This document shows, one piece after another, positions 1 to 64,000 of a DNA stretch of 64,000 nt; within the stretch, counting starts at the first letter, position 1; the number at the start of each line of letters is the position of its first letter. A program made the position numbers and the translations under genes. Source of the DNA: Paenibacillus foliorum (GTDB lineage: Bacteria; Bacillota; Bacilli; Paenibacillales; NBRC-103111); the NCBI RefSeq assembly GCF_013141765.1, contig NZ_WHOD01000062.1, positions 18,696 through 82,695 on the forward strand, in the 5' to 3' direction. Under the pieces are notes generated by a model. That model worked only from the letters and a program-made list of their open reading frames with translations. It ran no database searches and was not told the DNA's origin.

Positions 1-681
1 CTGGGAAGAGCTCCAGGCTCCGACCAGCCTGCGATGCGCGCTCTACGGCGCGGCTTGGGAAGCGACGGCAATGATTTCCCAGAGATGCTAAGCGAGCTTC
101 GCGCTTACCTGAACCCCTCCTTGGGCGGCCGTCCACTAGGAGTACGAGCTGTTCCAGGCGAAGGTCTGAATATTCCGATCTGGCTGTTGGGTTCGAGCGG
201 CTTTAGCGCTCAATTAGCTGGCCAGCTCGGTCTTCCATTTGCCTTCGCCAGCCATTTCGCTCCAGATTATTTGCTGCCAGCACTGGAATTGTACCGCAGC
301 AATTTCCGTCCTTCGGATGCACTAGAGAAGCCTTACGTTATGGTAGGAGTGAATGTAGTGGTATCTGATACGGACGAAGAGGGTCGCAAGCTAGCTACCT
401 CGATGGAGCAGGCTTTCCTTAATATTATCCGCGGCCGTACCGGTCTTCTGAATCCTCCTGTGGATGACATGGATTCTCTGTGGACCCTTCAGGAGCAAGC
501 TGTTGTCCGCAAGCAATTAAGCTATGGCATTGCCGGGAACAAAGCAACCGTTCGGGATAGGCTGCAGAAGGTTCTGGATGAAACCGGAGCTGACGAACTT
601 ATTGTTACTTCCCAAATTTATGATCATCAAGCTCGATTACGTTCTTATGAATTGCTATCTGAGGTTGTTAAAGAAAATTGA
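1..681 (+). CDS. LLM-class (luciferase-like) flavin-dependent oxidoreductase, 5'-partial; the reading frame is open back to the window edge
   Basis: The ORF is open from base 1. The motif LGSSGFSAQLAGQLGLPFAFASHFAP and the overall composition are typical of the bacterial luciferase-like monooxygenase family. The 215 aa seen is about the C-terminal two thirds of a ~330-aa protein. Confidence 0.7.
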   Translation: MGRAPGSDQPAMRALRRGLGSDGNDFPEMLSELRAYLNPSLGGRPLGVRAVPGEGLNIPIWLLGSSGFSAQLAGQLGLPFAFASHFAPDYLLPALELYRSNFRPSDALEKPYVMVGVNVVVSDTDEEGRKLATSMEQAFLNIIRGRTGLLNPPVDDMDSLWTLQEQAVVRKQLSYGIAGNKATVRDRLQKVLDETGADELIVTSQIYDHQARLRSYELLSEVVKEN

Positions 682-900
682 GAACTACAGCCATATTGGC
701 TGATTGAAGTCCCTAGTCCCGCCATACCTTGATTCTCTAACAGAGAACTGAACAATTCTCTGGTTGGCATGTATGCGGGAGGGGGGATCTATTTGGTTCC
801 GACTCAATGGTTTTTTGATTGAGAAATAACCCTTGCCAGCAGGATGGGATATGTGTAAAATAAAGTAAAATATCATATGTAATCGGCTAGAGACTTGATG

Positions 901-960
901 AGAAGCCACCTGCATACTTCCTTTTTGGAAGCGTTTTTATGCTGGTGGCTTCTTTTATTT
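901..960 (+). terminator. Rho-independent terminator after the LLM oxidoreductase gene
   Basis: AGAAGCCACC ... GGTGGCTTCT inverted repeat with an inner CTTCC/GGAAG stem, followed by TTTTATTTT. Confidence 0.6.
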
Positions 961-1078
961 TGCCGATTTTAGTAAGGGAGCGGCACTAGCGGCAATGAGT
1001 TAGCCTGCAAAACGTTTCCTGATGATATGAAAGGCTGGAAAGTAACGGAACACAATAAATTGTTGAGGGGGAAGTTGC

Positions 1079-2392
1079 ATGAAAAAATTACTGTTGTTGA
1101 TGGCTTCGTTGATTTTGGTACTTTCGGCTTGTAGCGGCGGCGGAACAGCTCCTAAGGAAAGCCCAAAGGGAGCAGAAGGTAAAAGCGGGAAGCCGGTGGA
1201 ACTCCAGTTTTATTTTCCGGTAGCAGTCGGGGGGCCGATTACTCAAATTGTTGATAAATTAGCTAAAGACTTTGAAAAAGAAAACGCTAACATAAAAATC
1301 AAGCCGATTTATGGTGGTAGCTACCAAGATACAATGACGAAGGTGGCGACAGCCGTTCAAGGCAACAATTCGCCGGATATGGCGGTGCTTTTATCCACCG
1401 ACTTGTACAGCTTAATATCGATGAAAGCCATTGAGGATTTAACGCCTCGGTTCTCTAAAGAATATTTCGCAGACTTTTACGAGTCATTCCTGGGTAACAC
1501 TAGATCAGGGAACACCATTTGGAGTGTGCCTTTCCAACGAAGCACGATCGTGCTTTACTACAACAAAGACATGTTTAAAGCTGCCGGCCTCGATCCTGAA
1601 AAAGCACCTGCGAATTGGACTCAACTCCGTGAATACGCGCAAAAGCTAACGAAAAAGGATGCATCCGATAAAGTCACGCAGTGGGGGCTCGAAATTCCAA
1701 GCACCGGATACCAATACTGGATGTTGCAAGCCCTTTCACTTCAATCTGGCGACAACATTATGTCCAATGACGGCAAACAGGTATTTTTCAATAAACCTCA
1801 TGTAGAAGAATCTTTACAGCTATATATGGATTTGGGTATTAAGGATAAGGTGATGCCAAGCGGTGCCATCGAATGGGCAACGGTTCCTTCCGACTTTATC
1901 AGTGGCAAAACAGCAATGATGTTCCATACGACGGGCAACTTGACCAAGGTGAAAACGGATGCGAAGTTTAATTTTGGTGTCGCTTTCCTGCCGGCTAACA
2001 AGAAATTCGGTTCACCAACCGGCGGCGGTAACTTATATGTGTTCAAGAACATACCGGAAGAAAACAAAAAAGCAGCCGTTAAATTTATCGAGTTCCTGAC
2101 TAAACCCGATCGCGTAGCGCAGTGGTCAATCGATACAGGCTATGTCGGTACAACGAAAGCGGCTTACAATACCGATTTGTTGAAGAAATACATTGAAACC
2201 TTCCCCCAGGCAAAAGTGGCTAGAGACCAATTAGAGTATGCGGACAGCGAATTATCCACGTACCAGAACGGTCAGGTCACTAAAATTTTCAATGATAATA
2301 TCCAGGCAGCGCTGCTTGGCAAAATGACTGCAAAGGAAGCATTGCAGAAATCGCAGGAGCAAGCAGATCAGATTCTTAAAGCCTTCAAGTAA
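1079..2392 (+). CDS. ABC transporter substrate-binding lipoprotein, CUT1 family (UgpB/MalE-like), likely sn-glycerol-3-phosphate/glycerophosphodiester binding
   Basis: Signal peptide with lipobox LSAC-SGG; solute-binding family 1 architecture at 437 aa; GAGGGGGAAG RBS; first gene of a transporter operon that ends with the GDPD protein. Confidence 0.85.
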   Translation: MKKLLLLMASLILVLSACSGGGTAPKESPKGAEGKSGKPVELQFYFPVAVGGPITQIVDKLAKDFEKENANIKIKPIYGGSYQDTMTKVATAVQGNNSPDMAVLLSTDLYSLISMKAIEDLTPRFSKEYFADFYESFLGNTRSGNTIWSVPFQRSTIVLYYNKDMFKAAGLDPEKAPANWTQLREYAQKLTKKDASDKVTQWGLEIPSTGYQYWMLQALSLQSGDNIMSNDGKQVFFNKPHVEESLQLYMDLGIKDKVMPSGAIEWATVPSDFISGKTAMMFHTTGNLTKVKTDAKFNFGVAFLPANKKFGSPTGGGNLYVFKNIPEENKKAAVKFIEFLTKPDRVAQWSIDTGYVGTTKAAYNTDLLKKYIETFPQAKVARDQLEYADSELSTYQNGQVTKIFNDNIQAALLGKMTAKEALQKSQEQADQILKAFK

Positions 2393-2558
2393 CATCGCAA
2401 TAACTGTGGTTTTTTTCAGAAGACAACTACGGCTATAGACGACGAGAAGCCATGGTTGCATTATGAAGTCCCTGTCTGTGTTTCAGTGGGGTGCGTAATG
2501 TATCATGTGGCTTCTTCTTGTTATAAAAGCTCTCCATGTGAGGAAACGGGTGATTTCA

Positions 2559-3491
2559 ATGACAGAACGAGTGCCTAATACAACAGCTAAAATTAAGCGG
2601 CAAGGATGGCTTCTAGCGAAAGGAACGGTCAACTGGAAGGAGAACGCATTCGCCTATGCGCTGCTGCTCCCTTCTCTGATTTTCCTAGCCTTATTTACTT
2701 TTTATCCAACCCTTAAATCCATTTATTTAAGCTTTTACAGCTCCAGTTTTGAAGCCAGTACATTTGTTGGCTTTGAACAGTATGCATCGGTTCTCCAAGA
2801 CGAAGTTTTCATCAAAGTTATCAAAAATAACCTGTTGCTCGCTGTAGGCACGGTGCCAACGAGTATTTTTCTGGCTTTCTATATGGCTATTTGGGTCAAT
2901 AACAAATTGAAGGGGAACGGCTTGCTGAGAGCGGCATTCTTCTATCCGACCATTATTCCAATGATCGCCATTGCGAATGTGTGGCTGTTCATTTACACAC
3001 CGGATTATGGGCTGCTTGATAAGTTTTTGGGAGTCTTCGGTATTGAAGGCCCAAAATGGCTGGGAAGCCCGGATTGGGTTATGATCGCCATGATGATGAT
3101 GGTGATTTGGAAGGAAGCCGGGTACTTTATGATCTTTTATCTGGCGGGCCTGCAAAGCTTGCCCCGAGAAGTGTATGAAGCGGCGAAGATCGAAGGCGCC
3201 AGTCCTTTTCTGACCTTCCGTAAGATTACGTTTCCTCTGATGATGCCCACGACATCGTTCGTCTTTATCATTGCCGTTACTAACTCCTTTAAACTGGTCG
3301 ATCACCTGTACATTATGACTAAGGGCGGTCCCGATAACGCCAGCAACCTACTGCTTTATCACATTTATGAAACCGCATTCAGCTTCTGGGATATGGGAAA
3401 AGCCTCCGTATTGACTGTGATTCTGTTAGTTATTTTGCTTACCGTTTCGATCTTTAACTATGCTTATCTGGACAAAAAAATCCACTACTAG
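2559..3491 (+). CDS. ABC transporter permease (UgpA/MalF-like)
   Basis: Six predicted TM segments and an EAAKIEGAS-type EAA loop. Start placed at ATG 2559 (MTERV...), which has an AGGAAACGGG RBS; the listed 2505 start looks like upstream read-through. Confidence 0.85.
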   Translation: MTERVPNTTAKIKRQGWLLAKGTVNWKENAFAYALLLPSLIFLALFTFYPTLKSIYLSFYSSSFEASTFVGFEQYASVLQDEVFIKVIKNNLLLAVGTVPTSIFLAFYMAIWVNNKLKGNGLLRAAFFYPTIIPMIAIANVWLFIYTPDYGLLDKFLGVFGIEGPKWLGSPDWVMIAMMMMVIWKEAGYFMIFYLAGLQSLPREVYEAAKIEGASPFLTFRKITFPLMMPTTSFVFIIAVTNSFKLVDHLYIMTKGGPDNASNLLLYHIYETAFSFWDMGKASVLTVILLVILLTVSIFNYAYLDKKIHY

Positions 3492-3511
3492 GAGAAAGGA
3501 GGAGCATAACC

Positions 3512-4324
3512 ATGAATCAAGTAATCAATCGTACCTTCATCATCGTATTGGCCATTGCTTTTTTAATCCCGCTTGTGTGGACGGTATTCACATCTTTTAC
3601 GCCTTCGGCGGAGATCATCACGCGGGCGAATCCATTTGCAATTGAGAATCCGACCTTCATCAATTATATCAATGCATGGAATACGATTCCCTTTCTTCAA
3701 TACTATTGGAATACGATTTTCATTGTTGTCGGTATTCTTTTGATTCAGCTGTTTACGATCACTCTGGCCGCCTACGCATTTGCGCGTTTGAGGTTCATTG
3801 GTTCGGGAGTCCTTTTCATTATTTTCCTGACGCAGATTATGATTCCTCCGGACATTTTGATTTACCCCAACTATGCCATTATGAAAGAACTGGGCCTTGT
3901 GGATACCAGACTGGCGATTATGCTGCCCTATTGGGCTTCTTCCTTCGGTGTGTTCCAGCTGCGCCAGACGTTCAAACAGATCCCTCTTGATTTGGACGAA
4001 GCGGCCCGAGTGGATGGCTGCAGATGGTGGCAGACTCTGTGGTACGTGTACTTACCTGCTGCCAAACCGACATATATCGCCTTCGCCCTGATATCAATCA
4101 GCACACACTGGAGCAACTTTATGTGGCCACTTGTCGTAACGAACTCTGTCGAGTCCCGCCCGCTTACCGTAGGAATCGCCATTTTCGCCCAGTCCTTCGA
4201 AACGGGAGCCCAGTGGGGAACCGTAACGGCAGCTACGCTTATGGTGATCCTGCCGCTGCTCGCCGTGTTCTTTATTTTCCAAAGACAGTTTGTTGACAGC
4301 TTCATGCATTCCGGCATCAAGTAG
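3512..4324 (+). CDS. ABC transporter permease (UgpE/MalG-like)
   Basis: Six TM segments, EAA motif (DLDEAARVDGC), GGAGG RBS, and tight spacing to the previous permease gene. Confidence 0.85.
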   Translation: MNQVINRTFIIVLAIAFLIPLVWTVFTSFTPSAEIITRANPFAIENPTFINYINAWNTIPFLQYYWNTIFIVVGILLIQLFTITLAAYAFARLRFIGSGVLFIIFLTQIMIPPDILIYPNYAIMKELGLVDTRLAIMLPYWASSFGVFQLRQTFKQIPLDLDEAARVDGCRWWQTLWYVYLPAAKPTYIAFALISISTHWSNFMWPLVVTNSVESRPLTVGIAIFAQSFETGAQWGTVTAATLMVILPLLAVFFIFQRQFVDSFMHSGIK

Positions 4325-4404
4325 GAGAGAGTTTAGCTGTTTCCACCGGTTCACCGGTGCTATTGGTAAATTCAATTGTATAAGGGTACGAGGTGTGGAG
4401 ATAG

Positions 4405-4460
4405 CCCTTTATACAACAAACGGAGTGCATATGGTCGTTTGCTGTATAAAGGGTTTTTAT
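4405..4460 (+). terminator. Intrinsic terminator/attenuator between the permease and GDPD genes; an upstream alternative pairing segment lies at 4376-4386
   Basis: Extended hairpin CCCTTTATACAACAAACG-loop-CGTTTGCTGTATAAAGGG followed by TTTTTAT. An upstream copy TTGTATAAGGG (4376-4386) can pair with the 5' arm instead, which would form an antiterminator. Confidence 0.55.
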
Positions 4461-4552
4461 ATACTCAGGAAAGGAGACGAGGGTTACAAGAGCCTGCCCT
4501 GAACCGCTCGACCTAGTAAGAATCCTAGTTTACATGAAGGGAATGAAGTCAG

Positions 4553-7500
4553 TTGAAGATGTATTCCAAGCTTTTTCATGTATGGTTAGTTGCCCTATTA
4601 CTAAGCAGTATCCTCCCGTTCCATGTATATGAACATCAGGCTTATGCGGCAGATGCAGCCAGAAAAACACTAAACGTTAACAAAACACTAGCAGCTCCAG
4701 TTATTGACGGAAAGTTGGAGGAGTCCTTTTGGGCAGTTGATCAGACTTTACAAGTCCAAACGGGCAATGGCCCTTTTAAGGATACAAAGTTTGGGATGCT
4801 GTGGGACAATAAGTATCTTTTTATCGGTGTGAAGGCCGCTGACGATACTCCCATCTATAATGCTCCGGGAAATTGGTTTGAACAAGACAGCATTAATGTT
4901 TTTGTTGATCCTACCTTGCACAGATCAGCGCCTTTTGCTGCGGATGACATGCAGATGGGTTTAGTTTATCAGCCAGAAACGACCACGCCTGAATTCCATT
5001 TCGGTGCAGCACTGAGCAATCATAGCGGCAAAGACGAAAAGAAGATCTTAAGAGCGATCAATAAGACAGCAGAAGGTTGGACACTGGAAATGGCCGTGCC
5101 TTGGGACATGCTGAATTTTGACCCATTATTGAAGAAGCAGCTGGGTTTAGAAATTACTGCCGGTGACCGCTATGGCACAGACTCCACTCAAAATAGATCG
5201 AGCGCTTGGAGCGCCTACAATGAATCGACATTTTGGAACAACACAGCTGGTTATGGAGTCATCACTTTGGTGGATGATCATCCGATTCCGGGGAGTGTAA
5301 ATACAATACTCCTCCAGGAAAATTTCGATGGCATTCCGGCGGGGCAAATTCCTTATGGTTGGAAAACGGATGCAAGCGCGGGAAGCAATTCGTTTACCGT
5401 TGTAAAAGATACTTACGGGAACGGAAGAATATCCGTTGACGTGAATGGCACCAACAAACAGAGCCGAATTTTCGCTCCTGTCCAATGGGATAACTACATC
5501 ATCGAAGCAGATCTGCGGTTTGAAAGCGTCCTGAACAGCGCAAGATGGGCTTCGTTGATATTCCGTGCGCCTTCCAGCGCGCTGCTGCCGTATAATCAGA
5601 TGGCTGTAAGACAAAACGGCACTTACGAGATTGCCTACAGAAAAACAGATGGTAGTTGGTCTGTACCTGTGACCGGTACATGGGGCAAGACACTGGCATT
5701 AAATTCCTATTACTCAATGAAAGTAAGGGTGTTCGATAACAACGTCAAGGAGTATATCAAGGCAAAATCCGATACGAATTATTCTTTGCTGACAGATAAA
5801 AGTTTGACTGCAGAATTACTTGAAAGAGGGAAAATCGGGTTTCAGGCGGACCAAAGCAAGATATCGTTTGATAACCTAAAAGTAACGAGAATAACGGCCG
5901 ACCGGCTGAATGCAGCGATTCCGACTACCGCGGAAGCTTTGACCGGTCCGATAAGTGTAACAGGCAGCGTCTATTATTCGGACGGAATAACGGATGTAGC
6001 GGCCTTTGACCGTGTTAAATTTTATTCCTCAGACGAAAGCATTGTTAAAATCATCAACAATAAGTTGTACCCGCTTAAACAAGGCAAGGCAAACGTGAAG
6101 GCGGTTTATTACAATGCGGAAGTGTCGCAGGAGGTAACCGTAACCCCTTCCTTGACTGGGGCTAAGGTGGTATCGATCAAGCATAATGAAGGTTATGCTC
6201 TGGCTGTCTCGGGTCAACCTCTTGATCTGAATAGCTTGTCGTTTCAAACGGAGCTAAATGACTTTTCATCCCAAACCCTGCCAGGTGGGCAATTATCGTG
6301 GACCTCCGGCAGCGGCGCCGTTGTCTTTGAGAATGGGACCTTCAAGGTTCAGCAAAAAGGGGTTTATCCGGTTACTGGGCAAAAGGATGGGGCAGCTGTT
6401 TCCATACTTTTCATAGTCAAAAACCCAGGTGATGCCGAATATGTACTCTATGAAGAAAATTTTGATGCCATTCCGGAAGGCACCCTGCCGCAAGGCTGGA
6501 CAAGAAAACAGGGGACAACAGCCAGTGCAGCAACAGTGAAATCAGGAGCATTCGAAATGAATGCCTCTGCGGCTCCGGATAATCCATCCAGAGTGCTGCT
6601 CCCCGATTATTTAGGCTTGTTCGGCAACTACAAGATTGAGGCGGATGTAACTCATCTTACGGTGAACAACAATGCAAGATGGAATGCGATCATGTACCGA
6701 ATTCAGAACAATGACTACCCTTATTACCAAATGGCTGTCAGGAAGGATGCGACGGCTGTTAATGGAGTTGAGTTTTCCGAGAGAACCCCTGCCAATGGCT
6801 GGAATGTCATCGATACAGGTTCATTCACAGAAGTGATCGATGCTGGGAGGCTGTACCGCTATACCGTCAAAGCATACGGAACCAGGGTACAGGAATCTAT
6901 CGATAACAAACCGATCATCGACACCGATCAAGCAGCAGCTTATACGAAAGGACGCATTGGATTTCAAGCCGACGGCAGCGCCATGAAACTGGATAATATT
7001 CGGGTTACTCTGCAGCAGGAGCCCTTACCGCCTGTATCCAACGGCCATTTTGTTCAAGTTACTGAACCGGAAACCAAAATCTCGATGGCCGCATCTATAG
7101 CAACAGAGCTCAAAAGCTCTCAGGAGCTGGTCGATCTCACCGGTCCTACCCTGCCGGCAACAGTTGTTTTGCATATCGGTGAAGGTTTGAAGGTAATGGA
7201 ACCGTCCCGTATGAAGGAAATGGGAAGTTTGGATTCGGTTCTATCCGCCATTGGAACACGTATGATCCCTGCCTTTTATGTGAAGGATGAGCAGACGGTT
7301 GACGAGCTGGTCGAATATTTGAAGAACAAGGGCATAGAGGATGCTGATGTTATTTCCGACAATGGAGAGCTTGTCAAAAGAGCCAGAACCGCTTACCCGA
7401 TCATTCGCGGTATCGTGGATTTCAGTACGAGGGGCAGCTTGACTAAAGAAGATATGCTTGACGTTCGTAGAAAAACAACGATCAGCTTGGCGAAGATTGC

Positions 7501-9976
7501 ACTGCTCCCCCAAAACGCCGCTTCCCCCGAGAACGTATCTTATCTCCAAAAACGGACGATCGTGGTCTGGGCAAAGGAAGCAGCAGCACAAAGGGAAAAA
7601 AGCGTTACTCTCCATCAATTGATTACGTCCGGAGTCGATGGGATCTTAACCGACTCGCCGAACACGGCATTTACTGCATTAAAGGTTTATTCCAATAATA
7701 CAACTCTGATTCGCAAACCTTATGTGATCGGACATAGAGGAGTGCCTTCGAAAGCACCGGAGAATACGATAGAGAGCAACGAATTGGGTCTGGACTATGG
7801 GGCGGATTACATTGAAAATGACATCTACCTCTCCAAGGACGGACATTTGGTTATTCTCCATGACGGAGCGTTGGAAAGGACGACGAATGGTACCGGCTTT
7901 ATTGAAGATTACACCTTGGCCCAGCTAAAGGCGCTGAATGCGAACAAACCATTCCCTGTGGGATTTCCCGATGTAAAAATTCCGACATTAGAGGAACAAA
8001 TTGACCTTGCCCGGAAAAAAGGCAAAATGGTTATGTCAGAGATGAAAACCGACAATCCGGCAGCCGTTGATGCCTACGTCAAGCTAATTAAGGATAAAAA
8101 TGCGGAAGATGTCATGGATACGATGTCATTCTCCGGCAATCAGTTGAAGCGGTTGGCTGAGTTAATGCCTGAAATGCCTTTGGGTTTATTGACAAGCGGG
8201 CTTGCCAGCGAATCGAATGTGAACAGCTCCTTGAGGAAAACGCTGAAACAGGTTCAAAGTCTGAACGTTACTTTAAATACGAGCTTTAGTGGATTAGGCA
8301 AAAACTTTATGGAGGCCTCCAAACACCGTGGTATTATCATATCGCCTTGGACCTTTAATGATAAAAAGAATTTCATTCAATTTTTTCTGTATGGCGCTTG
8401 GGGCTTGACTACTGATTATGCGTTCTGGGCGGCAGATTGGGCAATTGCAATCAAGCCGGAGAAAGCCAACCAGCAAATGATGAATGGTGGAAGCCTTACA
8501 TTATCCGCTGAAATCGAAACCTATAACGGGACAAAAACGGCTATTACTCCGGAAATTGTCATGCTGGACGGTCAAGATTTGATTGAAGTGAACGGAAATA
8601 AAGCAACCGCAAAGAAACCGGGTACGGCAACTATCCTTTTGCGTTATACGGCTTCTATTGATGAGGCTAATAAGTACGACATCTATTCACAGCCAATATC
8701 TATCGAAGTAAAGCCTGTACCTAGAGATCATCGTCCATCAGGAGGTTCCTCTAACGGAAGCAACTTGAATCCAAGCGTCGGCAGCCAGGACGGCCAGCCT
8801 GGTAATGCGGTGATTAATGTAGTGAACAACGACAGGGTTGAGGTTGACGTATTAAGGGGGGCCTTCCAATCGGCATCCAAAGTAGAAGTGAATCATGCAG
8901 GAGAGAAGCTGCTGCTGCCTGCGGAGGGATTAGTTGATGCGGTCCTTAAGCCTGGTGCATTATTAGTGATTACAAGTGAGAACGTTACTTATCAGCTGCC
9001 GTTATCCGTTCTAAAGCTTGAAGAATTGCAGCGGCAATTGGGTACGATCCTGAACGACCTATGGATCAGCATCACGATCAAAAAGCTGATCGGCAGCGAA
9101 GCCGCCGCCGTGAGGGATGCCGTGGCTAAATCAGGCGGTACGCAAATAGCCGATACCGTAGAGTACGATGTTCAGGCGGTCAGCAATAACGGTAAATCGG
9201 CCCGCCTGACCTTCGGTTCCACCTATGTTTCCCGCAGTCTGGTGCTGAACAAGGCTGTCGATTCACTGAGAGCGACAGGCGTAATGTATATGCCTGAGAC
9301 GAAGACGCTCCGATTCGTCCCCACTATCTTTGAAGCTAAGGATGGTAAGACTACAGCAACCATGCAACGTAATGGCAATAGTGTGTATTCGGTGGTTGAG
9401 AATAATAAGAGCTTTGTAGACATGACCAACCACTGGGCTAAAGCGGATGTCGAGTTGCTAGCTAACAAGCTTGTAATCGATGGAGTCAGCGACAACAGGT
9501 TCGATGGCGAACGCAATATCACACGCGCAGAATTTGCAGTGCTGCTTGCCCGCGCATTAAGTTTAAGCACTTCGTCCGGGGCAAAGAATGAGTTTAGCGA
9601 TCTCGCCTCAACGGCTTGGTATGCCGGAGATGTAGCAGCAGCGACCGAGGCAGGTATGATCAACGGTTATGAGGATGGAACCTTCCGCCCGAACCGGGAA
9701 ATAACACGTGAAGAACAAGCGGTAATGATTATACGTGCTTTGTCCTACGTAAATATGGATGTAAAGGTCTCCCAAGCCCAACAAGACGAGATCCTTGGAC
9801 GTTACAAGGATGTTGACAAGATTGTTTGGGCAAAAGCAGAGGTTGCGGCTGCCGTTAATACCGGTTTGATAAACGGAATGACGACAGAAGCTCTCATGAT
9901 GGATAGTTATTCAACCCGCGCCCAGTCCGCAGTGACTTTGAAACGACTTTTGTACAAAGTGAACTTTATCAACTAG
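4553..9976 (+). CDS. 1807-aa secreted, SLH-anchored multidomain glycerophosphodiester phosphodiesterase (signal peptide, CBM9-like domain, two DUF1080/LamG-like modules, Big_2 Ig-like domains, GDPD catalytic domain, three C-terminal SLH domains)
   Basis: GDPD signature HRG...ENDIYLSKDGHLVILHD. Internal duplication ENFDGIPAGQIPYGW / ENFDAIPEGTLPQGW ... FQAD ... DN(L/I)(K/R)VT. C-terminal SLH repeats (DGTFRPNREITREE, MING). TTG start at 4553 or ATG at 4559. Confidence 0.85.
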   Translation: MKMYSKLFHVWLVALLLSSILPFHVYEHQAYAADAARKTLNVNKTLAAPVIDGKLEESFWAVDQTLQVQTGNGPFKDTKFGMLWDNKYLFIGVKAADDTPIYNAPGNWFEQDSINVFVDPTLHRSAPFAADDMQMGLVYQPETTTPEFHFGAALSNHSGKDEKKILRAINKTAEGWTLEMAVPWDMLNFDPLLKKQLGLEITAGDRYGTDSTQNRSSAWSAYNESTFWNNTAGYGVITLVDDHPIPGSVNTILLQENFDGIPAGQIPYGWKTDASAGSNSFTVVKDTYGNGRISVDVNGTNKQSRIFAPVQWDNYIIEADLRFESVLNSARWASLIFRAPSSALLPYNQMAVRQNGTYEIAYRKTDGSWSVPVTGTWGKTLALNSYYSMKVRVFDNNVKEYIKAKSDTNYSLLTDKSLTAELLERGKIGFQADQSKISFDNLKVTRITADRLNAAIPTTAEALTGPISVTGSVYYSDGITDVAAFDRVKFYSSDESIVKIINNKLYPLKQGKANVKAVYYNAEVSQEVTVTPSLTGAKVVSIKHNEGYALAVSGQPLDLNSLSFQTELNDFSSQTLPGGQLSWTSGSGAVVFENGTFKVQQKGVYPVTGQKDGAAVSILFIVKNPGDAEYVLYEENFDAIPEGTLPQGWTRKQGTTASAATVKSGAFEMNASAAPDNPSRVLLPDYLGLFGNYKIEADVTHLTVNNNARWNAIMYRIQNNDYPYYQMAVRKDATAVNGVEFSERTPANGWNVIDTGSFTEVIDAGRLYRYTVKAYGTRVQESIDNKPIIDTDQAAAYTKGRIGFQADGSAMKLDNIRVTLQQEPLPPVSNGHFVQVTEPETKISMAASIATELKSSQELVDLTGPTLPATVVLHIGEGLKVMEPSRMKEMGSLDSVLSAIGTRMIPAFYVKDEQTVDELVEYLKNKGIEDADVISDNGELVKRARTAYPIIRGIVDFSTRGSLTKEDMLDVRRKTTISLAKIALLPQNAASPENVSYLQKRTIVVWAKEAAAQREKSVTLHQLITSGVDGILTDSPNTAFTALKVYSNNTTLIRKPYVIGHRGVPSKAPENTIESNELGLDYGADYIENDIYLSKDGHLVILHDGALERTTNGTGFIEDYTLAQLKALNANKPFPVGFPDVKIPTLEEQIDLARKKGKMVMSEMKTDNPAAVDAYVKLIKDKNAEDVMDTMSFSGNQLKRLAELMPEMPLGLLTSGLASESNVNSSLRKTLKQVQSLNVTLNTSFSGLGKNFMEASKHRGIIISPWTFNDKKNFIQFFLYGAWGLTTDYAFWAADWAIAIKPEKANQQMMNGGSLTLSAEIETYNGTKTAITPEIVMLDGQDLIEVNGNKATAKKPGTATILLRYTASIDEANKYDIYSQPISIEVKPVPRDHRPSGGSSNGSNLNPSVGSQDGQPGNAVINVVNNDRVEVDVLRGAFQSASKVEVNHAGEKLLLPAEGLVDAVLKPGALLVITSENVTYQLPLSVLKLEELQRQLGTILNDLWISITIKKLIGSEAAAVRDAVAKSGGTQIADTVEYDVQAVSNNGKSARLTFGSTYVSRSLVLNKAVDSLRATGVMYMPETKTLRFVPTIFEAKDGKTTATMQRNGNSVYSVVENNKSFVDMTNHWAKADVELLANKLVIDGVSDNRFDGERNITRAEFAVLLARALSLSTSSGAKNEFSDLASTAWYAGDVAAATEAGMINGYEDGTFRPNREITREEQAVMIIRALSYVNMDVKVSQAQQDEILGRYKDVDKIVWAKAEVAAAVNTGLINGMTTEALMMDSYSTRAQSAVTLKRLLYKVNFIN

Positions 9977-10005
9977 CTTGTCTGAATACCAAGTATGTTT
10001 AAAAG

Positions 10006-10053
10006 AAAAAGAACCCTTGAGAAGATTAGAAGATTCAAGGGTTCTTTTTCTTT
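10006..10053. terminator. Bidirectional intrinsic terminator between the convergent GDPD gene and the receiver gene
   Basis: AAAGAACCCTTGA-13 nt-TCAAGGGTTCTTT, flanked by an A-run upstream and a T-run downstream. Confidence 0.65.
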
Positions 10054-10070
10054 GATTGGAACATTTATTC

Positions 10071-10433
10071 TTACTTCAGAAATGCCTGTATCTTCCCCAA
10101 CAGCCGATCCAGTTCGACGGGCTTCGTATCGAAGTCATCGCATCCCGCCTGAAACGCCAGCTCCTTATCACTTGCCATCGCATGAGCGGTCAGAGCAATG
10201 ATGGGAATCGCTTGTGTTCCCGATTGCGCCTTGAGCTGCCGAATGGCTTCCCACCCATCAAGCACAGGCAGGCTCAAATCCATAAGAATGAGCTCTGGAT
10301 TCTCTGATCTTGCCATAGCAACACCCTGCTCTCCATCGACAGCTATAATAACTTCGAAGCCTTTGCGAATCAAGCGCCGGGAAAGCATGTCTCGGTTCAT
10401 CTCATTATCTTCCACCAAAAGTATTTTGTGCAT
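10071..10433 (-). CDS. Single-domain response regulator (CheY-like receiver only)
   Basis: 120 aa; LLVEDNEMN...LILMDLSLPVLDGW...KPV receiver motifs; AAGGAG RBS; last gene of the H-NOX operon. Confidence 0.85.
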   Translation of the reverse strand: MHKILLVEDNEMNRDMLSRRLIRKGFEVIIAVDGEQGVAMARSENPELILMDLSLPVLDGWEAIRQLKAQSGTQAIPIIALTAHAMASDKELAFQAGCDDFDTKPVELDRLLGKIQAFLK

Positions 10434-10536
10434 CCTCGTGCTCCTTCTTACTGCTTTGAGCTTCTTGAACGTCCTTAGCGCTCATGCCGCAGCTTAAGTG
10501 TTGTTCCTTATTTCATCGGGTCTTGCTTCAGTCGGT

Positions 10537-12234
10537 TTATTCGATCCGGTCAATGGAATCAGCAACCAGACTGCTAACTTCCTTGAGCAGCGCTGCGCGG
10601 TCCAACGCACCCTTCTGAATAATTTTCTTTACGTAACCATTCAGCCTAGCACGATCTTCTGCTGTAATCGTTTTTGCCGTTACAACGACAATTGGAATCG
10701 TGCGCCACCCTTCTTTTTTACGCAGCTCCGAAACGAACTGGAAACCATCCATTTCGGGCATCATTAAATCGAGCAGGATTAGCTTAGGTACTGACTTTGC
10801 TATACTTTTCAAAGCAATGCGCCCATTTCCGGCCTGAGTTGCTGTATAGCCTTCCTTCTCCAGCAATTTCGTCATCATTAAGCTTGTCGTCACATCGTCC
10901 TCGATAACAAGCACTGTATTGGTACTTCCTTTAGGAACATACTTACCTAAAACAGCGATCAATTGCTCACGATGGATGGGTTTCGTCATAAACTCGGAGG
11001 CGCCTAGGGCATATCCCATCTTTTTATCATTAGTCAATGATAAGATGATGACCGGAATCTCCGCCAGTTCAGGATCATTCTTTAGTTCGGTCAAGACCGA
11101 CCATCCATCCATACTCGGCATTAAAATATCCAGGCATATGACGCTCGGACGCAGCTTCTTAGCTAATCTAAGCCCTTCCTCGCCGCTTCCTGCAACCGCC
11201 ACCTTCCAGCCTTCTTTGCCAAGATAGCGTTCAATCAGCTGCAGATTGGCTGGCTCATCGTCAATAACGAGGACAGTGACCTCGCCTTCCATTTTCTCCG
11301 TCGGCCGTTCCTGCAACTCATCGTGGGATTCCTTCTCCCTCTCAGCAAGAACAGGGAGCCAGCAAGTAAAAGTGCTGCCTTGACCGTATACACTATCCAC
11401 TTCGATCTTCCCGCCTAATATCGTACAGAAATGCTGACTAATTGTAAGCCCAAGGCCAGTGCCTCCATATTTACGTGTCGTTGATGAATCGGCTTGAGTA
11501 AATGGCAAGAATAGCTTATCGATTTGCTCCGGCGTCATACCAATCCCTGTATCCGCAAAGCTGAATGTGAACCCTGGTTGACCTCCCCGTTCTTCCTGAA
11601 TGACACTTAACCCAATCGTTCCTTCTTTAGTAAATTTGCTGGCGTTACTTAATAAATTGAATAAGATTTGCCGCAGCTTCGTTACATCCGTGTGCATTTC
11701 ACCTTCGATGTAGGAAACCTCGATCCGGTTGCTGTTCGCTTCCACCAGAGGCTGCACTGTTGTGAGTACATCCTGAATTAACTCCGGTACATTGCAGGCT
11801 TCAAGATACAGGTCCATTTTGCCGGCTTCAATTTTGGAAATATCCAAGATATCATTAATAAGTGCAAGCAAATGCTTGCCTGCTTTATTTATTTTTTGCA
11901 GATCATCGACAAATACGGGCTCACCCATATCTTCGGCTTCTTCTTTAAGCATTTCACTGTATCCGATAATCGCATTCAGGGGTGTTCTCAGCTCATGGCT
12001 CATGTTGGCTAGAAACTGGCTTTTGATCATATTCGCTTCGATAGCTTCATCGCGAGTCTTCGCAAGCTCGGCCGTTCGCCCCTTGACCATTTCTTCCAAG
12101 TGGTCGTTCAACTGCACCAATTCCTGATTGATATAAAAAATTTCTCGTGTCTTCAGCTCGGCGATTTTTTCCGCTTCTTTGCGAGCTGCTTTCTCTCTTT
12201 CCAAATGCCTTCGGAGGACGTCCAGCTCGGTCAT
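10537..12234 (-). CDS. Cytoplasmic hybrid sensor histidine kinase (coiled coil, HisKA, HATPase_c, REC, REC), an HnoK-like partner of H-NOX
   Basis: H-box MSHELRTPLNAI, then N, G1 (DTGIGM) and G2 (GGTGLGL) boxes, and two complete receiver domains each with the acceptor Asp. No TM segment or sensor domain. The start overlaps the H-NOX stop as TAATG. Confidence 0.9.
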   Translation of the reverse strand: MTELDVLRRHLEREKAARKEAEKIAELKTREIFYINQELVQLNDHLEEMVKGRTAELAKTRDEAIEANMIKSQFLANMSHELRTPLNAIIGYSEMLKEEAEDMGEPVFVDDLQKINKAGKHLLALINDILDISKIEAGKMDLYLEACNVPELIQDVLTTVQPLVEANSNRIEVSYIEGEMHTDVTKLRQILFNLLSNASKFTKEGTIGLSVIQEERGGQPGFTFSFADTGIGMTPEQIDKLFLPFTQADSSTTRKYGGTGLGLTISQHFCTILGGKIEVDSVYGQGSTFTCWLPVLAEREKESHDELQERPTEKMEGEVTVLVIDDEPANLQLIERYLGKEGWKVAVAGSGEEGLRLAKKLRPSVICLDILMPSMDGWSVLTELKNDPELAEIPVIILSLTNDKKMGYALGASEFMTKPIHREQLIAVLGKYVPKGSTNTVLVIEDDVTTSLMMTKLLEKEGYTATQAGNGRIALKSIAKSVPKLILLDLMMPEMDGFQFVSELRKKEGWRTIPIVVVTAKTITAEDRARLNGYVKKIIQKGALDRAALLKEVSSLVADSIDRIE

Positions 12235-12785
12235 TATATGGACTCCTGATGGGTCAGAATAAAAAGTGTCGCCGCTCCAGTACTGTCCGTAAAATCCTCA
12301 CGTTTAACATCGACGTTTTCACCGTAATGGCTAATACATCCGAGAATCAACCCCTCAGCCAAATCAGCGAATGGACGCGAGGAGCGGTATATCATTTTCA
12401 GCGTTCTTGGGATCGACGTATCGCATTCGAATCCTGGCAGCTCTGCATCCGGGTACAATTTGCGTACTTCAACATGAATATAACCGTCAATTTTTTGCAA
12501 AAACTCAAATATCGTAAGCTCCGAATCCACAAATTGCGGATACAACTCAACAAGCTGTCCGAACAAATATTCTCCAAAGGCCCGAACCAAATCAGCAACC
12601 GGAATACCCGTCTGTCCGCTCAACTGAACAACAAGTCGGATTATTTCATTATGGTCATACGTTCCAACCGCCGTGTAGCTGCCACCGGATGGCAAATTGG
12701 AAGCTTCGATAATTTGATCCGCAATTTGTAATGAAAACTTACTTTCAACCATTTCAATAAATGCCGTAAATACGATTCCTTTCAT
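12234..12785 (-). CDS. hnoX: Stand-alone H-NOX (heme nitric oxide/oxygen binding) sensor protein
   Basis: N-terminus MKGIVF as in H-NOX proteins. Proximal His in the YIHVEVRKL context. The heme-propionate Y-x-S-x-R motif is present as IYRSSRP. Size is 183 aa. ATG at 12785 has a GAGGGAGGG RBS; the GTG at 12794 is an alternative start. Confidence 0.85.
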   Translation of the reverse strand: MKGIVFTAFIEMVESKFSLQIADQIIEASNLPSGGSYTAVGTYDHNEIIRLVVQLSGQTGIPVADLVRAFGEYLFGQLVELYPQFVDSELTIFEFLQKIDGYIHVEVRKLYPDAELPGFECDTSIPRTLKMIYRSSRPFADLAEGLILGCISHYGENVDVKREDFTDSTGAATLFILTHQESI

Positions 12786-12812
12786 TAAAAGCACCCTCCC
12801 TCACTAATTTAT

Positions 12813-13853
12813 TTATGAAACACCCATCTTTTGCACGATGCTTTTGAATGCGTCCACAACCTGAGGATCAAAATGCAACCCCCGCTGGTTATCAATTTCA
12901 GAGAGTGCTTCGCTTACAGTCCAAGCTCTTTTATAAGGTCGCTCATGTGTCAATGCATCGAAAAAATCAGCAAGAGCCACGATACGTGCAGCAAAAGGAA
13001 TTTCCTCACCCTTCAAACCCTTCGGGTAACCGGTACCGTCCCACTTCTCGTGATGCGCCAGAGCAATCTCTTCTGCAACCTTCAACACCGGAAACAGGCT
13101 TCCTTCCAAAATGCTAGCACCAATCGAAGTATGTGATTTCATATATTCAAATTCTTCTGGGGTAAACCGACCCGGCTTCAGTAGAATTTCATCGGGGATA
13201 CCGATCTTACCTAGGTCATGCAACGGCGCGGCACGGCGAATCAATTCAACCTCTTGCTCGGGAAGATCCATAGTTTGGGCAATCATTCCTGCCATTTCTC
13301 CAACCCTATTCGTATGCTGCCCCGTCATATCATCGCGGAACTCTGAGGTACGTCCTAGCAGATGTAAAATTTCAACTTGTGCCTTCTCCAGGTCGGCCGT
13401 TCGTTCGCGCACCCTTTCCTCCAGATGCTCATTTTGATGCTGCAGTTGTAAATGAAGGTGTCGTGTTTTCAGCAAATTGTTAATGCGCAGAATAACCTCT
13501 GTTTTATCAAACGGCTTGGTTAGAAAGTCATTAGCGCCTTCTTGAAGCGCTTTCTTCTTAGCCTCCGGCGTTACATCAGCAGTTAGCACAAGAATCGGCA
13601 AATAGCTTCCGGCTTTATCCATTTCCCTCAATCGTTTTAACGCCTCGAACCCATCCATCCCCGGCATATGTAAATCTAGCAATATGATATCGGGTGCAAT
13701 CTCTTGAAAAAGCGGTTCAATCTCCTGTGAGTTCATAGTACTATGTAAGTTAGAAAACCCAGCTCGGCGCAGAATTCGATCTAGTAAAGTTATGTTATAT
13801 TCCTGATCATCTACAATCAGAAATTTTGCAAGTTTTGACCAAGTTCCATCCAT
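12813..13853 (-). CDS. Response regulator with HD-GYP phosphodiesterase output domain (REC-HD-GYP)
   Basis: Receiver domain (IVDDQEYN...[13 protein letters not shown]...KPF) followed by HD ([11 protein letters not shown]) and GYP ([14 protein letters not shown]) motifs. Confidence 0.9.
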
Positions 13854-13872
13854 ATTTAAAACCCCAATCTAA

Positions 13873-13934
13873 TCTATCATAACGGATAGTTAAATTTTGC
13901 TATAGGTTAAGTTTATTGTCAATTATTATCAATA
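13873..13934. promoter_or_regulatory. AT-rich promoter region of the H-NOX operon carrying two inverted repeats
   Basis: CTATC-ATAACG-GATAG (13873-13888) and TTATTG-N11-CAATAA (13912-13934), directly upstream of the REC-HD-GYP start. Confidence 0.3.
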
Positions 13935-13989
13935 AACTAACAGAAATATTAATATCAAATACAATTTCTGCAAAACGACTGAAGCTCGC

Positions 13990-14240
13990 TATGTACATTC
14001 GGGGCATATCTTGGAGCTGCAATCCGAATGTGGCTTCTGTTAACAGCTAGAGCCACATCATCGCCGTTTCACCCGGCACTGTGACCATCACTGCAAGATC
14101 AACGGATGGCGCTTCCGTGCCAATGCAAGGTGACGATCACCAACTCATCTGATACAATTGTTGATGGAAGAAACGTGTCCGTGAATAAAGCCTCTCTATC
14201 CCTCAAGGTTGGAGAGCATGGTACCATGTTCGGTAAAGGT
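13990..14240 (+). pseudogene. Decayed remnant of a surface protein with tandem Big_2 (bacterial Ig-like) domains
   Basis: Translation gives ...NPNVASVNS*SHIIAVSPGTVTITARSTDGASVPM... and, in another frame, VSVNKASLSLKVGEHGTM. Both match the Big_2 consensus but are interrupted by a stop and frameshifts. No intact ORF remains. Confidence 0.45.
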
Positions 14241-14414
14241 AACATAGGGTAACACACAGCAACATACGGCAACGCTTACATCTCTTTCGTTACTTGGAAC
14301 AAATATGCGCCGACAACACTGATAGCTCGAACCGAAGCGGCTGCTACCATCGTAAGAATGCTGGACTCTAGAAAGTAATTCCTCTTAATCCATACAGTTG
14401 AAGGAGCACTCAGA

Positions 14415-15386
14415 ATGAATCCTAACTATCCAAACGCTATTCAGAAGAAAATTGAGGATCTGAAGAAATTAAATCCTCCCTTGACCGCTAGAGAGGATTT
14501 ATCGAGCTATTGGGAACAAACTTTAAGCCGATTCAGCTCCAAGCCATTGAATGATTCAAGGGAGAAGATCCTTGGACCACAAGCTTTTGTTGACGCTTAC
14601 AGAGTAAGCTATGAGGGCTTCGATAATACTCCGATCAAAGGCTGGTACCTGCTTCCTAAATTTGTCCCTCAGCAGAACTTACCATGTGTAGTTATCTACC
14701 ATGGCTATACCGGAAGCAGTGGATATCCAGAGGATTACAGTCAATGGCTGCTGATGGGTATCGCCGTATTTGCAGTCGATGTTCGGGGTCAAGGCGGGGA
14801 AACGGGCAATCTGCTGCCACAAGCCTACGGTATGACAAAGGGTTGGATGTCACAAGGAATTCTGGATAAGGATACCTGCTACTATAAAGCCATTACTATC
14901 GACAGCATTAAAGCTGTGGATTGGGTGTATGCACAGCCGGAGATCGACACCTCCCGGATTGCCATTGTCGGCAACAGCCAAGGTGGGGGATTAGTCCTGA
15001 TCACGGCCGCCTTAAGTGATAAGCCCGCGCTTGCTATAGCGAATATTCCCAACATGTGCCATATGGACCACGGTTTATTGAACTCCACCGGTTCTCTTAC
15101 AGAGGCGGCTGCCTTCGTCGCGCGTTACCCAGACAAGCTGGAGCCGATTTTAGAGACGCTCAGCTACTTCGACATCTTGAATCTGGGAGAGCGCATCCGC
15201 ATACCTGCTATGCTATCTGTCGGTTTGAAGGATACCGTATGCCTCCCCGAAACGGTGTATGCTGCCTACAACCGAATAACAAGTGATAAGGTTATTCATA
15301 CCTACCCTTTCTCCGGTCATGAAGTCGTCTCTCATCACAATCGTCTTATGTTGGATTATGTGTTGACTCGATTCTCCTTAAACTAG
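14415..15386 (+). CDS. cah: CE7 acetylxylan esterase / cephalosporin-C deacetylase
   Basis: Strong similarity to B. subtilis Cah: GWMSQGILDKDTCYY, nucleophile motif GNSQGGG, TLSYFDILNLGER; 323 aa; GAAGGAG RBS. Confidence 0.88.
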   Translation: MNPNYPNAIQKKIEDLKKLNPPLTAREDLSSYWEQTLSRFSSKPLNDSREKILGPQAFVDAYRVSYEGFDNTPIKGWYLLPKFVPQQNLPCVVIYHGYTGSSGYPEDYSQWLLMGIAVFAVDVRGQGGETGNLLPQAYGMTKGWMSQGILDKDTCYYKAITIDSIKAVDWVYAQPEIDTSRIAIVGNSQGGGLVLITAALSDKPALAIANIPNMCHMDHGLLNSTGSLTEAAAFVARYPDKLEPILETLSYFDILNLGERIRIPAMLSVGLKDTVCLPETVYAAYNRITSDKVIHTYPFSGHEVVSHHNRLMLDYVLTRFSLN

Positions 15387-15529
15387 AGCAAGTCTTAGTC
15401 ACCTCGACCTTATCGCTCATCCACGCAATTCGGTAGGATCACCTCCGAGCTTGCCTCAAACTCTTGGCAGTAAGGGCGGCCAATTCGCCCTTCGCCTGTT
15501 CTCCGCAACCGTACCCACAGCTATTCCCA

Positions 15530-18154
15530 CTAGTGAATCAACCCCAACCATTTCCAATAGGGGATACAACCGACTGCAACCAGCCACACAGCAGCCGCGT
15601 ATCCGATAGCAACAATTTGACCTTGACGATGGCTGAAGGCCTTTTCTTCCGAGCTGTAGTAGGCCGTCAAATAGGTTGGTGATTGATAACTGAAGAAAAA
15701 GGGATCCGTCGATAACAAAATGATAAAAACTAAGATCCACGGATGGATTCCCACCGTCTCCGCTAGTGGGAGCAGCGCGGTAACCAGAAGTATGACCGCC
15801 GGATCATCTCTAACAATAAGGGTCACCACGAAACACAGCACCACAACTGCCGTTAGAAAAATACTGGGTGAGGAAAGAAATACAGACATATGAGTATTGA
15901 GGAATCCGGTTAACGACTCCACAATACCTAGCTCCTTAGCCGCATTAGCAAAGCTAAATGCAACCCCGAGGAACAACAAGAATGTCCAATCAATACCTGT
16001 CGTAAGCGTCTGCCGATCCAATACTCCGCATATGACGAGAACTGAGAAACCTAACAGCATAACCCACGTACTGTCAATTCCATGTAAGGGCTGAAGGATC
16101 ATAAGCACAATACAGCCAAGCACCGTGCATACGGAAATACGCTCCTCTCTGGATAAAGCCCCCAACAGCCGCAGCTGCTCATCAAGAACTTTGGCGGAAA
16201 CCTGCTTAACCGATGGCGTTCGCCGAAACATAACCGATAATACGGTAACCATAATTGCAGCAAAAACTATAAAAGCAGGAAAGGCGTACAGCGCCCATTC
16301 TATCCAGGTGATAGGCTTATCTGACGAGACAAGGCCGTAGGCCATAACATTGGTATAAGATCCTGTTAACACAAAGGGAGCTGTAAACCCGTAAAAGATC
16401 ATAGCGGCAAGCCCCAGCCCCGCAGCGCCATGGCTTCTTTCCTTGAACCCCATAGATTCTGAAAGGGTCTGGGCAATGGGGACTCCTAGCGATACTTTGG
16501 CTGAAGAGGATGGGATCAAGGGATTAAGAACGATACCGCCTACAATAATCCCCCACAGCTGCCCCCGGTAATGGGGGGGAAACCGTTTGAGCGCATGCAA
16601 GGAAAGCCGATATAAGATGCCTGATTTCGTAATAACCGCACTGAGCGCCATAATAAAAATCATATACAGCCATGTCGTCGAAGCGAAGCCCGATAACGCA
16701 ACCTCTGAGCTGACTAAACCACCTAATACCCACAGCATAACCATGCCTAGGGCAACGATGTAGTCCGGTATTATGTTGACGATCCATAGAACGACCGCAG
16801 CGATCCCAATACCTATAAATACCATTCCATTGTGGGATAAGCCAGCAATAGGCGGAATGTAGTAAAAGATAAGGATCGCTACCAAAGCCGCAACCACCGC
16901 CAACCCTCTTGACCATTGGCTGGGCTTAATTAGCCGACTTGCCCGTTCTGCGAAAAACTGACTTTTTCTAATGGTTAGCTTTTGTTGGGCAAGCTGAACG
17001 ACCCGGTCGTCATCCTGTTCGGCTGAAGTATTCTCCGACAGGGATCGAGCAATAGCCTCGGCCCTTTGCAAATAGATAAGCGCCGATTGTTTATTATGAA
17101 GCAAGCGGCTTAATTCTGCGCCCCATTCGTAGACGGATAGGAGCTGCCCGGAGGTAAACACAGATTCATCTTGCTTCAACACTTCTTCCACAACAGCAAT
17201 CCCCGACTCTGGCGCATACTTCAAGCATAATTGAACATAGGTTTCCAACGAAGCATAGCGCGAACCCATCCTCATAGCCTCGGAATAACGTCTAAGCAAT
17301 CGGAAAATTTCTTCCTCCTGACGATCGGATAGCGTGTTCTCGACGGTATGCCTAATAGCATCATGAACCTTCTCCCAGTCTTCCTCCTCCGCGTATAGCG
17401 CAATTAAGGCATGCCAATCACCGCAGCCTCTATAGAGGGCGGCAGCCTCCTTCACCCACTGGTCTCTTTTGCTGTAGCCGTATTGCGCGGTAGCCATTTC
17501 CGAAAGTGCTGACTTGAACGCCGACTTTACGCTGAACCACTCTCGCTCTTGAAAGTCATAGGATAGGAACCTCGTAAGTACAGGAGATCCCTTTAACTCC
17601 TCAGATACGGAAAGCTGGAAGGTATGCTCGACCAACATTGGGCTGATTATCGGTATCTGGCTGCACCATAAGATAAAGTGAACGAGCCTGTCTGGCAGCT
17701 GTTCCAATTCATGCAAAATCCACTGTGACTTCGTTTCCTTGGAGGCTTGCAAACGATCATTGGTCATGATCAGCCTCTGTGAAAGCAGTCGGATAAAATA
17801 AGTAGAAATCGACGGATGCTCCGAAGTCAGCTGGTCGAAGATTTCCCTATCTATCTCCAGCAATACCGAATCAGCCGTAGCTACTGCCGAAGCCGACCTA
17901 ACCTCTCCCGTCAGTAGGGCCATCTCCCCTATACTATCCCCTTCATTTAGGTAAGCAAGAGACTGTCTGGTCTCATTGTTTTGGAAGAAGAGCTCTATGG
18001 TCCCTCTTTCAATAATATACATGCTATCGCCGGGATCGCCTTGCTCGAACAAGGTCTCACCTTGAGGAAGATGCTGCCTATCCAGCCTTCCTAGAAGCTT
18101 CGCCAGCATAATATTAGAGAGACCCTTGAACATCTCTATATCTGTTATTTTCAT
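15530..18154 (-). CDS. Cyclic nucleotide-binding domain fused to an SLC13/DASS-family anion permease
   Basis: N-terminal cNMP domain (FKGLSNIMLAKL...GEMALLTGEVRSASAVA). A soluble helical/TPR-like linker of about 250 aa follows. The C-terminal ~450 aa carries 10 or more TM segments, typical of CitT/SLC13 permeases. Confidence 0.8.
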   Translation of the reverse strand: MKITDIEMFKGLSNIMLAKLLGRLDRQHLPQGETLFEQGDPGDSMYIIERGTIELFFQNNETRQSLAYLNEGDSIGEMALLTGEVRSASAVATADSVLLEIDREIFDQLTSEHPSISTYFIRLLSQRLIMTNDRLQASKETKSQWILHELEQLPDRLVHFILWCSQIPIISPMLVEHTFQLSVSEELKGSPVLTRFLSYDFQEREWFSVKSAFKSALSEMATAQYGYSKRDQWVKEAAALYRGCGDWHALIALYAEEEDWEKVHDAIRHTVENTLSDRQEEEIFRLLRRYSEAMRMGSRYASLETYVQLCLKYAPESGIAVVEEVLKQDESVFTSGQLLSVYEWGAELSRLLHNKQSALIYLQRAEAIARSLSENTSAEQDDDRVVQLAQQKLTIRKSQFFAERASRLIKPSQWSRGLAVVAALVAILIFYYIPPIAGLSHNGMVFIGIGIAAVVLWIVNIIPDYIVALGMVMLWVLGGLVSSEVALSGFASTTWLYMIFIMALSAVITKSGILYRLSLHALKRFPPHYRGQLWGIIVGGIVLNPLIPSSSAKVSLGVPIAQTLSESMGFKERSHGAAGLGLAAMIFYGFTAPFVLTGSYTNVMAYGLVSSDKPITWIEWALYAFPAFIVFAAIMVTVLSVMFRRTPSVKQVSAKVLDEQLRLLGALSREERISVCTVLGCIVLMILQPLHGIDSTWVMLLGFSVLVICGVLDRQTLTTGIDWTFLLFLGVAFSFANAAKELGIVESLTGFLNTHMSVFLSSPSIFLTAVVVLCFVVTLIVRDDPAVILLVTALLPLAETVGIHPWILVFIILLSTDPFFFSYQSPTYLTAYYSSEEKAFSHRQGQIVAIGYAAAVWLVAVGCIPYWKWLGLIH

Positions 18155-18345
18155 TTAATAGTGTCCTTTTTTAATAAAGAGATATGGATTCATTGTACAA
18201 AACAAACCAAGATTTGTAAGCAGAAACTTATAAGAATAATCCCAATAACTAGGTAAATCCCGGTAAAAAAGCCTCTTTTACTCATAAAAAAACGCACAAC
18301 CCCATTTAGCGGGATCATGCGCCAGCTTGCTCATTTATTTATCTA

Positions 18346-18624
18346 TTAATCTATGTAGCCTGCAAGTCCTTTTTCCATCAAGTAGTCCATCTCTGCGTCG
18401 AGAATTTGCTCAACGGTCAGCTCGTCCAATTTAACATCAGACCGGCTCACGACATAATCAACCAGCTCGTCACTATCAATATCTACCTCACCCTTGGCAT
18501 CTGTCTTTGCATTGTTGATAAATGCCTCTTCATGCTTTAAAACAAGCTGTATACTTGGCGCTGCAACATTAGTTTTACTTGCTATGTATTGGACAAGCTC
18601 CTGCACATTGATTTGTTCACTCAT
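18346..18624 (-). CDS. Small acidic hypothetical protein (92 aa)
   Basis: Intact ORF with good coding character, Asp/Glu-rich, no recognisable motif. Confidence 0.45.
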   Translation of the reverse strand: MSEQINVQELVQYIASKTNVAAPSIQLVLKHEEAFINNAKTDAKGEVDIDSDELVDYVVSRSDVKLDELTVEQILDAEMDYLMEKGLAGYID

Positions 18625-18743
18625 TTGTATTCATCTCCTAGTTGTGATCGTACTGCCATTGTAACATAACTTACCGTTAACGTTTCTTTTGCTTTTTTAT
18701 ACTTTTACGGATATGGTTAGGGTTGATAAATCGGATACTATAA

Positions 18744-19748
18744 ATGAGAGCTCAAATGGGGCTTTTTGAACAACCTCTAAAGGACGTGACTAGATTGGAA
18801 AATGATAATCAACTGCCAGCATTTATATATACTTATGCGTGTCGTGAGGACGAGCTCTCCTTATGTCAATTAGAAACCCGCTCTTTTTTTGGAAAGCAAG
18901 CTCAAGCTAACATCTTAAAAAGCACCATCCAGATAGAGCCTGATCGCAGTCCATTTATTAAAGAACGGATCGAAGTCTTATATCACGGAGACAGTCTGCC
19001 ACATATTTTGGAACAAGTATCGCATATACAGATGTTTGAAGCAACGTTTAAAGTCATTTTCGTTAAAATTAATGATTTGGAGCCTGCTGATAAAATAGAG
19101 TACGATGAGCGGCGTGCGATTGAGCGGGAAATTGGCATGCACATTGAAGGGGAAGCCGATATCCATAAACCGGACCATGTGTTTGGCATAATCGCCTTGG
19201 GTGGGCGATGGTATTTCGGTAACTATATGAGAAATAAGGCCGTATGGCTTCATCACATGAAAAAGCCCCGCAATTATTCCATTGCCCTTAGTACCCGTGT
19301 AGCCAGAGCCGCTGCCAATATTGCCGTGCCTGATCCATTAGGAGTCAAAGCGATTGACCCCTGCTGCGGGATAGGAACTGTGCTGGTAGAAGCACTCTCC
19401 ATGGGGATCGACATCGTTGGTCGCGATATCAACCCTTTTATTGCCCGCGGGGCACGGGAGAACATCGCTCACTTTGGATTTGAAGGCAATGTTACTTTGG
19501 GAGACATCTCGGATATCACAGCAAGCTACGATGTAGCGATTATTGATATGCCCTACAATCTATTTTCTACGACCACACCCGAGGAGCAATTCTCAATTCT
19601 CCAGCATGCTCGCCGCATTGCAAGCAAGGTAATCGTTATTACGATTGAATCGATTGATGAAATGATTGCAAATGCCGGACTTACAATTGCAGACCGCGGT
19701 GTTGCCAAGAAGGGGTTATTCTCCCGGCAAATTCTCGTTTGTACATGA
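18744..19748 (+). CDS. Class I SAM-dependent methyltransferase, UPF0020/RlmL/Trm11-like (probable RNA N2-G or N6-A methylase)
   Basis: Motif I DPCCGIGTVLVEA, motif IV DMPYN (a D/N-PP-Y variant), and an extra ~160-aa N-terminal domain. Confidence 0.6.
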   Translation: MRAQMGLFEQPLKDVTRLENDNQLPAFIYTYACREDELSLCQLETRSFFGKQAQANILKSTIQIEPDRSPFIKERIEVLYHGDSLPHILEQVSHIQMFEATFKVIFVKINDLEPADKIEYDERRAIEREIGMHIEGEADIHKPDHVFGIIALGGRWYFGNYMRNKAVWLHHMKKPRNYSIALSTRVARAAANIAVPDPLGVKAIDPCCGIGTVLVEALSMGIDIVGRDINPFIARGARENIAHFGFEGNVTLGDISDITASYDVAIIDMPYNLFSTTTPEEQFSILQHARRIASKVIVITIESIDEMIANAGLTIADRGVAKKGLFSRQILVCT

Positions 19749-19782
19749 TGACGAAATCTAACCATAAGAGGGCTAGGCGATT

Positions 19783-20568
19783 ATGAACTTTCAACAACTC
19801 ATTACGATGATTCCGGTCTTGGAGCAGGTTGATTCCAGCTGTATGTCTCAAACCATCGACTGCTCCGCTGGCAGCCATGTCTTGATTGTTGTCCTTCGCG
19901 GGCATATTACCATTTCGACGAAAGAACAAGCATCACATGTTATTACTCAGGGCTTTGCCTGTCACCCACAGTACGGCCCCTTCTACATACAGATACCCAA
20001 AACGAAAGAAGCCGAATATGTCGTCATCTCCTACCGCATGCTCCCCGAGAACAACAGCTGGACGCTGAATGGCCCTCTCCGTACGCTCAGTGAAGTGAAA
20101 ATTAAATACATGCTGGACGAGCTCATCCGCACTATCCACGAAATCCATACCCATTCGCCTGAGGAAGAAGCTGCCCAGCAATTCAGAAAACGTCTATTAA
20201 TGGAAAGAATCCTGTTCATTTATATATATGAAACTAACATGAGGCAAGAGGATAAATCCTCTGCCATCTCCATGGAAGAGTCCCTCTCTTATATAAATGA
20301 ACATTATATGCTTAAACTCACTCTCCCTATGCTCGCCGAACGGGCTGGAATGAGTATCGGACACTACACAGTTCTGTTCAAAAGCCATGCCGGCAAAACC
20401 ATGACCGGTTATTTGCGCAGCCTTCGGATCGATAAAGCCAAGGAGATGTTTCTGCAAACTCAATTGCCTGCCAAAGAAATTGCTCAAAGAGTCGGATTCG
20501 TGGATTATTTTCATTTTAGCCGGATATTTAAACAGGAGGTTGGCTATTCGAGCGGGAGGTACCTGTAG
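19783..20568 (+). CDS. AraC/XylS family transcriptional regulator
   Basis: C-terminal double HTH (LAERAGMSIGHYTVLFKS ... EIAQRVGFVDYFHFSRIFKQEVGYS); the N-terminal ligand domain is cupin-like. Confidence 0.8.
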   Translation: MNFQQLITMIPVLEQVDSSCMSQTIDCSAGSHVLIVVLRGHITISTKEQASHVITQGFACHPQYGPFYIQIPKTKEAEYVVISYRMLPENNSWTLNGPLRTLSEVKIKYMLDELIRTIHEIHTHSPEEEAAQQFRKRLLMERILFIYIYETNMRQEDKSSAISMEESLSYINEHYMLKLTLPMLAERAGMSIGHYTVLFKSHAGKTMTGYLRSLRIDKAKEMFLQTQLPAKEIAQRVGFVDYFHFSRIFKQEVGYSSGRYL

Positions 20569-20736
20569 GCATCATGACCGCTATCATAGGCGCTCCTTAT
20601 TTCGTCTGTTTACTACGCAAGGAGCATGCCCGTAAAATGCGATAATTCTTGATATAGGTTAAAAGCCTGTCAAATCAGAGCACAGATTAACAGGCTTTCC
20701 AGATAAGAAAGTGATAAGATCATCTTATTAAAGGAG

Positions 20737-21606
20737 GTGACGAGCTTGGAATGGCTTTTGAGGATGAAGGATGCTCTTGAACTGATCGAGCGGAATATGG
20801 AAGAACAGCTAGGTATCGAAGAAATTGCCAAAGCAGCTTATTCCTCCCCGTTTCATTTTCAACGGATGTTTCATATGTTAACTGGGATCACAGTAGCCGA
20901 GTATATCCGAAAACGCAAATTAACACTGGCCGCTCAAGAATTGGCCATATCTTCAACAAAAGTTCTCGATGTAGCGCTTAAATATGGCTATGACTCACCT
21001 GAATCCTTCTCCAAAGCCTTCCGTAAGGCGCATGGGATTACACCTTCGGCTGCGCGCGAGCCGGGGGTTAGGCTCAAAGCCTTCCCTCGCATCTCCTTCC
21101 ATCTATCACTGAAGGGAGATAAGGAAATGGATTACACAATCATAGACAGAGCCTCTTTCACAGTTATCGGAAAGTCTATTCAAGTATCTACCAAGGACGG
21201 AGAAAATCTTCGGAGAATTCCAAAGTTTTGGCAAGAGTGCTTTGAAGATGGAACCAGCGTTAAGCTAAGCTCTATTGGGATTAACGAAAATCTGCTGGGA
21301 ATCTGCCTAGATATGGAGCATGACAAAGAGCAATTTAGCTATATCATTGCAGTAGAGGGAAAAGCCGGGATTGAGGCTGACGAATTCACAACGAGGCACA
21401 TTCCTGCTGCCACTTGGGCGGTATTTACATCTGTTGGAGCGCTGCCTGGGGCTATTCAGAAGGTATGGGGGAAAGTTTTTCAAGAATGGTTCCCAGCAAC
21501 AGGTTATGAACACGCAGGGGGACCGGAGCTGGAGGTATATCCGGCAGGAGATACAACTGCAGAGGATTACCAGTGTGAAGTATGGGTACCCATTGTCAAA
21601 AAGTAA
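20737..21606 (+). CDS. AraC-family regulator with GyrI-like effector-binding domain
   Basis: N-terminal AraC HTH (IAKAAYSSPFHFQRMFHMLTGITVAEYIRKRK...YGYDSPESFSKAFRKAHGITP) followed by a GyrI/SbmC-like small-molecule binding domain. Confidence 0.8.
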   Translation: MTSLEWLLRMKDALELIERNMEEQLGIEEIAKAAYSSPFHFQRMFHMLTGITVAEYIRKRKLTLAAQELAISSTKVLDVALKYGYDSPESFSKAFRKAHGITPSAAREPGVRLKAFPRISFHLSLKGDKEMDYTIIDRASFTVIGKSIQVSTKDGENLRRIPKFWQECFEDGTSVKLSSIGINENLLGICLDMEHDKEQFSYIIAVEGKAGIEADEFTTRHIPAATWAVFTSVGALPGAIQKVWGKVFQEWFPATGYEHAGGPELEVYPAGDTTAEDYQCEVWVPIVKK

Positions 21607-21691
21607 AAGATCAAGGGCCGGCTGCTGAAGTCGGTCTTTTTTATAGTTTACGTGTGTTAAAAAATAATTTTCAAGAATAGCCACCTGCTCA

Positions 21692-21720
21692 TTTACAAAC
21701 CGATGGTCGGTTTATATAAT
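21692..21720 (+). promoter_or_regulatory. SigA-type promoter of the TetR gene with an embedded TetR-type operator
   Basis: -35 TTTACA (21692-21697), 17-nt spacer, -10 TATAAT (21715-21720). The spacer is the palindrome AAACCGA-TGG-TCGGTTT (21697-21713). Confidence 0.5.
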
Positions 21721-21778
21721 TAAAAATACAAATACTGAAAACATCCAAATAAAAGCAGTACGAAAGAGGCTACCCCTT

Positions 21779-22390
21779 ATGAAACGAGAACTGAAACGAG
21801 AGCAGACAACCAAGCTTTTGCTGGATACAACCCAAGCGTTAATTAGTGAGAAAGGATGCAGTAAAACAACCTTGAGTGACATTATGGAACGTTCAGGGCT
21901 ATCGAAAGGGGCGATATTCCATTATGTTCAGGGAAAGGATGAGCTGCTGGCGCTAGTTCTAGAGGCGAGGCTTGAGGCGATCAGTGCTCGGTTTTTCGAT
22001 GCTGTGCATCAAGAAGACACCCCTCAATTCAAAGCGCCGATGCAAGAGATTACAAACAGCCTATCCATACTGAGTGATCCAAGCGACGTCACCAATCAAA
22101 TCCTGATGTACTTGCTCAGTAAAAGCGATCAACCGGCTGTCAGCGAGGTGATTCAACGATTCTACGAGCAGGCGGTTAGTGCTTCGAAGCAATGGATACT
22201 GGCAGGACAGCAGCATAACGTGATACCTGCAGCAGTAAATGCCGATAAAACAGCCGAATTATTTGTTCTGCTCTCTTATGGGTTTCGCATGCGTGCAGCT
22301 ACCGCCCCCCAAGCTATCTCGTTTGGCATTTCCGACTTCTCCGAATTAATAATCAACATTTTACAGCCTAACTCTAACTCTAAATTCTAA
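21779..22390 (+). CDS. TetR/AcrR family transcriptional regulator
   Basis: N-terminal TetR HTH (TTLSDIMERSGLSKGAIFHYVQGKDEL); 203 aa. Confidence 0.85.
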   Translation: MKRELKREQTTKLLLDTTQALISEKGCSKTTLSDIMERSGLSKGAIFHYVQGKDELLALVLEARLEAISARFFDAVHQEDTPQFKAPMQEITNSLSILSDPSDVTNQILMYLLSKSDQPAVSEVIQRFYEQAVSASKQWILAGQQHNVIPAAVNADKTAELFVLLSYGFRMRAATAPQAISFGISDFSELIINILQPNSNSKF

Positions 22391-22407
22391 AGAAAGTAGG
22401 GATTAAA

Positions 22408-22869
22408 ATGAAGTTCCTGTTATTCTTGCATGTGTTGGGGGCCATCCTTCTAGTTGGCAATATTTTCACAGCTGCTTTTTGGAAAGTAAAGGCTGATATA
22501 AAAGGGGACTTGGCTGCCATTCACAGTGCTACGAAAAACGTGATGCTGGCCGACTATATTTTCACAATCCCTGGATTGATATTAATTATAGTTACCGGTA
22601 GTCTAATGGCGCTTAAAGCCGGATACTCGATGTCAGGCTTCAATTGGCTCACGCTCTCTTTAACCTTATTTTCCTTGACCGGCCTAATCTGGTTGGCCCT
22701 GCTGCTGCCTTTGCAGCGAAGCATGATTCGTCATAGCGCTCAATCTCTGGAAGCCGGCACTCTCTCAAAGGCATATCGAAAGGCTAGTCTATACTGGGCG
22801 ATCTTCGGAACGATTGGAACGTTAATTCCGGTTGTGGTCTTGTACCTCATGATTTCTAAACCCATGTAA
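22408..22869 (+). CDS. DUF2269-family integral membrane protein
   Basis: Four TM helices, 153 aa, translationally coupled to the TetR gene (likely its regulated partner). Confidence 0.6.
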   Translation: MKFLLFLHVLGAILLVGNIFTAAFWKVKADIKGDLAAIHSATKNVMLADYIFTIPGLILIIVTGSLMALKAGYSMSGFNWLTLSLTLFSLTGLIWLALLLPLQRSMIRHSAQSLEAGTLSKAYRKASLYWAIFGTIGTLIPVVVLYLMISKPM

Positions 22870-22935
22870 CTAGAGAGGGATTGGTAGGGCTCCATTTGTG
22901 GTGCTTGTCACATCCTTAGCAGCTGTTCTTAAACG

Positions 22936-22968
22936 TGAAAAGGGTACCTCGCTAAAGGTACCCTGGCA
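22936..22968 (-). terminator. Intrinsic terminator of the dbpA gene
   Basis: AGGGTACC-TCGCTAA-AGGTACCCT hairpin followed by TTTTCAC on the minus strand. Confidence 0.55.
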
Positions 22969-22972
22969 TTCC

Positions 22973-24424
22973 CTAGCCTTGTGCGTTAGCCTCATAAACC
23001 TTTAGCAGCTTGCCCTTAATGGTCGTATTCTTCATAACCTGCAAGACAAGAGGACCTTTGCCGTTCAATATATCCACATAGGTAACATTGTCCTGTATCG
23101 TAATAATGCCAATATCATCCGCAGTTATGCCTTCGATTTTGGCGATGGTACCCACGAAATCTACAGCCCTGAGCTTCTTTTTCTTGCCGCCATTAAAATA
23201 CAGCTTCAAGATTCCTTTATTTAATTGCTCACTTTTATCCTTCTTGATAACGGGCTGAGCGCTTATTCTCACTTCAAAGGCGGTCTTAGCACCTGCAACT
23301 TCTTCCTTGGAGGGAGCTTCTCTTCTAGTAATTTCGAACCCCAGATAGCTCTCAATATTGGCTAAAAATCTATCCTCGTTAGGTGTAACGAAGCTGATCG
23401 CTTTTCCTGTCTTGCCAGCACGTCCGGTTCTCCCGATTCGATGCACATAGCTTTCTTTTTCAACAGGAAGGTCGTAGTTAATTACATGGGTGATATTACT
23501 AATATCGATGCCTCTGGCAGCTACATCCGTTGCTATCAAATAGCGGAATTTCCCTCTTCTAAACTCATTCATGACACTAAAACGATCGTCCTGCTCCATA
23601 CCGCCGTGGATTTTGTCACATGGATAGTCCTGTTCCATTAACTGCTTGCATACCTTCTCCACCTGTTCTTGGGTGCGGCAGAAAATAATACAGCTATCGG
23701 GATTCTCGACAACAGTTATGTCCTTAAGTAGACTGAATTTAGAAGCTTCTTTCACTACAAATAGGGAATGCTCAATCTGTGCCGTCGTTTTCTCCGCTGT
23801 GTGGATTTCGATATCCAATGGGTTGTTCATATATTGATGACAGAGCTTCTCTACATCCTTCGGTAAAGTAGCGGAGAACAGCAGCGTCATTCTGTCTTCA
23901 GGCAGCTCCTCGATAATCGCCCCCACTTGTTCGATAAATCCCATATTAAGCATTTCATCGGCTTCATCAATCACAAGGTATTCCACTCGCTCCAGGTCGA
24001 GCGTTCCTCTTTGAATATGATCCCATACACGTCCCGGTGTACCGACAACAACATGGCATTTTTGATTCAACTCTTCTTTTTGCTTAGCAAAAGGCTGCTT
24101 TCCATAAACAGCGGTTGCTTTGATTCGTTTGAATCTTCCGATATTTTTGATATCATCCTTCACTTGATCCGCCAGCTCACGCGTTGGTGTTAATATTAAG
24201 GCTTGCGGCTTATTCTCTTCCCAATCGACCATCTCACAAATTGGAATCCCGAAGGCCGCCGTTTTGCCGCTTCCCGTCTGTGACTTTACTGTGAGATCTT
24301 TCCTCTCCAGCGCAATGGGTATGACTTCACTTTGAACATCCGTTGGCTGCTCGTAGCCCAAGCTTTCCAACGCCCTGAGTATATCTTCACTTAACTTATA
24401 ATCTTTAAAGCTCTTGCTGCTCAT
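22973..24424 (-). CDS. dbpA: DEAD-box ATP-dependent RNA helicase with DbpA-type C-terminal RNA-binding domain
   Basis: Q-motif, motif [26 protein letters not shown], and a C-terminal DbpA/YxiN RBD ([28 protein letters not shown]). Start moved to ATG 24424, which has an AAAAGGGG RBS. Confidence 0.85.
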
Positions 24425-24542
24425 ATTAGAACCCCTTTTAGTGTGTATACCTTTAATTCTAACATACTTCGGCATCCCTCACAGACCTTCATGCTTCGGA
24501 GTTCGCATTCCCCAGCATTTACAGTAGGAAGGCCGATTATTG

Positions 24543-25553
24543 TTACAGAATCTTGCGCGGCTCCATGCCTGTTTGCCAGAACCATATGCCGCCATCTCTA
24601 GTTTTAACAAGCGTCACATCTTTTCCCGCAGCAGCAGCCACTACCTGATCCATCACTTGATGGGGCTTTGTGCCTTCGTTTGCCCCCCATATCCACAAGG
24701 TACCCTCTTCTTTTATGGCAACAGAGTGAGAAGAGCCTGTAGCAATATGCGAGGCACCCGTAAATATTACGCCCCATGTTATTGCCTTATCCCCCAGTCC
24801 ATGCGTACTGAGAGGACCATAGATGTTTCCGCCAGTCCCAAGCACATCCCCATTTGTTTGGAGTAAAATGACATGCCCAGTATGTCCTTTGACTTGAGTG
24901 GCATCGCTCGCTACCTTGATAAAATCCTTCGTGCTTTCCAATCGGCCGTCTCCATATTGCCCTCGATGAGCGAGCCCTCTGGCGAACACTTCTCTTTGCT
25001 TGGTGATGTAGTAATCGGTTCCGTCGCCAATGCTTGAAAACACAACGTCCTTGGCTATTTCCACCCCTGTTTGGTCTGGAGAGTCGTACCTCCATAAAGC
25101 TCCATCGTTTTTTATGGCAAAAACTCCGGTACGACCGGCAGAAAAGCTCGCAATGTCTTTAGCCAAATAAACAACAGCTTTGGGATCTTCGGTCCATGCA
25201 ATCAATTGTCCGTCTCTTAACAGAGCATAGCTCGTCGTATCGCCAACTCCGATTTGAATGGCATCATCCATCATGATCTGAGGCTGGTCATTGTCCGTCC
25301 AACCGTAAACGGCTCCATCCTTAATGGCCAGATGACGATTATAATACGATGCTACCTCACCCGCTGTGCCTAGGGGCTTAAGCGGAAGAGTATCATTAGC
25401 TTCTGTTAACTCGACAGGAGGAGCAGAGGGGCTAGGATTCGAAGATTGTACAGGCTGTTCGGTCGCCCCCTTAGGTGCGGTTTGATTCGAACATCCGGAT
25501 AGTGACAGCATTACTGAAATGAATACTATTCCAATGATTTGCACATGTTTCAA
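24543..25553 (-). CDS. Lipoprotein with RCC1-like beta-propeller repeats
   Basis: Lipobox LSGC; repeated G-x-x-H-x-x-A-(I/L)-K-x-D/E-G-x-L-W-x-W/G blades (e.g. HSVAIKEEGTLWIWGANEG). Confidence 0.6.
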   Translation of the reverse strand: MKHVQIIGIVFISVMLSLSGCSNQTAPKGATEQPVQSSNPSPSAPPVELTEANDTLPLKPLGTAGEVASYYNRHLAIKDGAVYGWTDNDQPQIMMDDAIQIGVGDTTSYALLRDGQLIAWTEDPKAVVYLAKDIASFSAGRTGVFAIKNDGALWRYDSPDQTGVEIAKDVVFSSIGDGTDYYITKQREVFARGLAHRGQYGDGRLESTKDFIKVASDATQVKGHTGHVILLQTNGDVLGTGGNIYGPLSTHGLGDKAITWGVIFTGASHIATGSSHSVAIKEEGTLWIWGANEGTKPHQVMDQVVAAAAGKDVTLVKTRDGGIWFWQTGMEPRKIL

Positions 25554-25562
25554 CCCTTCTCA

Positions 25563-26522
25563 TCATTTATGATTCATATCGTCACTATGGCTTGAAACAC
25601 GCTCCACAAGACTTGCCATATACCTATCTATACGTTCCACCATCAGTGTATCCGTTAATCCTGTAACGCCAAGCGCCGTCCAGCCTTGATACACCGTGGG
25701 CGGCCCGAAGAGGATATCGACTAGCGATAAGATATCCCAATAGGGAGAATAGCTAAACTCTGTTCCCGCGTGACTCAGGTAAGCGGATAAAAACTGGTCT
25801 GCCGACTGCACACCTAACAGCATGGCCAGATTCAACCGGCAATGGCCTATATCAATACCGGCCGGGCCGCGGCAAGCATTCACCCAATCGACTACACCGC
25901 TAACGTAGTTCCCCGTCCACAATACATTGGTGGGGTGATAGTCCCGATGAATAAAGCACGGCTTGAATTTCGGCTTCGGCCCTCTAACGATGTCAAGGAC
26001 TCTGCTCCATAGTTCCGGGGAGCTCGACCACGATGGGATTTCCAAAGTGTCTATATCGTTGTAGGTGAAATAGGCCCACGGGAAGCTATCCGCTTCCACT
26101 GCGTGAATCTTCACAAGTGATTCTGCAAGTCCATTCAACCACAGGTCATAATTGGCTGGATTCAGAACTACGGAGCCCTCAAGTCGTGTCATGAGTACTG
26201 TCGGAACGCCACACTCCCTTCCCGATTCATTAAATGCAATGATCTGCGGGGCGCATAAGCCATTCCCATATGCCCAACGAAGACTCTCCGCCTCATGAAG
26301 GGCCAAGTCAGGTTCATCTTTCAGCCATTCCTCATTATCGAATTGCCTTACCACAAATTCTCTGACTTCTCCATGGGTTCGCAGAGACACGCTGTGAATG
26401 ATGGACGATATTCCTCCTTGCAGCCGACGAGTTGATTGGACAGCAGCTAGCGGGTCTACAGAGTTAACAACCCATTTCAGAACACGATCAGGGGGTGTAT
26501 GTTCAGATTGGGGGATCATCAT
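25563..26522 (-). CDS. Phosphotransferase enzyme family protein (APH-like small-molecule kinase)
   Basis: Catalytic loop HRDYHPTNVLW and DFG-like VVDWVNACRGPAGIDIGH; 319 aa. Confidence 0.75.
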   Translation of the reverse strand: MMIPQSEHTPPDRVLKWVVNSVDPLAAVQSTRRLQGGISSIIHSVSLRTHGEVREFVVRQFDNEEWLKDEPDLALHEAESLRWAYGNGLCAPQIIAFNESGRECGVPTVLMTRLEGSVVLNPANYDLWLNGLAESLVKIHAVEADSFPWAYFTYNDIDTLEIPSWSSSPELWSRVLDIVRGPKPKFKPCFIHRDYHPTNVLWTGNYVSGVVDWVNACRGPAGIDIGHCRLNLAMLLGVQSADQFLSAYLSHAGTEFSYSPYWDILSLVDILFGPPTVYQGWTALGVTGLTDTLMVERIDRYMASLVERVSSHSDDMNHK

Positions 26523-26767
26523 ATATATCCATCCTTTATCGATTTTCTATTTACTATTTTCTACTCTTATTCTATCATAATCAGGCCTATCCCCTTAGCG
26601 GAAATGATGGGATAAACTAATAAAACCCTCTCTTCCCTGTAATCCAAACAACAGAATCGACAGGTTACCTTCTGTGAACAATTGGCTCAAGTGCAACATA
26701 ATTGAAACCTGCCTCGTTAAAGATACTGACAACTCAAATACATTACACACAGAAGGGAACTACACTA

Positions 26768-27841
26768 ATGAAACCTCTAATGAAAAAAAGCTTAGCTGTT
26801 CTAACACTATCTACGATGATGACAACTGGAGCGGCTTATGCCTCAACTGATAATGTACAACCCATAAAGGCCTTAACACCAGTGACCATCCAAGCTGCTA
26901 TGTCAACCATTACTATTAATCTAAACGGCGAATCACTTACAGAAAACGGCTATCAATCACCTAATGCAGCTGAACCTATGCTGCCTCTCCGGGCTGTTGC
27001 AGAAAAACTAGGCTATACTCTAACCTGGAATCAAGAGACCCTATCCGTTGATTTGAACAAAGGCCCCCTTTTTACAACTGTTAAAACAGGCGAAGATCGC
27101 TATGGTATCAATAAAATGATTACAACTCTTGGTACAGCACCTGATCTGTCGGATAACAAAATGTATGTGCCTGCATCCTTTGTAAGCAAAGTATTGAATG
27201 AATCCGTGACCGTACAAGGAAATTCAGTTTCCATCACCTCTGTCACACTCACCGAGCAACAAAAAAAGGTTCAAGCGACTGGAGTCATTACGGCTATTAG
27301 AACTGAGGGAAAATACTCATCCGTTCAAATTCAAGGTATTGGGACGGAAGGGCTAGTGCTTAATGTAGGAGACGAAACCCTGTACCAAATGCTTGACGGT
27401 ACCAAGCTAAGCCTCTCTGATCTTCATGTTGGCTTGACTGTAGTAGCTGAGCACTCACTTGCTGCTACACTAAGCCTACCGCCTCAAACACCTACATCCA
27501 AAATTACGGTTCTGGATCCAGCGAGACAAGCAGATCTGTTAGGAACTGCGGGTCAAATTGAAGAGGTTCGCAGCAGTGAAGATGGGAAAACTAGTATCTT
27601 AATTAAAGGAACGAAACTAAGTGATTCGTCACAAAGCGAAATCGTTCTTCAATTAACAGACGAAACTTCAATAATTAATAAAAATGGGGAATCCGTTGAA
27701 AAAGCTCAACTCGTAAAGGGTGCCCAAGTAGTAGGCTTCTATGGGCCAGCAATGACTAGAAGCTTGCCTCCTATGGGTAAAGCTTGGAAGGTTGTTGTGG
27801 ATTTAAAAGAAGAACAAGCTGAGGCTGCTCCACAAATGTAG
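26768..27841 (+). CDS. Secreted protein with copper amine oxidase N-terminal (stalk-like) domain
   Basis: Signal peptide; Cu_amine_oxidN1-type segment PLRAVAEKLGYTLTWNQETLSVDL...MYVPASFVSKVL. Start placed at ATG 26768, which has an AGAAGGGA RBS. Confidence 0.7.
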   Translation: MKPLMKKSLAVLTLSTMMTTGAAYASTDNVQPIKALTPVTIQAAMSTITINLNGESLTENGYQSPNAAEPMLPLRAVAEKLGYTLTWNQETLSVDLNKGPLFTTVKTGEDRYGINKMITTLGTAPDLSDNKMYVPASFVSKVLNESVTVQGNSVSITSVTLTEQQKKVQATGVITAIRTEGKYSSVQIQGIGTEGLVLNVGDETLYQMLDGTKLSLSDLHVGLTVVAEHSLAATLSLPPQTPTSKITVLDPARQADLLGTAGQIEEVRSSEDGKTSILIKGTKLSDSSQSEIVLQLTDETSIINKNGESVEKAQLVKGAQVVGFYGPAMTRSLPPMGKAWKVVVDLKEEQAEAAPQM

Positions 27842-27859
27842 TAAATATAGTATTGCGAA

Positions 27860-27894
27860 CAGACCTTCCATCATGCGATGGAAGGTCTGTTTGA
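27860..27894 (+). terminator. Intrinsic terminator of the amine-oxidase-domain gene
   Basis: CAGACCTTCCATC-ATGC-GATGGAAGGTCTG followed by TTTG. Confidence 0.6.
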
Positions 27895-27908
27895 TGTATG
27901 ATGAAAAT

Positions 27909-27941
27909 AAAAAAAAGCAGGGACTAAACGCTCCCCTGCTC
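27909..27941 (-). terminator. Intrinsic terminator of rlmN
   Basis: GCAGGGGAGCG-TTTAGT-CCCTGC hairpin followed by TTTTTTTT on the minus strand; it overlaps the stop codon. Confidence 0.6.
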
Positions 27942-29003
27942 TTGCTTATTTTCTTTGATTTGTTTGCTTCTTAACTGACCGCAAGCAGCATCTATATCTG
28001 TCCCATGTTCAAGCCGAACACTACAGCTAATGCCTTGCTTCTTCAGCGTATCATAAAACGCTCGCACCGTTTCATGCTCACTTCTTTGATATTGATCGAG
28101 CTCATCCACTGGATTATACGGAATTAAATTAACATTTATCAGCTGCCGTTTATCTTGAATTAAGTTAGCGAGCTCCAGAGCATGCTCCCTGCGGTCATTC
28201 AAATCCTTAAGCAGAATATAGCTGAGCGTAATCCTCCGATTCGTCTTCTCCAAATAGTAATCGATAGCCTGCATTAGCTTCTCAATTGAATAAGCACGGT
28301 TTATTTTCATAATCTGTGTTCGAAGCTCGTTATTGGGCGCATGTAAGGAAACCGCCAAGTTAACGGGCATTTGAATATCGGCAAACTCCATAATTTTATC
28401 AGGAAGGCCACTGGTCGATACCGTGATATGCCTTGCGCCAATAGCTAGTCCTTTGTGATCTATAATAACCCTCAAAAAATCCACCGTATTTTTAAAATTA
28501 TCAAAGGGCTCGCCAATCCCCATCACTACAACGTGGCTTACCTTTTCATTTTGATTCGCTTGATCAAGATGAAGTTGGACCTTCATAATTTGTTCCACAA
28601 TCTCACCGCTAGATAGATCGCGGCTCTTGGTTAATAACCCGCTCGCACAAAAGCTGCATCCAATGTTACAGCCTACTTGGGTAGTTACACAAACCGACAA
28701 CCCATATTTATGTCTCATCAATACGGTTTCAATTAGATTACCATCCTTCAAATTAAACAAGAACTTAATCGTTCCATCTGCTGATTCCTGCTTCAAGTGT
28801 TCATTTAAGGTTTGAATGGCAAAATGATCGGCCAATAATTGAATACACTCTTTATTAACATCAATCATCTCTGAGAAATCCGTTACCCGTTTCCTATAAA
28901 GCCAATCCCAGACTTGTAAGGCTCGAAACTTTTTATGTCCATATTCCATAAGCCATGCTGTCAATTGATCCAGCGTCAGTCCATAAATGGAATCCTTATT
29001 CAT
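27924..29003 (-). CDS. rlmN: Radical-SAM 23S rRNA/tRNA A2503/A37 C2-methyltransferase RlmN
   Basis: Near-identical blocks to B. subtilis RlmN/YloN ([38 protein letters not shown]); CxxxCxxC radical-SAM cluster. Start placed at ATG 29003 (MNKDSIYGL), which has an AAGAGGG RBS. Confidence 0.85.
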
Positions 29004-29125
29004 TCGTAACCCTCTTTTCAAAAACTATAAATTCAGACCTGTTCTCTGTAACCAGCCGAAGCTAACATTCTGTTTATGATTGTCCCAAAATTCTTCTATT
29101 AAAGCAAGGGGACTTGTCGTCTTCA

Positions 29126-29968
29126 TCACTTCGTAATATCAATAAACCCTTCTCCAAACACATCACGCACATCATGAATCGTTATAAACGCATTTTTATC
29201 GGTTGCCCTAACAATCTTCTTGAGCTGGCTCAATTCCTGTTTGCTAATAACAATATACAGAATCTCTTTAGCCGTTTTGGTGTAGTAGCCATGACCATAA
29301 ATAACGGTAACGCCTCTGTCCATCAGCACATTTACTTGTTCGGCAATCTTACTCTGTTCATTCGATATTATAGTAACGGCCTTTTTCGGGTTAAGCCCTT
29401 CTATGATGAAATCCATAACTTTGGTGGCCACATATAACATCACAATAGTAAGCATTACACTCTGAGCCCCAATGATAAAATACGAAGAAAAGACAACTAC
29501 CAAATCAAATAACAACAGGGCATAGCTGACATTCCAGTCGAGATACTTGTTCGCGATTCTGGCTAGAATGGTCGTACCCGCAGTTGTACCGCCAACTCTA
29601 ATTATTAAACCTAAGCCTATACCAGTAAGCACTCCCCCGAACAGTGCGTTTACGATTAATTCATCGGAAGAAATACGCCAACCCTCCGTTAAATATAAGA
29701 AAAGAGAATTGAAGGCAACCGCAACAATCGTGTAGAGAGTGGTCGTCTTATCCAAAAATTTAAAGCCTACTAGTAATAAGCAGGAATTTAATATCAAACT
29801 TACTAATCCGGGGGACCATTGAAAAAGGTAGTAGAGAATAATGCTTGTTCCAATAACCCCGCCCTCACCAAATTCATTAGGAATCACAAAAAGATTTATA
29901 GCCAAAGCAAAGAGCATCGCTCCAACAATTATAATACAAATATCCGCTGCCTTTTTTTTCATATCCAT
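29126..29968 (-). CDS. YitT-family membrane protein (DUF161 + DUF2179)
   Basis: Five or six TM helices followed by a C-terminal soluble DUF2179-like domain; 280 aa. Confidence 0.8.
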   Translation of the reverse strand: MDMKKKAADICIIIVGAMLFALAINLFVIPNEFGEGGVIGTSIILYYLFQWSPGLVSLILNSCLLLVGFKFLDKTTTLYTIVAVAFNSLFLYLTEGWRISSDELIVNALFGGVLTGIGLGLIIRVGGTTAGTTILARIANKYLDWNVSYALLLFDLVVVFSSYFIIGAQSVMLTIVMLYVATKVMDFIIEGLNPKKAVTIISNEQSKIAEQVNVLMDRGVTVIYGHGYYTKTAKEILYIVISKQELSQLKKIVRATDKNAFITIHDVRDVFGEGFIDITK

Positions 29969-30171
29969 GTACCTTTCTCAGCTCAAAGTTCGGCCTCTCA
30001 TTAGTAATACGATTTAGTATATCACCTCTTGAACGAAAAAACAGGGCATCCATATGGACACCCCAAGAAAGCCCAAAGGGGCAGTCCGTAAGTCTATAAG
30101 ACTTGAGACAACCCCTTGAACAAGCTAGCTAATAGTATGGGCGACAATCCCTTTTGATCCGTCAAAATAAC

Positions 30172-30663
30172 TTAGCTTCTACCATACTTCATGTTGAATG
30201 ATTCATCACTCGAAGCGAGATATATAATTCCTTCAATAAAGCCAATAAGAGCCGGGATATAAGTCCAACAAAAAAGTAAGTAAACAATGCCCCAGCCTAC
30301 TTTTCCTAGATAAAACTTATGAACTCCTAATCCACCAAGTAAAATTGCGAGTATACCTGCAGTAGTCTTGCTTTTTCTGGGAACATACACGTTGTTGTTC
30401 ATGTTGTTGTTCATATTATTCATGTTGTTGGCATTATTCACGCCATTCATCATTTCATTCATTTCACTCACCATTTCATTTACCTTGGTAATGGATTCCG
30501 CAGAATTCACATTAGAAGTGGTATGGGTGGTGGTTTGTGTGAAGGAATTAAACTGGGCTTGAGGTTGTGGCTGTCTGACAGCTAAAGCTTCCCCGCAATA
30601 TTTACATTCCGTCGCATTCGGTGCAACGGGTGCCCCGCAGGCCGTGCAGTTATTTGTGCTCAT
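30172..30663 (-). CDS. Zinc-ribbon / TM2-domain membrane protein with Asn/Met-rich linker (YdjG-like position)
   Basis: N-terminal CTACG...CKYCGE zinc ribbon, NMNNMNNNMNNN low-complexity linker, and a C-terminal TM2 domain (GILAILLGGLGVHKFYLGKVGWGIVYLL). Confidence 0.7.
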   Translation of the reverse strand: MSTNNCTACGAPVAPNATECKYCGEALAVRQPQPQAQFNSFTQTTTHTTSNVNSAESITKVNEMVSEMNEMMNGVNNANNMNNMNNNMNNNVYVPRKSKTTAGILAILLGGLGVHKFYLGKVGWGIVYLLFCWTYIPALIGFIEGIIYLASSDESFNMKYGRS

Positions 30664-30690
30664 AAGACTTTTCTCCCTTACTTTAAATAT

Positions 30691-31431
30691 TTATCTCACA
30701 TTTAATGCTTCTCTATTGACAATAAGACTTCGTGTTTCATCAATCAGATTCTGAATGTCAACGATATTTTTGTCGATTGAGTTGGATCGAATATGTAATT
30801 GTATAAACTCCAAATTATCCCGTATTGTGTTTTCCAGTTCATAAACTGCACTGTTTCCCGTAATTCTTCCAAAAGGGGTTGAAGCGTTTATCCGCTCTTT
30901 TAACATTTTGAAGGAATGAATGATGGGTAATATCCCTTCATTATTCTTTTTCGCATTTAGCGAAGCTTCAATAATCATTAGCTGCATATTGATGTTAGTC
31001 TTTTCAGACTGCTCCAATTCGGTTGTGTCCACTGCTTCCCGATTCGAAAAATAAGTAAGAGTTGACAATACACCAATCAGAATCGCAAAAACAACCAGTT
31101 CCCAGCAAATATACCAAACCATATTTCCCATAATAAAAATAACCGAGATGAGATTAGATACAGCTAAATAGATTATGGACACAACAACAATCGATATGGG
31201 ATAAGCAATACTGCCTCTTCCGAATAATAGCTTGGGAAAAACTACAGCACCACTGAAAAACAAAAGTCCTACAAACAAAACTATGGACATTATGACAAGC
31301 TTTAAAGGCGCCAAAATAAACAAAGCGGAAAAGATTGAAAAGAAACCCAAGACAATTGCAATGTCAAAAACCAGAGCTGCCAGCAACCTATAAAGTCCGA
31401 AATTGGAAAAATTGAAGTATCTCATATTCAC
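30691..31431 (-). CDS. Polytopic membrane protein with C-terminal soluble helical domain (YdjH-like position)
   Basis: Five TM helices in the first 130 aa; start overlaps the upstream gene's stop (ATGA). Confidence 0.5.
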   Translation of the reverse strand: MNMRYFNFSNFGLYRLLAALVFDIAIVLGFFSIFSALFILAPLKLVIMSIVLFVGLLFFSGAVVFPKLLFGRGSIAYPISIVVVSIIYLAVSNLISVIFIMGNMVWYICWELVVFAILIGVLSTLTYFSNREAVDTTELEQSEKTNINMQLMIIEASLNAKKNNEGILPIIHSFKMLKERINASTPFGRITGNSAVYELENTIRDNLEFIQLHIRSNSIDKNIVDIQNLIDETRSLIVNREALNVR

Positions 31432-32573
31432 TCCTCCAGTTTAGTGCCGCAGTCCGCACAGAACTTGGTTCCTGGTTTATTCTCTTTGTGACATCCGGGA
31501 CATATCTTTTTCATCATGGAGCTGCCGCAGTTCGAGCAAAACTTCACATTCTCATCAATTAAAGTACTGCAGGAGTAGCAGGCAATTTGAGCAATGATAA
31601 GCTTTTCACCGCAGTTACAACAAAATTTAGATCCTGCGTCATTCATTTCCCCACACTTTTTGCAAGCTAGCCCTTTGGGATGAGTATTCATGTCACTGCC
31701 TGGCATATTGGCAAATGTATTTCCCATAGCTGCACCCGCTCCAGCACCAAAGCCTAAACCCAATCCAGTCGCCGCTAGACCTCCTGCACTCTCATTGCCA
31801 GCCACGGTTTCCATCACATCAAATTTACGTTTAACTGTGTAACGATTATCCCCTATAATATCGAAGGCTGCTTTTTCGCCTAGTAATTTGTTAATAGTTT
31901 CGAAATCTTCATCGGGAAAATTAATAGATGACAAATAGAAATTAACAACTTCTATGCCAAAGCGTTCAAACTCATCAGATAGACTTCGCTGGGAAGTCTC
32001 TGAGATTTCCTCCAGTCGAGGAGCTATTTCAAGGACAGAAATTTTTTGATTAATAATGATATCTGCAATAATAGTTTTAACCTTTGTGACAGTAACACCT
32101 TTGAAATAGTTGATTACGGTATCATATTTAACAATCTGATCATCGCCCACAGCACCTATGAGTTCTGTCAAAAATACGCGAAAATCAGAAATCTTCATTC
32201 CAAATTGCCCAAAAGCGCGCACTCTTAATCTCACCGCATATTTAGGATCAATTAAGCTGATCGGGTCACTGGTTCCCCATAAAACATCCAGCTTTACTGT
32301 TTTGTTTATAAAAAATACTTCTGCGGTAAAAGGAGTCCTTCCACCGAAAGGAATATTGATTAGCCCTTGTAAAATAGGAATATTTTTTGAATTGAGGGTG
32401 TGGGTTCCTGCCGAGAAATAGTCGAGAGCCTTCCCCCCTTTAACAAAAACAGCTATCTGACCCTCACCAACAATAAGTTGTGTACCAAAGACAAAACTCT
32501 CGCCTGGATAACGGTAAACCAACCAATTTCGGCTGGCTATCCCATTAAATTTTATAACATCAATAATAGCCAA
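31428..32573 (-). CDS. SPFH-like (Band_7_1, 'virion core protein'-type) protein with three C-terminal zinc ribbons; YdjI-like
   Basis: The N-terminal ~250 aa resemble B. subtilis YdjI (VIKFNG...WLVYRYPGE...GQIAVFVKGG...AEVFFINKT...LWGT). The C-terminus has three CxxC-N(10-12)-CxxC zinc ribbons. Confidence 0.7.
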   Translation of the reverse strand: MAIIDVIKFNGIASRNWLVYRYPGESFVFGTQLIVGEGQIAVFVKGGKALDYFSAGTHTLNSKNIPILQGLINIPFGGRTPFTAEVFFINKTVKLDVLWGTSDPISLIDPKYAVRLRVRAFGQFGMKISDFRVFLTELIGAVGDDQIVKYDTVINYFKGVTVTKVKTIIADIIINQKISVLEIAPRLEEISETSQRSLSDEFERFGIEVVNFYLSSINFPDEDFETINKLLGEKAAFDIIGDNRYTVKRKFDVMETVAGNESAGGLAATGLGLGFGAGAGAAMGNTFANMPGSDMNTHPKGLACKKCGEMNDAGSKFCCNCGEKLIIAQIACYSCSTLIDENVKFCSNCGSSMMKKICPGCHKENKPGTKFCADCGTKLEE

Positions 32574-32769
32574 ACCTATCCCTCTCCCACTCTATCAATT
32601 CCAAACTTTGTCTCCTAATTGTATTATACCTTCTCTCTTTTAATCAAATATTATTTAAAATATGCCAAATTATGCAGACTCAACCTTATCTTTCAATAGG
32701 GTAAAAGGGAATGGACAGAGTTGAATCGAATGTACTTGTAAAATCTATCAGTAAAGGAATCAATGCGAT

Positions 32770-33255
32770 ATGGAAGATAGATGGGAATTGCTTTATACGA
32801 AGCTACAAACAATCTCTCCTATTCCTCGGGAGGAATGGATAGTCTTTAAGAGGTTAGCGGCCTATAGAACCGTTTCAAAGGGCAGCCATTTTGTTAGGAC
32901 GGGGGAGTTTACAGACTCTATTGGTATATGTGTAAGCGGGTTATTTCGTTTATATTACACCACTCCGGAGGGGAATGAGTTTAATAAAAGCTTTTGCACC
33001 CAGCATGATTTCGTTGTTTCTTACAGCTCCTTGCTGCAAAATGCCCCTTCGTTTTTCTCCATTCAATCGTTGATGGACAGTGAGCTGATCGTCATCGGTT
33101 ATCGAGATTTTCAATCGCTTTATTCCCGGCATGTATGTTGGGAGCGGCTGGGCCGCATCCTTATCGAGCAGCTATTCCTCAATACCATATTGCCTCCTAT
33201 CTTGGGATTACTCCGGTAGCTTTAAGCCGAATTCGCAGAAAATTAACCTAGGTTA
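32770..33255 (+). pseudogene. Crp/Fnr-family regulator, frameshifted and truncated
   Basis: An intact cNMP-binding domain (149 aa) ends prematurely. The expected HTH (AAIPQYHIASYLGITPVALSRIRRKLT*) is in a different frame starting near 33190 and itself ends early. Confidence 0.5.
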
Positions 33256-33309
33256 ATGCAGAACTCCCCCTTCCTGCTCTACATTGAGTATAGGAAAGGG
33301 GAGATTGAA

Positions 33310-34044
33310 TTGGAAGTTACAGGTCACACCATACTAATAACAGGCGGTGCATCGGGGATTGGGTTAGCCTTGGCAGAACGATTCATTCACAACGATAATC
33401 AAGTCATTATTGTAGGACGGAATGAAAATAAACTGAACCGGTTGAAATTACAATACCCGAACATCACTACCTATGCTTGTAATATAGGGGTAGAGGAGCA
33501 ACTGAACCTGCTAGTCAAACAGCTATATGATAACCATCCTGAACTTAATATTCTCATCAATAACGCTGGAATCCAGCATAATTACTCGTTTATGGATACA
33601 TCGAATCATTCTGATCGAATTGCAGAGGAAATTGCCGTCAATTTAATATCGCCCATTCAACTCATCTCCAAGCTGCTTCCGCTACTTGCCCGTCAGAAGC
33701 ACGCCGCAATCGTTAACGTTTCTTCCGGCTTAGGCCTTGTACCGAAGAAGTCTGCCCCCGTGTACTGTTCGTCCAAAGCTGGCCTGCACATCTTCACCAA
33801 AGCTCTTCGCTATCAGCTAGAGAATACGAATATCAAGGTATTTGAGATCATTCCGCCTGTAGTGGACACCGATATGACGAAAGGTAGAGGGAGGAATAAA
33901 ATCTCTCCCGATGAGCTTGCTGCACAGTTCCTGACTTATTTTCAGAAGGATCGATTGGAAGTCCCCATTGGCAAAATCAAATGGCTTACATTTATTAATC
34001 GTTTGTACCCGGCTCTTGCAGAAAAAATTTTGAAAAATAGCTAA
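33310..34044 (+). CDS. Short-chain dehydrogenase/reductase (SDR) family oxidoreductase
   Basis: TGGASGIG Rossmann motif, NNAG, and catalytic S...Y..SK (YCSSKAG). Probable TTG start at 33310, which has a GGAAAGGGGAG RBS. Confidence 0.8.
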   Translation: MEVTGHTILITGGASGIGLALAERFIHNDNQVIIVGRNENKLNRLKLQYPNITTYACNIGVEEQLNLLVKQLYDNHPELNILINNAGIQHNYSFMDTSNHSDRIAEEIAVNLISPIQLISKLLPLLARQKHAAIVNVSSGLGLVPKKSAPVYCSSKAGLHIFTKALRYQLENTNIKVFEIIPPVVDTDMTKGRGRNKISPDELAAQFLTYFQKDRLEVPIGKIKWLTFINRLYPALAEKILKNS

Positions 34045-34088
34045 CCTCTATCCTCTACCCACAAAATTTTCCGACTCGCTCGTTGCAA

Positions 34089-36764
34089 TCAGGCAATAAT
34101 CTTCGTTTTCTTTGCATTCGCCGTTGATTTCTTAATAATCCCGCTAAGCGGACGTTTCAGAGCAAGAGCGACGAACAAGCTGAGGCCGATGAATCCGAAC
34201 AGGTACAAAATATCCCTAATCGCTGTTTCCCAAACAATGCCTCCAACCCCTTCTCTCAACAAGCTGATCGCATAGGTGAATGGCATAAACGGATTCAACA
34301 TCTGAAAGAAACGTGAAGTCATGCTAATGGGAAATGTACCGCCCGAGCTGGAAAATTGGAACACCATAAAGATGATCGCGATTCCTTTGCCCACATTGCC
34401 GAAAACAGACAGAAGCGTGTAAGTAATCGTAACGAACACCGCGCTAACCAGCATGGCGAATAAAACAAACTCTATTTTGTCAGCCACGAAGGCATTCAGT
34501 ATAAAGAAATCCCCAAGCGTAATACACAGCGCCTGAAGCAGCCCGATCGTCAAGAACGTCGCCAATCGACCTAAGTATAATTGATACGGCTTGAAGCTCC
34601 CCTCCGGATTGTCGGCCTCTGCCTTCAATAATGAAATCAACAACGTTGCGCCTACCCATAAGGATAATACGCAATAAAATGGAGACATCGCTGAGCCATA
34701 ATTCGGAATCGGATATTTCCGGTTCTCTATGATCTGCACAGGACTGGCCATAAACTCGCTCTCTTTCTGAATGTCTCCGCGTAAGAGCTTAGCCAGGTCT
34801 GCGAAGTGGTTGTTCCCTTCAACCTCCCTGAGCTTGTTCGCTGCTTGGCGAACAGCCTGCTCAAGCTGAGGCAAGTCGTTACGAACGAGTCCCGCGATTT
34901 TATGGACGCCGTCCTCGACCTCCGGAAGCTTATCACGTACGAAATCAGCTAGCTTGGAGAGCTCCTTCTCCGCCTGAGGCAAGTCATTCTCAATGAATGA
35001 AGCCGCGTCGTTCAGCTTCCCCCCAATTGTGGAGAGATTGTTCTGAACGAAAGGCGCAGCGATATCAATCGCTTTGGAGAAAGCATCCACTTTACTCTGA
35101 AGCGATTGCGCCAGCTCATGGACCTTCGCACGAACCTGCGGCATCTGTTCCTGAATCTGAATCAGCTCCGCTTGCCCGAATTCCAAGCCTGTCTTCGCAT
35201 CCTTAAGGATTGCTTCTATATTCGGGAGCTTATCTTTAGCCGCCTGTAGTTTATCGGAAGATGCACCCGCGATTGTCCGCAGCTTCTCGATACCTTGAGC
35301 AATTGAAGGAACAATCTCGCTATCGTATCTGGAGAGAATGCTGCCTAATCCGGCACTCGTGTTTTTGGACAGCTCATTTAATCGTTCAATCAAATCCTTC
35401 GCAGGTGTATTTCCATTTGCCAGAGAGGTTGCAATCGTGCTTAATATCGCAACCTGCCGGTTCAAATTATTTTCTATCGTCTGTAGGCGTTCAATTTCTG
35501 CATTCAAGGGTTGGCCCGGAATGTAGCTGTTAATGCGTCCAAGCAATGACTTGGTATTTTCAACCACACTTATGAGCTTGGTAAGTCTGTCTTTAACAGC
35601 CGTTACCTCTGCTGCCGTAGGCAAGACCTTGGGATCTATGCTCAATAATCGGTCTGTGAGCAGTGCGATGGAATCATTCACATGCTGCACTAACGTCAAA
35701 TTTTCCTTTATCAACGGGGCTATCGTCTCGAAGGCATCCTTGTTCGCAACCAGAAATTCATTTAATTGATTAGCGAATGCGGTGCCTTTATCAGCAAGCT
35801 CAGCAATTCGGGGCAAGGCATCTTGCGCAGCCGTAACGATCTGGATCGCCTTATTTGCCTTGTCCACGGCAGCAGTAATCGTATCCGCTACTTTGTCAAA
35901 ATGCTGATCCAGCTCCTGGATTCGATCTGCTGCTTGCTGAATTTCTGGAAGCTTCTTCTGAATCTCGACGATCTCCGATAAAGCCTCGCTGATTTTGGGC
36001 CAATTGCTTTGAATTTTCAGCACATACTGAGCGGCCTGATTAATCTCGGGAATTCTCTTCTCCACTTCCGGTATGATTTGAGCTTTCTCATGGATTGCAG
36101 GCAGCTTCTCCTCTAGCTCCAATACCTTCTGTGCTGCGGCTTCAATCTCAGGCAGCCTGCTTTCGAGTTCAAAGATGCCGTTCTCAACTTTGCGAATAGT
36201 CGGCAGTTGTTCCTCGATTTGAATGCCGATCTCCGCAAGCTTCGTAAGCAAGGCTTCGCTAACCGCTTGTGTAAAGCTCTCATTGATCTGCTTAGTGATC
36301 GCAGAGACACCGGATGAGGTGACCTTGGGAGCAACCGCATTCACTTTCTCGTTCACCGTATAGATCACCTCCGGCTTGTCCAGGTTTCCGGTGATAATCC
36401 CAGTTATTTTGGAAGAGAAGTCGGACGGAATCAAGATACTGGCATAGTAGATCCCTCTGTCCACCCCTTTCTCTGCCTCTTCCTTGCTGACGAAAGTCCA
36501 ACCAAGCTTCTTGTTGCTCTCCAAGCTTTTAAGCAGATCACTCCCGATATTGATGTCTTTATCGACAACTTTAACTCCTTGATCCTCGCTTGTAACCGCT
36601 ACTTTAACTCCAGAGGTATTGGCATAAGGGTCCCAGACCGAGCTGATATTAACCCAATCGTATAAACATGGCAGAAGAATGATCGCCACAATCAGAAAAA
36701 TTCCCGTAGGCACCTTAAAAATATTTAACCAATCTGTTTTGTAAAACCGCCATATTGAACGCAT
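34089..36764 (-). CDS. YhgE/Pip-domain membrane protein (phage infection protein family)
   Basis: N-terminal TM anchor, a ~600-aa extracellular coiled-coil region, and a C-terminal 5-TM ABC-2-like domain; 891 aa. Confidence 0.85.
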   Translation of the reverse strand: MRSIWRFYKTDWLNIFKVPTGIFLIVAIILLPCLYDWVNISSVWDPYANTSGVKVAVTSEDQGVKVVDKDINIGSDLLKSLESNKKLGWTFVSKEEAEKGVDRGIYYASILIPSDFSSKITGIITGNLDKPEVIYTVNEKVNAVAPKVTSSGVSAITKQINESFTQAVSEALLTKLAEIGIQIEEQLPTIRKVENGIFELESRLPEIEAAAQKVLELEEKLPAIHEKAQIIPEVEKRIPEINQAAQYVLKIQSNWPKISEALSEIVEIQKKLPEIQQAADRIQELDQHFDKVADTITAAVDKANKAIQIVTAAQDALPRIAELADKGTAFANQLNEFLVANKDAFETIAPLIKENLTLVQHVNDSIALLTDRLLSIDPKVLPTAAEVTAVKDRLTKLISVVENTKSLLGRINSYIPGQPLNAEIERLQTIENNLNRQVAILSTIATSLANGNTPAKDLIERLNELSKNTSAGLGSILSRYDSEIVPSIAQGIEKLRTIAGASSDKLQAAKDKLPNIEAILKDAKTGLEFGQAELIQIQEQMPQVRAKVHELAQSLQSKVDAFSKAIDIAAPFVQNNLSTIGGKLNDAASFIENDLPQAEKELSKLADFVRDKLPEVEDGVHKIAGLVRNDLPQLEQAVRQAANKLREVEGNNHFADLAKLLRGDIQKESEFMASPVQIIENRKYPIPNYGSAMSPFYCVLSLWVGATLLISLLKAEADNPEGSFKPYQLYLGRLATFLTIGLLQALCITLGDFFILNAFVADKIEFVLFAMLVSAVFVTITYTLLSVFGNVGKGIAIIFMVFQFSSSGGTFPISMTSRFFQMLNPFMPFTYAISLLREGVGGIVWETAIRDILYLFGFIGLSLFVALALKRPLSGIIKKSTANAKKTKIIA

Positions 36765-36957
36765 GTATATCCCACCTACAGTTTAATAATGAAATGAATA
36801 GAAGAACAACCACACATGATAGTTGCCATGAAAGGAACGACAAGGAAGGTCAACTGCGTCCATTGTATTATCGTTCCTTAATTAGGTAATTTTATTACTA
36901 TAACATTTCATTAGTAAAAAAACTTCCCCCTAAGAAGAGGTACGGCTAGCCCTACGC

Positions 36958-37010
36958 AAAAAAAGAAGCTGTCCCTGCCATATATAATGGCTTTGGGAAC
37001 AGCCCCTTTT
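36958..37010 (-). terminator. Terminator downstream of the opp operon
   Basis: GGGGCTGTTCCC...GGGACAGC imperfect hairpin followed by TTCTTTTTT on the minus strand. Confidence 0.45.
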
Positions 37011-37114
37011 GAAATTCATGAAAAATAGAGCAGCGGTTAAGCTGCCCCTCTAATTTCCAGCTAAAATGTTTTTATTCATAATTCCTCGTCATTCATTAAT
37101 CAATAAGCCTATTC

Positions 37115-38884
37115 TTACTCCACTTCCGGCTTCTCCGAAGTGATACTGACGTCTTTCCAGGTTAATTTAGAGCTTGGATCAACCGTTAAATTCTTCACAC
37201 GATTGTTCACTGCATAAATCTCAGCGCGGTATAAGGTCGGAATCACAGGTAGCTCTTCACTCATTAATGCTTGCCACTGGTTATAAATATCCTTGCGGTA
37301 TTCCTTATTAAAGGCTTGTTCGGAATGGCCCTTTTCTAATAACTCATCGTTTTTGGCATTGACCCAATGCGTGTAGTTGAACATAACGTTACGTCCATAT
37401 AATCCGTATGGATCGACATCTGAACCCGTTGACCACGCTGCCGCAAATATGTCCACTTTAGGATCATCCTTTTGCACCCTATCGTAGAACGAGTTGAATT
37501 CTGCTAACCGGCCATCGACAAGCTGTACATCCAGACCAACCTCTTTCCAGCTCTGCATATAAAATTTGGCCAGTGGTTCAGCGATATCACTTCCGCTCAT
37601 CATAAGGAAGTTGATCGTAAATTTCTTTCCATCCGGATCTTCACGTAGTCCGTCCCCGTCTTTATCCTTGTATCCTGCTTCTTCTAACAGCTTTTTCGCT
37701 TTTTCAGGATCATGCGTGTATCCCTTCGCACTCTTGTCGTGATATCCCATGAAGGATGGCGGGATTACAGTTGTGGCGGGAAGGCGCAGGCCATGGTAGA
37801 GCTTATCTCCGACTGACTGATTATCCATTGCATAAGCCATAGCTTGCCGAAGCTTTTTGTTTTGGAATTTTGGATTATCCATTACACTTTCTTCTTTTTG
37901 CGCGTCCCAATGACCGAGCTTGAACCCGATGTACGTGTAGGCTGAGTCAATTTTGCCGATAAATTGAAGGTTCTTTGTGCCTTTTGCCGTTACATATTGA
38001 TCCGTCGGAAATTCAGCCAGATCAACTTCACCTTTTTTCAGGGATTGCAGCACAACCTGTGGGCTGACCACTTTGACAATAACACCCTTTAAGCTCGGCT
38101 TTCCTTCCCAATAATCCTCGTTGCGAACGAATTCGACCGATTCCCCAGGAACGATCTTGTTCAATTTAAACGGACCAAAGCCAATGGGGTTTTTACGAAT
38201 TTTATTGGACTGTGCCATTTGATTGATTGGAATGTCCTTCAAATAATGCTTGGGAAACGGGGCTGCCCACACTCCTGTTAATAAGGATGGATTAGCGTCT
38301 TTCCATGTAATGGTTAATGTCTTGGCGTCGATAACTTTAATTCCTGTAATATTTTGCGCCTTCCCGCTATGGTACTCTTCCATCCCCACTATGTCTTGAA
38401 AGAGAGAACTTCCGTAGCGAACACCTGTATAGTCCTTGTTACCAATCACCAGGTAGGCATATTCCAAATCCTCGGCTTTTACAGGCTCCCCGTCATGCCA
38501 TTTAATATTATCTTTGATTTTGATGGTCATCGTTTTTTTATCATTGGAAAGCTCGAAAGTGGCGGCTCCATCATTCGTAATTTCGTAATCACCATTCGTG
38601 CGGAAGAGCGATTCATCAAAAAATTGCATAATCTCCGCATCCGGCGTCCCTGTGTAAAAAGCTGTGTTAAGTGTCCCTTCAAACGGAGTACTGGATACTA
38701 AGGCGTAATTCAGCACTCCTTCAACGGACTTACCGTCGTTTTTGACAGCCAACGGAAAGCTTTCGATGCTTTCTTTTTTGACTTCTGGTTTCTTGTTGGA
38801 ACTACTTGTCACGCTGCTCTCACACGCCGATAGCACAAGCAAAAGACCGACCAGCACACTAAAAAGCTTCCCATACTTGCCCAT
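37115..38884 (-). CDS. oppA: Oligopeptide ABC transporter substrate-binding lipoprotein (SBP family 5)
   Basis: Lipobox LSAC; 589 aa; family-5 SBP; last gene of the oppDFBCA-order operon. Confidence 0.85.
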   Translation of the reverse strand: MGKYGKLFSVLVGLLLVLSACESSVTSSSNKKPEVKKESIESFPLAVKNDGKSVEGVLNYALVSSTPFEGTLNTAFYTGTPDAEIMQFFDESLFRTNGDYEITNDGAATFELSNDKKTMTIKIKDNIKWHDGEPVKAEDLEYAYLVIGNKDYTGVRYGSSLFQDIVGMEEYHSGKAQNITGIKVIDAKTLTITWKDANPSLLTGVWAAPFPKHYLKDIPINQMAQSNKIRKNPIGFGPFKLNKIVPGESVEFVRNEDYWEGKPSLKGVIVKVVSPQVVLQSLKKGEVDLAEFPTDQYVTAKGTKNLQFIGKIDSAYTYIGFKLGHWDAQKEESVMDNPKFQNKKLRQAMAYAMDNQSVGDKLYHGLRLPATTVIPPSFMGYHDKSAKGYTHDPEKAKKLLEEAGYKDKDGDGLREDPDGKKFTINFLMMSGSDIAEPLAKFYMQSWKEVGLDVQLVDGRLAEFNSFYDRVQKDDPKVDIFAAAWSTGSDVDPYGLYGRNVMFNYTHWVNAKNDELLEKGHSEQAFNKEYRKDIYNQWQALMSEELPVIPTLYRAEIYAVNNRVKNLTVDPSSKLTWKDVSITSEKPEVE

Positions 38885-38901
38885 TCGCTGCTTCCCCCTT
38901 A

Positions 38902-39747
38902 TTATCCTAATCGTTGTCTTGCATCAGCCGCACGTTTCAAGACTTGGCCGATAAAATTGATACACAACATCATCACAAAAATAAGTAAGGATGCGGGCAG
39001 CCAAATCCACCATTTATTTTGCAAAACCTCCGGATTCATCGCATAGCTTACTAATGTACCAAGGCTTGGCGTGCTTTCCGGCAGACCAAAGCCCAAGTAG
39101 CTTAACCCCGACTCAATCCCAATATTTCCTGCCAAATTTAAAGTTAAGTTCACAATAATAATCGAGCTCAAATTCGGGAGAATTTCCCTGACAATAATCT
39201 TCCAGTCTGGAGTTCCAAGCGTCTTCGAAGCACTGACATAATCCATACCCCGTTCCGCTAGCATTTTGGCGCGAATGAGCCTTGCTTTACCCGTCCATAA
39301 AAAGGCACTCATAATCAGAATAAACATCGCTACATCATTTTTCGGAACAAGTGCGATAATTACAATGACCAGCATTAAAAAGGGCAAAATCAGAATAAAA
39401 TCAATCACCCGCATAATGAGATTATCGATAATCCCGCCAAAATATCCAGCGATCGAACCAACGGCCAGACCTACGATTCCGGTTAGGACGGTAATGGTTA
39501 AAGCTATTGTAAATGAGTTCCTTGCACCAATCATCAGCTGACCAAAGATATCTCTTCCACCATAATCGGTACCTAACCAATACTCCGCAGATGGCGGCTC
39601 ATAAATCGATAGCAGATCGACCTTGAGCATTCTTTCTTGATCCAATAAAAGTGACGAAGCATAGACCGAGCAAAGAATGAGCGCAAGAAGAAGCAGCGAA
39701 CAGAATGCTAGTTTATCTTTTATGACTTCCCGCCAAAGGATATTCAC
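38902..39747 (-). CDS. oppC: Oligopeptide ABC transporter permease (OppC/DppC)
   Basis: Six TM helices; EAA loop ASKTLGTPDWKIIVREILP. Confidence 0.85.
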   Translation of the reverse strand: MNILWREVIKDKLAFCSLLLLALILCSVYASSLLLDQERMLKVDLLSIYEPPSAEYWLGTDYGGRDIFGQLMIGARNSFTIALTITVLTGIVGLAVGSIAGYFGGIIDNLIMRVIDFILILPFLMLVIVIIALVPKNDVAMFILIMSAFLWTGKARLIRAKMLAERGMDYVSASKTLGTPDWKIIVREILPNLSSIIIVNLTLNLAGNIGIESGLSYLGFGLPESTPSLGTLVSYAMNPEVLQNKWWIWLPASLLIFVMMLCINFIGQVLKRAADARQRLG

Positions 39748-39765
39748 GGTTCTCGCCCCTCTCCT

Positions 39766-40734
39766 CTACTCGATTCGTATGCGCGGATCTACAATGCTTA
39801 GAATAATATCGGACAATAGCGTACCGACTAAGGTGGCAACTCCGGATATCATGACGAGTACAGTAACGACGCTATAATCACGCTGCATAATGGATTGAAG
39901 GAACAGTTGTCCGATCCCCGGAAAGCTGAAAATTGACTCTAGAAAGATCGATCCACCTATTAAGCCGGTAATTTCGTAACCGAGAAAAGCAGCAATAGGT
40001 ATGAAGGAGCTGCGCAAAATATGGCGCGAATAAATCCGTGATTCCGGTACGCCTTTGGCTCTTGCTGTTTTCACAAAATCTTTCATTTTCGTCTCGATAA
40101 TTTCACTGCGTAAATATTGAATCAGACCTACAGTACCAATAAGTGCCCCTGACAAGGACGGTAAAATCAAATGATGCATTTTATTGATATAATAAGCCGC
40201 CGTCCCTTGTTCCAGCTGAATATCGACACTTCCACCCGTAGGGAACCAACCTAAGGTAAATCCAAACAGAAACAGCATCATTACTGCAAAAATAAATAAG
40301 GGTGTGGCAAAGCTAGTATAGCTGTAGCCAACGATAAGTTTGTCCGCCCATGAATGATTCCATCTCCCCGAAATAACGCCCAAGGGTATGGCAATCAGGT
40401 AGGTTAACACTAGGATACAAACAGCTAACATTACTGTGTTCCCTATTCTTTCTGCCAGGATGTCGATAACAGGCTGCTGATGAATATAAGAGAGGCCCAG
40501 ATCCCCATGCAGCAAATGGTTGATCCACCTTGTGTACTGCACATACAAGGGGTCGTTTAATCCCAGCTTTTCTTTGATCTCCATTAAGGTTTGCATATCC
40601 ATTTTTGGATTGTTTTCCAATTGCCCCGTCAATGCGTCACCGGGCATCGCTTTTGCCAGCACAAAGATGAGCACGCTCAAAATAAACAATTGGGGGATCA
40701 TAACAACTATTCGCCGCAAAATAAATTTCCACAT
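39766..40734 (-). CDS. oppB: Oligopeptide ABC transporter permease (OppB/DppB)
   Basis: Six TM helices; EAA loop ARAKGVPESRIYSRHILR. Confidence 0.85.
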   Translation of the reverse strand: MWKFILRRIVVMIPQLFILSVLIFVLAKAMPGDALTGQLENNPKMDMQTLMEIKEKLGLNDPLYVQYTRWINHLLHGDLGLSYIHQQPVIDILAERIGNTVMLAVCILVLTYLIAIPLGVISGRWNHSWADKLIVGYSYTSFATPLFIFAVMMLFLFGFTLGWFPTGGSVDIQLEQGTAAYYINKMHHLILPSLSGALIGTVGLIQYLRSEIIETKMKDFVKTARAKGVPESRIYSRHILRSSFIPIAAFLGYEITGLIGGSIFLESIFSFPGIGQLFLQSIMQRDYSVVTVLVMISGVATLVGTLLSDIILSIVDPRIRIE

Positions 40735-40773
40735 CTTCCATCTCCCCCGTTTCTACAAGTACGTGAACAACCT

Positions 40774-41700
40774 CTACAAGATGGCAGCAGAATGCGTCTC
40801 CGTAATCTTTTTCAACGGGTAAACTCTTCCTTCATCGTCAAAGTACTGATGGCTTAGCTGCTTGTAATCCTGCTCAATGTGCTGTCTAAGCTTCAATTGC
40901 TCCTGCCGTTGCTGCGGATTAGGATTCGGGATTGCCGAAATCAGTCTTTTTGCATAAATATGCTGTGGATTTTCAAATATATCTTGCTTAGTTCCTTCTT
41001 CCACCAGTCGACCGCTATACATGATACCTACGCGATCACACATGTGACGAATAATGCCTAAATCATGACTAATCAATAGATAGGTAAGCTGAAATTCTTG
41101 TTGAATCTCCTTCATAAAATTCAGCACCTGAGCTTGCACAGACACATCAAGTGAGGATACGGGCTCATCCGCAATGATTAATTTCGGGCTTAGCGTAAGC
41201 GCCCGTGCAATCCCTATCCGCTGCCGCTGTCCCCCTGAAAACTCATGAGGGTATTTAAACACCGATTCCGGATGCAGTCCTACTCTTTCAACAAATTGCT
41301 GAACCTTCCTTCGTTCCTCCTGCGGAGATAGTCTTTCAAAATTACGCAGCGGCTCAGCAATAATATCCAACACTCGTTTTCTTGGATTTAGTGAGGAATA
41401 AGGGTCTTGAAAGACCATTTGGATATCTCTTCGATAATGGAGAAACTCACGCCGTGTAATATTGGTAATCTTGTTTCCTTCAAGGAAAATATCCCCGGAG
41501 GTCGCCTGGATCAGCCCAATGATAGTTCGACCCGTAGTTGTTTTGCCGCATCCGGACTCCCCTACTAATCCGTAGGTTTCACCACGCTGCAGTTCAAAGC
41601 TAATATCATCAACAGCCTTCACGTGATCAACGACCCGCCGAAAAAAACCGCCGCGAACAGGATAATGAACTTTTAAATGGTTCACTTTAAGAAATGCCAT
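40774..41700 (-). CDS. oppF: Oligopeptide ABC transporter ATP-binding protein (OppF)
   Basis: Walker A GESGCGKTT, signature LSGGQRQR, Walker B IIADEP. Confidence 0.85.
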   Translation of the reverse strand: MAFLKVNHLKVHYPVRGGFFRRVVDHVKAVDDISFELQRGETYGLVGESGCGKTTTGRTIIGLIQATSGDIFLEGNKITNITRREFLHYRRDIQMVFQDPYSSLNPRKRVLDIIAEPLRNFERLSPQEERRKVQQFVERVGLHPESVFKYPHEFSGGQRQRIGIARALTLSPKLIIADEPVSSLDVSVQAQVLNFMKEIQQEFQLTYLLISHDLGIIRHMCDRVGIMYSGRLVEEGTKQDIFENPQHIYAKRLISAIPNPNPQQRQEQLKLRQHIEQDYKQLSHQYFDDEGRVYPLKKITETHSAAIL

Positions 41701-41712
41701 CCTTCATGTCTC

Positions 41713-42705
41713 CTATGGATGTTGCGGAAAATAGAAGTTCTGGTAACAGGTGCAGCGTACCCAATGCCCAGGTTCTACTTCCCGTAAAATCGGATTTTTT
41801 TCGTGCTCAGACTCAGGGATCCAGTCTATACGTGATTGAAATCGGCAGCCTGCCGCGGGTAATTTTTGCAGTGATGGAACAATTCCTTGGATGACATGAA
41901 GCTTCTCATGGAGTGTTTGCAGGGAAGGAACGGAATGCAGGAGGGAACGTGTGTAGGGATGCATGGGATGGGCAAATAGTGTATGGACGTCGGCTAATTC
42001 AACAATCTCGCCCGCATACATTACAGCCACACGGTCGGCCATTTCGGCCACAACACCCAGGTTATGGGTAATGAGCATAATCCCTGTATTCATTTGCTGT
42101 TGGAGCTCTCTTAATAAAGTCATAATCTGTGCTTGAATGGTAACGTCTAACGCTGTGGTAGGTTCATCGGCAATAAGGAGAAGCGGATCGCAGGCAAGGG
42201 CCATAGCAATCATGACTCGCTGCCTCAAACCGCCGGAGAGCTCATGAGGATAACGGTCGCAGATTTGTTTGGGATTCGAAATTCCGACTCGCTCCAGTAA
42301 ATCCAAAGTTCGCTGCCGTTTATTTAAAGAAGAAAGCTTAGTATGATAGTCTAGGCTTTCTTCAATCTGTCTCCCTGCCGTCATTAACGGATTCAGCGCG
42401 GATAAAGGGTCTTGGAATATCATGCCGATTTTCCTTCCGCGAATCTGGTTAAGTTCATTTATATCTAATGATAGCAGGTTGGTTCCTTCGAATAGAATGG
42501 ATCCTTCCAATTTCGTTCTCTCGGGTTCATGCAATCCTGTAATGGAAAGAGCTAATGTACTTTTCCCACATCCTGACTCTCCTACGATAGCAAGCACCTC
42601 ATTGGGATGGACGGACAATGTGACACCGTTAACCGCGGTAAAGTATTCATCTTGAATGCGAAAAGAGGCTCGTAAATTTTCAATTTGTAAAATCGGTTGT
42701 GTCAA
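41713..42705 (-). CDS. oppD: Oligopeptide ABC transporter ATP-binding protein (OppD)
   Basis: Walker [10 protein letters not shown], signature LSGGLRQR, Walker [12 protein letters not shown]. Confidence 0.85.
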
Positions 42706-42840
42706 TCCAGCTTCGCCTCCACCCTAGCAGCAAGGTTATCCTAATACCCTCTTTATCTAAATAATTCTATGAAACTTATTCTATTCCTTTTGACACAAAA
42801 AAATCCCACTGCTCGAGTGAGATGCTCATTGAGGGAAAAA

Positions 42841-43233
42841 TCATTTGGTCCCTATCTTCATTTCGTTTTTTTCATGAGCGTACAGTACATGACTGAATAA
42901 CAGAGGAATCAATTTCCGTATCGATTTAATGCCAATCTTGTTCATTACGTTTGCAAGGTGATTTTTAACCGTTTTTTCACTAATCACACACCTTTCGGCA
43001 ATTTCCCGATTAGCAAAGCCGTATACAACAATCAGCATGAGAATTTCCGATTCTCGCTGAGTCAACTGATAATAATTTGAAAAATCTTGCATTGTAGCAC
43101 CAATTTTCTGAATCGGAAGGTCGTTCAAGCTTTTATAGTCGTGGTCGATAATGTCCTGATTATCTCCGTTCTTCATGCGATAACTTATGCTAGAAGAATG
43201 CAGCTTAATGCGTTCCATAATATTCAGAACCAT
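42841..43233 (-). CDS. Small LuxR/GerE-family HTH regulator directly upstream of oppD
   Basis: C-terminal GerE-type HTH (LTQRESEILMLIVVYGFANREIAERCVISEKTVKNHLANVMNKIG); 130 aa. Confidence 0.75.
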   Translation of the reverse strand: MVLNIMERIKLHSSSISYRMKNGDNQDIIDHDYKSLNDLPIQKIGATMQDFSNYYQLTQRESEILMLIVVYGFANREIAERCVISEKTVKNHLANVMNKIGIKSIRKLIPLLFSHVLYAHEKNEMKIGTK

Positions 43234-43480
43234 TTGTACATGTCTCCCTCAAACTATTATTTCTTTCTGTAGATGCTAAGACTTCAACTAGTAATATCAA
43301 TCAGACTAACCTCATTATACCTATATCAAATAATCTATCCTAGATGAAGAAGTTCACTTGTAGAGCAATAAATCAGTCTTTTTTACCACTTTTTTCTGTT
43401 TTATATGACCTAAGTCACTTTTCCATCCCCTACCTGCTTCAGCCTCGTTCAATACTTCTACAACCTTACCGCACGATAGA

Positions 43481-43510
43481 AAAAGCCCTTCATGTCAAAG
43501 GGCTTCCAAT
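43481..43510 (-). terminator. Intrinsic terminator of phnA
   Basis: AAGCCCTT-TGACATG-AAGGGCTT hairpin followed by a T-run on the minus strand. Confidence 0.55.
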
Positions 43511-43541
43511 ACTGACTTATTAGGTTGTATTAAAACCTCAA

Positions 43542-43883
43542 TTATATCTTTTTAACAAATTCTGATTTTAATTTCATAGCTCCAAAACTATCAATTTTAC
43601 AATCGATATCATGGTCTCCATCAATCAAACGTATATTTTTGACTTTTGTGCCTATTTTTATAACTAAGGAGCTTCCTTTTACTTTAAGGTCTTTGATTAC
43701 AGTTACAGAATCACCATCGTTTAAAACATTTCCATTTGCATCTTTTATAATCCTTTTATCTTCATTATTTTCATTTTCTGATTCTAAACTCCACTCATGA
43801 GCACATTCTGGGCAGACGAAATGACTTCCATCTTCATAAGTATATTCTGAATTACATTTTGGGCAATTTGGAAAATTAGACAT
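43542..43883 (-). CDS. phnA: PhnA/YjdC-family zinc-ribbon protein
   Basis: N-terminal CPKC...CPEC zinc ribbon plus a C-terminal PhnA beta domain ([25 protein letters not shown]); 113 aa. Confidence 0.8.
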
Positions 43884-43973
43884 TAACTCGTGTCCTCCAT
43901 TCTTTATAGAGAGTGAAAATACCTTTACAAGTATATGGGATATTCCGCAATGATTCCAGTGAATAGTAACGTG

Positions 43974-44828
43974 CTAGCTCGTTCGAGCAACAATTTCATC
44001 GACAAAACATCGTAGTGTGCTCGTTAAATACGAATCTTTACGCCGTATGAAGATAGTCGTGATTTCACGATAGGGCTCAGGGACACTATGAGAACATACA
44101 ATACCATTGGCAACCAGATCAGTAACCGATGATTCCGGGATAATCGTTATTCCTATTCCCGCAGCTACACTGCCAATAATCGTCCCAAACGTCCCAAACT
44201 CCATGATCTGTTTAGGGATAATTCCTTCCGCCTTTATCCAGCTCTCCAGTCTCTCGCGATAACCGCAGCCTTTGTTGTATAGCAGCAGAGGCCTTGTTGT
44301 TATGTCTTCCATAGAAAAGGTGCTTCCCTTGGTAACCAGTACTAGCTTTTCTTGAATAACCTCAATTTGCTCAATTAATGGATGCTTAATAGGACCTGTA
44401 ACAAACGCTCCATCCAGCTTCATATCAATGACCTTTTGCAGCAAAAGATCCGTTACTCCGGCTTTTAATGATAATTCGACATTAGGATACTTGCTATAGT
44501 ATGAAGATAAAATATCTGGAAGAGCAACCACGGTCTCTACGATACCAATTTCGAGGACACCGGAGGGGTTCGATTTGTCTTGAAAGGTGCGAATCATTTC
44601 CTCCATCTTCGAAGAGATCTCTCTAGAATGCTCCAACAACCGTTTTCCCTCCGTGTTCAAGATCATCCCTCGCTTGTGCCGATAAAATAAGGGCGTCTGA
44701 AGCTCTTTCTCAAGCAGCTTAATTCTTGCTGTAACATTCGATTGAACGTAGTTCAGCTCCAATGCTGCTTTGCTGACACTTCCGTGTGCGGCAACGGTTT
44801 GAAAAATTTTCAAATCATTAAACTCCAA
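43974..44828 (-). CDS. LysR-family transcriptional regulator
   Basis: N-terminal LysR HTH (LKIFQTVAAHGSVSKAALELNYVQSNVTARIKLLEKEL) plus a substrate-binding domain; divergent from the DMT transporter gene. Confidence 0.85.
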   Translation of the reverse strand: MEFNDLKIFQTVAAHGSVSKAALELNYVQSNVTARIKLLEKELQTPLFYRHKRGMILNTEGKRLLEHSREISSKMEEMIRTFQDKSNPSGVLEIGIVETVVALPDILSSYYSKYPNVELSLKAGVTDLLLQKVIDMKLDGAFVTGPIKHPLIEQIEVIQEKLVLVTKGSTFSMEDITTRPLLLYNKGCGYRERLESWIKAEGIIPKQIMEFGTFGTIIGSVAAGIGITIIPESSVTDLVANGIVCSHSVPEPYREITTIFIRRKDSYLTSTLRCFVDEIVARTS

Positions 44829-44868
44829 TACAGCCCCTCCTCTACACTCCGAGACTTTTATTTTTCTA

Positions 44869-44890
44869 TTATCATTATAAATGATGATAA
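44869..44890. promoter_or_regulatory. Candidate LysR box (T-N11-A) in the divergent lysR/DMT promoter region
   Basis: TTATCAT-N8-ATGATAA inverted repeat. Confidence 0.35.
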
Positions 44891-44984
44891 ACTTTATTTA
44901 CAATCATTTTACTAAAGCATTTCAACCCCCTATGATTAGTCTTGCACAATAAATCGGCAGATTCTTGCTAGGGAGAGACTATAC

Positions 44985-45959
44985 ATGCTAACCAAACAAA
45001 TCGTCATAGGGTCCTTACTGTGCCTCATTGCAAGTATGTCTTGGGGAGCTATGTTCCCCGTTGCACACCTTGCCTTACAGCAGATTGATCCCTTCTATTT
45101 TTCGTTTATCCGGTATTTAATCGTTGGTATCATCCTCAGCGTGCTGCTTTGGATTAAAGAGGGGAGATCTTCATTTCGCTTGGAGGGAAAGGGCAAAGCT
45201 TTATTGTTTTATGGAACGATGGCATTTACGGTGTATAATATGTCCGTCTTCCTAGGACAGCATCTTATGGGGGAATCAGGTACAATTGCTGCCTCGATTA
45301 TGGAAGTACTTATGCCTATGATATCTATCATGATTTTATGGATCACTAAAAAAACAGCCCCAAAGAAATACATACTCACGAGTGTAGCTATCGCGCTTGC
45401 TGGTGCTTTACTCGTTATCACCAATGGCAAAGTGGCTTTTTTCACGATGGCCGGACAACATCTTTTTCCATTGCTGCTGATTTTCATAGGGGTTGTTGGG
45501 TGGGTAATCTATTCGATGGGGGGGAGTCGGTTTAGAGAATGGTCGATACTCCGCTATTCTACTCTAACCTGCTTGCTGGGAAGCGCAGTATCTTTTGTAA
45601 TCGTTGCTCTTGCTTCCGCTTTTCAATTACTTCCCGTTCCCACCTGGCATACTATACTCTCGATCAAATATGAAATGTCCTTTATGATCTTATTGCCAGG
45701 GCTAGCAGCCTTGCTAAGCTGGAATTTAGGAATCAAATTATTATCACCGCTTAACGGTATATTATTTATCAATTTCGTTCCCATTACCACGTTCATTATT
45801 ATGGCTTTTCAAGGATACCACATCAGCAATTATGAATTTTTTGGGACACTGCTCATTATCTTTGCACTAATACGAAACAATGCTTACCAGAGAAAAGTAA
45901 ACCTCCAAAATCAACATTTAAAACCTTATTCGGCTGCCCTTGAGCCTAAACCACAATAG
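44985..45959 (+). CDS. DMT-superfamily (EamA-like) transporter
   Basis: Ten TM helices in two EamA repeats; 324 aa. Confidence 0.8.
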   Translation: MLTKQIVIGSLLCLIASMSWGAMFPVAHLALQQIDPFYFSFIRYLIVGIILSVLLWIKEGRSSFRLEGKGKALLFYGTMAFTVYNMSVFLGQHLMGESGTIAASIMEVLMPMISIMILWITKKTAPKKYILTSVAIALAGALLVITNGKVAFFTMAGQHLFPLLLIFIGVVGWVIYSMGGSRFREWSILRYSTLTCLLGSAVSFVIVALASAFQLLPVPTWHTILSIKYEMSFMILLPGLAALLSWNLGIKLLSPLNGILFINFVPITTFIIMAFQGYHISNYEFFGTLLIIFALIRNNAYQRKVNLQNQHLKPYSAALEPKPQ

Positions 45960-45994
45960 ACCGTTTGTAAGGGCAACCTCCCTCTTACATTACA

Positions 45995-46023
45995 AAAAGC
46001 CCTCTTAGTGAGAGGGCTTTTTC
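45995..46023. terminator. Bidirectional terminator between the DMT gene and the EVE gene
   Basis: AAAAAGCCCTCT-TAGTG-AGAGGGCTTTTT. Confidence 0.6.
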
Positions 46024-46478
46024 GTTTGAATATCTGCATTGGCTAACATCGCGTCAGCAATCTTTAGAAAATCTTCCCGTCCAATTTCGAAATGCCCGTA
46101 GCGAAAGCTATACCCCCAATTTCGATTCCCACGTGTAAAGCTTAGCTGGTCCAATAGATCGGCAATCTTCACTTCTCGACACGGAGTATAGCGAATATCC
46201 CGACGAAATGGCACAAAGGATTCGGACATCTGATATTCGTAGACTCTGTCATCCGCAACCTGCCCAATGGCGGTGAATGCTTGGAGCGACTCTCCCTTCG
46301 CCAAATCCGTTCGTGGAGAATAATATATCAGCCAATCGCCAGGTTCCATCCGCCGCAAAGGTGCTGACTTGCCATGGCAGAGCTGGGCGAATCCGCCCAG
46401 CACCCCCCGCTTCACATGTGAAGCGGACACGACGCCAATCCAGTAGCGGTTTTGCTTATTTATTATATCCGCTGACAT
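46005..46478 (-). CDS. EVE-domain (PUA-like) protein
   Basis: [11 protein letters not shown]...[10 protein letters not shown]...[11 protein letters not shown], typical of the EVE fold. Start placed at ATG 46478, which has a GAAGGGA RBS. Confidence 0.75.
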
Positions 46479-46504
46479 GGTTCCGATCCCTTCTTTCATC
46501 TTAT

Positions 46505-47053
46505 CTATACGGTACTTTCTAAAGCTTTTTTCAAACGATCCATTTGTAGAAGATGATGGCGGTAGTGCATTTCAACGAGCAAAAACCATTGTTTCGCATG
46601 CAGCGCACCGAATCGGGGATGAGAGACCGTATTTTGCAGGGATGCCTTTTCAAGCGTTGGCTCGATTTGTTTCATTTGACGGATAACCGTGTTTAATCCT
46701 TGGATCAACAGTTCCTTGCTTTCCGGTTGCTTGGGTGTATATTGTGGGGAAGGCGGGACTTGAATTCGTACGGGAGGGAAGCTCCCTTGATCAAACATCG
46801 CCGCAACCTCCCTTGTTATTTCCGCTGCAGTGGCAACAGAATCCCCTCTTGACTCCATGCAATGATCAATATTACGAAGCTGCATATAAAGAGCCGAGTT
46901 AATCAGATGCTGATACATTTGACCAAGAGACCACTCATTCTCGCTTGGCTGACGCTTCAATTGATCCATACTGAAATGATCTAATTCATGAATATAGTGA
47001 TTCGCAATTTCTTCAAACCGCTGTAATGCTTCAGTTGTGTTCATATCCTTCAA
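46505..47053 (-). CDS. DinB/YfiT-like (DinB_2) family protein
   Basis: Four-helix-bundle DinB-like sequence with a His-rich putative metal site (HYIHELDH...H...H); 182 aa. Confidence 0.65.
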
Positions 47054-47111
47054 ACAGCTCCTTTATTATCATCCAACCTGAGTATACAAAAACGCTACTG
47101 ACAACAATGTG

Positions 47112-48059
47112 TCAGTAGCGTTTTAACATTTGTTCAGCTTCATCACGAACCTGATTTCGGAAGGATTCCGGCTCCAGCACAACGACATTTGCTCCCCAGC
47201 CGAGCACCCAGTGCAATAACTCCTCGGGCTGACGGACTCGAAAGTTCACAAGCAGACCATCTGCATGGTCCTCTACTGAATCCATGTAAAAGTTATTGGA
47301 TTCCTTCACCTTATCTGCAATCCCAGGATTCACCCGTATTTGCACACGTATGTTGCGGTCATCGGCGGGCTCGTAATCATGCAAATTAAAATCAAACGGT
47401 ACTTTAAATCGGTCTTCCAGAACGGTAAGGTCGGTCATTCGAGACAACCGGAAATGGCGAATCTCTTGCCGCAAATCACACTGTGCAATCAGCATCCATG
47501 ATCCCCGGACAAGCACCAGTCCATAAGGCGCAGCAACACGAACGCTTTGACGATTCCCATCGACTTCGGGCATTCTTTTTGAATAACCGAATCTTATTTG
47601 CCGCTCCTCCAATATCGCTCGACGGATCGTTTCGATGTACTCTTTCTCTTGTTCGCGAGTTATATCTTCACCAGAAGCAAGAAGTCGGATGGACTTACGC
47701 ACCCTAGATGCTTCACTGCGAACATGCCCCGGCAGGATGGCTTCAATTTTCTCACGAGAGGTTCGAGCCTTGGTACCATAGTCGGTGTCGAATCTTTGTT
47801 CGATAAAATCCGTCCCAATGAGTAATGTCACGGCTTCTTCCACTGTGAAGCTGATTGGCGGCAGGAAATAGCCCTCCATCAAGGAATAACCCAATCCTGG
47901 AGCCCCGACCACTGGAACCCCCGCTTCACTAAGAGCCTGAATATCTCGATAAATGGTCCTCACGCTCGTCTCAAATGTAGCCGCCAAATCCTCAGCCCGT
48001 AAAACCCCTTTGCGCTGTAATTCAAGCACGATGGCTAACAAACGGTCTGTTTTGTTCAT
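47112..48059 (-). CDS. HTH-WYL-WCX transcriptional regulator (YafY/PafBC-like)
   Basis: N-terminal HTH (MNKTDRLLAIVLELQRKGVLRAEDLAATFETSVRTIYRDIQAL), a central WYL domain and a C-terminal WCX region. Start placed at ATG 48059, which has a GAGGGAGGA RBS. Confidence 0.8.
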   Translation of the reverse strand: MNKTDRLLAIVLELQRKGVLRAEDLAATFETSVRTIYRDIQALSEAGVPVVGAPGLGYSLMEGYFLPPISFTVEEAVTLLIGTDFIEQRFDTDYGTKARTSREKIEAILPGHVRSEASRVRKSIRLLASGEDITREQEKEYIETIRRAILEERQIRFGYSKRMPEVDGNRQSVRVAAPYGLVLVRGSWMLIAQCDLRQEIRHFRLSRMTDLTVLEDRFKVPFDFNLHDYEPADDRNIRVQIRVNPGIADKVKESNNFYMDSVEDHADGLLVNFRVRQPEELLHWVLGWGANVVVLEPESFRNQVRDEAEQMLKRY

Positions 48060-48145
48060 GCTGCATCCTCCCTCATGAGAACGTATCGTATATTGCAAAA
48101 CTCTTAAAGTGGCGCCAGCTACCGCACTCTCAGATGCCTATCCTT

Positions 48146-49096
48146 CTAATAACCCCGTTCCCGATTGACAATCCCTTGCAACGAAGCCCCTTGCTCAAAT
48201 CTCCGAAGATTATCGATAAAAAAGCGCCCTACTTCTTCGATCTTGCTTAAGCCTGACAAATGAGGCGTTATAAAAACATTGGATAAAGACCATAAAGGAT
48301 TTTCCTTATCCAACGGCTCTTTTTCAAAAACATCCAATACAGCGGTTTGATGCTGCTTTTCTTTCAGCACCTCTATCAAGTCACTCTCTACGATCAGTTG
48401 TCCTCTGCCTACGTTCACTAAGCAAGCATTCGATTTCATCGACAACAGGATATCCCGATTGATTACGTGTCGGGTTTCAGACGTAAGTGGTAAGGTAAGA
48501 ACCAAATAATCCAATTCGCTGACAAATGTTTTCCAATCCGCCGCTGTAAAGTGGCGATCCACGATATCTGCATTTTTGCCACTTAAGCTTAGTCCATGTA
48601 CCTTCATATGAAAAGCCCGCGCTTTTTTTACAATTTCAACGCCTATTGATCCGAGCCCTGCTACCCCTATTACTTTTCCTTCAAGGGAACCGGGGCTGAA
48701 CTTATCCCATTCACGATTAGCCTGAGCGGCCAGCAATCTTGGAATGTCCTTGCAGTGTAATAATAGATAGGCAAATACATATTCCGATATCATACCGCCG
48801 AATTGATCAACTATGCGTGTAAGCACAATTTTCTCCGGAATGGTTCGATCCGCGACCAGGTTGTCAATGCCCGCCCCAGTGGATTGTACCCATTGTACAG
48901 TAGCAGCCTCAGGCTGCGCTAATAAATGCGAAGGGAAATTCCAGCCTAATATAATCTCCGTTCCAGGTAAATGTACCAATGCTTCGTCCAAGGTTTTGGC
49001 TGTTTTTACCGATGTGTAGCCATGCTCTTTAAGAATCGCCGCATATTTTTCAGCTTCGTTGTAATATACCAGTATGTTGGGCATGGCCTTGTTCAA
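48146..49096 (-). CDS. D-isomer-specific 2-hydroxyacid dehydrogenase (NAD-binding)
   Basis: GxGxxG nucleotide-binding motif (GLGSIGVEIV) and a catalytic His/Glu/Arg set in conserved order; 316 aa. Confidence 0.85.
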   Translation of the reverse strand: MNKAMPNILVYYNEAEKYAAILKEHGYTSVKTAKTLDEALVHLPGTEIILGWNFPSHLLAQPEAATVQWVQSTGAGIDNLVADRTIPEKIVLTRIVDQFGGMISEYVFAYLLLHCKDIPRLLAAQANREWDKFSPGSLEGKVIGVAGLGSIGVEIVKKARAFHMKVHGLSLSGKNADIVDRHFTAADWKTFVSELDYLVLTLPLTSETRHVINRDILLSMKSNACLVNVGRGQLIVESDLIEVLKEKQHQTAVLDVFEKEPLDKENPLWSLSNVFITPHLSGLSKIEEVGRFFIDNLRRFEQGASLQGIVNRERGY

Positions 49097-49395
49097 AATG
49101 ATTCCTCCCTGATGAGTAAAAGGTACTGTAATTAATCTAATAGTTCAGACTATATTATAAGTCAGTTTCAATTAAATTACGAAAAGGAGCTAAGCTTGGA
49201 AGAGACTCTCCAATTATGACAGCCTCTTTTAGACACCCAAATGCCCTTTCACGCAATCCGTGTTTTGTTGTCCCAACTAGGAGTTTCACGTATACTTAGG
49301 TGTGCTGGTTTTTTTATCCAAAAGTAGGGATGTCCATATGGCAGCCGTTCTATATGTCAATATGTTGACGTACGGTGAGGAGGTTGACGAAGTAG

Positions 49396-50787
49396 ATGTT
49401 TTTGCAGCTGGCATACTTTGGAGCTATATTTTGGTTCGGATTATATATCTTTAATAGGGATACTAGAAATGTTCGTTTAGTCCTCGCTGGGCTCGGTTTG
49501 TTTGTTCACTCTTGGGGTTTAGGTACAGCCCTGTTGTTGCCTTATGCTCAAGGAGATCTTCAAAGCATGATATTGTTAAAGGTTCAAGACATCGCACTAT
49601 TTCTGCCCTTGATATTGTGGTTGGGTGTTATCATTTCCTATACTTTCGAAAACGAAGGCAAGCATAATGTTCTATGGACTATTTGGAAATATGGAGCACT
49701 GGCACTGGCTCTATTTAGCAGTATCTGGCTGCTATGCGTTATGACTCCAAACGTTTATGCAATCACTTATCAAGCGATTGTATGCATCATTCTTTTCGTC
49801 ACAATCACCCTTTCTCTGTGGGGAGCCATTTCTTACGGAGCAAAGATTCCGGGAACGGGAATCCATCACACATTATTGTATCTGCCGCTTATTTTATTTG
49901 CCTGTATGACCGTTTTGATACTCGTCTCACAGGATGGCTCATGGAAATTATGGGGTTACGTCGGAAACGGCATCGGGCTGCTGCTGTTTGCATCCTGCGT
50001 CATGGTAACTGAAATTAAGAACCAAGGGGAATCTTGGCTGCCTGATTTTTTCCGTTCGTTTGATTACTCTGTGTTTTTTACGCTACTTTTTTCCGGACAG
50101 GTGGCTCTGGTCATTCAGTGGGGTATAGGTTTTAACTTTAAGATGGTTACGTTACTCTTAATCAGCATCGCCGTGTCCATATCGTTCCAAGTGTTTGCGT
50201 ATCCGATTCGGACCCTTCTGGATAACATTGCATTCATGACTTTCCCCAGGCTCCGCCAAGCGCGTTCACGTTTAAGACTCGAGGAGAGCATTCAAGTTAT
50301 TGTAGACGAAGAATCGGTACCTGAAGAGATGAATGAGGAGGATTTATATCGTTTCACGCGGCGAGCCTTAAGCCATATTGGCGACTTTCAACGACTAGCA
50401 TCAAATCCGTTGACACAATTGAAATGGATAGATACGCGATTACAGGAGCGTGGTGCAACAAATGAGGTGCTTGAGCGGGCAATTGAGTTAAAGTCCGTGT
50501 TATTGGAAATCATCCATCAATTAAAGCCGCGTGGAGATGAGGAATTCGGCACTACCGATGAATGGAGATATTTCAACGTGCTCTACTTCCCATATATTGT
50601 AGGCATCAAGCCTTATAGCCTGCGTTATTCGTCTGAGCATTTGGATGCCCCGTCAAGAGCCGCTTTGGAATGGTTCCGCACAAATGTGCCCGAGCGCACC
50701 TTGTATAATTGGCAAAATGCTGGCGCGAGAGTTATCGCGTTGAGCTTGAAAGATAGGGCCTCAGTTAATTTTTTGAAAAGTAAATAA
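49396..50787 (+). CDS. Polytopic membrane protein (7-8 TM) with a ~200-aa cytoplasmic C-terminal domain of unknown function (possible HTH-like end)
   Basis: The N-terminal 260 aa are hydrophobic helices. The C-terminal region is acidic then basic (ALEWFRTNVPERTLYNWQNAGARVIALSLK). Confidence 0.5.
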   Translation: MFLQLAYFGAIFWFGLYIFNRDTRNVRLVLAGLGLFVHSWGLGTALLLPYAQGDLQSMILLKVQDIALFLPLILWLGVIISYTFENEGKHNVLWTIWKYGALALALFSSIWLLCVMTPNVYAITYQAIVCIILFVTITLSLWGAISYGAKIPGTGIHHTLLYLPLILFACMTVLILVSQDGSWKLWGYVGNGIGLLLFASCVMVTEIKNQGESWLPDFFRSFDYSVFFTLLFSGQVALVIQWGIGFNFKMVTLLLISIAVSISFQVFAYPIRTLLDNIAFMTFPRLRQARSRLRLEESIQVIVDEESVPEEMNEEDLYRFTRRALSHIGDFQRLASNPLTQLKWIDTRLQERGATNEVLERAIELKSVLLEIIHQLKPRGDEEFGTTDEWRYFNVLYFPYIVGIKPYSLRYSSEHLDAPSRAALEWFRTNVPERTLYNWQNAGARVIALSLKDRASVNFLKSK

Positions 50788-50799
50788 CGATTCCTGCGT

Positions 50800-50855
50800 G
50801 GCGGTCATCCCCTATCATTTTTTGGGGGAATGATCGCCATTTTTTCTGTTTTTAA
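50800..50855 (+). terminator. Putative terminator after the membrane protein gene
   Basis: Imperfect GGCGGTCATCCCC...GGGGAATGATCGCC hairpin followed by ATTTTTTCTG. Confidence 0.35.
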
Positions 50856-50961
50856 TGAAATTGGCAGTGAAAGGCAGTGAAATGTATGGGTTTGGCAGTG
50901 CTTTGTGGGTTAAGATCGGTCCTGTAAAGCAGCCAAACAAACCCATTAGGAGGAATATCCC

Positions 50962-51435
50962 ATGTCTCAAGCCAGCATCCAAACCGCATTAACTGTACGT
51001 CAGCTTGTCATTAGTTCCGTTCAAGCAATTCCCGAGGAGCTGTTCGATACGCAGCCGGGAGGAGCTAGCAATACTATCAGATGGAATATCGGTCATCAGA
51101 TCACTATGCTGAATTGGTTCTTAGCTTCGAGCGTACCGCTTGCTTACCAGCTGCCGGATGCTTACAACCATTTATTCATGAGCGGATCGAAACCAGCCGA
51201 CTGGACAGCAGCTCCACCTACCAAAGAAGAGCTGCTCCAACAATTATCGGCACAATATGACAGTCTGTTGAAAGTATCCCCAGTGACTCTAAATGAGACG
51301 CTGAATCCTCCGTTTGCCATGGGGCCCTTGGAGTTCAAAACAGCAGCTGAAGTATTCAACTTCGCCTTTATCCACGAGGCCGTACATTTGGGTGTGATTT
51401 CAGGTCTAGTTAAGCAAATTACCTATAAACCGTGA
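50962..51435 (+). CDS. DinB-family (DinB_2-like) protein
   Basis: 157 aa; a helical bundle with an IGHQITMLNWFL motif resembling DinB/YfiT proteins. Confidence 0.5.
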   Translation: MSQASIQTALTVRQLVISSVQAIPEELFDTQPGGASNTIRWNIGHQITMLNWFLASSVPLAYQLPDAYNHLFMSGSKPADWTAAPPTKEELLQQLSAQYDSLLKVSPVTLNETLNPPFAMGPLEFKTAAEVFNFAFIHEAVHLGVISGLVKQITYKP

Positions 51436-51585
51436 GATCATGGTTGATCGGTGTACTTCATTAACACCGCCGACAGTTACGAGCCCTATATGACTTTCAA
51501 GTAACTATATGAGTTCAAAGTGCGTACTTCTCAAACTTCCTCCTCTACCCTACAATAACCATAATAAGAAGAGGAGGAATACCCT

Positions 51586-52005
51586 ATGAAACCAGAAGAA
51601 ACTAAAACACAAAAAACAGCTCTTGTAGTTGGTGCTAACGGAGTGATCGGACGGAATCTCATCGATTATCTGATGACGCTACCCGAGTGGAATATCATTG
51701 GAATTTCGCGGCGTGGTGGAGAAGACTCTAGCCAATTGCGGTACGTGGCGGTAGATCTGCTTAATGAAGAGGATACCCACGCGAAGCTGGGCAACCTAAC
51801 CGAAGTCACCCATATCTTCTACGGCGCTTATCAAGATCGCCCAACATGGGCCGAACTGGTTCCGCCAAACTTGGCCATGCTCGTAAACGTGGTCAATGCG
51901 ATCGAACCGATCGCCCCGAACCTCCAGCATATTAGTCTGATGCAAGGCTACAAGGAGTATGGCGCGCATCTTGGTCCCTTCACCATAGACCCCACCTACT
52001 TGTGA
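51586..52005 (+). pseudogene. Truncated NAD-dependent epimerase/dehydratase (SDR-extended) gene, N-terminal 139 aa only
   Basis: Rossmann motif VVGANGVIGRNL. The ORF ends after 139 aa where the vanZ gene abuts; full-length homologues are about 350 aa. Confidence 0.5.
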
Positions 52006-52033
52006 TACGCTTCTTCTTTACTCGGTATGACGG

Positions 52034-52561
52034 CTAAATAGCAGTCCTATCCCTATCTTGGATAACGCTTAACATAACTACCGTAAACTTAGTGTAAAAC
52101 TTGAAAACACCATAGCCAAGCAAGCCCCCAGATACGTTTAGAATGAGATCATCAACATCAAAGCTTCCGATAGAAAAAACGACCTGTAAGCATTCCAAGC
52201 ATAAGCTTAAGCCCAATGATCGAGTGAACACACCAATGAGTGACATCCTTTGATTATTGGACATTAATAAAAGGAAAATTCCGTACGGCATGAATACCGC
52301 GATATTCCCAAACAAATTGATTAGATCATGGCTGGACAGACCTTGTATGTTATTGGATATGGATTCGAGTGGAACAAAATTCGCTAATTGCAATCGAGTC
52401 TTGATATGAACAGGGTTTTCCAAATTTCTCTGAAGCTGATGCCAAAGGAAGGGTATATCTATTGAACCGAACTTAAATAGAATGACCTTAAATACTGCAT
52501 ACACATACAAAGCAAATAGGGCTGGTACCATAATACCATTCATTAATTTCGATTTTTTCAC
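52034..52561 (-). CDS. vanZ: VanZ-family membrane protein
   Basis: Five TM helices with VanZ-like conserved blocks (NFVPLESI...GNIAVFMPYGIFL...DVDDLILNVSGGLLGY). Confidence 0.8.
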   Translation of the reverse strand: MKKSKLMNGIMVPALFALYVYAVFKVILFKFGSIDIPFLWHQLQRNLENPVHIKTRLQLANFVPLESISNNIQGLSSHDLINLFGNIAVFMPYGIFLLLMSNNQRMSLIGVFTRSLGLSLCLECLQVVFSIGSFDVDDLILNVSGGLLGYGVFKFYTKFTVVMLSVIQDRDRTAI

Positions 52562-52598
52562 TCCGCATCCTCACCTTCTTGAGACTCTTGCATGCACA

Positions 52599-53492
52599 TC
52601 ATGGAATCACGGTCACAATGACGCCATCCATGTTGTTGCCTGACACCTCAAAGCGACTATTGCTTGGCACAAGAAGGGTCGTGTTTTTGGAAATAGGATA
52701 ATAAGAGATCTCGTATTTCTTACCATCAACCGTAGTTGAAATAGTCTTTTTTTCTTTCAGGAAATCCAAATATTGCTCCAAAGACAGATTCTTTTGCTGC
52801 ATAATCACGCTGTGCGGCAAACCAACATAGCGAAAATGCCAGGGTTCATACTGAATACCTGTGATGGCCGTTTTGTCCTTGGGATAACGTAAAATAAATC
52901 CGTATTTCCACGCATGTTTCTCCAGCCACTTTCCTTCAGGCGCTTGATTCATCTCCATTTGAGAAGATCCGATATCAAGGGATAAACCTAAGTTATGTTC
53001 GCTGTAGCCCGCCGGCAAAGCATAATCTGCACCTATTTCTTTATAAAGCTGGCTTTGTTCTTTGGTGTCCCGATAACCGCTGCTAATCAAAAAATGCCGA
53101 ACCCCATCTTTTTCAGCAGCCTGGATCATTGTTGAAAATGTTTGAGCCACACTTTGTGATAACCGGATTGTGTTATCCAGCAGACCATAACCCTTTACCA
53201 GCTCCTTATGCTGAGCCAGCTTGACCACATCTGATTTTATACCCAATTGATGTATAGGATACTCCTTATTAACCAATATTAGATTTCCTTGATAAATCTG
53301 ATCTCTTTCCACTTTCACCGTTAGATCCTTCTTTTGGGATGTCACCTCTTGGGCGACAGGGTCTGCTTTACCTTGGTCCTCGTTTGGGACTTCCGATTTC
53401 TGTTGAATAGCTTCATAACCTAGCAGCAAAAGTAGGACAAGCCAAAAAACCCACTTCTTCATCCTCAGTTTCCTCCTTAACCTTGCATGCAT
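52599..53492 (-). CDS. vanY: D-Ala-D-Ala carboxypeptidase VanY (M15B peptidase), membrane anchored
   Basis: N-terminal TM anchor; zinc-site motifs SGYRD...EHNLGLSLDI...EPWHFRYVG. Confidence 0.85.
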   Translation of the reverse strand: MHARLRRKLRMKKWVFWLVLLLLLGYEAIQQKSEVPNEDQGKADPVAQEVTSQKKDLTVKVERDQIYQGNLILVNKEYPIHQLGIKSDVVKLAQHKELVKGYGLLDNTIRLSQSVAQTFSTMIQAAEKDGVRHFLISSGYRDTKEQSQLYKEIGADYALPAGYSEHNLGLSLDIGSSQMEMNQAPEGKWLEKHAWKYGFILRYPKDKTAITGIQYEPWHFRYVGLPHSVIMQQKNLSLEQYLDFLKEKKTISTTVDGKKYEISYYPISKNTTLLVPSNSRFEVSGNNMDGVIVTVIP

Positions 53493-53559
53493 TCAGGATA
53501 AGGAAAAGTATTTAAATAAAGAGTGGGGCAAATATAAAATTTTTCTTAAATTTCTTAAA

Positions 53560-54645
53560 TTATCGCGGTAAACGCACTTCAAAGAGCGTACGAATCAAGC
53601 TGCTTTGGACGGAAATTATTCCACTATGTTGCTCCACAATATTCTTCGCAATAAACAAGCCGAGGCCTGTGCTTCCCCCTTGATGAGTTCGAGCCCGATC
53701 CCCGGTATAAAACATATCAAACAGATGTGGCAGCTCTTCCTGGGGAATACTGTCGCCATAATTGACTACTTGAACCACCGCATATCCTGCATCAAGCTGG
53801 CAGTTGATATCTACAAACTGGCCGTCTTTTCCATAACGAGTGGCATTAGTCAGAAGATTTTCAAATACACGTGCCAACAACTCACCGTCACCCCAAATAT
53901 CCAAATGTGGAGTTATAGTCAATCTAGTAATCAGTTGATTTTTCTCAAAAACAGGATACAATTCTTCATTTATTTGGATGAGAAGTTCACTCAGATCGAT
54001 TTGTTTTTTCTCAATTGTTAGCATCCCGTAGTTCATTCTAGTGATTTCAAATAGTTCATCAATCAGCTTTTCCAGGCGTCGAGACTTGGTGAAAGCAATG
54101 GTCGTATAATGTTTGATTTGTTCCGTAGTCAATTGATCGTCCTGAAGAATAAAATCTAAATAGCCTAACACAGAAGTCAGCGGCGTACGCAAATCGTGAG
54201 CTAAATTCAAGACCAGCTGGTCCTTGCTGCTTTCTGCAAAATCCCCTCTTTCTACCGCCTTTTGCAGCTTTTCACTTGCCACATTAATGTCTTCCGCAAT
54301 ATCCTGGAACTCGTCATTGGATAAAATTTGAACGCGGCTTTTAAAATCGCCATTAGCAAGACGATGAATGCCCGTCGATATTTCATTAAAATAAGTTGCA
54401 TACGGTTTGGTGAGGAAAAAGAAAAACAAAATGGCAAGCGGAATAAAAATAATCAAAAAGAAATTAAGATCCCCAAAGTTGTATATGATGTGGCGAAACT
54501 TAGCTAATGAATCTTCAGCCCGAACTCCCTCATAATAAAGCTGAAGAACTTTATAGAGTGCAAAGGTGATAATACCGGACAACAGCATACTTAAGCCTAA
54601 TAATACAATCATTTTAGATCGAAAGCTTCGCAGCATTTTAGCCAT
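53560..54645 (-). CDS. VanS-like two-TM sensor histidine kinase
   Basis: Two TM segments with a short extracytoplasmic loop, HAMP, H-box LAHDLRTPLTSV, N and G boxes (TGLGLFIAKNIVE). Overlaps the response regulator gene. Confidence 0.85.
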   Translation of the reverse strand: MAKMLRSFRSKMIVLLGLSMLLSGIITFALYKVLQLYYEGVRAEDSLAKFRHIIYNFGDLNFFLIIFIPLAILFFFFLTKPYATYFNEISTGIHRLANGDFKSRVQILSNDEFQDIAEDINVASEKLQKAVERGDFAESSKDQLVLNLAHDLRTPLTSVLGYLDFILQDDQLTTEQIKHYTTIAFTKSRRLEKLIDELFEITRMNYGMLTIEKKQIDLSELLIQINEELYPVFEKNQLITRLTITPHLDIWGDGELLARVFENLLTNATRYGKDGQFVDINCQLDAGYAVVQVVNYGDSIPQEELPHLFDMFYTGDRARTHQGGSTGLGLFIAKNIVEQHSGIISVQSSLIRTLFEVRLPR

Positions 54646-55333
54646 TGAATGTATATCCCACCCCCCAAACGGTTTTGATCAATTTGTTTTTATTTTTATC
54701 TTCACCAAGTTTTTTCCGTAGGGTACGGATATGCACCATGACCGTGTTTCCACTTTCATAGTATGCTTCGCCCCACACTTGTTGGAAAATATTTTCCACA
54801 CTAAAGACTTTCTTGGAATGCGCCACTAGCAGATATAGAATATCAAACTCTTTCGGTGTTAGCTCGATGTTTTCGCCATATAGGATTACTGTCCGTTGAT
54901 CAGGATCAATGGTCAATCCACCGGTTTCCAGTACTAACTTATTTTCTGTTGTCGGTTGGTTCAAAAGCATGGACCGCCGCAGCTGAGCATTCACCCGAGC
55001 GACCAATTCCATAGGGTTGAACGGTTTGGTCATATAATCATCGGCCCCCATCACCAATCCCGTTATCTTATCCAAGTCAGATGATTTGGCACTCAAAAAA
55101 ATAATCGGCATATGATGCTGTTCTCGGATTTGACGGGTCACTTCATAACCATCTAGCTTGGGCATCATGATATCTAAAATCGCCAAATCAATCGATTGAG
55201 ATTGAATCGCATGAATAGCCTCTCTCCCATCGGATACTTTGATAAGATGGTATCCTTCTTTTTCTAAATGCAACGCTATCAGGTCCGCAATCTCCGCCTC
55301 ATCATCAGCGATTAAAATCGTGGTACGCTTCAT
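54638..55333 (-). CDS. OmpR/PhoB-family response regulator (VanR-like)
   Basis: Receiver domain (ILIADDEAEI...LAILDIMMPKLDGY) plus a winged-helix trans_reg_C domain (VWGVGYTF). Confidence 0.9.
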   Translation of the reverse strand: MKRTTILIADDEAEIADLIALHLEKEGYHLIKVSDGREAIHAIQSQSIDLAILDIMMPKLDGYEVTRQIREQHHMPIIFLSAKSSDLDKITGLVMGADDYMTKPFNPMELVARVNAQLRRSMLLNQPTTENKLVLETGGLTIDPDQRTVILYGENIELTPKEFDILYLLVAHSKKVFSVENIFQQVWGEAYYESGNTVMVHIRTLRKKLGEDKNKNKLIKTVWGVGYTFNG

Positions 55334-55477
55334 CCATATCCCGCTCCTGTATAAAAATAACCTTGACTACATTTATATTCAGTTCATTCTTATTCTACCC
55401 GATTCAGCCTTTTTTCGCCCCTCTATTAATTGAAATTATTACTAGAAAGAGTGGTCCAAAAACTTAAAAAGGGCAAC

Positions 55478-55510
55478 CTCGGAAGTATAGGTGTGCCCTT
55501 TAGTGTCCGT
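55478..55510 (-). terminator. Putative terminator downstream of the glycosidase gene
   Basis: AAGGGCA-loop-TGCCCTT, with an A-run on the plus-strand side (a T-run for the minus-strand transcript). Confidence 0.35.
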
Positions 55511-55562
55511 TTAACTTTTTTGAAAATTTCGCCCTACTTATGGTAAACTTCCCCGTAACTTC

Positions 55563-57023
55563 TTAATCACTTGCCAAATTCACATAAGCATACAACTGTG
55601 CCCATAGTCCAAGTCCCATTTGTGAGCAAACCCGGTACCCACCGCGCTGCAGATCCATACCGCCTGCATTATGCTGGGCAACTCCCGTCAGAATCCCGTC
55701 CGGCGTTAAATAGGAGGACAGCTCCAGCAAATTATGCTTCGCGATCTCCATATAAGAAGCCGGTAATAAATTGCGGCCGGCAGCCAAAGCTAGTGCCGCA
55801 GAGATTCCTGCAGAGCCGGAAGTATCAATTCCGGTTGCTGCATCATCCAAGAAGCAAGACCACAGCCCGCTTGGCTGTCTCCAATCTGTTACAGCCTGTG
55901 CAATGCGGGTAATCTCGGCCTCTAGCTCGGCAATCCCTGCCAGACTCGCAAAAGGGGAATCTTTAAGCTCACTGCAGGTTTTGACTAGACCTAAGCAATA
56001 CCATGAGAAAGCCCTGGCCCAGCTGCGGAACGTGTGCTCTTGAGAGCGCTGCAGATAACGCAGATAGACATGCTGATCCCGTGCCAGGAAATCCCGACGA
56101 AGCAGCACCTGTGCAATGGCCTGCTCAGCCATATCCCGGCGCTCAAGATGTCTCGCCATAACGGCAAGTGGATAAGCCACGGTATAAGAGCCTTCTGCCG
56201 ACACCATGTCTTCATCCATGATAGCCCCACCGCCCTTAAGACCTCTAGCCTCAAAAAACTCAACGGCTTTATGAATCACAGGATGGTCAGGCCGGTATTT
56301 CGTAATAACGGCAAGCGGCAGGGTCGCTTCAATCGTAGTAAACGTACCGTCAGCCTTGTGACCGTGTAGATCCTCATAAAGCAAATCACCATGGTCATTA
56401 AAAAACTGACGGAAATGCAAATCCAGAACGGGATCCACACGATCCGCCCCCAGAAGTGGCCGCAAGCTGTGCAGTCCGTCCAGAACACAGCCCTCCATCC
56501 AGCCAAAAGGCTGCAGGGAGTGGTGCGAAAGCATTGTATTCAAGGCTTCCTCTACTCGTGATTCCGGTTCTCCCACGACAAGATGGGGGGTAAAAAACAC
56601 GCGCTCCTCTGCCTCATTAAGGGAATCAAAAATCCATAAAGGCTGCTTCCCGTCTTTTAGCTCCAGCCGTAATCCCCCAGCCAGTGCCGCGGCGGTCTGC
56701 TCAGCGGTAAGGAGTATTTCGAACGGTTGAAATACATAGGCGTAGCGAATGTCAACGGTCCCGATAAGCTCATTCGACTGGAGAAGAGTCACTTCAACCC
56801 GCCGGGCATCCCGATAATCTAAAGCAACCGTAATCCGCAAACGGCTGCTTTGTCCCGCTGTCTGCTTGAGATGCCCGGCATTCGTCCGCCACTTCAATTC
56901 CATCCGGTCCTGGCCTTCTCCTAGATATACCGCACTCCAGCCTCTGGAGATGTGTTTACCTTCAGGCAATACAGCCGTAGAAGTCTTTACTGCCTGGGCG
57001 GGCAAATATGTTACCTGTCCCAT
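55563..57023 (-). CDS. Putative (alpha/alpha)6-barrel glycoside hydrolase, GH88/GH105-like (unsaturated glycuronyl hydrolase-type); assignment tentative
   Basis: 486 aa, cytoplasmic, with helical-repeat composition and conserved Trp/Asp/His blocks reminiscent of six-hairpin glycosidases. It is flanked by a sugar-sensing AraC regulator and a sugar ABC operon. Confidence 0.4.
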   Translation of the reverse strand: MGQVTYLPAQAVKTSTAVLPEGKHISRGWSAVYLGEGQDRMELKWRTNAGHLKQTAGQSSRLRITVALDYRDARRVEVTLLQSNELIGTVDIRYAYVFQPFEILLTAEQTAAALAGGLRLELKDGKQPLWIFDSLNEAEERVFFTPHLVVGEPESRVEEALNTMLSHHSLQPFGWMEGCVLDGLHSLRPLLGADRVDPVLDLHFRQFFNDHGDLLYEDLHGHKADGTFTTIEATLPLAVITKYRPDHPVIHKAVEFFEARGLKGGGAIMDEDMVSAEGSYTVAYPLAVMARHLERRDMAEQAIAQVLLRRDFLARDQHVYLRYLQRSQEHTFRSWARAFSWYCLGLVKTCSELKDSPFASLAGIAELEAEITRIAQAVTDWRQPSGLWSCFLDDAATGIDTSGSAGISAALALAAGRNLLPASYMEIAKHNLLELSSYLTPDGILTGVAQHNAGGMDLQRGGYRVCSQMGLGLWAQLYAYVNLASD

Positions 57024-57035
57024 CCTTATCGCCCC

Positions 57036-59342
57036 CTATTTGAATTGCTCACGATACTGGCTCGGCGTAATCTGTACGATCTTTTTAAAATTTCGATTGA
57101 AATTCGAGGCCGTGCTGTAATGAAGCTTTTCTGCGATATCCGAAATCTTCATGTCCGTTTCCATTAGCCAGCGCTTCGCGATTTCGATTCGATAATTCGA
57201 TAAATATTCGGAGAAATTAACGCCTGTGTCCTTTTTAAATACACGGCTAATATAGCTTGGATGGTAATGAAGACGTGCCGCAAACATTTCGATGCTTAAA
57301 TCCTGATCATAATATTGCTCAATATCCGAAATAATCAACATCGATATGTTCACCTGCTGCTTAAGTTGACGTTCCTCCATCCAAGTCAGAAGGGGCCTTA
57401 CAACCTGCTTCCACAACCAAGCCTCGATCTGCTCGGCTGTATGCATTCGCACTAACATTTCCGAGTAGAAAGTCTCCTTTTCGAAAACCTCCTGCACCGA
57501 CACTCCCGCATCCTGTACCAGGCCTGTTAAGTTATTAAATAACCGACCTATAAAATGCTGATAATCATAATGATTAATAGGATTTTCGAAAAAATAGACT
57601 ATGATGGCATGCAGCCTTTCTTGTGTCTGCTCATGATTAGATTGCTTGATGGCCTCCATAATTTGAAATTCCAGCTCTTTGGGATAACGGAACGTCTGCT
57701 CAGAGACAGGCTCCACTTCATTGATGAATAGAATCGACTCTGAGCCGAGCCTCACACGATAAGTAAGTGCATCAAGGCTTTCTTGATGTGCGAGCGGTGC
57801 ATAAATAAAGTTCGTGTACCTTCTGCTAATTCCAATACTTATTTTTAGATTCAAATAACCTTTGACGTTTTTACGGATCTCCTCGGTTCTATTGAACACC
57901 TGCACATTAAATGGCGTATCCTCATCCAAACCGCCACCAAGGATCAGAACGAGTCCCTGGCTTTGGATAATAGGACTTAGACGCATGGACTGAGGTACCA
58001 GCTCCTCGATCATATTGCGAATTGCAAAGAGCATGAGGTCAATATCCTTATCTCTGTATTGCGTTCCCTCCAAGGTATCGATTTGAATCGCCAGTACACA
58101 CCATTGATCCCAATTGGCTGGAAAGTCATGCTGCTCGAGCTGCTCGACAATCGAATCCAGTTTCATATCACCCAACAGTAGCTTGAATACAAAAAATTCA
58201 CGAGTCTGATTATGCAGTTGCTCGATCTGGCCCTTTAGCCTTGTACTTGACTGTGCCAGCTTAACCAAATGCTCACTGATATATTTCAGCTCATTATTTT
58301 GCTTCTGCTTGCCGTCCAGCTGTATCGAGCGGTAAATCCGATTTATCGGCAAATAAAGCCGGTGGGAAACGATGAAGGAACTCGTGATAACGAGTACGAT
58401 CAAAATGGCCGCAAAAATAATCGTATAGAGCTTAATTGCGTCTGATTTACTCATCAAATGCTCTAAAGGTGTAATCGAGACATAAATCCAGTTGTTGTAT
58501 AAGGCATGATTATAATGAACAGCATACTTCTGTTCCTGCTGCTCATAGAAAAAAAAGCCTTCCTGTTCTCCACTGTTTATAATTTGCTGATAATACGCCT
58601 CTGCTTGCACACTACTTCCAATATCCCTCGTCTTCAAGCTCGCAAGCACTGCTCCTGTATCATCCAAAATCAACGTGTTGCCTGGTTCGGCATCACCCGT
58701 AAGGCGCTTGCTAAGCTCTTGCAGGGGTACATTGACCGTAATGATGCCATCAGGATTAATCGCATTCAATGGAATATGCTTAATCAGCTTCAAAACATAC
58801 CCCGACTTTTCATCCTGAATAAGCTTCCAATAGGAGCGGCGTGAATCATCCCGATATGCCTTCAGCAGCGAGTGCAAATTAGATAAATAAGCATCATGCT
58901 TCTCAATTAAAGGCCGGTCCTTCATCGGATATACAGCGCCGCCCTCAACGATCCAATCCCGTCGATAGCTCATCAAATGAACATCTTGAATTCCTAACTC
59001 AAACACTTGAATCTGAACGAGCTCATAGATCAGTTTATTAAAAACATCTTGATACTCGTAATTAAAAGGATAGTCCAGCACCGTCTGCATCGAGACTGCA
59101 TTCGTCGTGACAGCCCCGCTAATGGTTTGTGTCGTTAAAGTATCAATGGTCTTGAGCAGGTATTCTACTTTTTCTTTGTTCTGCTTCAGGATAAGGCGCT
59201 TGCTGGACGCTACCTCTTCTTGCAAAATCGTAGAGGATTTATTATAAGACAGATAGCCTAACAGCATAATGGGAAATATCCCGATGATGCAGCTGAGCAG
59301 CACTAAGTTTTTGAAAAAGCTGGACGTCCGCAATATTCTCAT
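57036..59342 (-). CDS. Membrane-anchored one-component AraC-family regulator (TM, periplasmic Cache-like sensor, TM, cytoplasmic linker, AraC HTH)
   Basis: Two TM helices bracket a ~270-aa extracytoplasmic domain. The C-terminal AraC double HTH reads ISDIAEKLHYSTASNFNRNFKKIVQITPSQYRE. Length 768 aa. Confidence 0.8.
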   Translation of the reverse strand: MRILRTSSFFKNLVLLSCIIGIFPIMLLGYLSYNKSSTILQEEVASSKRLILKQNKEKVEYLLKTIDTLTTQTISGAVTTNAVSMQTVLDYPFNYEYQDVFNKLIYELVQIQVFELGIQDVHLMSYRRDWIVEGGAVYPMKDRPLIEKHDAYLSNLHSLLKAYRDDSRRSYWKLIQDEKSGYVLKLIKHIPLNAINPDGIITVNVPLQELSKRLTGDAEPGNTLILDDTGAVLASLKTRDIGSSVQAEAYYQQIINSGEQEGFFFYEQQEQKYAVHYNHALYNNWIYVSITPLEHLMSKSDAIKLYTIIFAAILIVLVITSSFIVSHRLYLPINRIYRSIQLDGKQKQNNELKYISEHLVKLAQSSTRLKGQIEQLHNQTREFFVFKLLLGDMKLDSIVEQLEQHDFPANWDQWCVLAIQIDTLEGTQYRDKDIDLMLFAIRNMIEELVPQSMRLSPIIQSQGLVLILGGGLDEDTPFNVQVFNRTEEIRKNVKGYLNLKISIGISRRYTNFIYAPLAHQESLDALTYRVRLGSESILFINEVEPVSEQTFRYPKELEFQIMEAIKQSNHEQTQERLHAIIVYFFENPINHYDYQHFIGRLFNNLTGLVQDAGVSVQEVFEKETFYSEMLVRMHTAEQIEAWLWKQVVRPLLTWMEERQLKQQVNISMLIISDIEQYYDQDLSIEMFAARLHYHPSYISRVFKKDTGVNFSEYLSNYRIEIAKRWLMETDMKISDIAEKLHYSTASNFNRNFKKIVQITPSQYREQFK

Positions 59343-59416
59343 GTTGTCCCCTCACTCTTGCCCATAGTACCTTTCACAACCCATCATACCATACTAACCT
59401 TTTGAGGGAAGCTGAG

Positions 59417-59442
59417 GGATTGTATCCGTGGATACGATCCCT
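59417..59442. promoter_or_regulatory. 26-bp near-perfect palindrome in the promoter of the membrane AraC regulator and 3' of the SBP gene
   Basis: GGGATTGTATCCGTGGATACGATCCC; no adjacent U-run on the minus strand. Confidence 0.4.
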
Positions 59443-59453
59443 GTATTTCTTGT

Positions 59454-60944
59454 TTACTTCTTTTTGTAGAGCTCGGACAGCTCTTTTGCCACCTGATCTC
59501 CTCCGACCTTTTTCCATTGCGCAATCGCCGTATCATAGCCTGCGTCATCGATTTTACCCATAATGTATTGTGTCCGTGCATCCGTGAGGACCGTCTTCAG
59601 TTGCTCGTTTTTCTCGGTTTGGGTAGAAGAGATCAATCCGGTGGACGGGTCCGGAACGCTTACTGCAGCATGCTCAGCCATACGTGTTTTCAGCATCTGA
59701 TCGGTATCTGTCGATCCTACCGGATAGACAACTGCATCTGTCGTAATCAAGTTTTTAAGATCGTCTAGATTGAATTGTTCTGCCGCTGGTTTTTTCTCGT
59801 TTTCTTGTGCAATGCGGACAAATTCCGCTTTGGACTCTGTACTGTTGACTGCGTTGAAATAACGAAGCACCTCCCGCAGCTCTTTTTCTGTTTTTACGCT
59901 GGTTTTCGATATAAGCGCACCGCCGTAGTGTCCTGTAGCTGCGTACGATTTGCCGTTGATCGGCGGACTTACAGTCATTTTATAGTGATTTTTCGTATCT
60001 TCCATCTGGAAGTAGTAGAACGGGACAACCGCATCGATCGATTCGATACTGAACCCAACCTTGTTGTTATACAGATCTTTTCTCGCTTCATTACGAACGA
60101 CGATGGCGAAATTTTTATTGATTAAATCTTCTTGGTATAACTTGCGAACGAATTTAAGCCCTTCCCGGTATTCTTTGGTTTCTACATCCTTGATAAAGCT
60201 CCCGTTCTTATCTACCATCCAGTTGTTCGGCGCACCAAACCATGCAAATATTTCAGTTGGAATACTGTTCTCGTAGACCATGAGGCCGTACGTATCATTG
60301 ACACCGTTTTTGTCCGGATCCTTTTCTTTAAACGCTTTCAATACATTGTAGAATTCATCGACTGTCTTAGGCTCCGAGAGCCCTACATTGTCGAGCCAAT
60401 CCTTGCGAATGATCGTAGCCAGCCGAACAAGCGGACGCGGACGCGGAATTACATAATATTTGCCTTCAATAGCAAGATTGCTCAAAATTTGTTTATCATA
60501 GTTTTTCAAATTAGGGAATTCATTAAGGTACGGAGTTAGATCCCAGAACATACCGGATCGTACGCCGTTTAGAATCGATGTAATGAATGGGTTTTCGACC
60601 ATGATCGCCTGCGGCATCTCGCCCGAGGTCATCGTAACATTTAATTTTTCACTGTACACGTTGAACGGGACATATGTAATATCAAGCTTGGCATTCGCGA
60701 TGCGCTCGGTTTCTTTGACAATCGGTCCATCCTGCTTAGGAGCCGTATTGGATAAATACACGTTTAGCATCGATACCTTTGCAGGTCCTGTCGGCGCTGT
60801 CGGGCTGCTCACCGCCGGGCTTCCCGTAGGGCTCGATGTGCCTGATGCATCGTTAGATGCTCCACAGCCTGAGACAATAGCGGATAAGGTAAGAACAATA
60901 CTGAGTGGCAGGACCCCTGCTTTGCACATTTTTCTGTTTTTCAC
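59454..60944 (-). CDS. Sugar ABC transporter substrate-binding lipoprotein (CUT1, family 1)
   Basis: Lipobox VSGC; Ser/Pro/Thr-rich linker; 496 aa. Confidence 0.85.
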   Translation of the reverse strand: MKNRKMCKAGVLPLSIVLTLSAIVSGCGASNDASGTSSPTGSPAVSSPTAPTGPAKVSMLNVYLSNTAPKQDGPIVKETERIANAKLDITYVPFNVYSEKLNVTMTSGEMPQAIMVENPFITSILNGVRSGMFWDLTPYLNEFPNLKNYDKQILSNLAIEGKYYVIPRPRPLVRLATIIRKDWLDNVGLSEPKTVDEFYNVLKAFKEKDPDKNGVNDTYGLMVYENSIPTEIFAWFGAPNNWMVDKNGSFIKDVETKEYREGLKFVRKLYQEDLINKNFAIVVRNEARKDLYNNKVGFSIESIDAVVPFYYFQMEDTKNHYKMTVSPPINGKSYAATGHYGGALISKTSVKTEKELREVLRYFNAVNSTESKAEFVRIAQENEKKPAAEQFNLDDLKNLITTDAVVYPVGSTDTDQMLKTRMAEHAAVSVPDPSTGLISSTQTEKNEQLKTVLTDARTQYIMGKIDDAGYDTAIAQWKKVGGDQVAKELSELYKKK

Positions 60945-61018
60945 TAAAATTCCTCCTTAGTATGCTGTACATCTATTTTTAGGCTCCCAGCTTTATGATA
61001 CTAGCAGCTTTAAAACCT

Positions 61019-61414
61019 TTACAACCAAATATAAATATCATCCGACTGCATTTCCAAATCAGCTTTCCCTAAGCGTTCCTGCTCTGCACCGGCATAGCCA
61101 ATCTTGCCTTGACGAAGCTTGTTCCCCGGATCAACAAGATGCTCTCCAGTAATCAGATCGAATTCCCAGCCATGCCACGGGCATCTGACAATTTCATTCT
61201 CACGCCCAAGCTCATACTCATATACTTTGGAAGGCAAACGTGTGCCGGTAATGACGCCTTTACATACGGGAGCTCCGAAGTGCGGGCAAGCATTGCGCCA
61301 AGCGTAGTACTCACCCTTAACCTTGTAAATTCCAAATTCGGAGTTTTTGACTTTGACGATTTTACAGGTACCTTCAACGATTTCATCTTTTTTGGCTACC
61401 CAATATTTTTCCAT
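61019..61414 (-). CDS. Small Rieske [2Fe-2S] protein, NirD-like
   Basis: Rieske boxes CPHFGAP and CPWHGWEF; 131 aa. Confidence 0.8.
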   Translation of the reverse strand: MEKYWVAKKDEIVEGTCKIVKVKNSEFGIYKVKGEYYAWRNACPHFGAPVCKGVITGTRLPSKVYEYELGRENEIVRCPWHGWEFDLITGEHLVDPGNKLRQGKIGYAGAEQERLGKADLEMQSDDIYIWL

Positions 61415-61434
61415 GGATTTGTTCCTCCTGTTGA

Positions 61435-62310
61435 TTAGCCCTTCACTGAGCCAACTAAAGCACCCTTAGCGAAATGCTTTTGTAAGAACGGATAAACAAG
61501 CAGGATCGGTACGGTCGCAACCGTGATCACAGCCATCTTCACTGTTTCCGGCGGGATCGAGGACTCACCTTCTACAGAGCCCTGCTCGACGAAGCCTGCC
61601 TGAGAGACCATAACAATCTGTCTGAGCAAAACTTGAATCGGCCATTTTCCAGTATCGTTAATATACAAGATCGCATGCATGTAAGTATTCCACTGGAACA
61701 CGGCATAAAACAAAGTTAAAGTGGCAATCGCTGGTAGGGAAAGCGGGATCATAATTTGAAAAAACACACGTAAATCCCCGCAGCCGTCCATTTTAGCCGA
61801 TTCTTCAATCTCCTCAGGAATGTTCTTGAAAAAGTTGATCATGATGATGAGATAGAATGCGATAATCGCCCTCGGTAATATCAGTGACCAGTACGAATTC
61901 AGAAGTCCAAGCGCCTTAACCACCAGATACTCCGGAATCATTCCTCCGTGGAAAATCATCGTGAATACAACGAGGAACATCATCGTACGCCGAAAGTGAA
62001 AGCGCCGGCGCGATAAAGGATAAGCTAATAAGGTTGTAAATAACAAGCAAATAAGGGTGCCGACAATTGTGATAAATAATGTGATTCCCAAGCTCTTAGG
62101 CAGTGCATTCGTAGTGAAAATGTACTCATACGCCTTCAGTGAGAACTCCGTTGGAAACAACAGGAAGGTTTTTGAATTATACTCGGCAACCGATGCAAAG
62201 GAGCTCGAAATGACATGAATAAACGGTACAATCGTAATTAGTGCAAACAAAATGAGCAGGGTCACATTAATGACATCGAATAGATTCCTTCCAAAGCTTT
62301 TATGGCCCAT
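61435..62310 (-). CDS. Sugar ABC transporter permease (MalG/LplC-like)
   Basis: Six TM helices; EAA loop ESAKMDGCGDLRVFFQIMIP. Confidence 0.85.
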   Translation of the reverse strand: MGHKSFGRNLFDVINVTLLILFALITIVPFIHVISSSFASVAEYNSKTFLLFPTEFSLKAYEYIFTTNALPKSLGITLFITIVGTLICLLFTTLLAYPLSRRRFHFRRTMMFLVVFTMIFHGGMIPEYLVVKALGLLNSYWSLILPRAIIAFYLIIMINFFKNIPEEIEESAKMDGCGDLRVFFQIMIPLSLPAIATLTLFYAVFQWNTYMHAILYINDTGKWPIQVLLRQIVMVSQAGFVEQGSVEGESSIPPETVKMAVITVATVPILLVYPFLQKHFAKGALVGSVKG

Positions 62311-63227
62311 TAGTAGAGACCCTCCTCGCCGAATTTTTTGGCAAGCCAGTTTGCAAAGATGACAAGGAGCAAGCCTACGACGCCCTTAAATAGTCCGATA
62401 GAGGTCGCATAGCTGAGTTGTCCGTTGATTAACCCGACACGGTACACATAGGTATCGAATACTTCGCCGACTTCACGATTCAAGGAATTAACAAGATTGA
62501 AGACATGTTCAAAGCTTGTATCCAGAATATCGCTTAGCTTCAGCAAGAGAAGAATAACAATGGTACTGCGGATTCCCGGCAGTGTAATATGCCAGATTTG
62601 ACGAAAACGACCCGCTCCGTCTATTTTAGCTGCTTCATACAGCTCCGGACTGATCCCCGCCAGTGCAGCCAGATAAATAACCGTTCCCCACCCGCTATCC
62701 CGCCAAATAACCTGTAAAATGTACATAGGGCGGAACAGTCCGGAATCCATCATAATCGAGAAGTTTTGAAAGCCCCATGATTCGATAAGGGATTGGAAAA
62801 TACTTCGCGGCGACTCGAAAATGACGAAAAACATAGAGACAACAACAACCCAAGACATAAAGTGCGGAACGTACACTAATGTCTGAATAGAGCGCTTGAA
62901 CCACTCCCGACGCAATTCATTCAGCATTAGGGATAAAATAATCGGCACAGGAAATGCGAACACCAGTTGGTACACGGATAACATCAATGTATTGCGCAGC
63001 AGCATGAAGAAATCAGGATCGTCGAATAGACGGTTAAAATGCTTCATCCCTACCCATTGACTTCCGAAAAAACCCGAAAACGGGAAAAAATCCTGAAATG
63101 CAATAATAATACCGCCCATTGGCCAGTACTTGAATATGATAAAATAAAGAATACCTGGCAAGGCCATAATATAGAGCCAATGATCACGCCGGATATCTAC
63201 TAACAATCTTAATCTGGATGTTTTCAC
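62310..63227 (-). CDS. Sugar ABC transporter permease (MalF/LplB-like)
   Basis: Six TM helices; EAA loop EAAKIDGAGRFRQIWHITLP; ATGA overlap with the downstream permease gene. Confidence 0.85.
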   Translation of the reverse strand: MKTSRLRLLVDIRRDHWLYIMALPGILYFIIFKYWPMGGIIIAFQDFFPFSGFFGSQWVGMKHFNRLFDDPDFFMLLRNTLMLSVYQLVFAFPVPIILSLMLNELRREWFKRSIQTLVYVPHFMSWVVVVSMFFVIFESPRSIFQSLIESWGFQNFSIMMDSGLFRPMYILQVIWRDSGWGTVIYLAALAGISPELYEAAKIDGAGRFRQIWHITLPGIRSTIVILLLLKLSDILDTSFEHVFNLVNSLNREVGEVFDTYVYRVGLINGQLSYATSIGLFKGVVGLLLVIFANWLAKKFGEEGLY

Positions 63228-63241
63228 TAATTCACCCCCCC

Positions 63242-64000
63242 TTACTTCAAATTTGCCTTCTTGTGCAAGCCATATAAAGCGGCTGCGTTTCCACCTTGGA
63301 TTTTGGCGCGAATGTCTTTCGGAAATGCAGAAAGCGCCAGCTTAGGATGATCGAAATCCCAATGAGGGTAATCACTTGAGTACATGATGCGATCCTCCGC
63401 TTTACACATTTGAATGAGCTGTCCGAGTTGTTCAGGCTCGCTTGGCTCCTCGATCGGTTGTGTTGTCAGATAGACGTGCTTTTGGATATATTCCGAAGGC
63501 ATCTTTTTTAGCCATGGTGTTGTATCCCTCAGCGCCTTATAGTTCTTATCCATTCGCCACATGAGATGAGGTAACCATGCGATACCGCCTTCGATCGCGA
63601 CTACCTTCAACCCCGGGTACTTCTCAAAAACTCCCTCACATACCAGGCTATTAATATGAGACATATAATTGGTCGGGAGAATGTTATGCCATTCCATATA
63701 TCGGGACGGATAGCCGGATGGTGTAGGTGCACCCGCAATGCCTCGGCCTTCTGTGCCCGGATGGATAGCTACCGGCAAGCCGATCCTTTCCGCTGCCTCA
63801 TAGATCGGATGGAAGCAGCGATGCCCGTATAGGCGTGTAGAGCCGCTGCACATAACGACTTCTACTATATCGGGATGTACACCGATACGCTCGATTTCCC
63901 TTGCCGCATACTGCGGATCAGAATGGTTGATCACCATCGCTCCTTTATATCGGGGATCCACAGAAAGCCATTGGTCAATCAAATAATCGTTATAAGCGGA
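63242..64000 (-). CDS. Amidohydrolase-2 family protein (ACMSD/LigW-like metal-dependent hydrolase or decarboxylase); the 5' end runs off the window
   Basis: PF04909-type motifs (HPG...EGG...SDYPHWDFD). The ORF is open to the window edge. Confidence 0.7.
   Translation of the reverse strand, partial: SAYNDYLIDQWLSVDPRYKGAMVINHSDPQYAAREIERIGVHPDIVEVVMCSGSTRLYGHRCFHPIYEAAERIGLPVAIHPGTEGRGIAGAPTPSGYPSRYMEWHNILPTNYMSHINSLVCEGVFEKYPGLKVVAIEGGIAWLPHLMWRMDKNYKALRDTTPWLKKMPSEYIQKHVYLTTQPIEEPSEPEQLGQLIQMCKAEDRIMYSSDYPHWDFDHPKLALSAFPKDIRAKIQGGNAAALYGLHKKANLK

Follow-up and report, generated by a model that had tools for sequence, protein, structure and literature searches.

In the Hno system of Shewanella oneidensis, as also in Vibrio cholerae, an NO-selective stand-alone H-NOX protein is co-transcribed with a sensor-less cytoplasmic kinase, and the output is hydrolysis of c-di-GMP by a REC-containing enzyme. 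The kinase, HnoK, is non-hybrid and has no receivers, and its regulators (the HnoB/HnoC/HnoD network) are encoded at a separate locus. The phosphodiesterase is the EAL protein HnoB; HnoD, an RpfG-family (REC-HD-GYP) protein with a degenerate HD-GYP domain, only modulates HnoB. A second arrangement is that of Silicibacter sp. TrichCH4B, in which H-NOX adjoins a hybrid kinase with one receiver, SiliHK, and in its NO-bound form inhibits autophosphorylation, whereas the phosphotransfer protein SiliHpt and the REC-bearing output enzyme SiliDGC, a diguanylate cyclase inhibited by phosphorylation, are unlinked orphans. Vibrio harveyi HqsK and Pseudoalteromonas HahK are grouped with these Silicibacter-type H-NOX/hybrid-kinase systems. 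Outside the H-NOX field, RpfC is a kinase that has its own HPt and senses DSF rather than a gas.

Here, we describe a four-gene locus of Paenibacillus foliorum LMG 31456, found in a window of 64 kb, the whole stretch of DNA that was analysed. It resembles the Shewanella system in its stand-alone H-NOX and sensor-less soluble kinase, and the Silicibacter system in the adjacency of H-NOX and hybrid kinase. Unlike either, it has a kinase with two receivers. Unlike in Shewanella, both regulators lie in the operon, which contains no HnoB-type EAL regulator and has the HD-GYP protein as its only predicted c-di-GMP enzyme; unlike in Silicibacter, this output is a predicted phosphodiesterase and a conserved lone REC is present. 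Thus, the label "Hno-type" given in a preliminary description of the sequence is only loosely right. That description had taken the host to be Paenibacillus-like, which agrees with its identity, the proteins being 100% identical to those of LMG 31456; P. foliorum is a soil or leaf Paenibacillus.

Layout of the operon

Four minus-strand genes, reading from 13853 to 10071, encode a REC-HD-GYP response regulator, a stand-alone H-NOX, a sensor-less hybrid kinase and a lone receiver (Table 1). Their shared direction, order and domain content had been recognised beforehand, and translations and Pfam searches confirm them: the domains of all four proteins (HNOB, HD_5, HisKA, HATPase and REC) pass the Pfam cut-offs with E-values far beyond chance, and the NCBI gene calls give identical products of 183, 565 and 120 aa.

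Table 1. Features of the H-NOX operon and its borders (positions in the window).
Feature	Position	Strand	Evidence or description
REC-HD-GYP response regulator, 346 aa	12813..13853	-	Pfam Response_reg 5.8e-27 + HD_5 7.9e-41
Stand-alone H-NOX heme sensor, 183 aa	12234..12785	-	Pfam HNOB 1.1e-40; MKGIVF start
Soluble hybrid histidine kinase, 565 aa	10537..12234	-	Pfam HisKA 9.5e-22, HATPase_c 7.2e-26, 2x Response_reg 5.6e-45
Single-domain response regulator, 120 aa	10071..10433	-	Pfam Response_reg 1.9e-24
Upstream region with putative sigma-A-type promoter	13854..13946	-	conserved; TTGACA, 17 nt, CAAAAT at 13922..13894
Intrinsic terminator, bidirectional	10002..10053	.	19-bp perfect stem between A-run and T-run

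The element upstream of the operon matches the consensus at 10 of 12 positions, in a consensus scan in which promoter-like sites across the region are no more numerous than in shuffles. About 90 nt 5′ of the operon are near-identical in P. radicis, and TTGACA-17-TAGAAT occurs at the equivalent position in P. cymbidii and P. thalictri; we infer that the element acts as a promoter. Every gene is preceded by a ribosome-binding site, including AAGGAG ahead of the lone-REC gene, which follows a 103-nt gap with no structure (z 0.39). An alternative GTG start 9 nt upstream of the H-NOX ATG would give a protein of 186 aa; the NCBI call and a GGAGGG site that precedes the ATG by 8 nt speak for the 183-aa form. 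The H-NOX stop overlaps the kinase start by 1 nt (TCC ATA TAATG ACC), as had been noticed earlier, and the kinase is evidently translationally coupled to H-NOX. At the other end, the terminator hairpin (dG -25.9 kcal/mol, z -6.3) is more stable than all 200 shuffles and is common to the operon and a convergent SLH-protein gene. As far as can be read from the sequence, the four genes form a single promoter-to-terminator unit. No mobile-element genes were found flanking the operon, and within the 64-kb window there is neither a diguanylate cyclase nor a c-di-GMP receptor nor a source of NO.

Heme sensor, kinase and response regulators

The H-NOX protein scores 139.7 bits against HNOB (cut-off 25.5). 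The MKGIVF start, proximal His and YxSxR motif of the preliminary description are all present; the proximal His (H104) and the motif residues Y133, S135 and R137 (Y133-R-S135-S-R137), together with P117, G71 and G145, do not vary among 131 H-NOX sequences. W9, N74 and Y140 of Tt H-NOX are replaced by F9, L74 and L142, and all 131 relatives have apolar residues here; the distal pocket is, by its residues, of the apolar, NO-selective type. The closest solved relatives are the H-NOX proteins of S. woodyi (6OCV/6WQE; 43% identity to 6OCV) and Kordia algicida (6BDD/6BDE; 38% to 6BDE), both values referring to the full length. 6BDE is a Gly variant of the Kordia protein. Both have the same heme residues as the P. 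foliorum protein and likewise lack the zinc site, although Sw H-NOX acts straight on a GGDEF-EAL enzyme and not on a kinase. So H-NOX, which has the Cys/zinc site, is only 26% identical; on alignment, its ligands C139, H161 and C164 correspond to A140, R162 and F165. P. foliorum H-NOX holds only two Cys, neither at a zinc-ligand position, and has none in the C-terminal stretch corresponding to C172.

The kinase consists of an N-terminal coiled coil (residues 1-65), a DHp domain with H80, a CA domain, REC1 and REC2, with no transmembrane segment or sensor domain in its 565 aa. The H, N, G1, F and G2 boxes are all found, and the acid pocket, read from the translation, is complete in both receivers. 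In comparisons between phyla, the 65-aa coiled coil shows 57-62% conservation, above the CA domain or the receivers. The order DHp-CA-REC1-REC2 is that of Caulobacter ShkA (6QRJ), which is among the best solved matches. ShkA REC1 is reportedly a c-di-GMP-binding pseudo-receiver, and ShkA is said to signal via the HPt protein ShpA; in contrast, both P. foliorum receivers keep the phospho-acceptor Asp, and there is no linked HPt.

Within the system, conservation is highest in the lone REC, which shares 67-68% identity with its counterparts in the H-NOX cassettes of Alphaproteobacteria and in the Cohnella and Alicyclobacillus modules. It had been called a CheY, which is right for the fold only: its top PDB matches are a hybrid-kinase receiver (7C1J), PleD REC1 and DivK.

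The REC-HD-GYP regulator shares its architecture, its active-site residues and an upstream hybrid kinase with known active c-di-GMP phosphodiesterases. Its top PDB match is PmGH (4MCW, 1.2e-55), which has GAF instead of REC; the runner-up among solved relatives is V-cGAP3, a 3′3′-cGAMP phosphodiesterase (2.2e-41). The equivalents of D183, H189, H221, D222, K225, H250, H276 and H277 are invariant in 120 HD-GYP orthologues, and so are the GYP motif and the equivalents of D305, D308, R314 and K317. The one exception is the third-metal ligand E185, a Glu in PmGH, which is Met in P. foliorum and in 70 of the 120 orthologues. Since the catalytic residues are otherwise all kept, the domain is not degenerate like that of Shewanella HnoD. 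D15, D16, D60, T91 and K113 of its REC domain are conserved, and REC phosphorylation is known to control the activity of RpfG-family phosphodiesterases (bioRxiv 10.1101/2021.11.05.467447). The protein is predicted to be a phosphorylation-controlled c-di-GMP phosphodiesterase.

A candidate NO pathway and its alternatives

The operon is probably an NO-sensing heme two-component system acting on c-di-GMP, a logic that had been proposed earlier and that fits the apolar distal pocket and the intact HD-GYP active site. Ferrous H-NOX would bind the kinase, with the conserved coiled coil at the N-terminus and the DHp domain as the probable docking site, and while H-NOX is unliganded the kinase would autophosphorylate at H80. 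The phosphoryl group would pass to the REC domain of the HD-GYP regulator and switch on c-di-GMP hydrolysis; the lone REC and both cis receivers would also accept it, and may serve as relay or sink. Binding of NO would strain or break the Fe-H104 bond, and the resulting conformational shift of H-NOX would inhibit the kinase. The regulator would then be dephosphorylated, phosphodiesterase activity would fall, and the rise in c-di-GMP would favour a sessile or biofilm state. The sign of the NO effect is assumed by analogy: in Shewanella and Silicibacter, NO-bound H-NOX inhibits the cognate kinase, with c-di-GMP as the output (PMC8846402; PMC4436077); in Caulobacter, Fe(II)-NO H-NOX gives no HnoK inhibition (PMC12329717).

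By which route would the phosphoryl group reach the regulators? Hybrid kinases usually require an HPt for relay, and a multi-step His-Asp-His-Asp pathway is conceivable, if somewhat doubtful, in which the kinase passes the phosphoryl group via its own receiver or receivers to an HPt-type protein encoded elsewhere and from there to the lone REC and REC-HD-GYP. SiliHK, also a hybrid kinase adjoining H-NOX, reaches its regulator through just such a stand-alone Hpt, and both cis receivers of the P. foliorum kinase have complete phospho-acceptor pockets. In addition, the alphaproteobacterial output protein carries its own DHp-only domain (HisKA without ATPase) before its REC, which implies an extra His step in this family. 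Against this, no HPt or DHp-only gene occurs in 12 Firmicute loci or the 64-kb window, the trio of kinase, lone REC and REC-HD-GYP recurs without HPt in Cohnella and Alicyclobacillus, and the kinase shares its operon with both regulators, an arrangement that usually marks direct partners. If the relay exists, the operon by itself is an incomplete circuit; since no HPt is linked to the operon or to the 12 related loci, its earlier description as a complete circuit is unproven.

The two ends of the direct NO pathway can be questioned as well. It is unlikely that H-NOX reports O2, or redox state via heme or cysteine oxidation, instead of NO, as considered for the proteins of Nostoc, for which heme autoxidation has been proposed as the signal, of V. 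cholerae and of Caulobacter, an aerobe in which oxidation activates and the NO-bound form is inactive. P. foliorum is itself an aerobe or facultative aerobe, but the distal Tyr network needed for O2 binding would have to lie at the positions that are apolar throughout, and the oxidation-sensing zinc/Cys site is missing. At the output end, the match to V-cGAP3 and the common Met at the E185 position could mean that the HD-GYP domain cleaves another cyclic dinucleotide such as 3′3′-cGAMP, and HnoD and some RpfG proteins, including that of Lysobacter, act via protein contacts, so that the regulator might be mainly an adaptor. Either role seems improbable: the c-di-GMP phosphodiesterase PmGH is the better match, every residue that mutation shows to be essential for its activity is invariant in the 120 orthologues, its E185A variant retains some activity, and the HnoD degeneracies (HD to SE, HHE to QLE) are not seen.

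Distribution, origin and the shared chassis

The operon is present in at least 30 species of Paenibacillaceae and Brevibacillus (about 31 named, in Paenibacillus, Cohnella and Brevibacillus), and of 12 loci compared (Paenibacillaceae, Brevibacillus and related ones), 10 keep the four-gene order; in Cohnella herbarum and P. psychroresistens, among others, the locus retains only H-NOX and kinase. It is a variant of an already known type of system, frequent in Paenibacillaceae rather than a one-off, and "novel system" was an overstatement. Widespread as it is, it has not been characterised, as the preliminary description supposed: no paper linking H-NOX to Paenibacillaceae or Bacillales was found.

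That the operon is a recent and essentially unique acquisition is very hard to credit. The nearest non-Firmicute relatives of its H-NOX, kinase and lone REC belong to Pseudomonadota, at 50-68% identity, more than would be expected of vertical descent between phyla, and the flanking genes vary between species. However, composition is native (GC 0.435-0.50, GC3 0.42-0.55 and pooled codon-usage distance 0.047, all within the range of the window), no mobile-element genes lie alongside, and close paralogues or orthologues of the REC-HD-GYP and kinase chassis occur across Paenibacillaceae. In the H-NOX tree, the 32 Firmicute sequences all group in a single clade next to Pseudomonadota. This favours an old transfer over the recent one that the suggestion of horizontal acquisition might imply; an exchange with Pseudomonadota is plausible only if ancient.

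In Alphaproteobacteria, H-NOX adjoins this kinase type with overlapping stop and start, and a REC-cyclase replaces REC-HD-GYP as the output; identities to P. foliorum are 57-60% for H-NOX and 49-54% for the kinase. Elsewhere in Bacillales the input is fused to the kinase. In the Cohnella herbarum operon L024 (order: kinase, REC, regulator), which is likewise uncharacterised, it is a membrane-embedded MHYT domain, whereas the P. foliorum sensor is a separate soluble heme protein; MHYT is a proposed gas sensor (O2/CO/NO). Identities of 65-68% to the P. foliorum proteins, for the kinase core as well as for the lone REC and REC-HD-GYP, mark this operon as the same chassis. In the Alicyclobacillus homologue, a degenerate H-NOX-like domain is fused N-terminal to the coiled coil. 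Judged by these homologies, kinase, lone REC and REC-HD-GYP are a reusable, conserved chassis, of which the H-NOX operon is one input-variant. What is newly recognised is this chassis, with its swapped inputs and outputs.

Organization of the H-NOX operon

The four open reading frames lie head to tail on the minus strand, and every Pfam domain found in them (HNOB, HD_5, HisKA, HATPase_c and Response_reg) scores above its curated cut-off. Reading frames, Pfam scores and direct reading of the DNA agree with one another and bear out the preliminary description, in which a regulator consisting of a receiver fused to an HD-GYP domain (REC-HD-GYP), a stand-alone H-NOX protein, a hybrid histidine kinase and a lone receiver follow in this order, with the stop codon of the H-NOX gene overlapping the start codon of the kinase gene as TAATG. 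The three products that were looked up are identical, residue for residue, to NCBI gene calls of Paenibacillus foliorum LMG 31456, which carry generic names only. A ribosome-binding site, GGAGGG, lies 8 nt 5′ of the H-NOX ATG, and for this reason the 183-aa product is favored over a 186-aa alternative starting with GTG. Likewise, AGGAG is found 5′ of the kinase start and AAGGAG 5′ of the lone receiver.

Features of the operon and of the loci compared with it
Feature	Position	Strand	Remarks
REC-HD-GYP	13853..12813	minus	346 aa; Pfam Response_reg 5.8e-27 and HD_5 7.9e-41
H-NOX	12785..12234	minus	183 aa; Pfam HNOB 1.1e-40, 139.7 bits against a cut-off of 25.5
Hybrid kinase	12234..10537	minus	565 aa; Pfam HisKA, HATPase_c and two Response_reg stretches
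Lone receiver	10433..10071	minus	120 aa; one Pfam Response_reg
Promoter-like site	13922-13894		TTGACA-17-CAAAAT, inside a conserved block of ~90 nt
Terminator hairpin	10002-10053		Between the operon and a convergent SLH-protein gene; 19-bp perfect stem, flanking A/T runs
Alphaproteobacterial cassettes	L018 6001-10309 (Microvirga); L019 6001-10311 (Mesorhizobium)		H-NOX, HK-REC-REC, lone REC, 544-aa DHp-REC-cyclase
Cohnella herbarum MHYT operon	L024 2232-6032		MHYT-DHp-CA-REC-REC kinase, 125-aa lone REC, REC-HD-GYP
Alicyclobacillus dauci kinase	L025 7066-9348		49% identical to the window kinase; fused N-terminal H-NOX-like domain
Split kinase of a Pseudomonadota MAG	L020 6549-8226		HK-REC1 (396 aa); rest of REC1 with REC2 (166 aa)
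Second kinase-like stretch of Bacillus sp. FJAT-28004	L009 4192-4986	opposite	Just upstream of its H-NOX operon

Upstream, the block that holds the promoter-like site is nearly identical in P. radicis, and TTGACA-17-TAGAAT occupies the same position in P. cymbidii and P. thalictri. A search for a shared upstream operator across ten species returned nothing in common except the promoter hexamers. Downstream, the terminator hairpin is highly stable for its composition (dG -25.9 kcal/mol, z -6.3). The possibility of a terminator or promoter inside the operon, ahead of the lone receiver gene, was considered and rejected, as the 103-nt gap that separates this gene from the kinase gene has no stable structure (z 0.39) and no promoter-like sites. 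The operon can be read from its sequence as a single transcription unit. The hairpin serves as a bidirectional terminator common to the operon and to the gene at 4553-9976 (plus strand), which encodes a surface protein of 1807 aa with CBM9, 3-keto-disaccharide-hydrolase-like, GDPD phosphodiesterase and SLH anchoring domains.

Two regulatory roles for the 560-nt upstream gap have been discarded. An Rfam search (E<=1) over this gap and the operon gave only chance matches on the terminator hairpin, which argues against a riboswitch or another RNA element, and the gap as a long regulatory region is at odds with the conservation of its proximal ~90 nt alone. The remaining ~440 nt (13947-14390), which separate the esterase gene from the promoter of the operon, are unique DNA missing from P. 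radicis, the closest genome; their plus-strand translation yields Big_2/SLH-like peptides broken by stops and frameshifts, so that they look like the remnant of a decayed surface-protein gene.

The neighbors of the operon are unrelated to it: an acetyl-xylan esterase, a transporter fused to a cNMP-binding domain, the large SLH surface protein and an ABC transporter. The fusion (15530-18154, minus strand; 874 aa) consists of an N-terminal cyclic-nucleotide-binding domain, about 300 unassigned residues and a DASS/Na-sulfate-symporter-type transporter, and is possibly a cNMP-gated transporter. A second cNMP binder, a stand-alone protein of 149 aa, is encoded at 32770-33219 (plus strand), and the window has no cyclase. 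At 52034-55333 (minus strand), genes for a VanZ-like protein, the D-Ala-D-Ala carboxypeptidase VanY, a histidine kinase with a HAMP domain and a regulator of the OmpR type form a two-component cluster of the cell-wall/glycopeptide type, unrelated to the H-NOX operon. A Rieske ORF had raised the suspicion of a nitrite reductase cluster at 55-61 kb, but the genes there turned out to be those of a sugar ABC transporter, an AraC regulator and GH88.

Sensor, kinase and output predicted from conserved residues

The HNOB (PF07700) match covers profile positions 1-162 of 163. The window protein is 43% identical to the H-NOX of S. woodyi (6OCV; E 5.6e-46) and 38% to that of Kordia algicida (6BDE, a Gly variant), compared with 26% to the S. 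oneidensis protein (So) and 21% to the O2-binding Firmicute reference (Tt), whose sequence was checked to be identical to PDB 1U4H. The proximal histidine (H104), the heme-distorting proline (P117) and the propionate motif YxSxR (Y133/S135/R137) align with H102, P115 and Y131/S133/R135 of Tt, and these residues, together with the hinge glycines G71 and G145, are unchanged across 131 H-NOX homologues. Which ligand would such a protein select? O2 binding by Tt is permitted by the hydrogen-bond triad W9/N74/Y140 (PMC12329717). The corresponding residues are F9/L74/L142 in the window protein, and none of the 131 relatives has a polar residue at these sites; with no distal Tyr hydrogen-bond network, it falls by sequence in the NO-selective, non-O2-binding subclass. 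Another mode of sensing has been described for the H-NOX proteins of V. cholerae and Caulobacter, that is, oxidative activation via a Cys-ligated zinc site, which in So comprises C139, H161, C164 and C172 (PMC7108781). Assignment to this redox-sensing subclass would call for three Cys and a His/Gln at So positions 139/164/172 and 161, respectively. Of these, the alignment spans 139, 161 and 164, which are A140, R162 and F165 in the window protein; the part of its C-terminal region expected to hold the C172 equivalent has no Cys, and the only two Cys of the whole protein are both away from the zinc-ligand positions. By sequence, the protein therefore falls outside the redox-sensing subclass of So, V. 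cholerae and Caulobacter. Because the heme residues are kept, the distal pocket is apolar and the zinc site is absent, the protein is predicted to be a heme-only sensor of the NO/CO type.

The kinase has neither a transmembrane segment nor a sensor domain. It starts with a coiled coil of 65 aa, followed by a DHp domain with the H-box SHELRTPLN (H80), and the N, G1, F and G2 boxes are all present; among solved structures, ShkA of Caulobacter (6QRJ) has the same domain order. Both of its receivers, as read from the translation, have the full acid pocket, the phospho-acceptor Asp, the Thr/Ser and the Lys. By these residues the kinase would be catalytically competent and dependent on an external sensor. 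How might a stand-alone H-NOX reach it? The N-terminal coil is 57-62% conserved between phyla, above the CA domain and the receivers, and is located precisely where fused sensors attach. This conservation and location provide indirect evidence that H-NOX acts there.

The lone receiver had been labeled as CheY. Among solved structures, however, it is matched best by the hybrid-kinase receiver 7C1J, PleD REC1 and DivK, CheY entries ranking far lower, and no che genes are present among the neighboring genes, so that this label is withdrawn. The receiver of the REC-HD-GYP protein conserves the phospho-acceptor set D15/D16/D60/T91/K113. As judged from such residues, the operon encodes four phosphorylatable receivers.

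With its receiver fused to HD_5/HD, the regulator is by domain composition a member of the RpfG family. Its HD-GYP domain is closest among solved structures to PmGH (4MCW; 1.2e-55), followed by V-cGAP3 and PA4781. PmGH is an active c-di-GMP phosphodiesterase with experimentally defined ligands and catalytic residues (PMC4159591), and this residue set was used for a check across 120 orthologues. [quoted passage not shown] Thus seven of the eight metal ligands are invariant, the sole differing position being that of E185, which is Met in the window protein within an otherwise typical E/D-T-G signature and is variable among the orthologues (M 70, E 22, V 8, Q 6, D 6). PmGH E185A retains some activity and RpfG also lacks the E185 ligand (PMC4159591); together with the Met, this suggests that the metal center is likely to be binuclear or altered. 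The HD-GYP domain has a complete set of catalytic residues and is predicted to be a c-di-GMP phosphodiesterase.

Signaling model and relation to known NO systems

A plausible outline of signaling, the steps of which are taken from characterized systems, is as follows: ligand-free ferrous H-NOX would permit autophosphorylation of the kinase, and the phosphorylated REC-HD-GYP protein would in turn hydrolyze c-di-GMP. NO would bind to H-NOX and alter its conformation so as to inhibit the kinase, which would decrease the phosphodiesterase activity and consequently raise c-di-GMP. That a kinase regulated by H-NOX controls the HD-GYP phosphodiesterase with NO as the signal is, by analogy, probable. 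The direction of regulation, with NO inhibiting the kinase and c-di-GMP rising, is given about an even chance; in Caulobacter, NO-bound H-NOX does not inhibit the kinase (PMC12329717). The route of the phosphate might also take either of two forms. Transfer may be direct, from H80 to the receivers in trans, with the cis receivers and the lone receiver as a shuttle or sink; alternatively, an HPt protein encoded elsewhere may carry the phosphate, by analogy with Silicibacter. No HPt was found in 12 related loci or among 54 Pfam-scanned window ORFs (the four of the operon and 50 others). Nor did these scans of the window bring up NO-metabolism or GGDEF/EAL genes.

To which of the known NO systems does the operon belong? 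Like the Hno system of Shewanella (HnoX/K/B/C/D), it couples hnoX to a sensor-less kinase through TAATG. However, HnoK is a non-hybrid kinase that phosphorylates three orphan regulators, whereas the window kinase carries two receivers; counterparts of the EAL regulator HnoB and the HTH regulator HnoC are absent from the operon and the window; and the HD and HHE motifs of HnoD are degenerate, unlike the HD-GYP domain of the window. The hybrid kinase, the lack of an EAL regulator and the non-degenerate HD-GYP domain thus set it apart from a Shewanella-type Hno system. The relay of Silicibacter and V. harveyi resembles it in having a hybrid kinase adjoining H-NOX. By analogy, the operon would work like the Hno and Silicibacter H-NOX pathways while being a strict member of neither. 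The NosP/NahK/NosR system can be dismissed, since matches to its NCBIfam models (NF053512, NF041831/2) are 187.9 bits against 400 for the regulator and 194 against 400 and 123 against 1500 for the kinase, and there is no NosP (FIST) gene near the operon. NCBIfam equivalog names in general do not apply to the operon proteins, as every match is far under its curated cut-off.

The preliminary description had also proposed the operon as a novel system, which holds in part. No paper linking H-NOX with Paenibacillus, Cohnella, Paenibacillaceae or Bacillales was found in the literature searched, and the system is on this account regarded as uncharacterized. Its kind, by contrast, is already known. 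The individual proteins belong to known families and are already annotated at the domain level in public genomes. The operon would not surprise specialists; its interest lies in a compact Gram-positive model and in the reuse of its kinase and receivers.

Distribution, origin and a reusable chassis

Homologues of the H-NOX protein number in the thousands. The closest is that of P. radicis (93%), and the next are found in about 30 named species of Paenibacillus, Cohnella and Brevibacillus (62-73%). The order REC-HD-GYP, H-NOX, kinase, REC was kept in 10 of 12 such loci, and H-NOX and the kinase were alone at the locus in P. psychroresistens and Cohnella herbarum. All-versus-all clustering of ORFs from 18 loci yielded the four genes and antisense shadow ORFs, with no conserved fifth gene; the flanking genes vary between loci.

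Horizontal acquisition, suggested earlier, does not hold as a recent event. The composition of the operon is ordinary for the window (GC 0.435-0.50, GC3 0.42-0.55), with a pooled codon-usage distance of 0.047 versus 0.038-0.074 for other four-gene blocks, and a neighbor-joining tree (no bootstrap) places all 32 Firmicute-labeled H-NOX proteins in one clade without labeled outsiders; both rule against recent transfer. In the same unbootstrapped tree, Pseudomonadota form the sister clade. Exchange between the phyla in the distant past is plausible, because identity to the alphaproteobacterial counterparts reaches 57-60% for H-NOX, 49-54% for the kinase (colinear) and 67-68% for the lone receiver. 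The gene that departs most clearly from the composition of the window belongs to the PhnA/YjdM family (43542-43883, minus strand; GC 0.29, GC3 0.175; codon-usage distance 0.153, the window maximum), and recent acquisition is more credible for it than for the H-NOX operon. Low GC (0.355-0.41) is also seen at 27924-32573, which encodes an RlmN-like radical SAM protein, a YitT membrane protein, a TM2 and zinc-ribbon protein, a 246-aa protein without a Pfam match and an SPFH/Band-7 protein with double zinc ribbons.

Comparison of loci extends the picture beyond that of the preliminary description. The best 120 REC-HD-GYP relatives listed are all from Paenibacillaceae, Brevibacillus or Alicyclobacillus. 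In Cohnella herbarum the REC-HD-GYP protein is encoded in an operon separate from the H-NOX and kinase pair (L023) of the same genome. This operon has the same chassis as the window, that is, the kinase, the lone receiver and REC-HD-GYP (65% identical over 530 aa, 68% and 68%, respectively), but differs in its sensor, a membrane-bound MHYT domain. The trio recurs in Alicyclobacillus dauci, where the domain fused to the kinase is degenerate, with neither YxSxR nor a proximal His (sub-threshold HNOB match, 2.2e-4; pairwise BLASTP 2e-7), and may be a heme-less sensor derived from H-NOX. The occurrence of the same trio with MHYT and with an H-NOX-like fusion identifies it as a reusable chassis, of which the H-NOX operon is one input-variant. 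Two further loci are ambiguous: the split kinase of the Pseudomonadota MAG would be either a natural split of the kinase with tandem receivers or an assembly frameshift, and the stretch in Bacillus sp. FJAT-28004, which shares 66% identity with the window kinase over residues 31-295 of the latter, either a fragment or a paralogue.

H-NOX, the kinase and the lone receiver also occur together in Microvirga, Mesorhizobium and related metagenomic contigs, with the same overlap of H-NOX stop and kinase start. Their output is a DHp domain (HisKA without ATPase) joined to REC and a class III nucleotidyl cyclase, with no HD-GYP regulator, so that these cassettes possibly represent an NO-to-cAMP/cGMP pathway run via a phosphorelay; no description of such a cassette was found in the literature examined. 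A wider proposal, which we advance tentatively and consider rather unlikely as a whole, is an undescribed chassis spanning phyla, in which a soluble coiled-coil kinase with two receivers and an unusually conserved lone receiver of 120 aa as an obligatory phosphate shuttle, with no canonical HPt, are combined with swappable sensors (separate H-NOX, fused MHYT or fused H-NOX-like) and outputs (HD-GYP in Bacillales, DHp-REC-cyclase in Alphaproteobacteria). If it is true, what MHYT senses could be approached directly through the H-NOX and MHYT versions (65% identical), and the alphaproteobacterial version would be an NO-to-cyclic-nucleotide pathway paralleling animal soluble guanylate cyclase through a phosphorelay. 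Reuse of the chassis offers testable comparisons concerning sensor-kinase coupling, HPt-less relays and the MHYT ligand.

Nearly all that is established on H-NOX signaling comes from Gram-negative bacteria, and to our knowledge the Firmicute H-NOX domains studied are only chemoreceptor fusions from anaerobes. Judging from the genomes compared here, aerobic Paenibacillaceae of plants and soil commonly carry a stand-alone, predicted NO-type H-NOX, a kinase and an HD-GYP protein with a complete catalytic set as one unit. The operon provides a compact model, amenable to genetics, in which to study how NO controls c-di-GMP and biofilm in Gram-positive bacteria, with relevance to colonization of the rhizosphere and phyllosphere.
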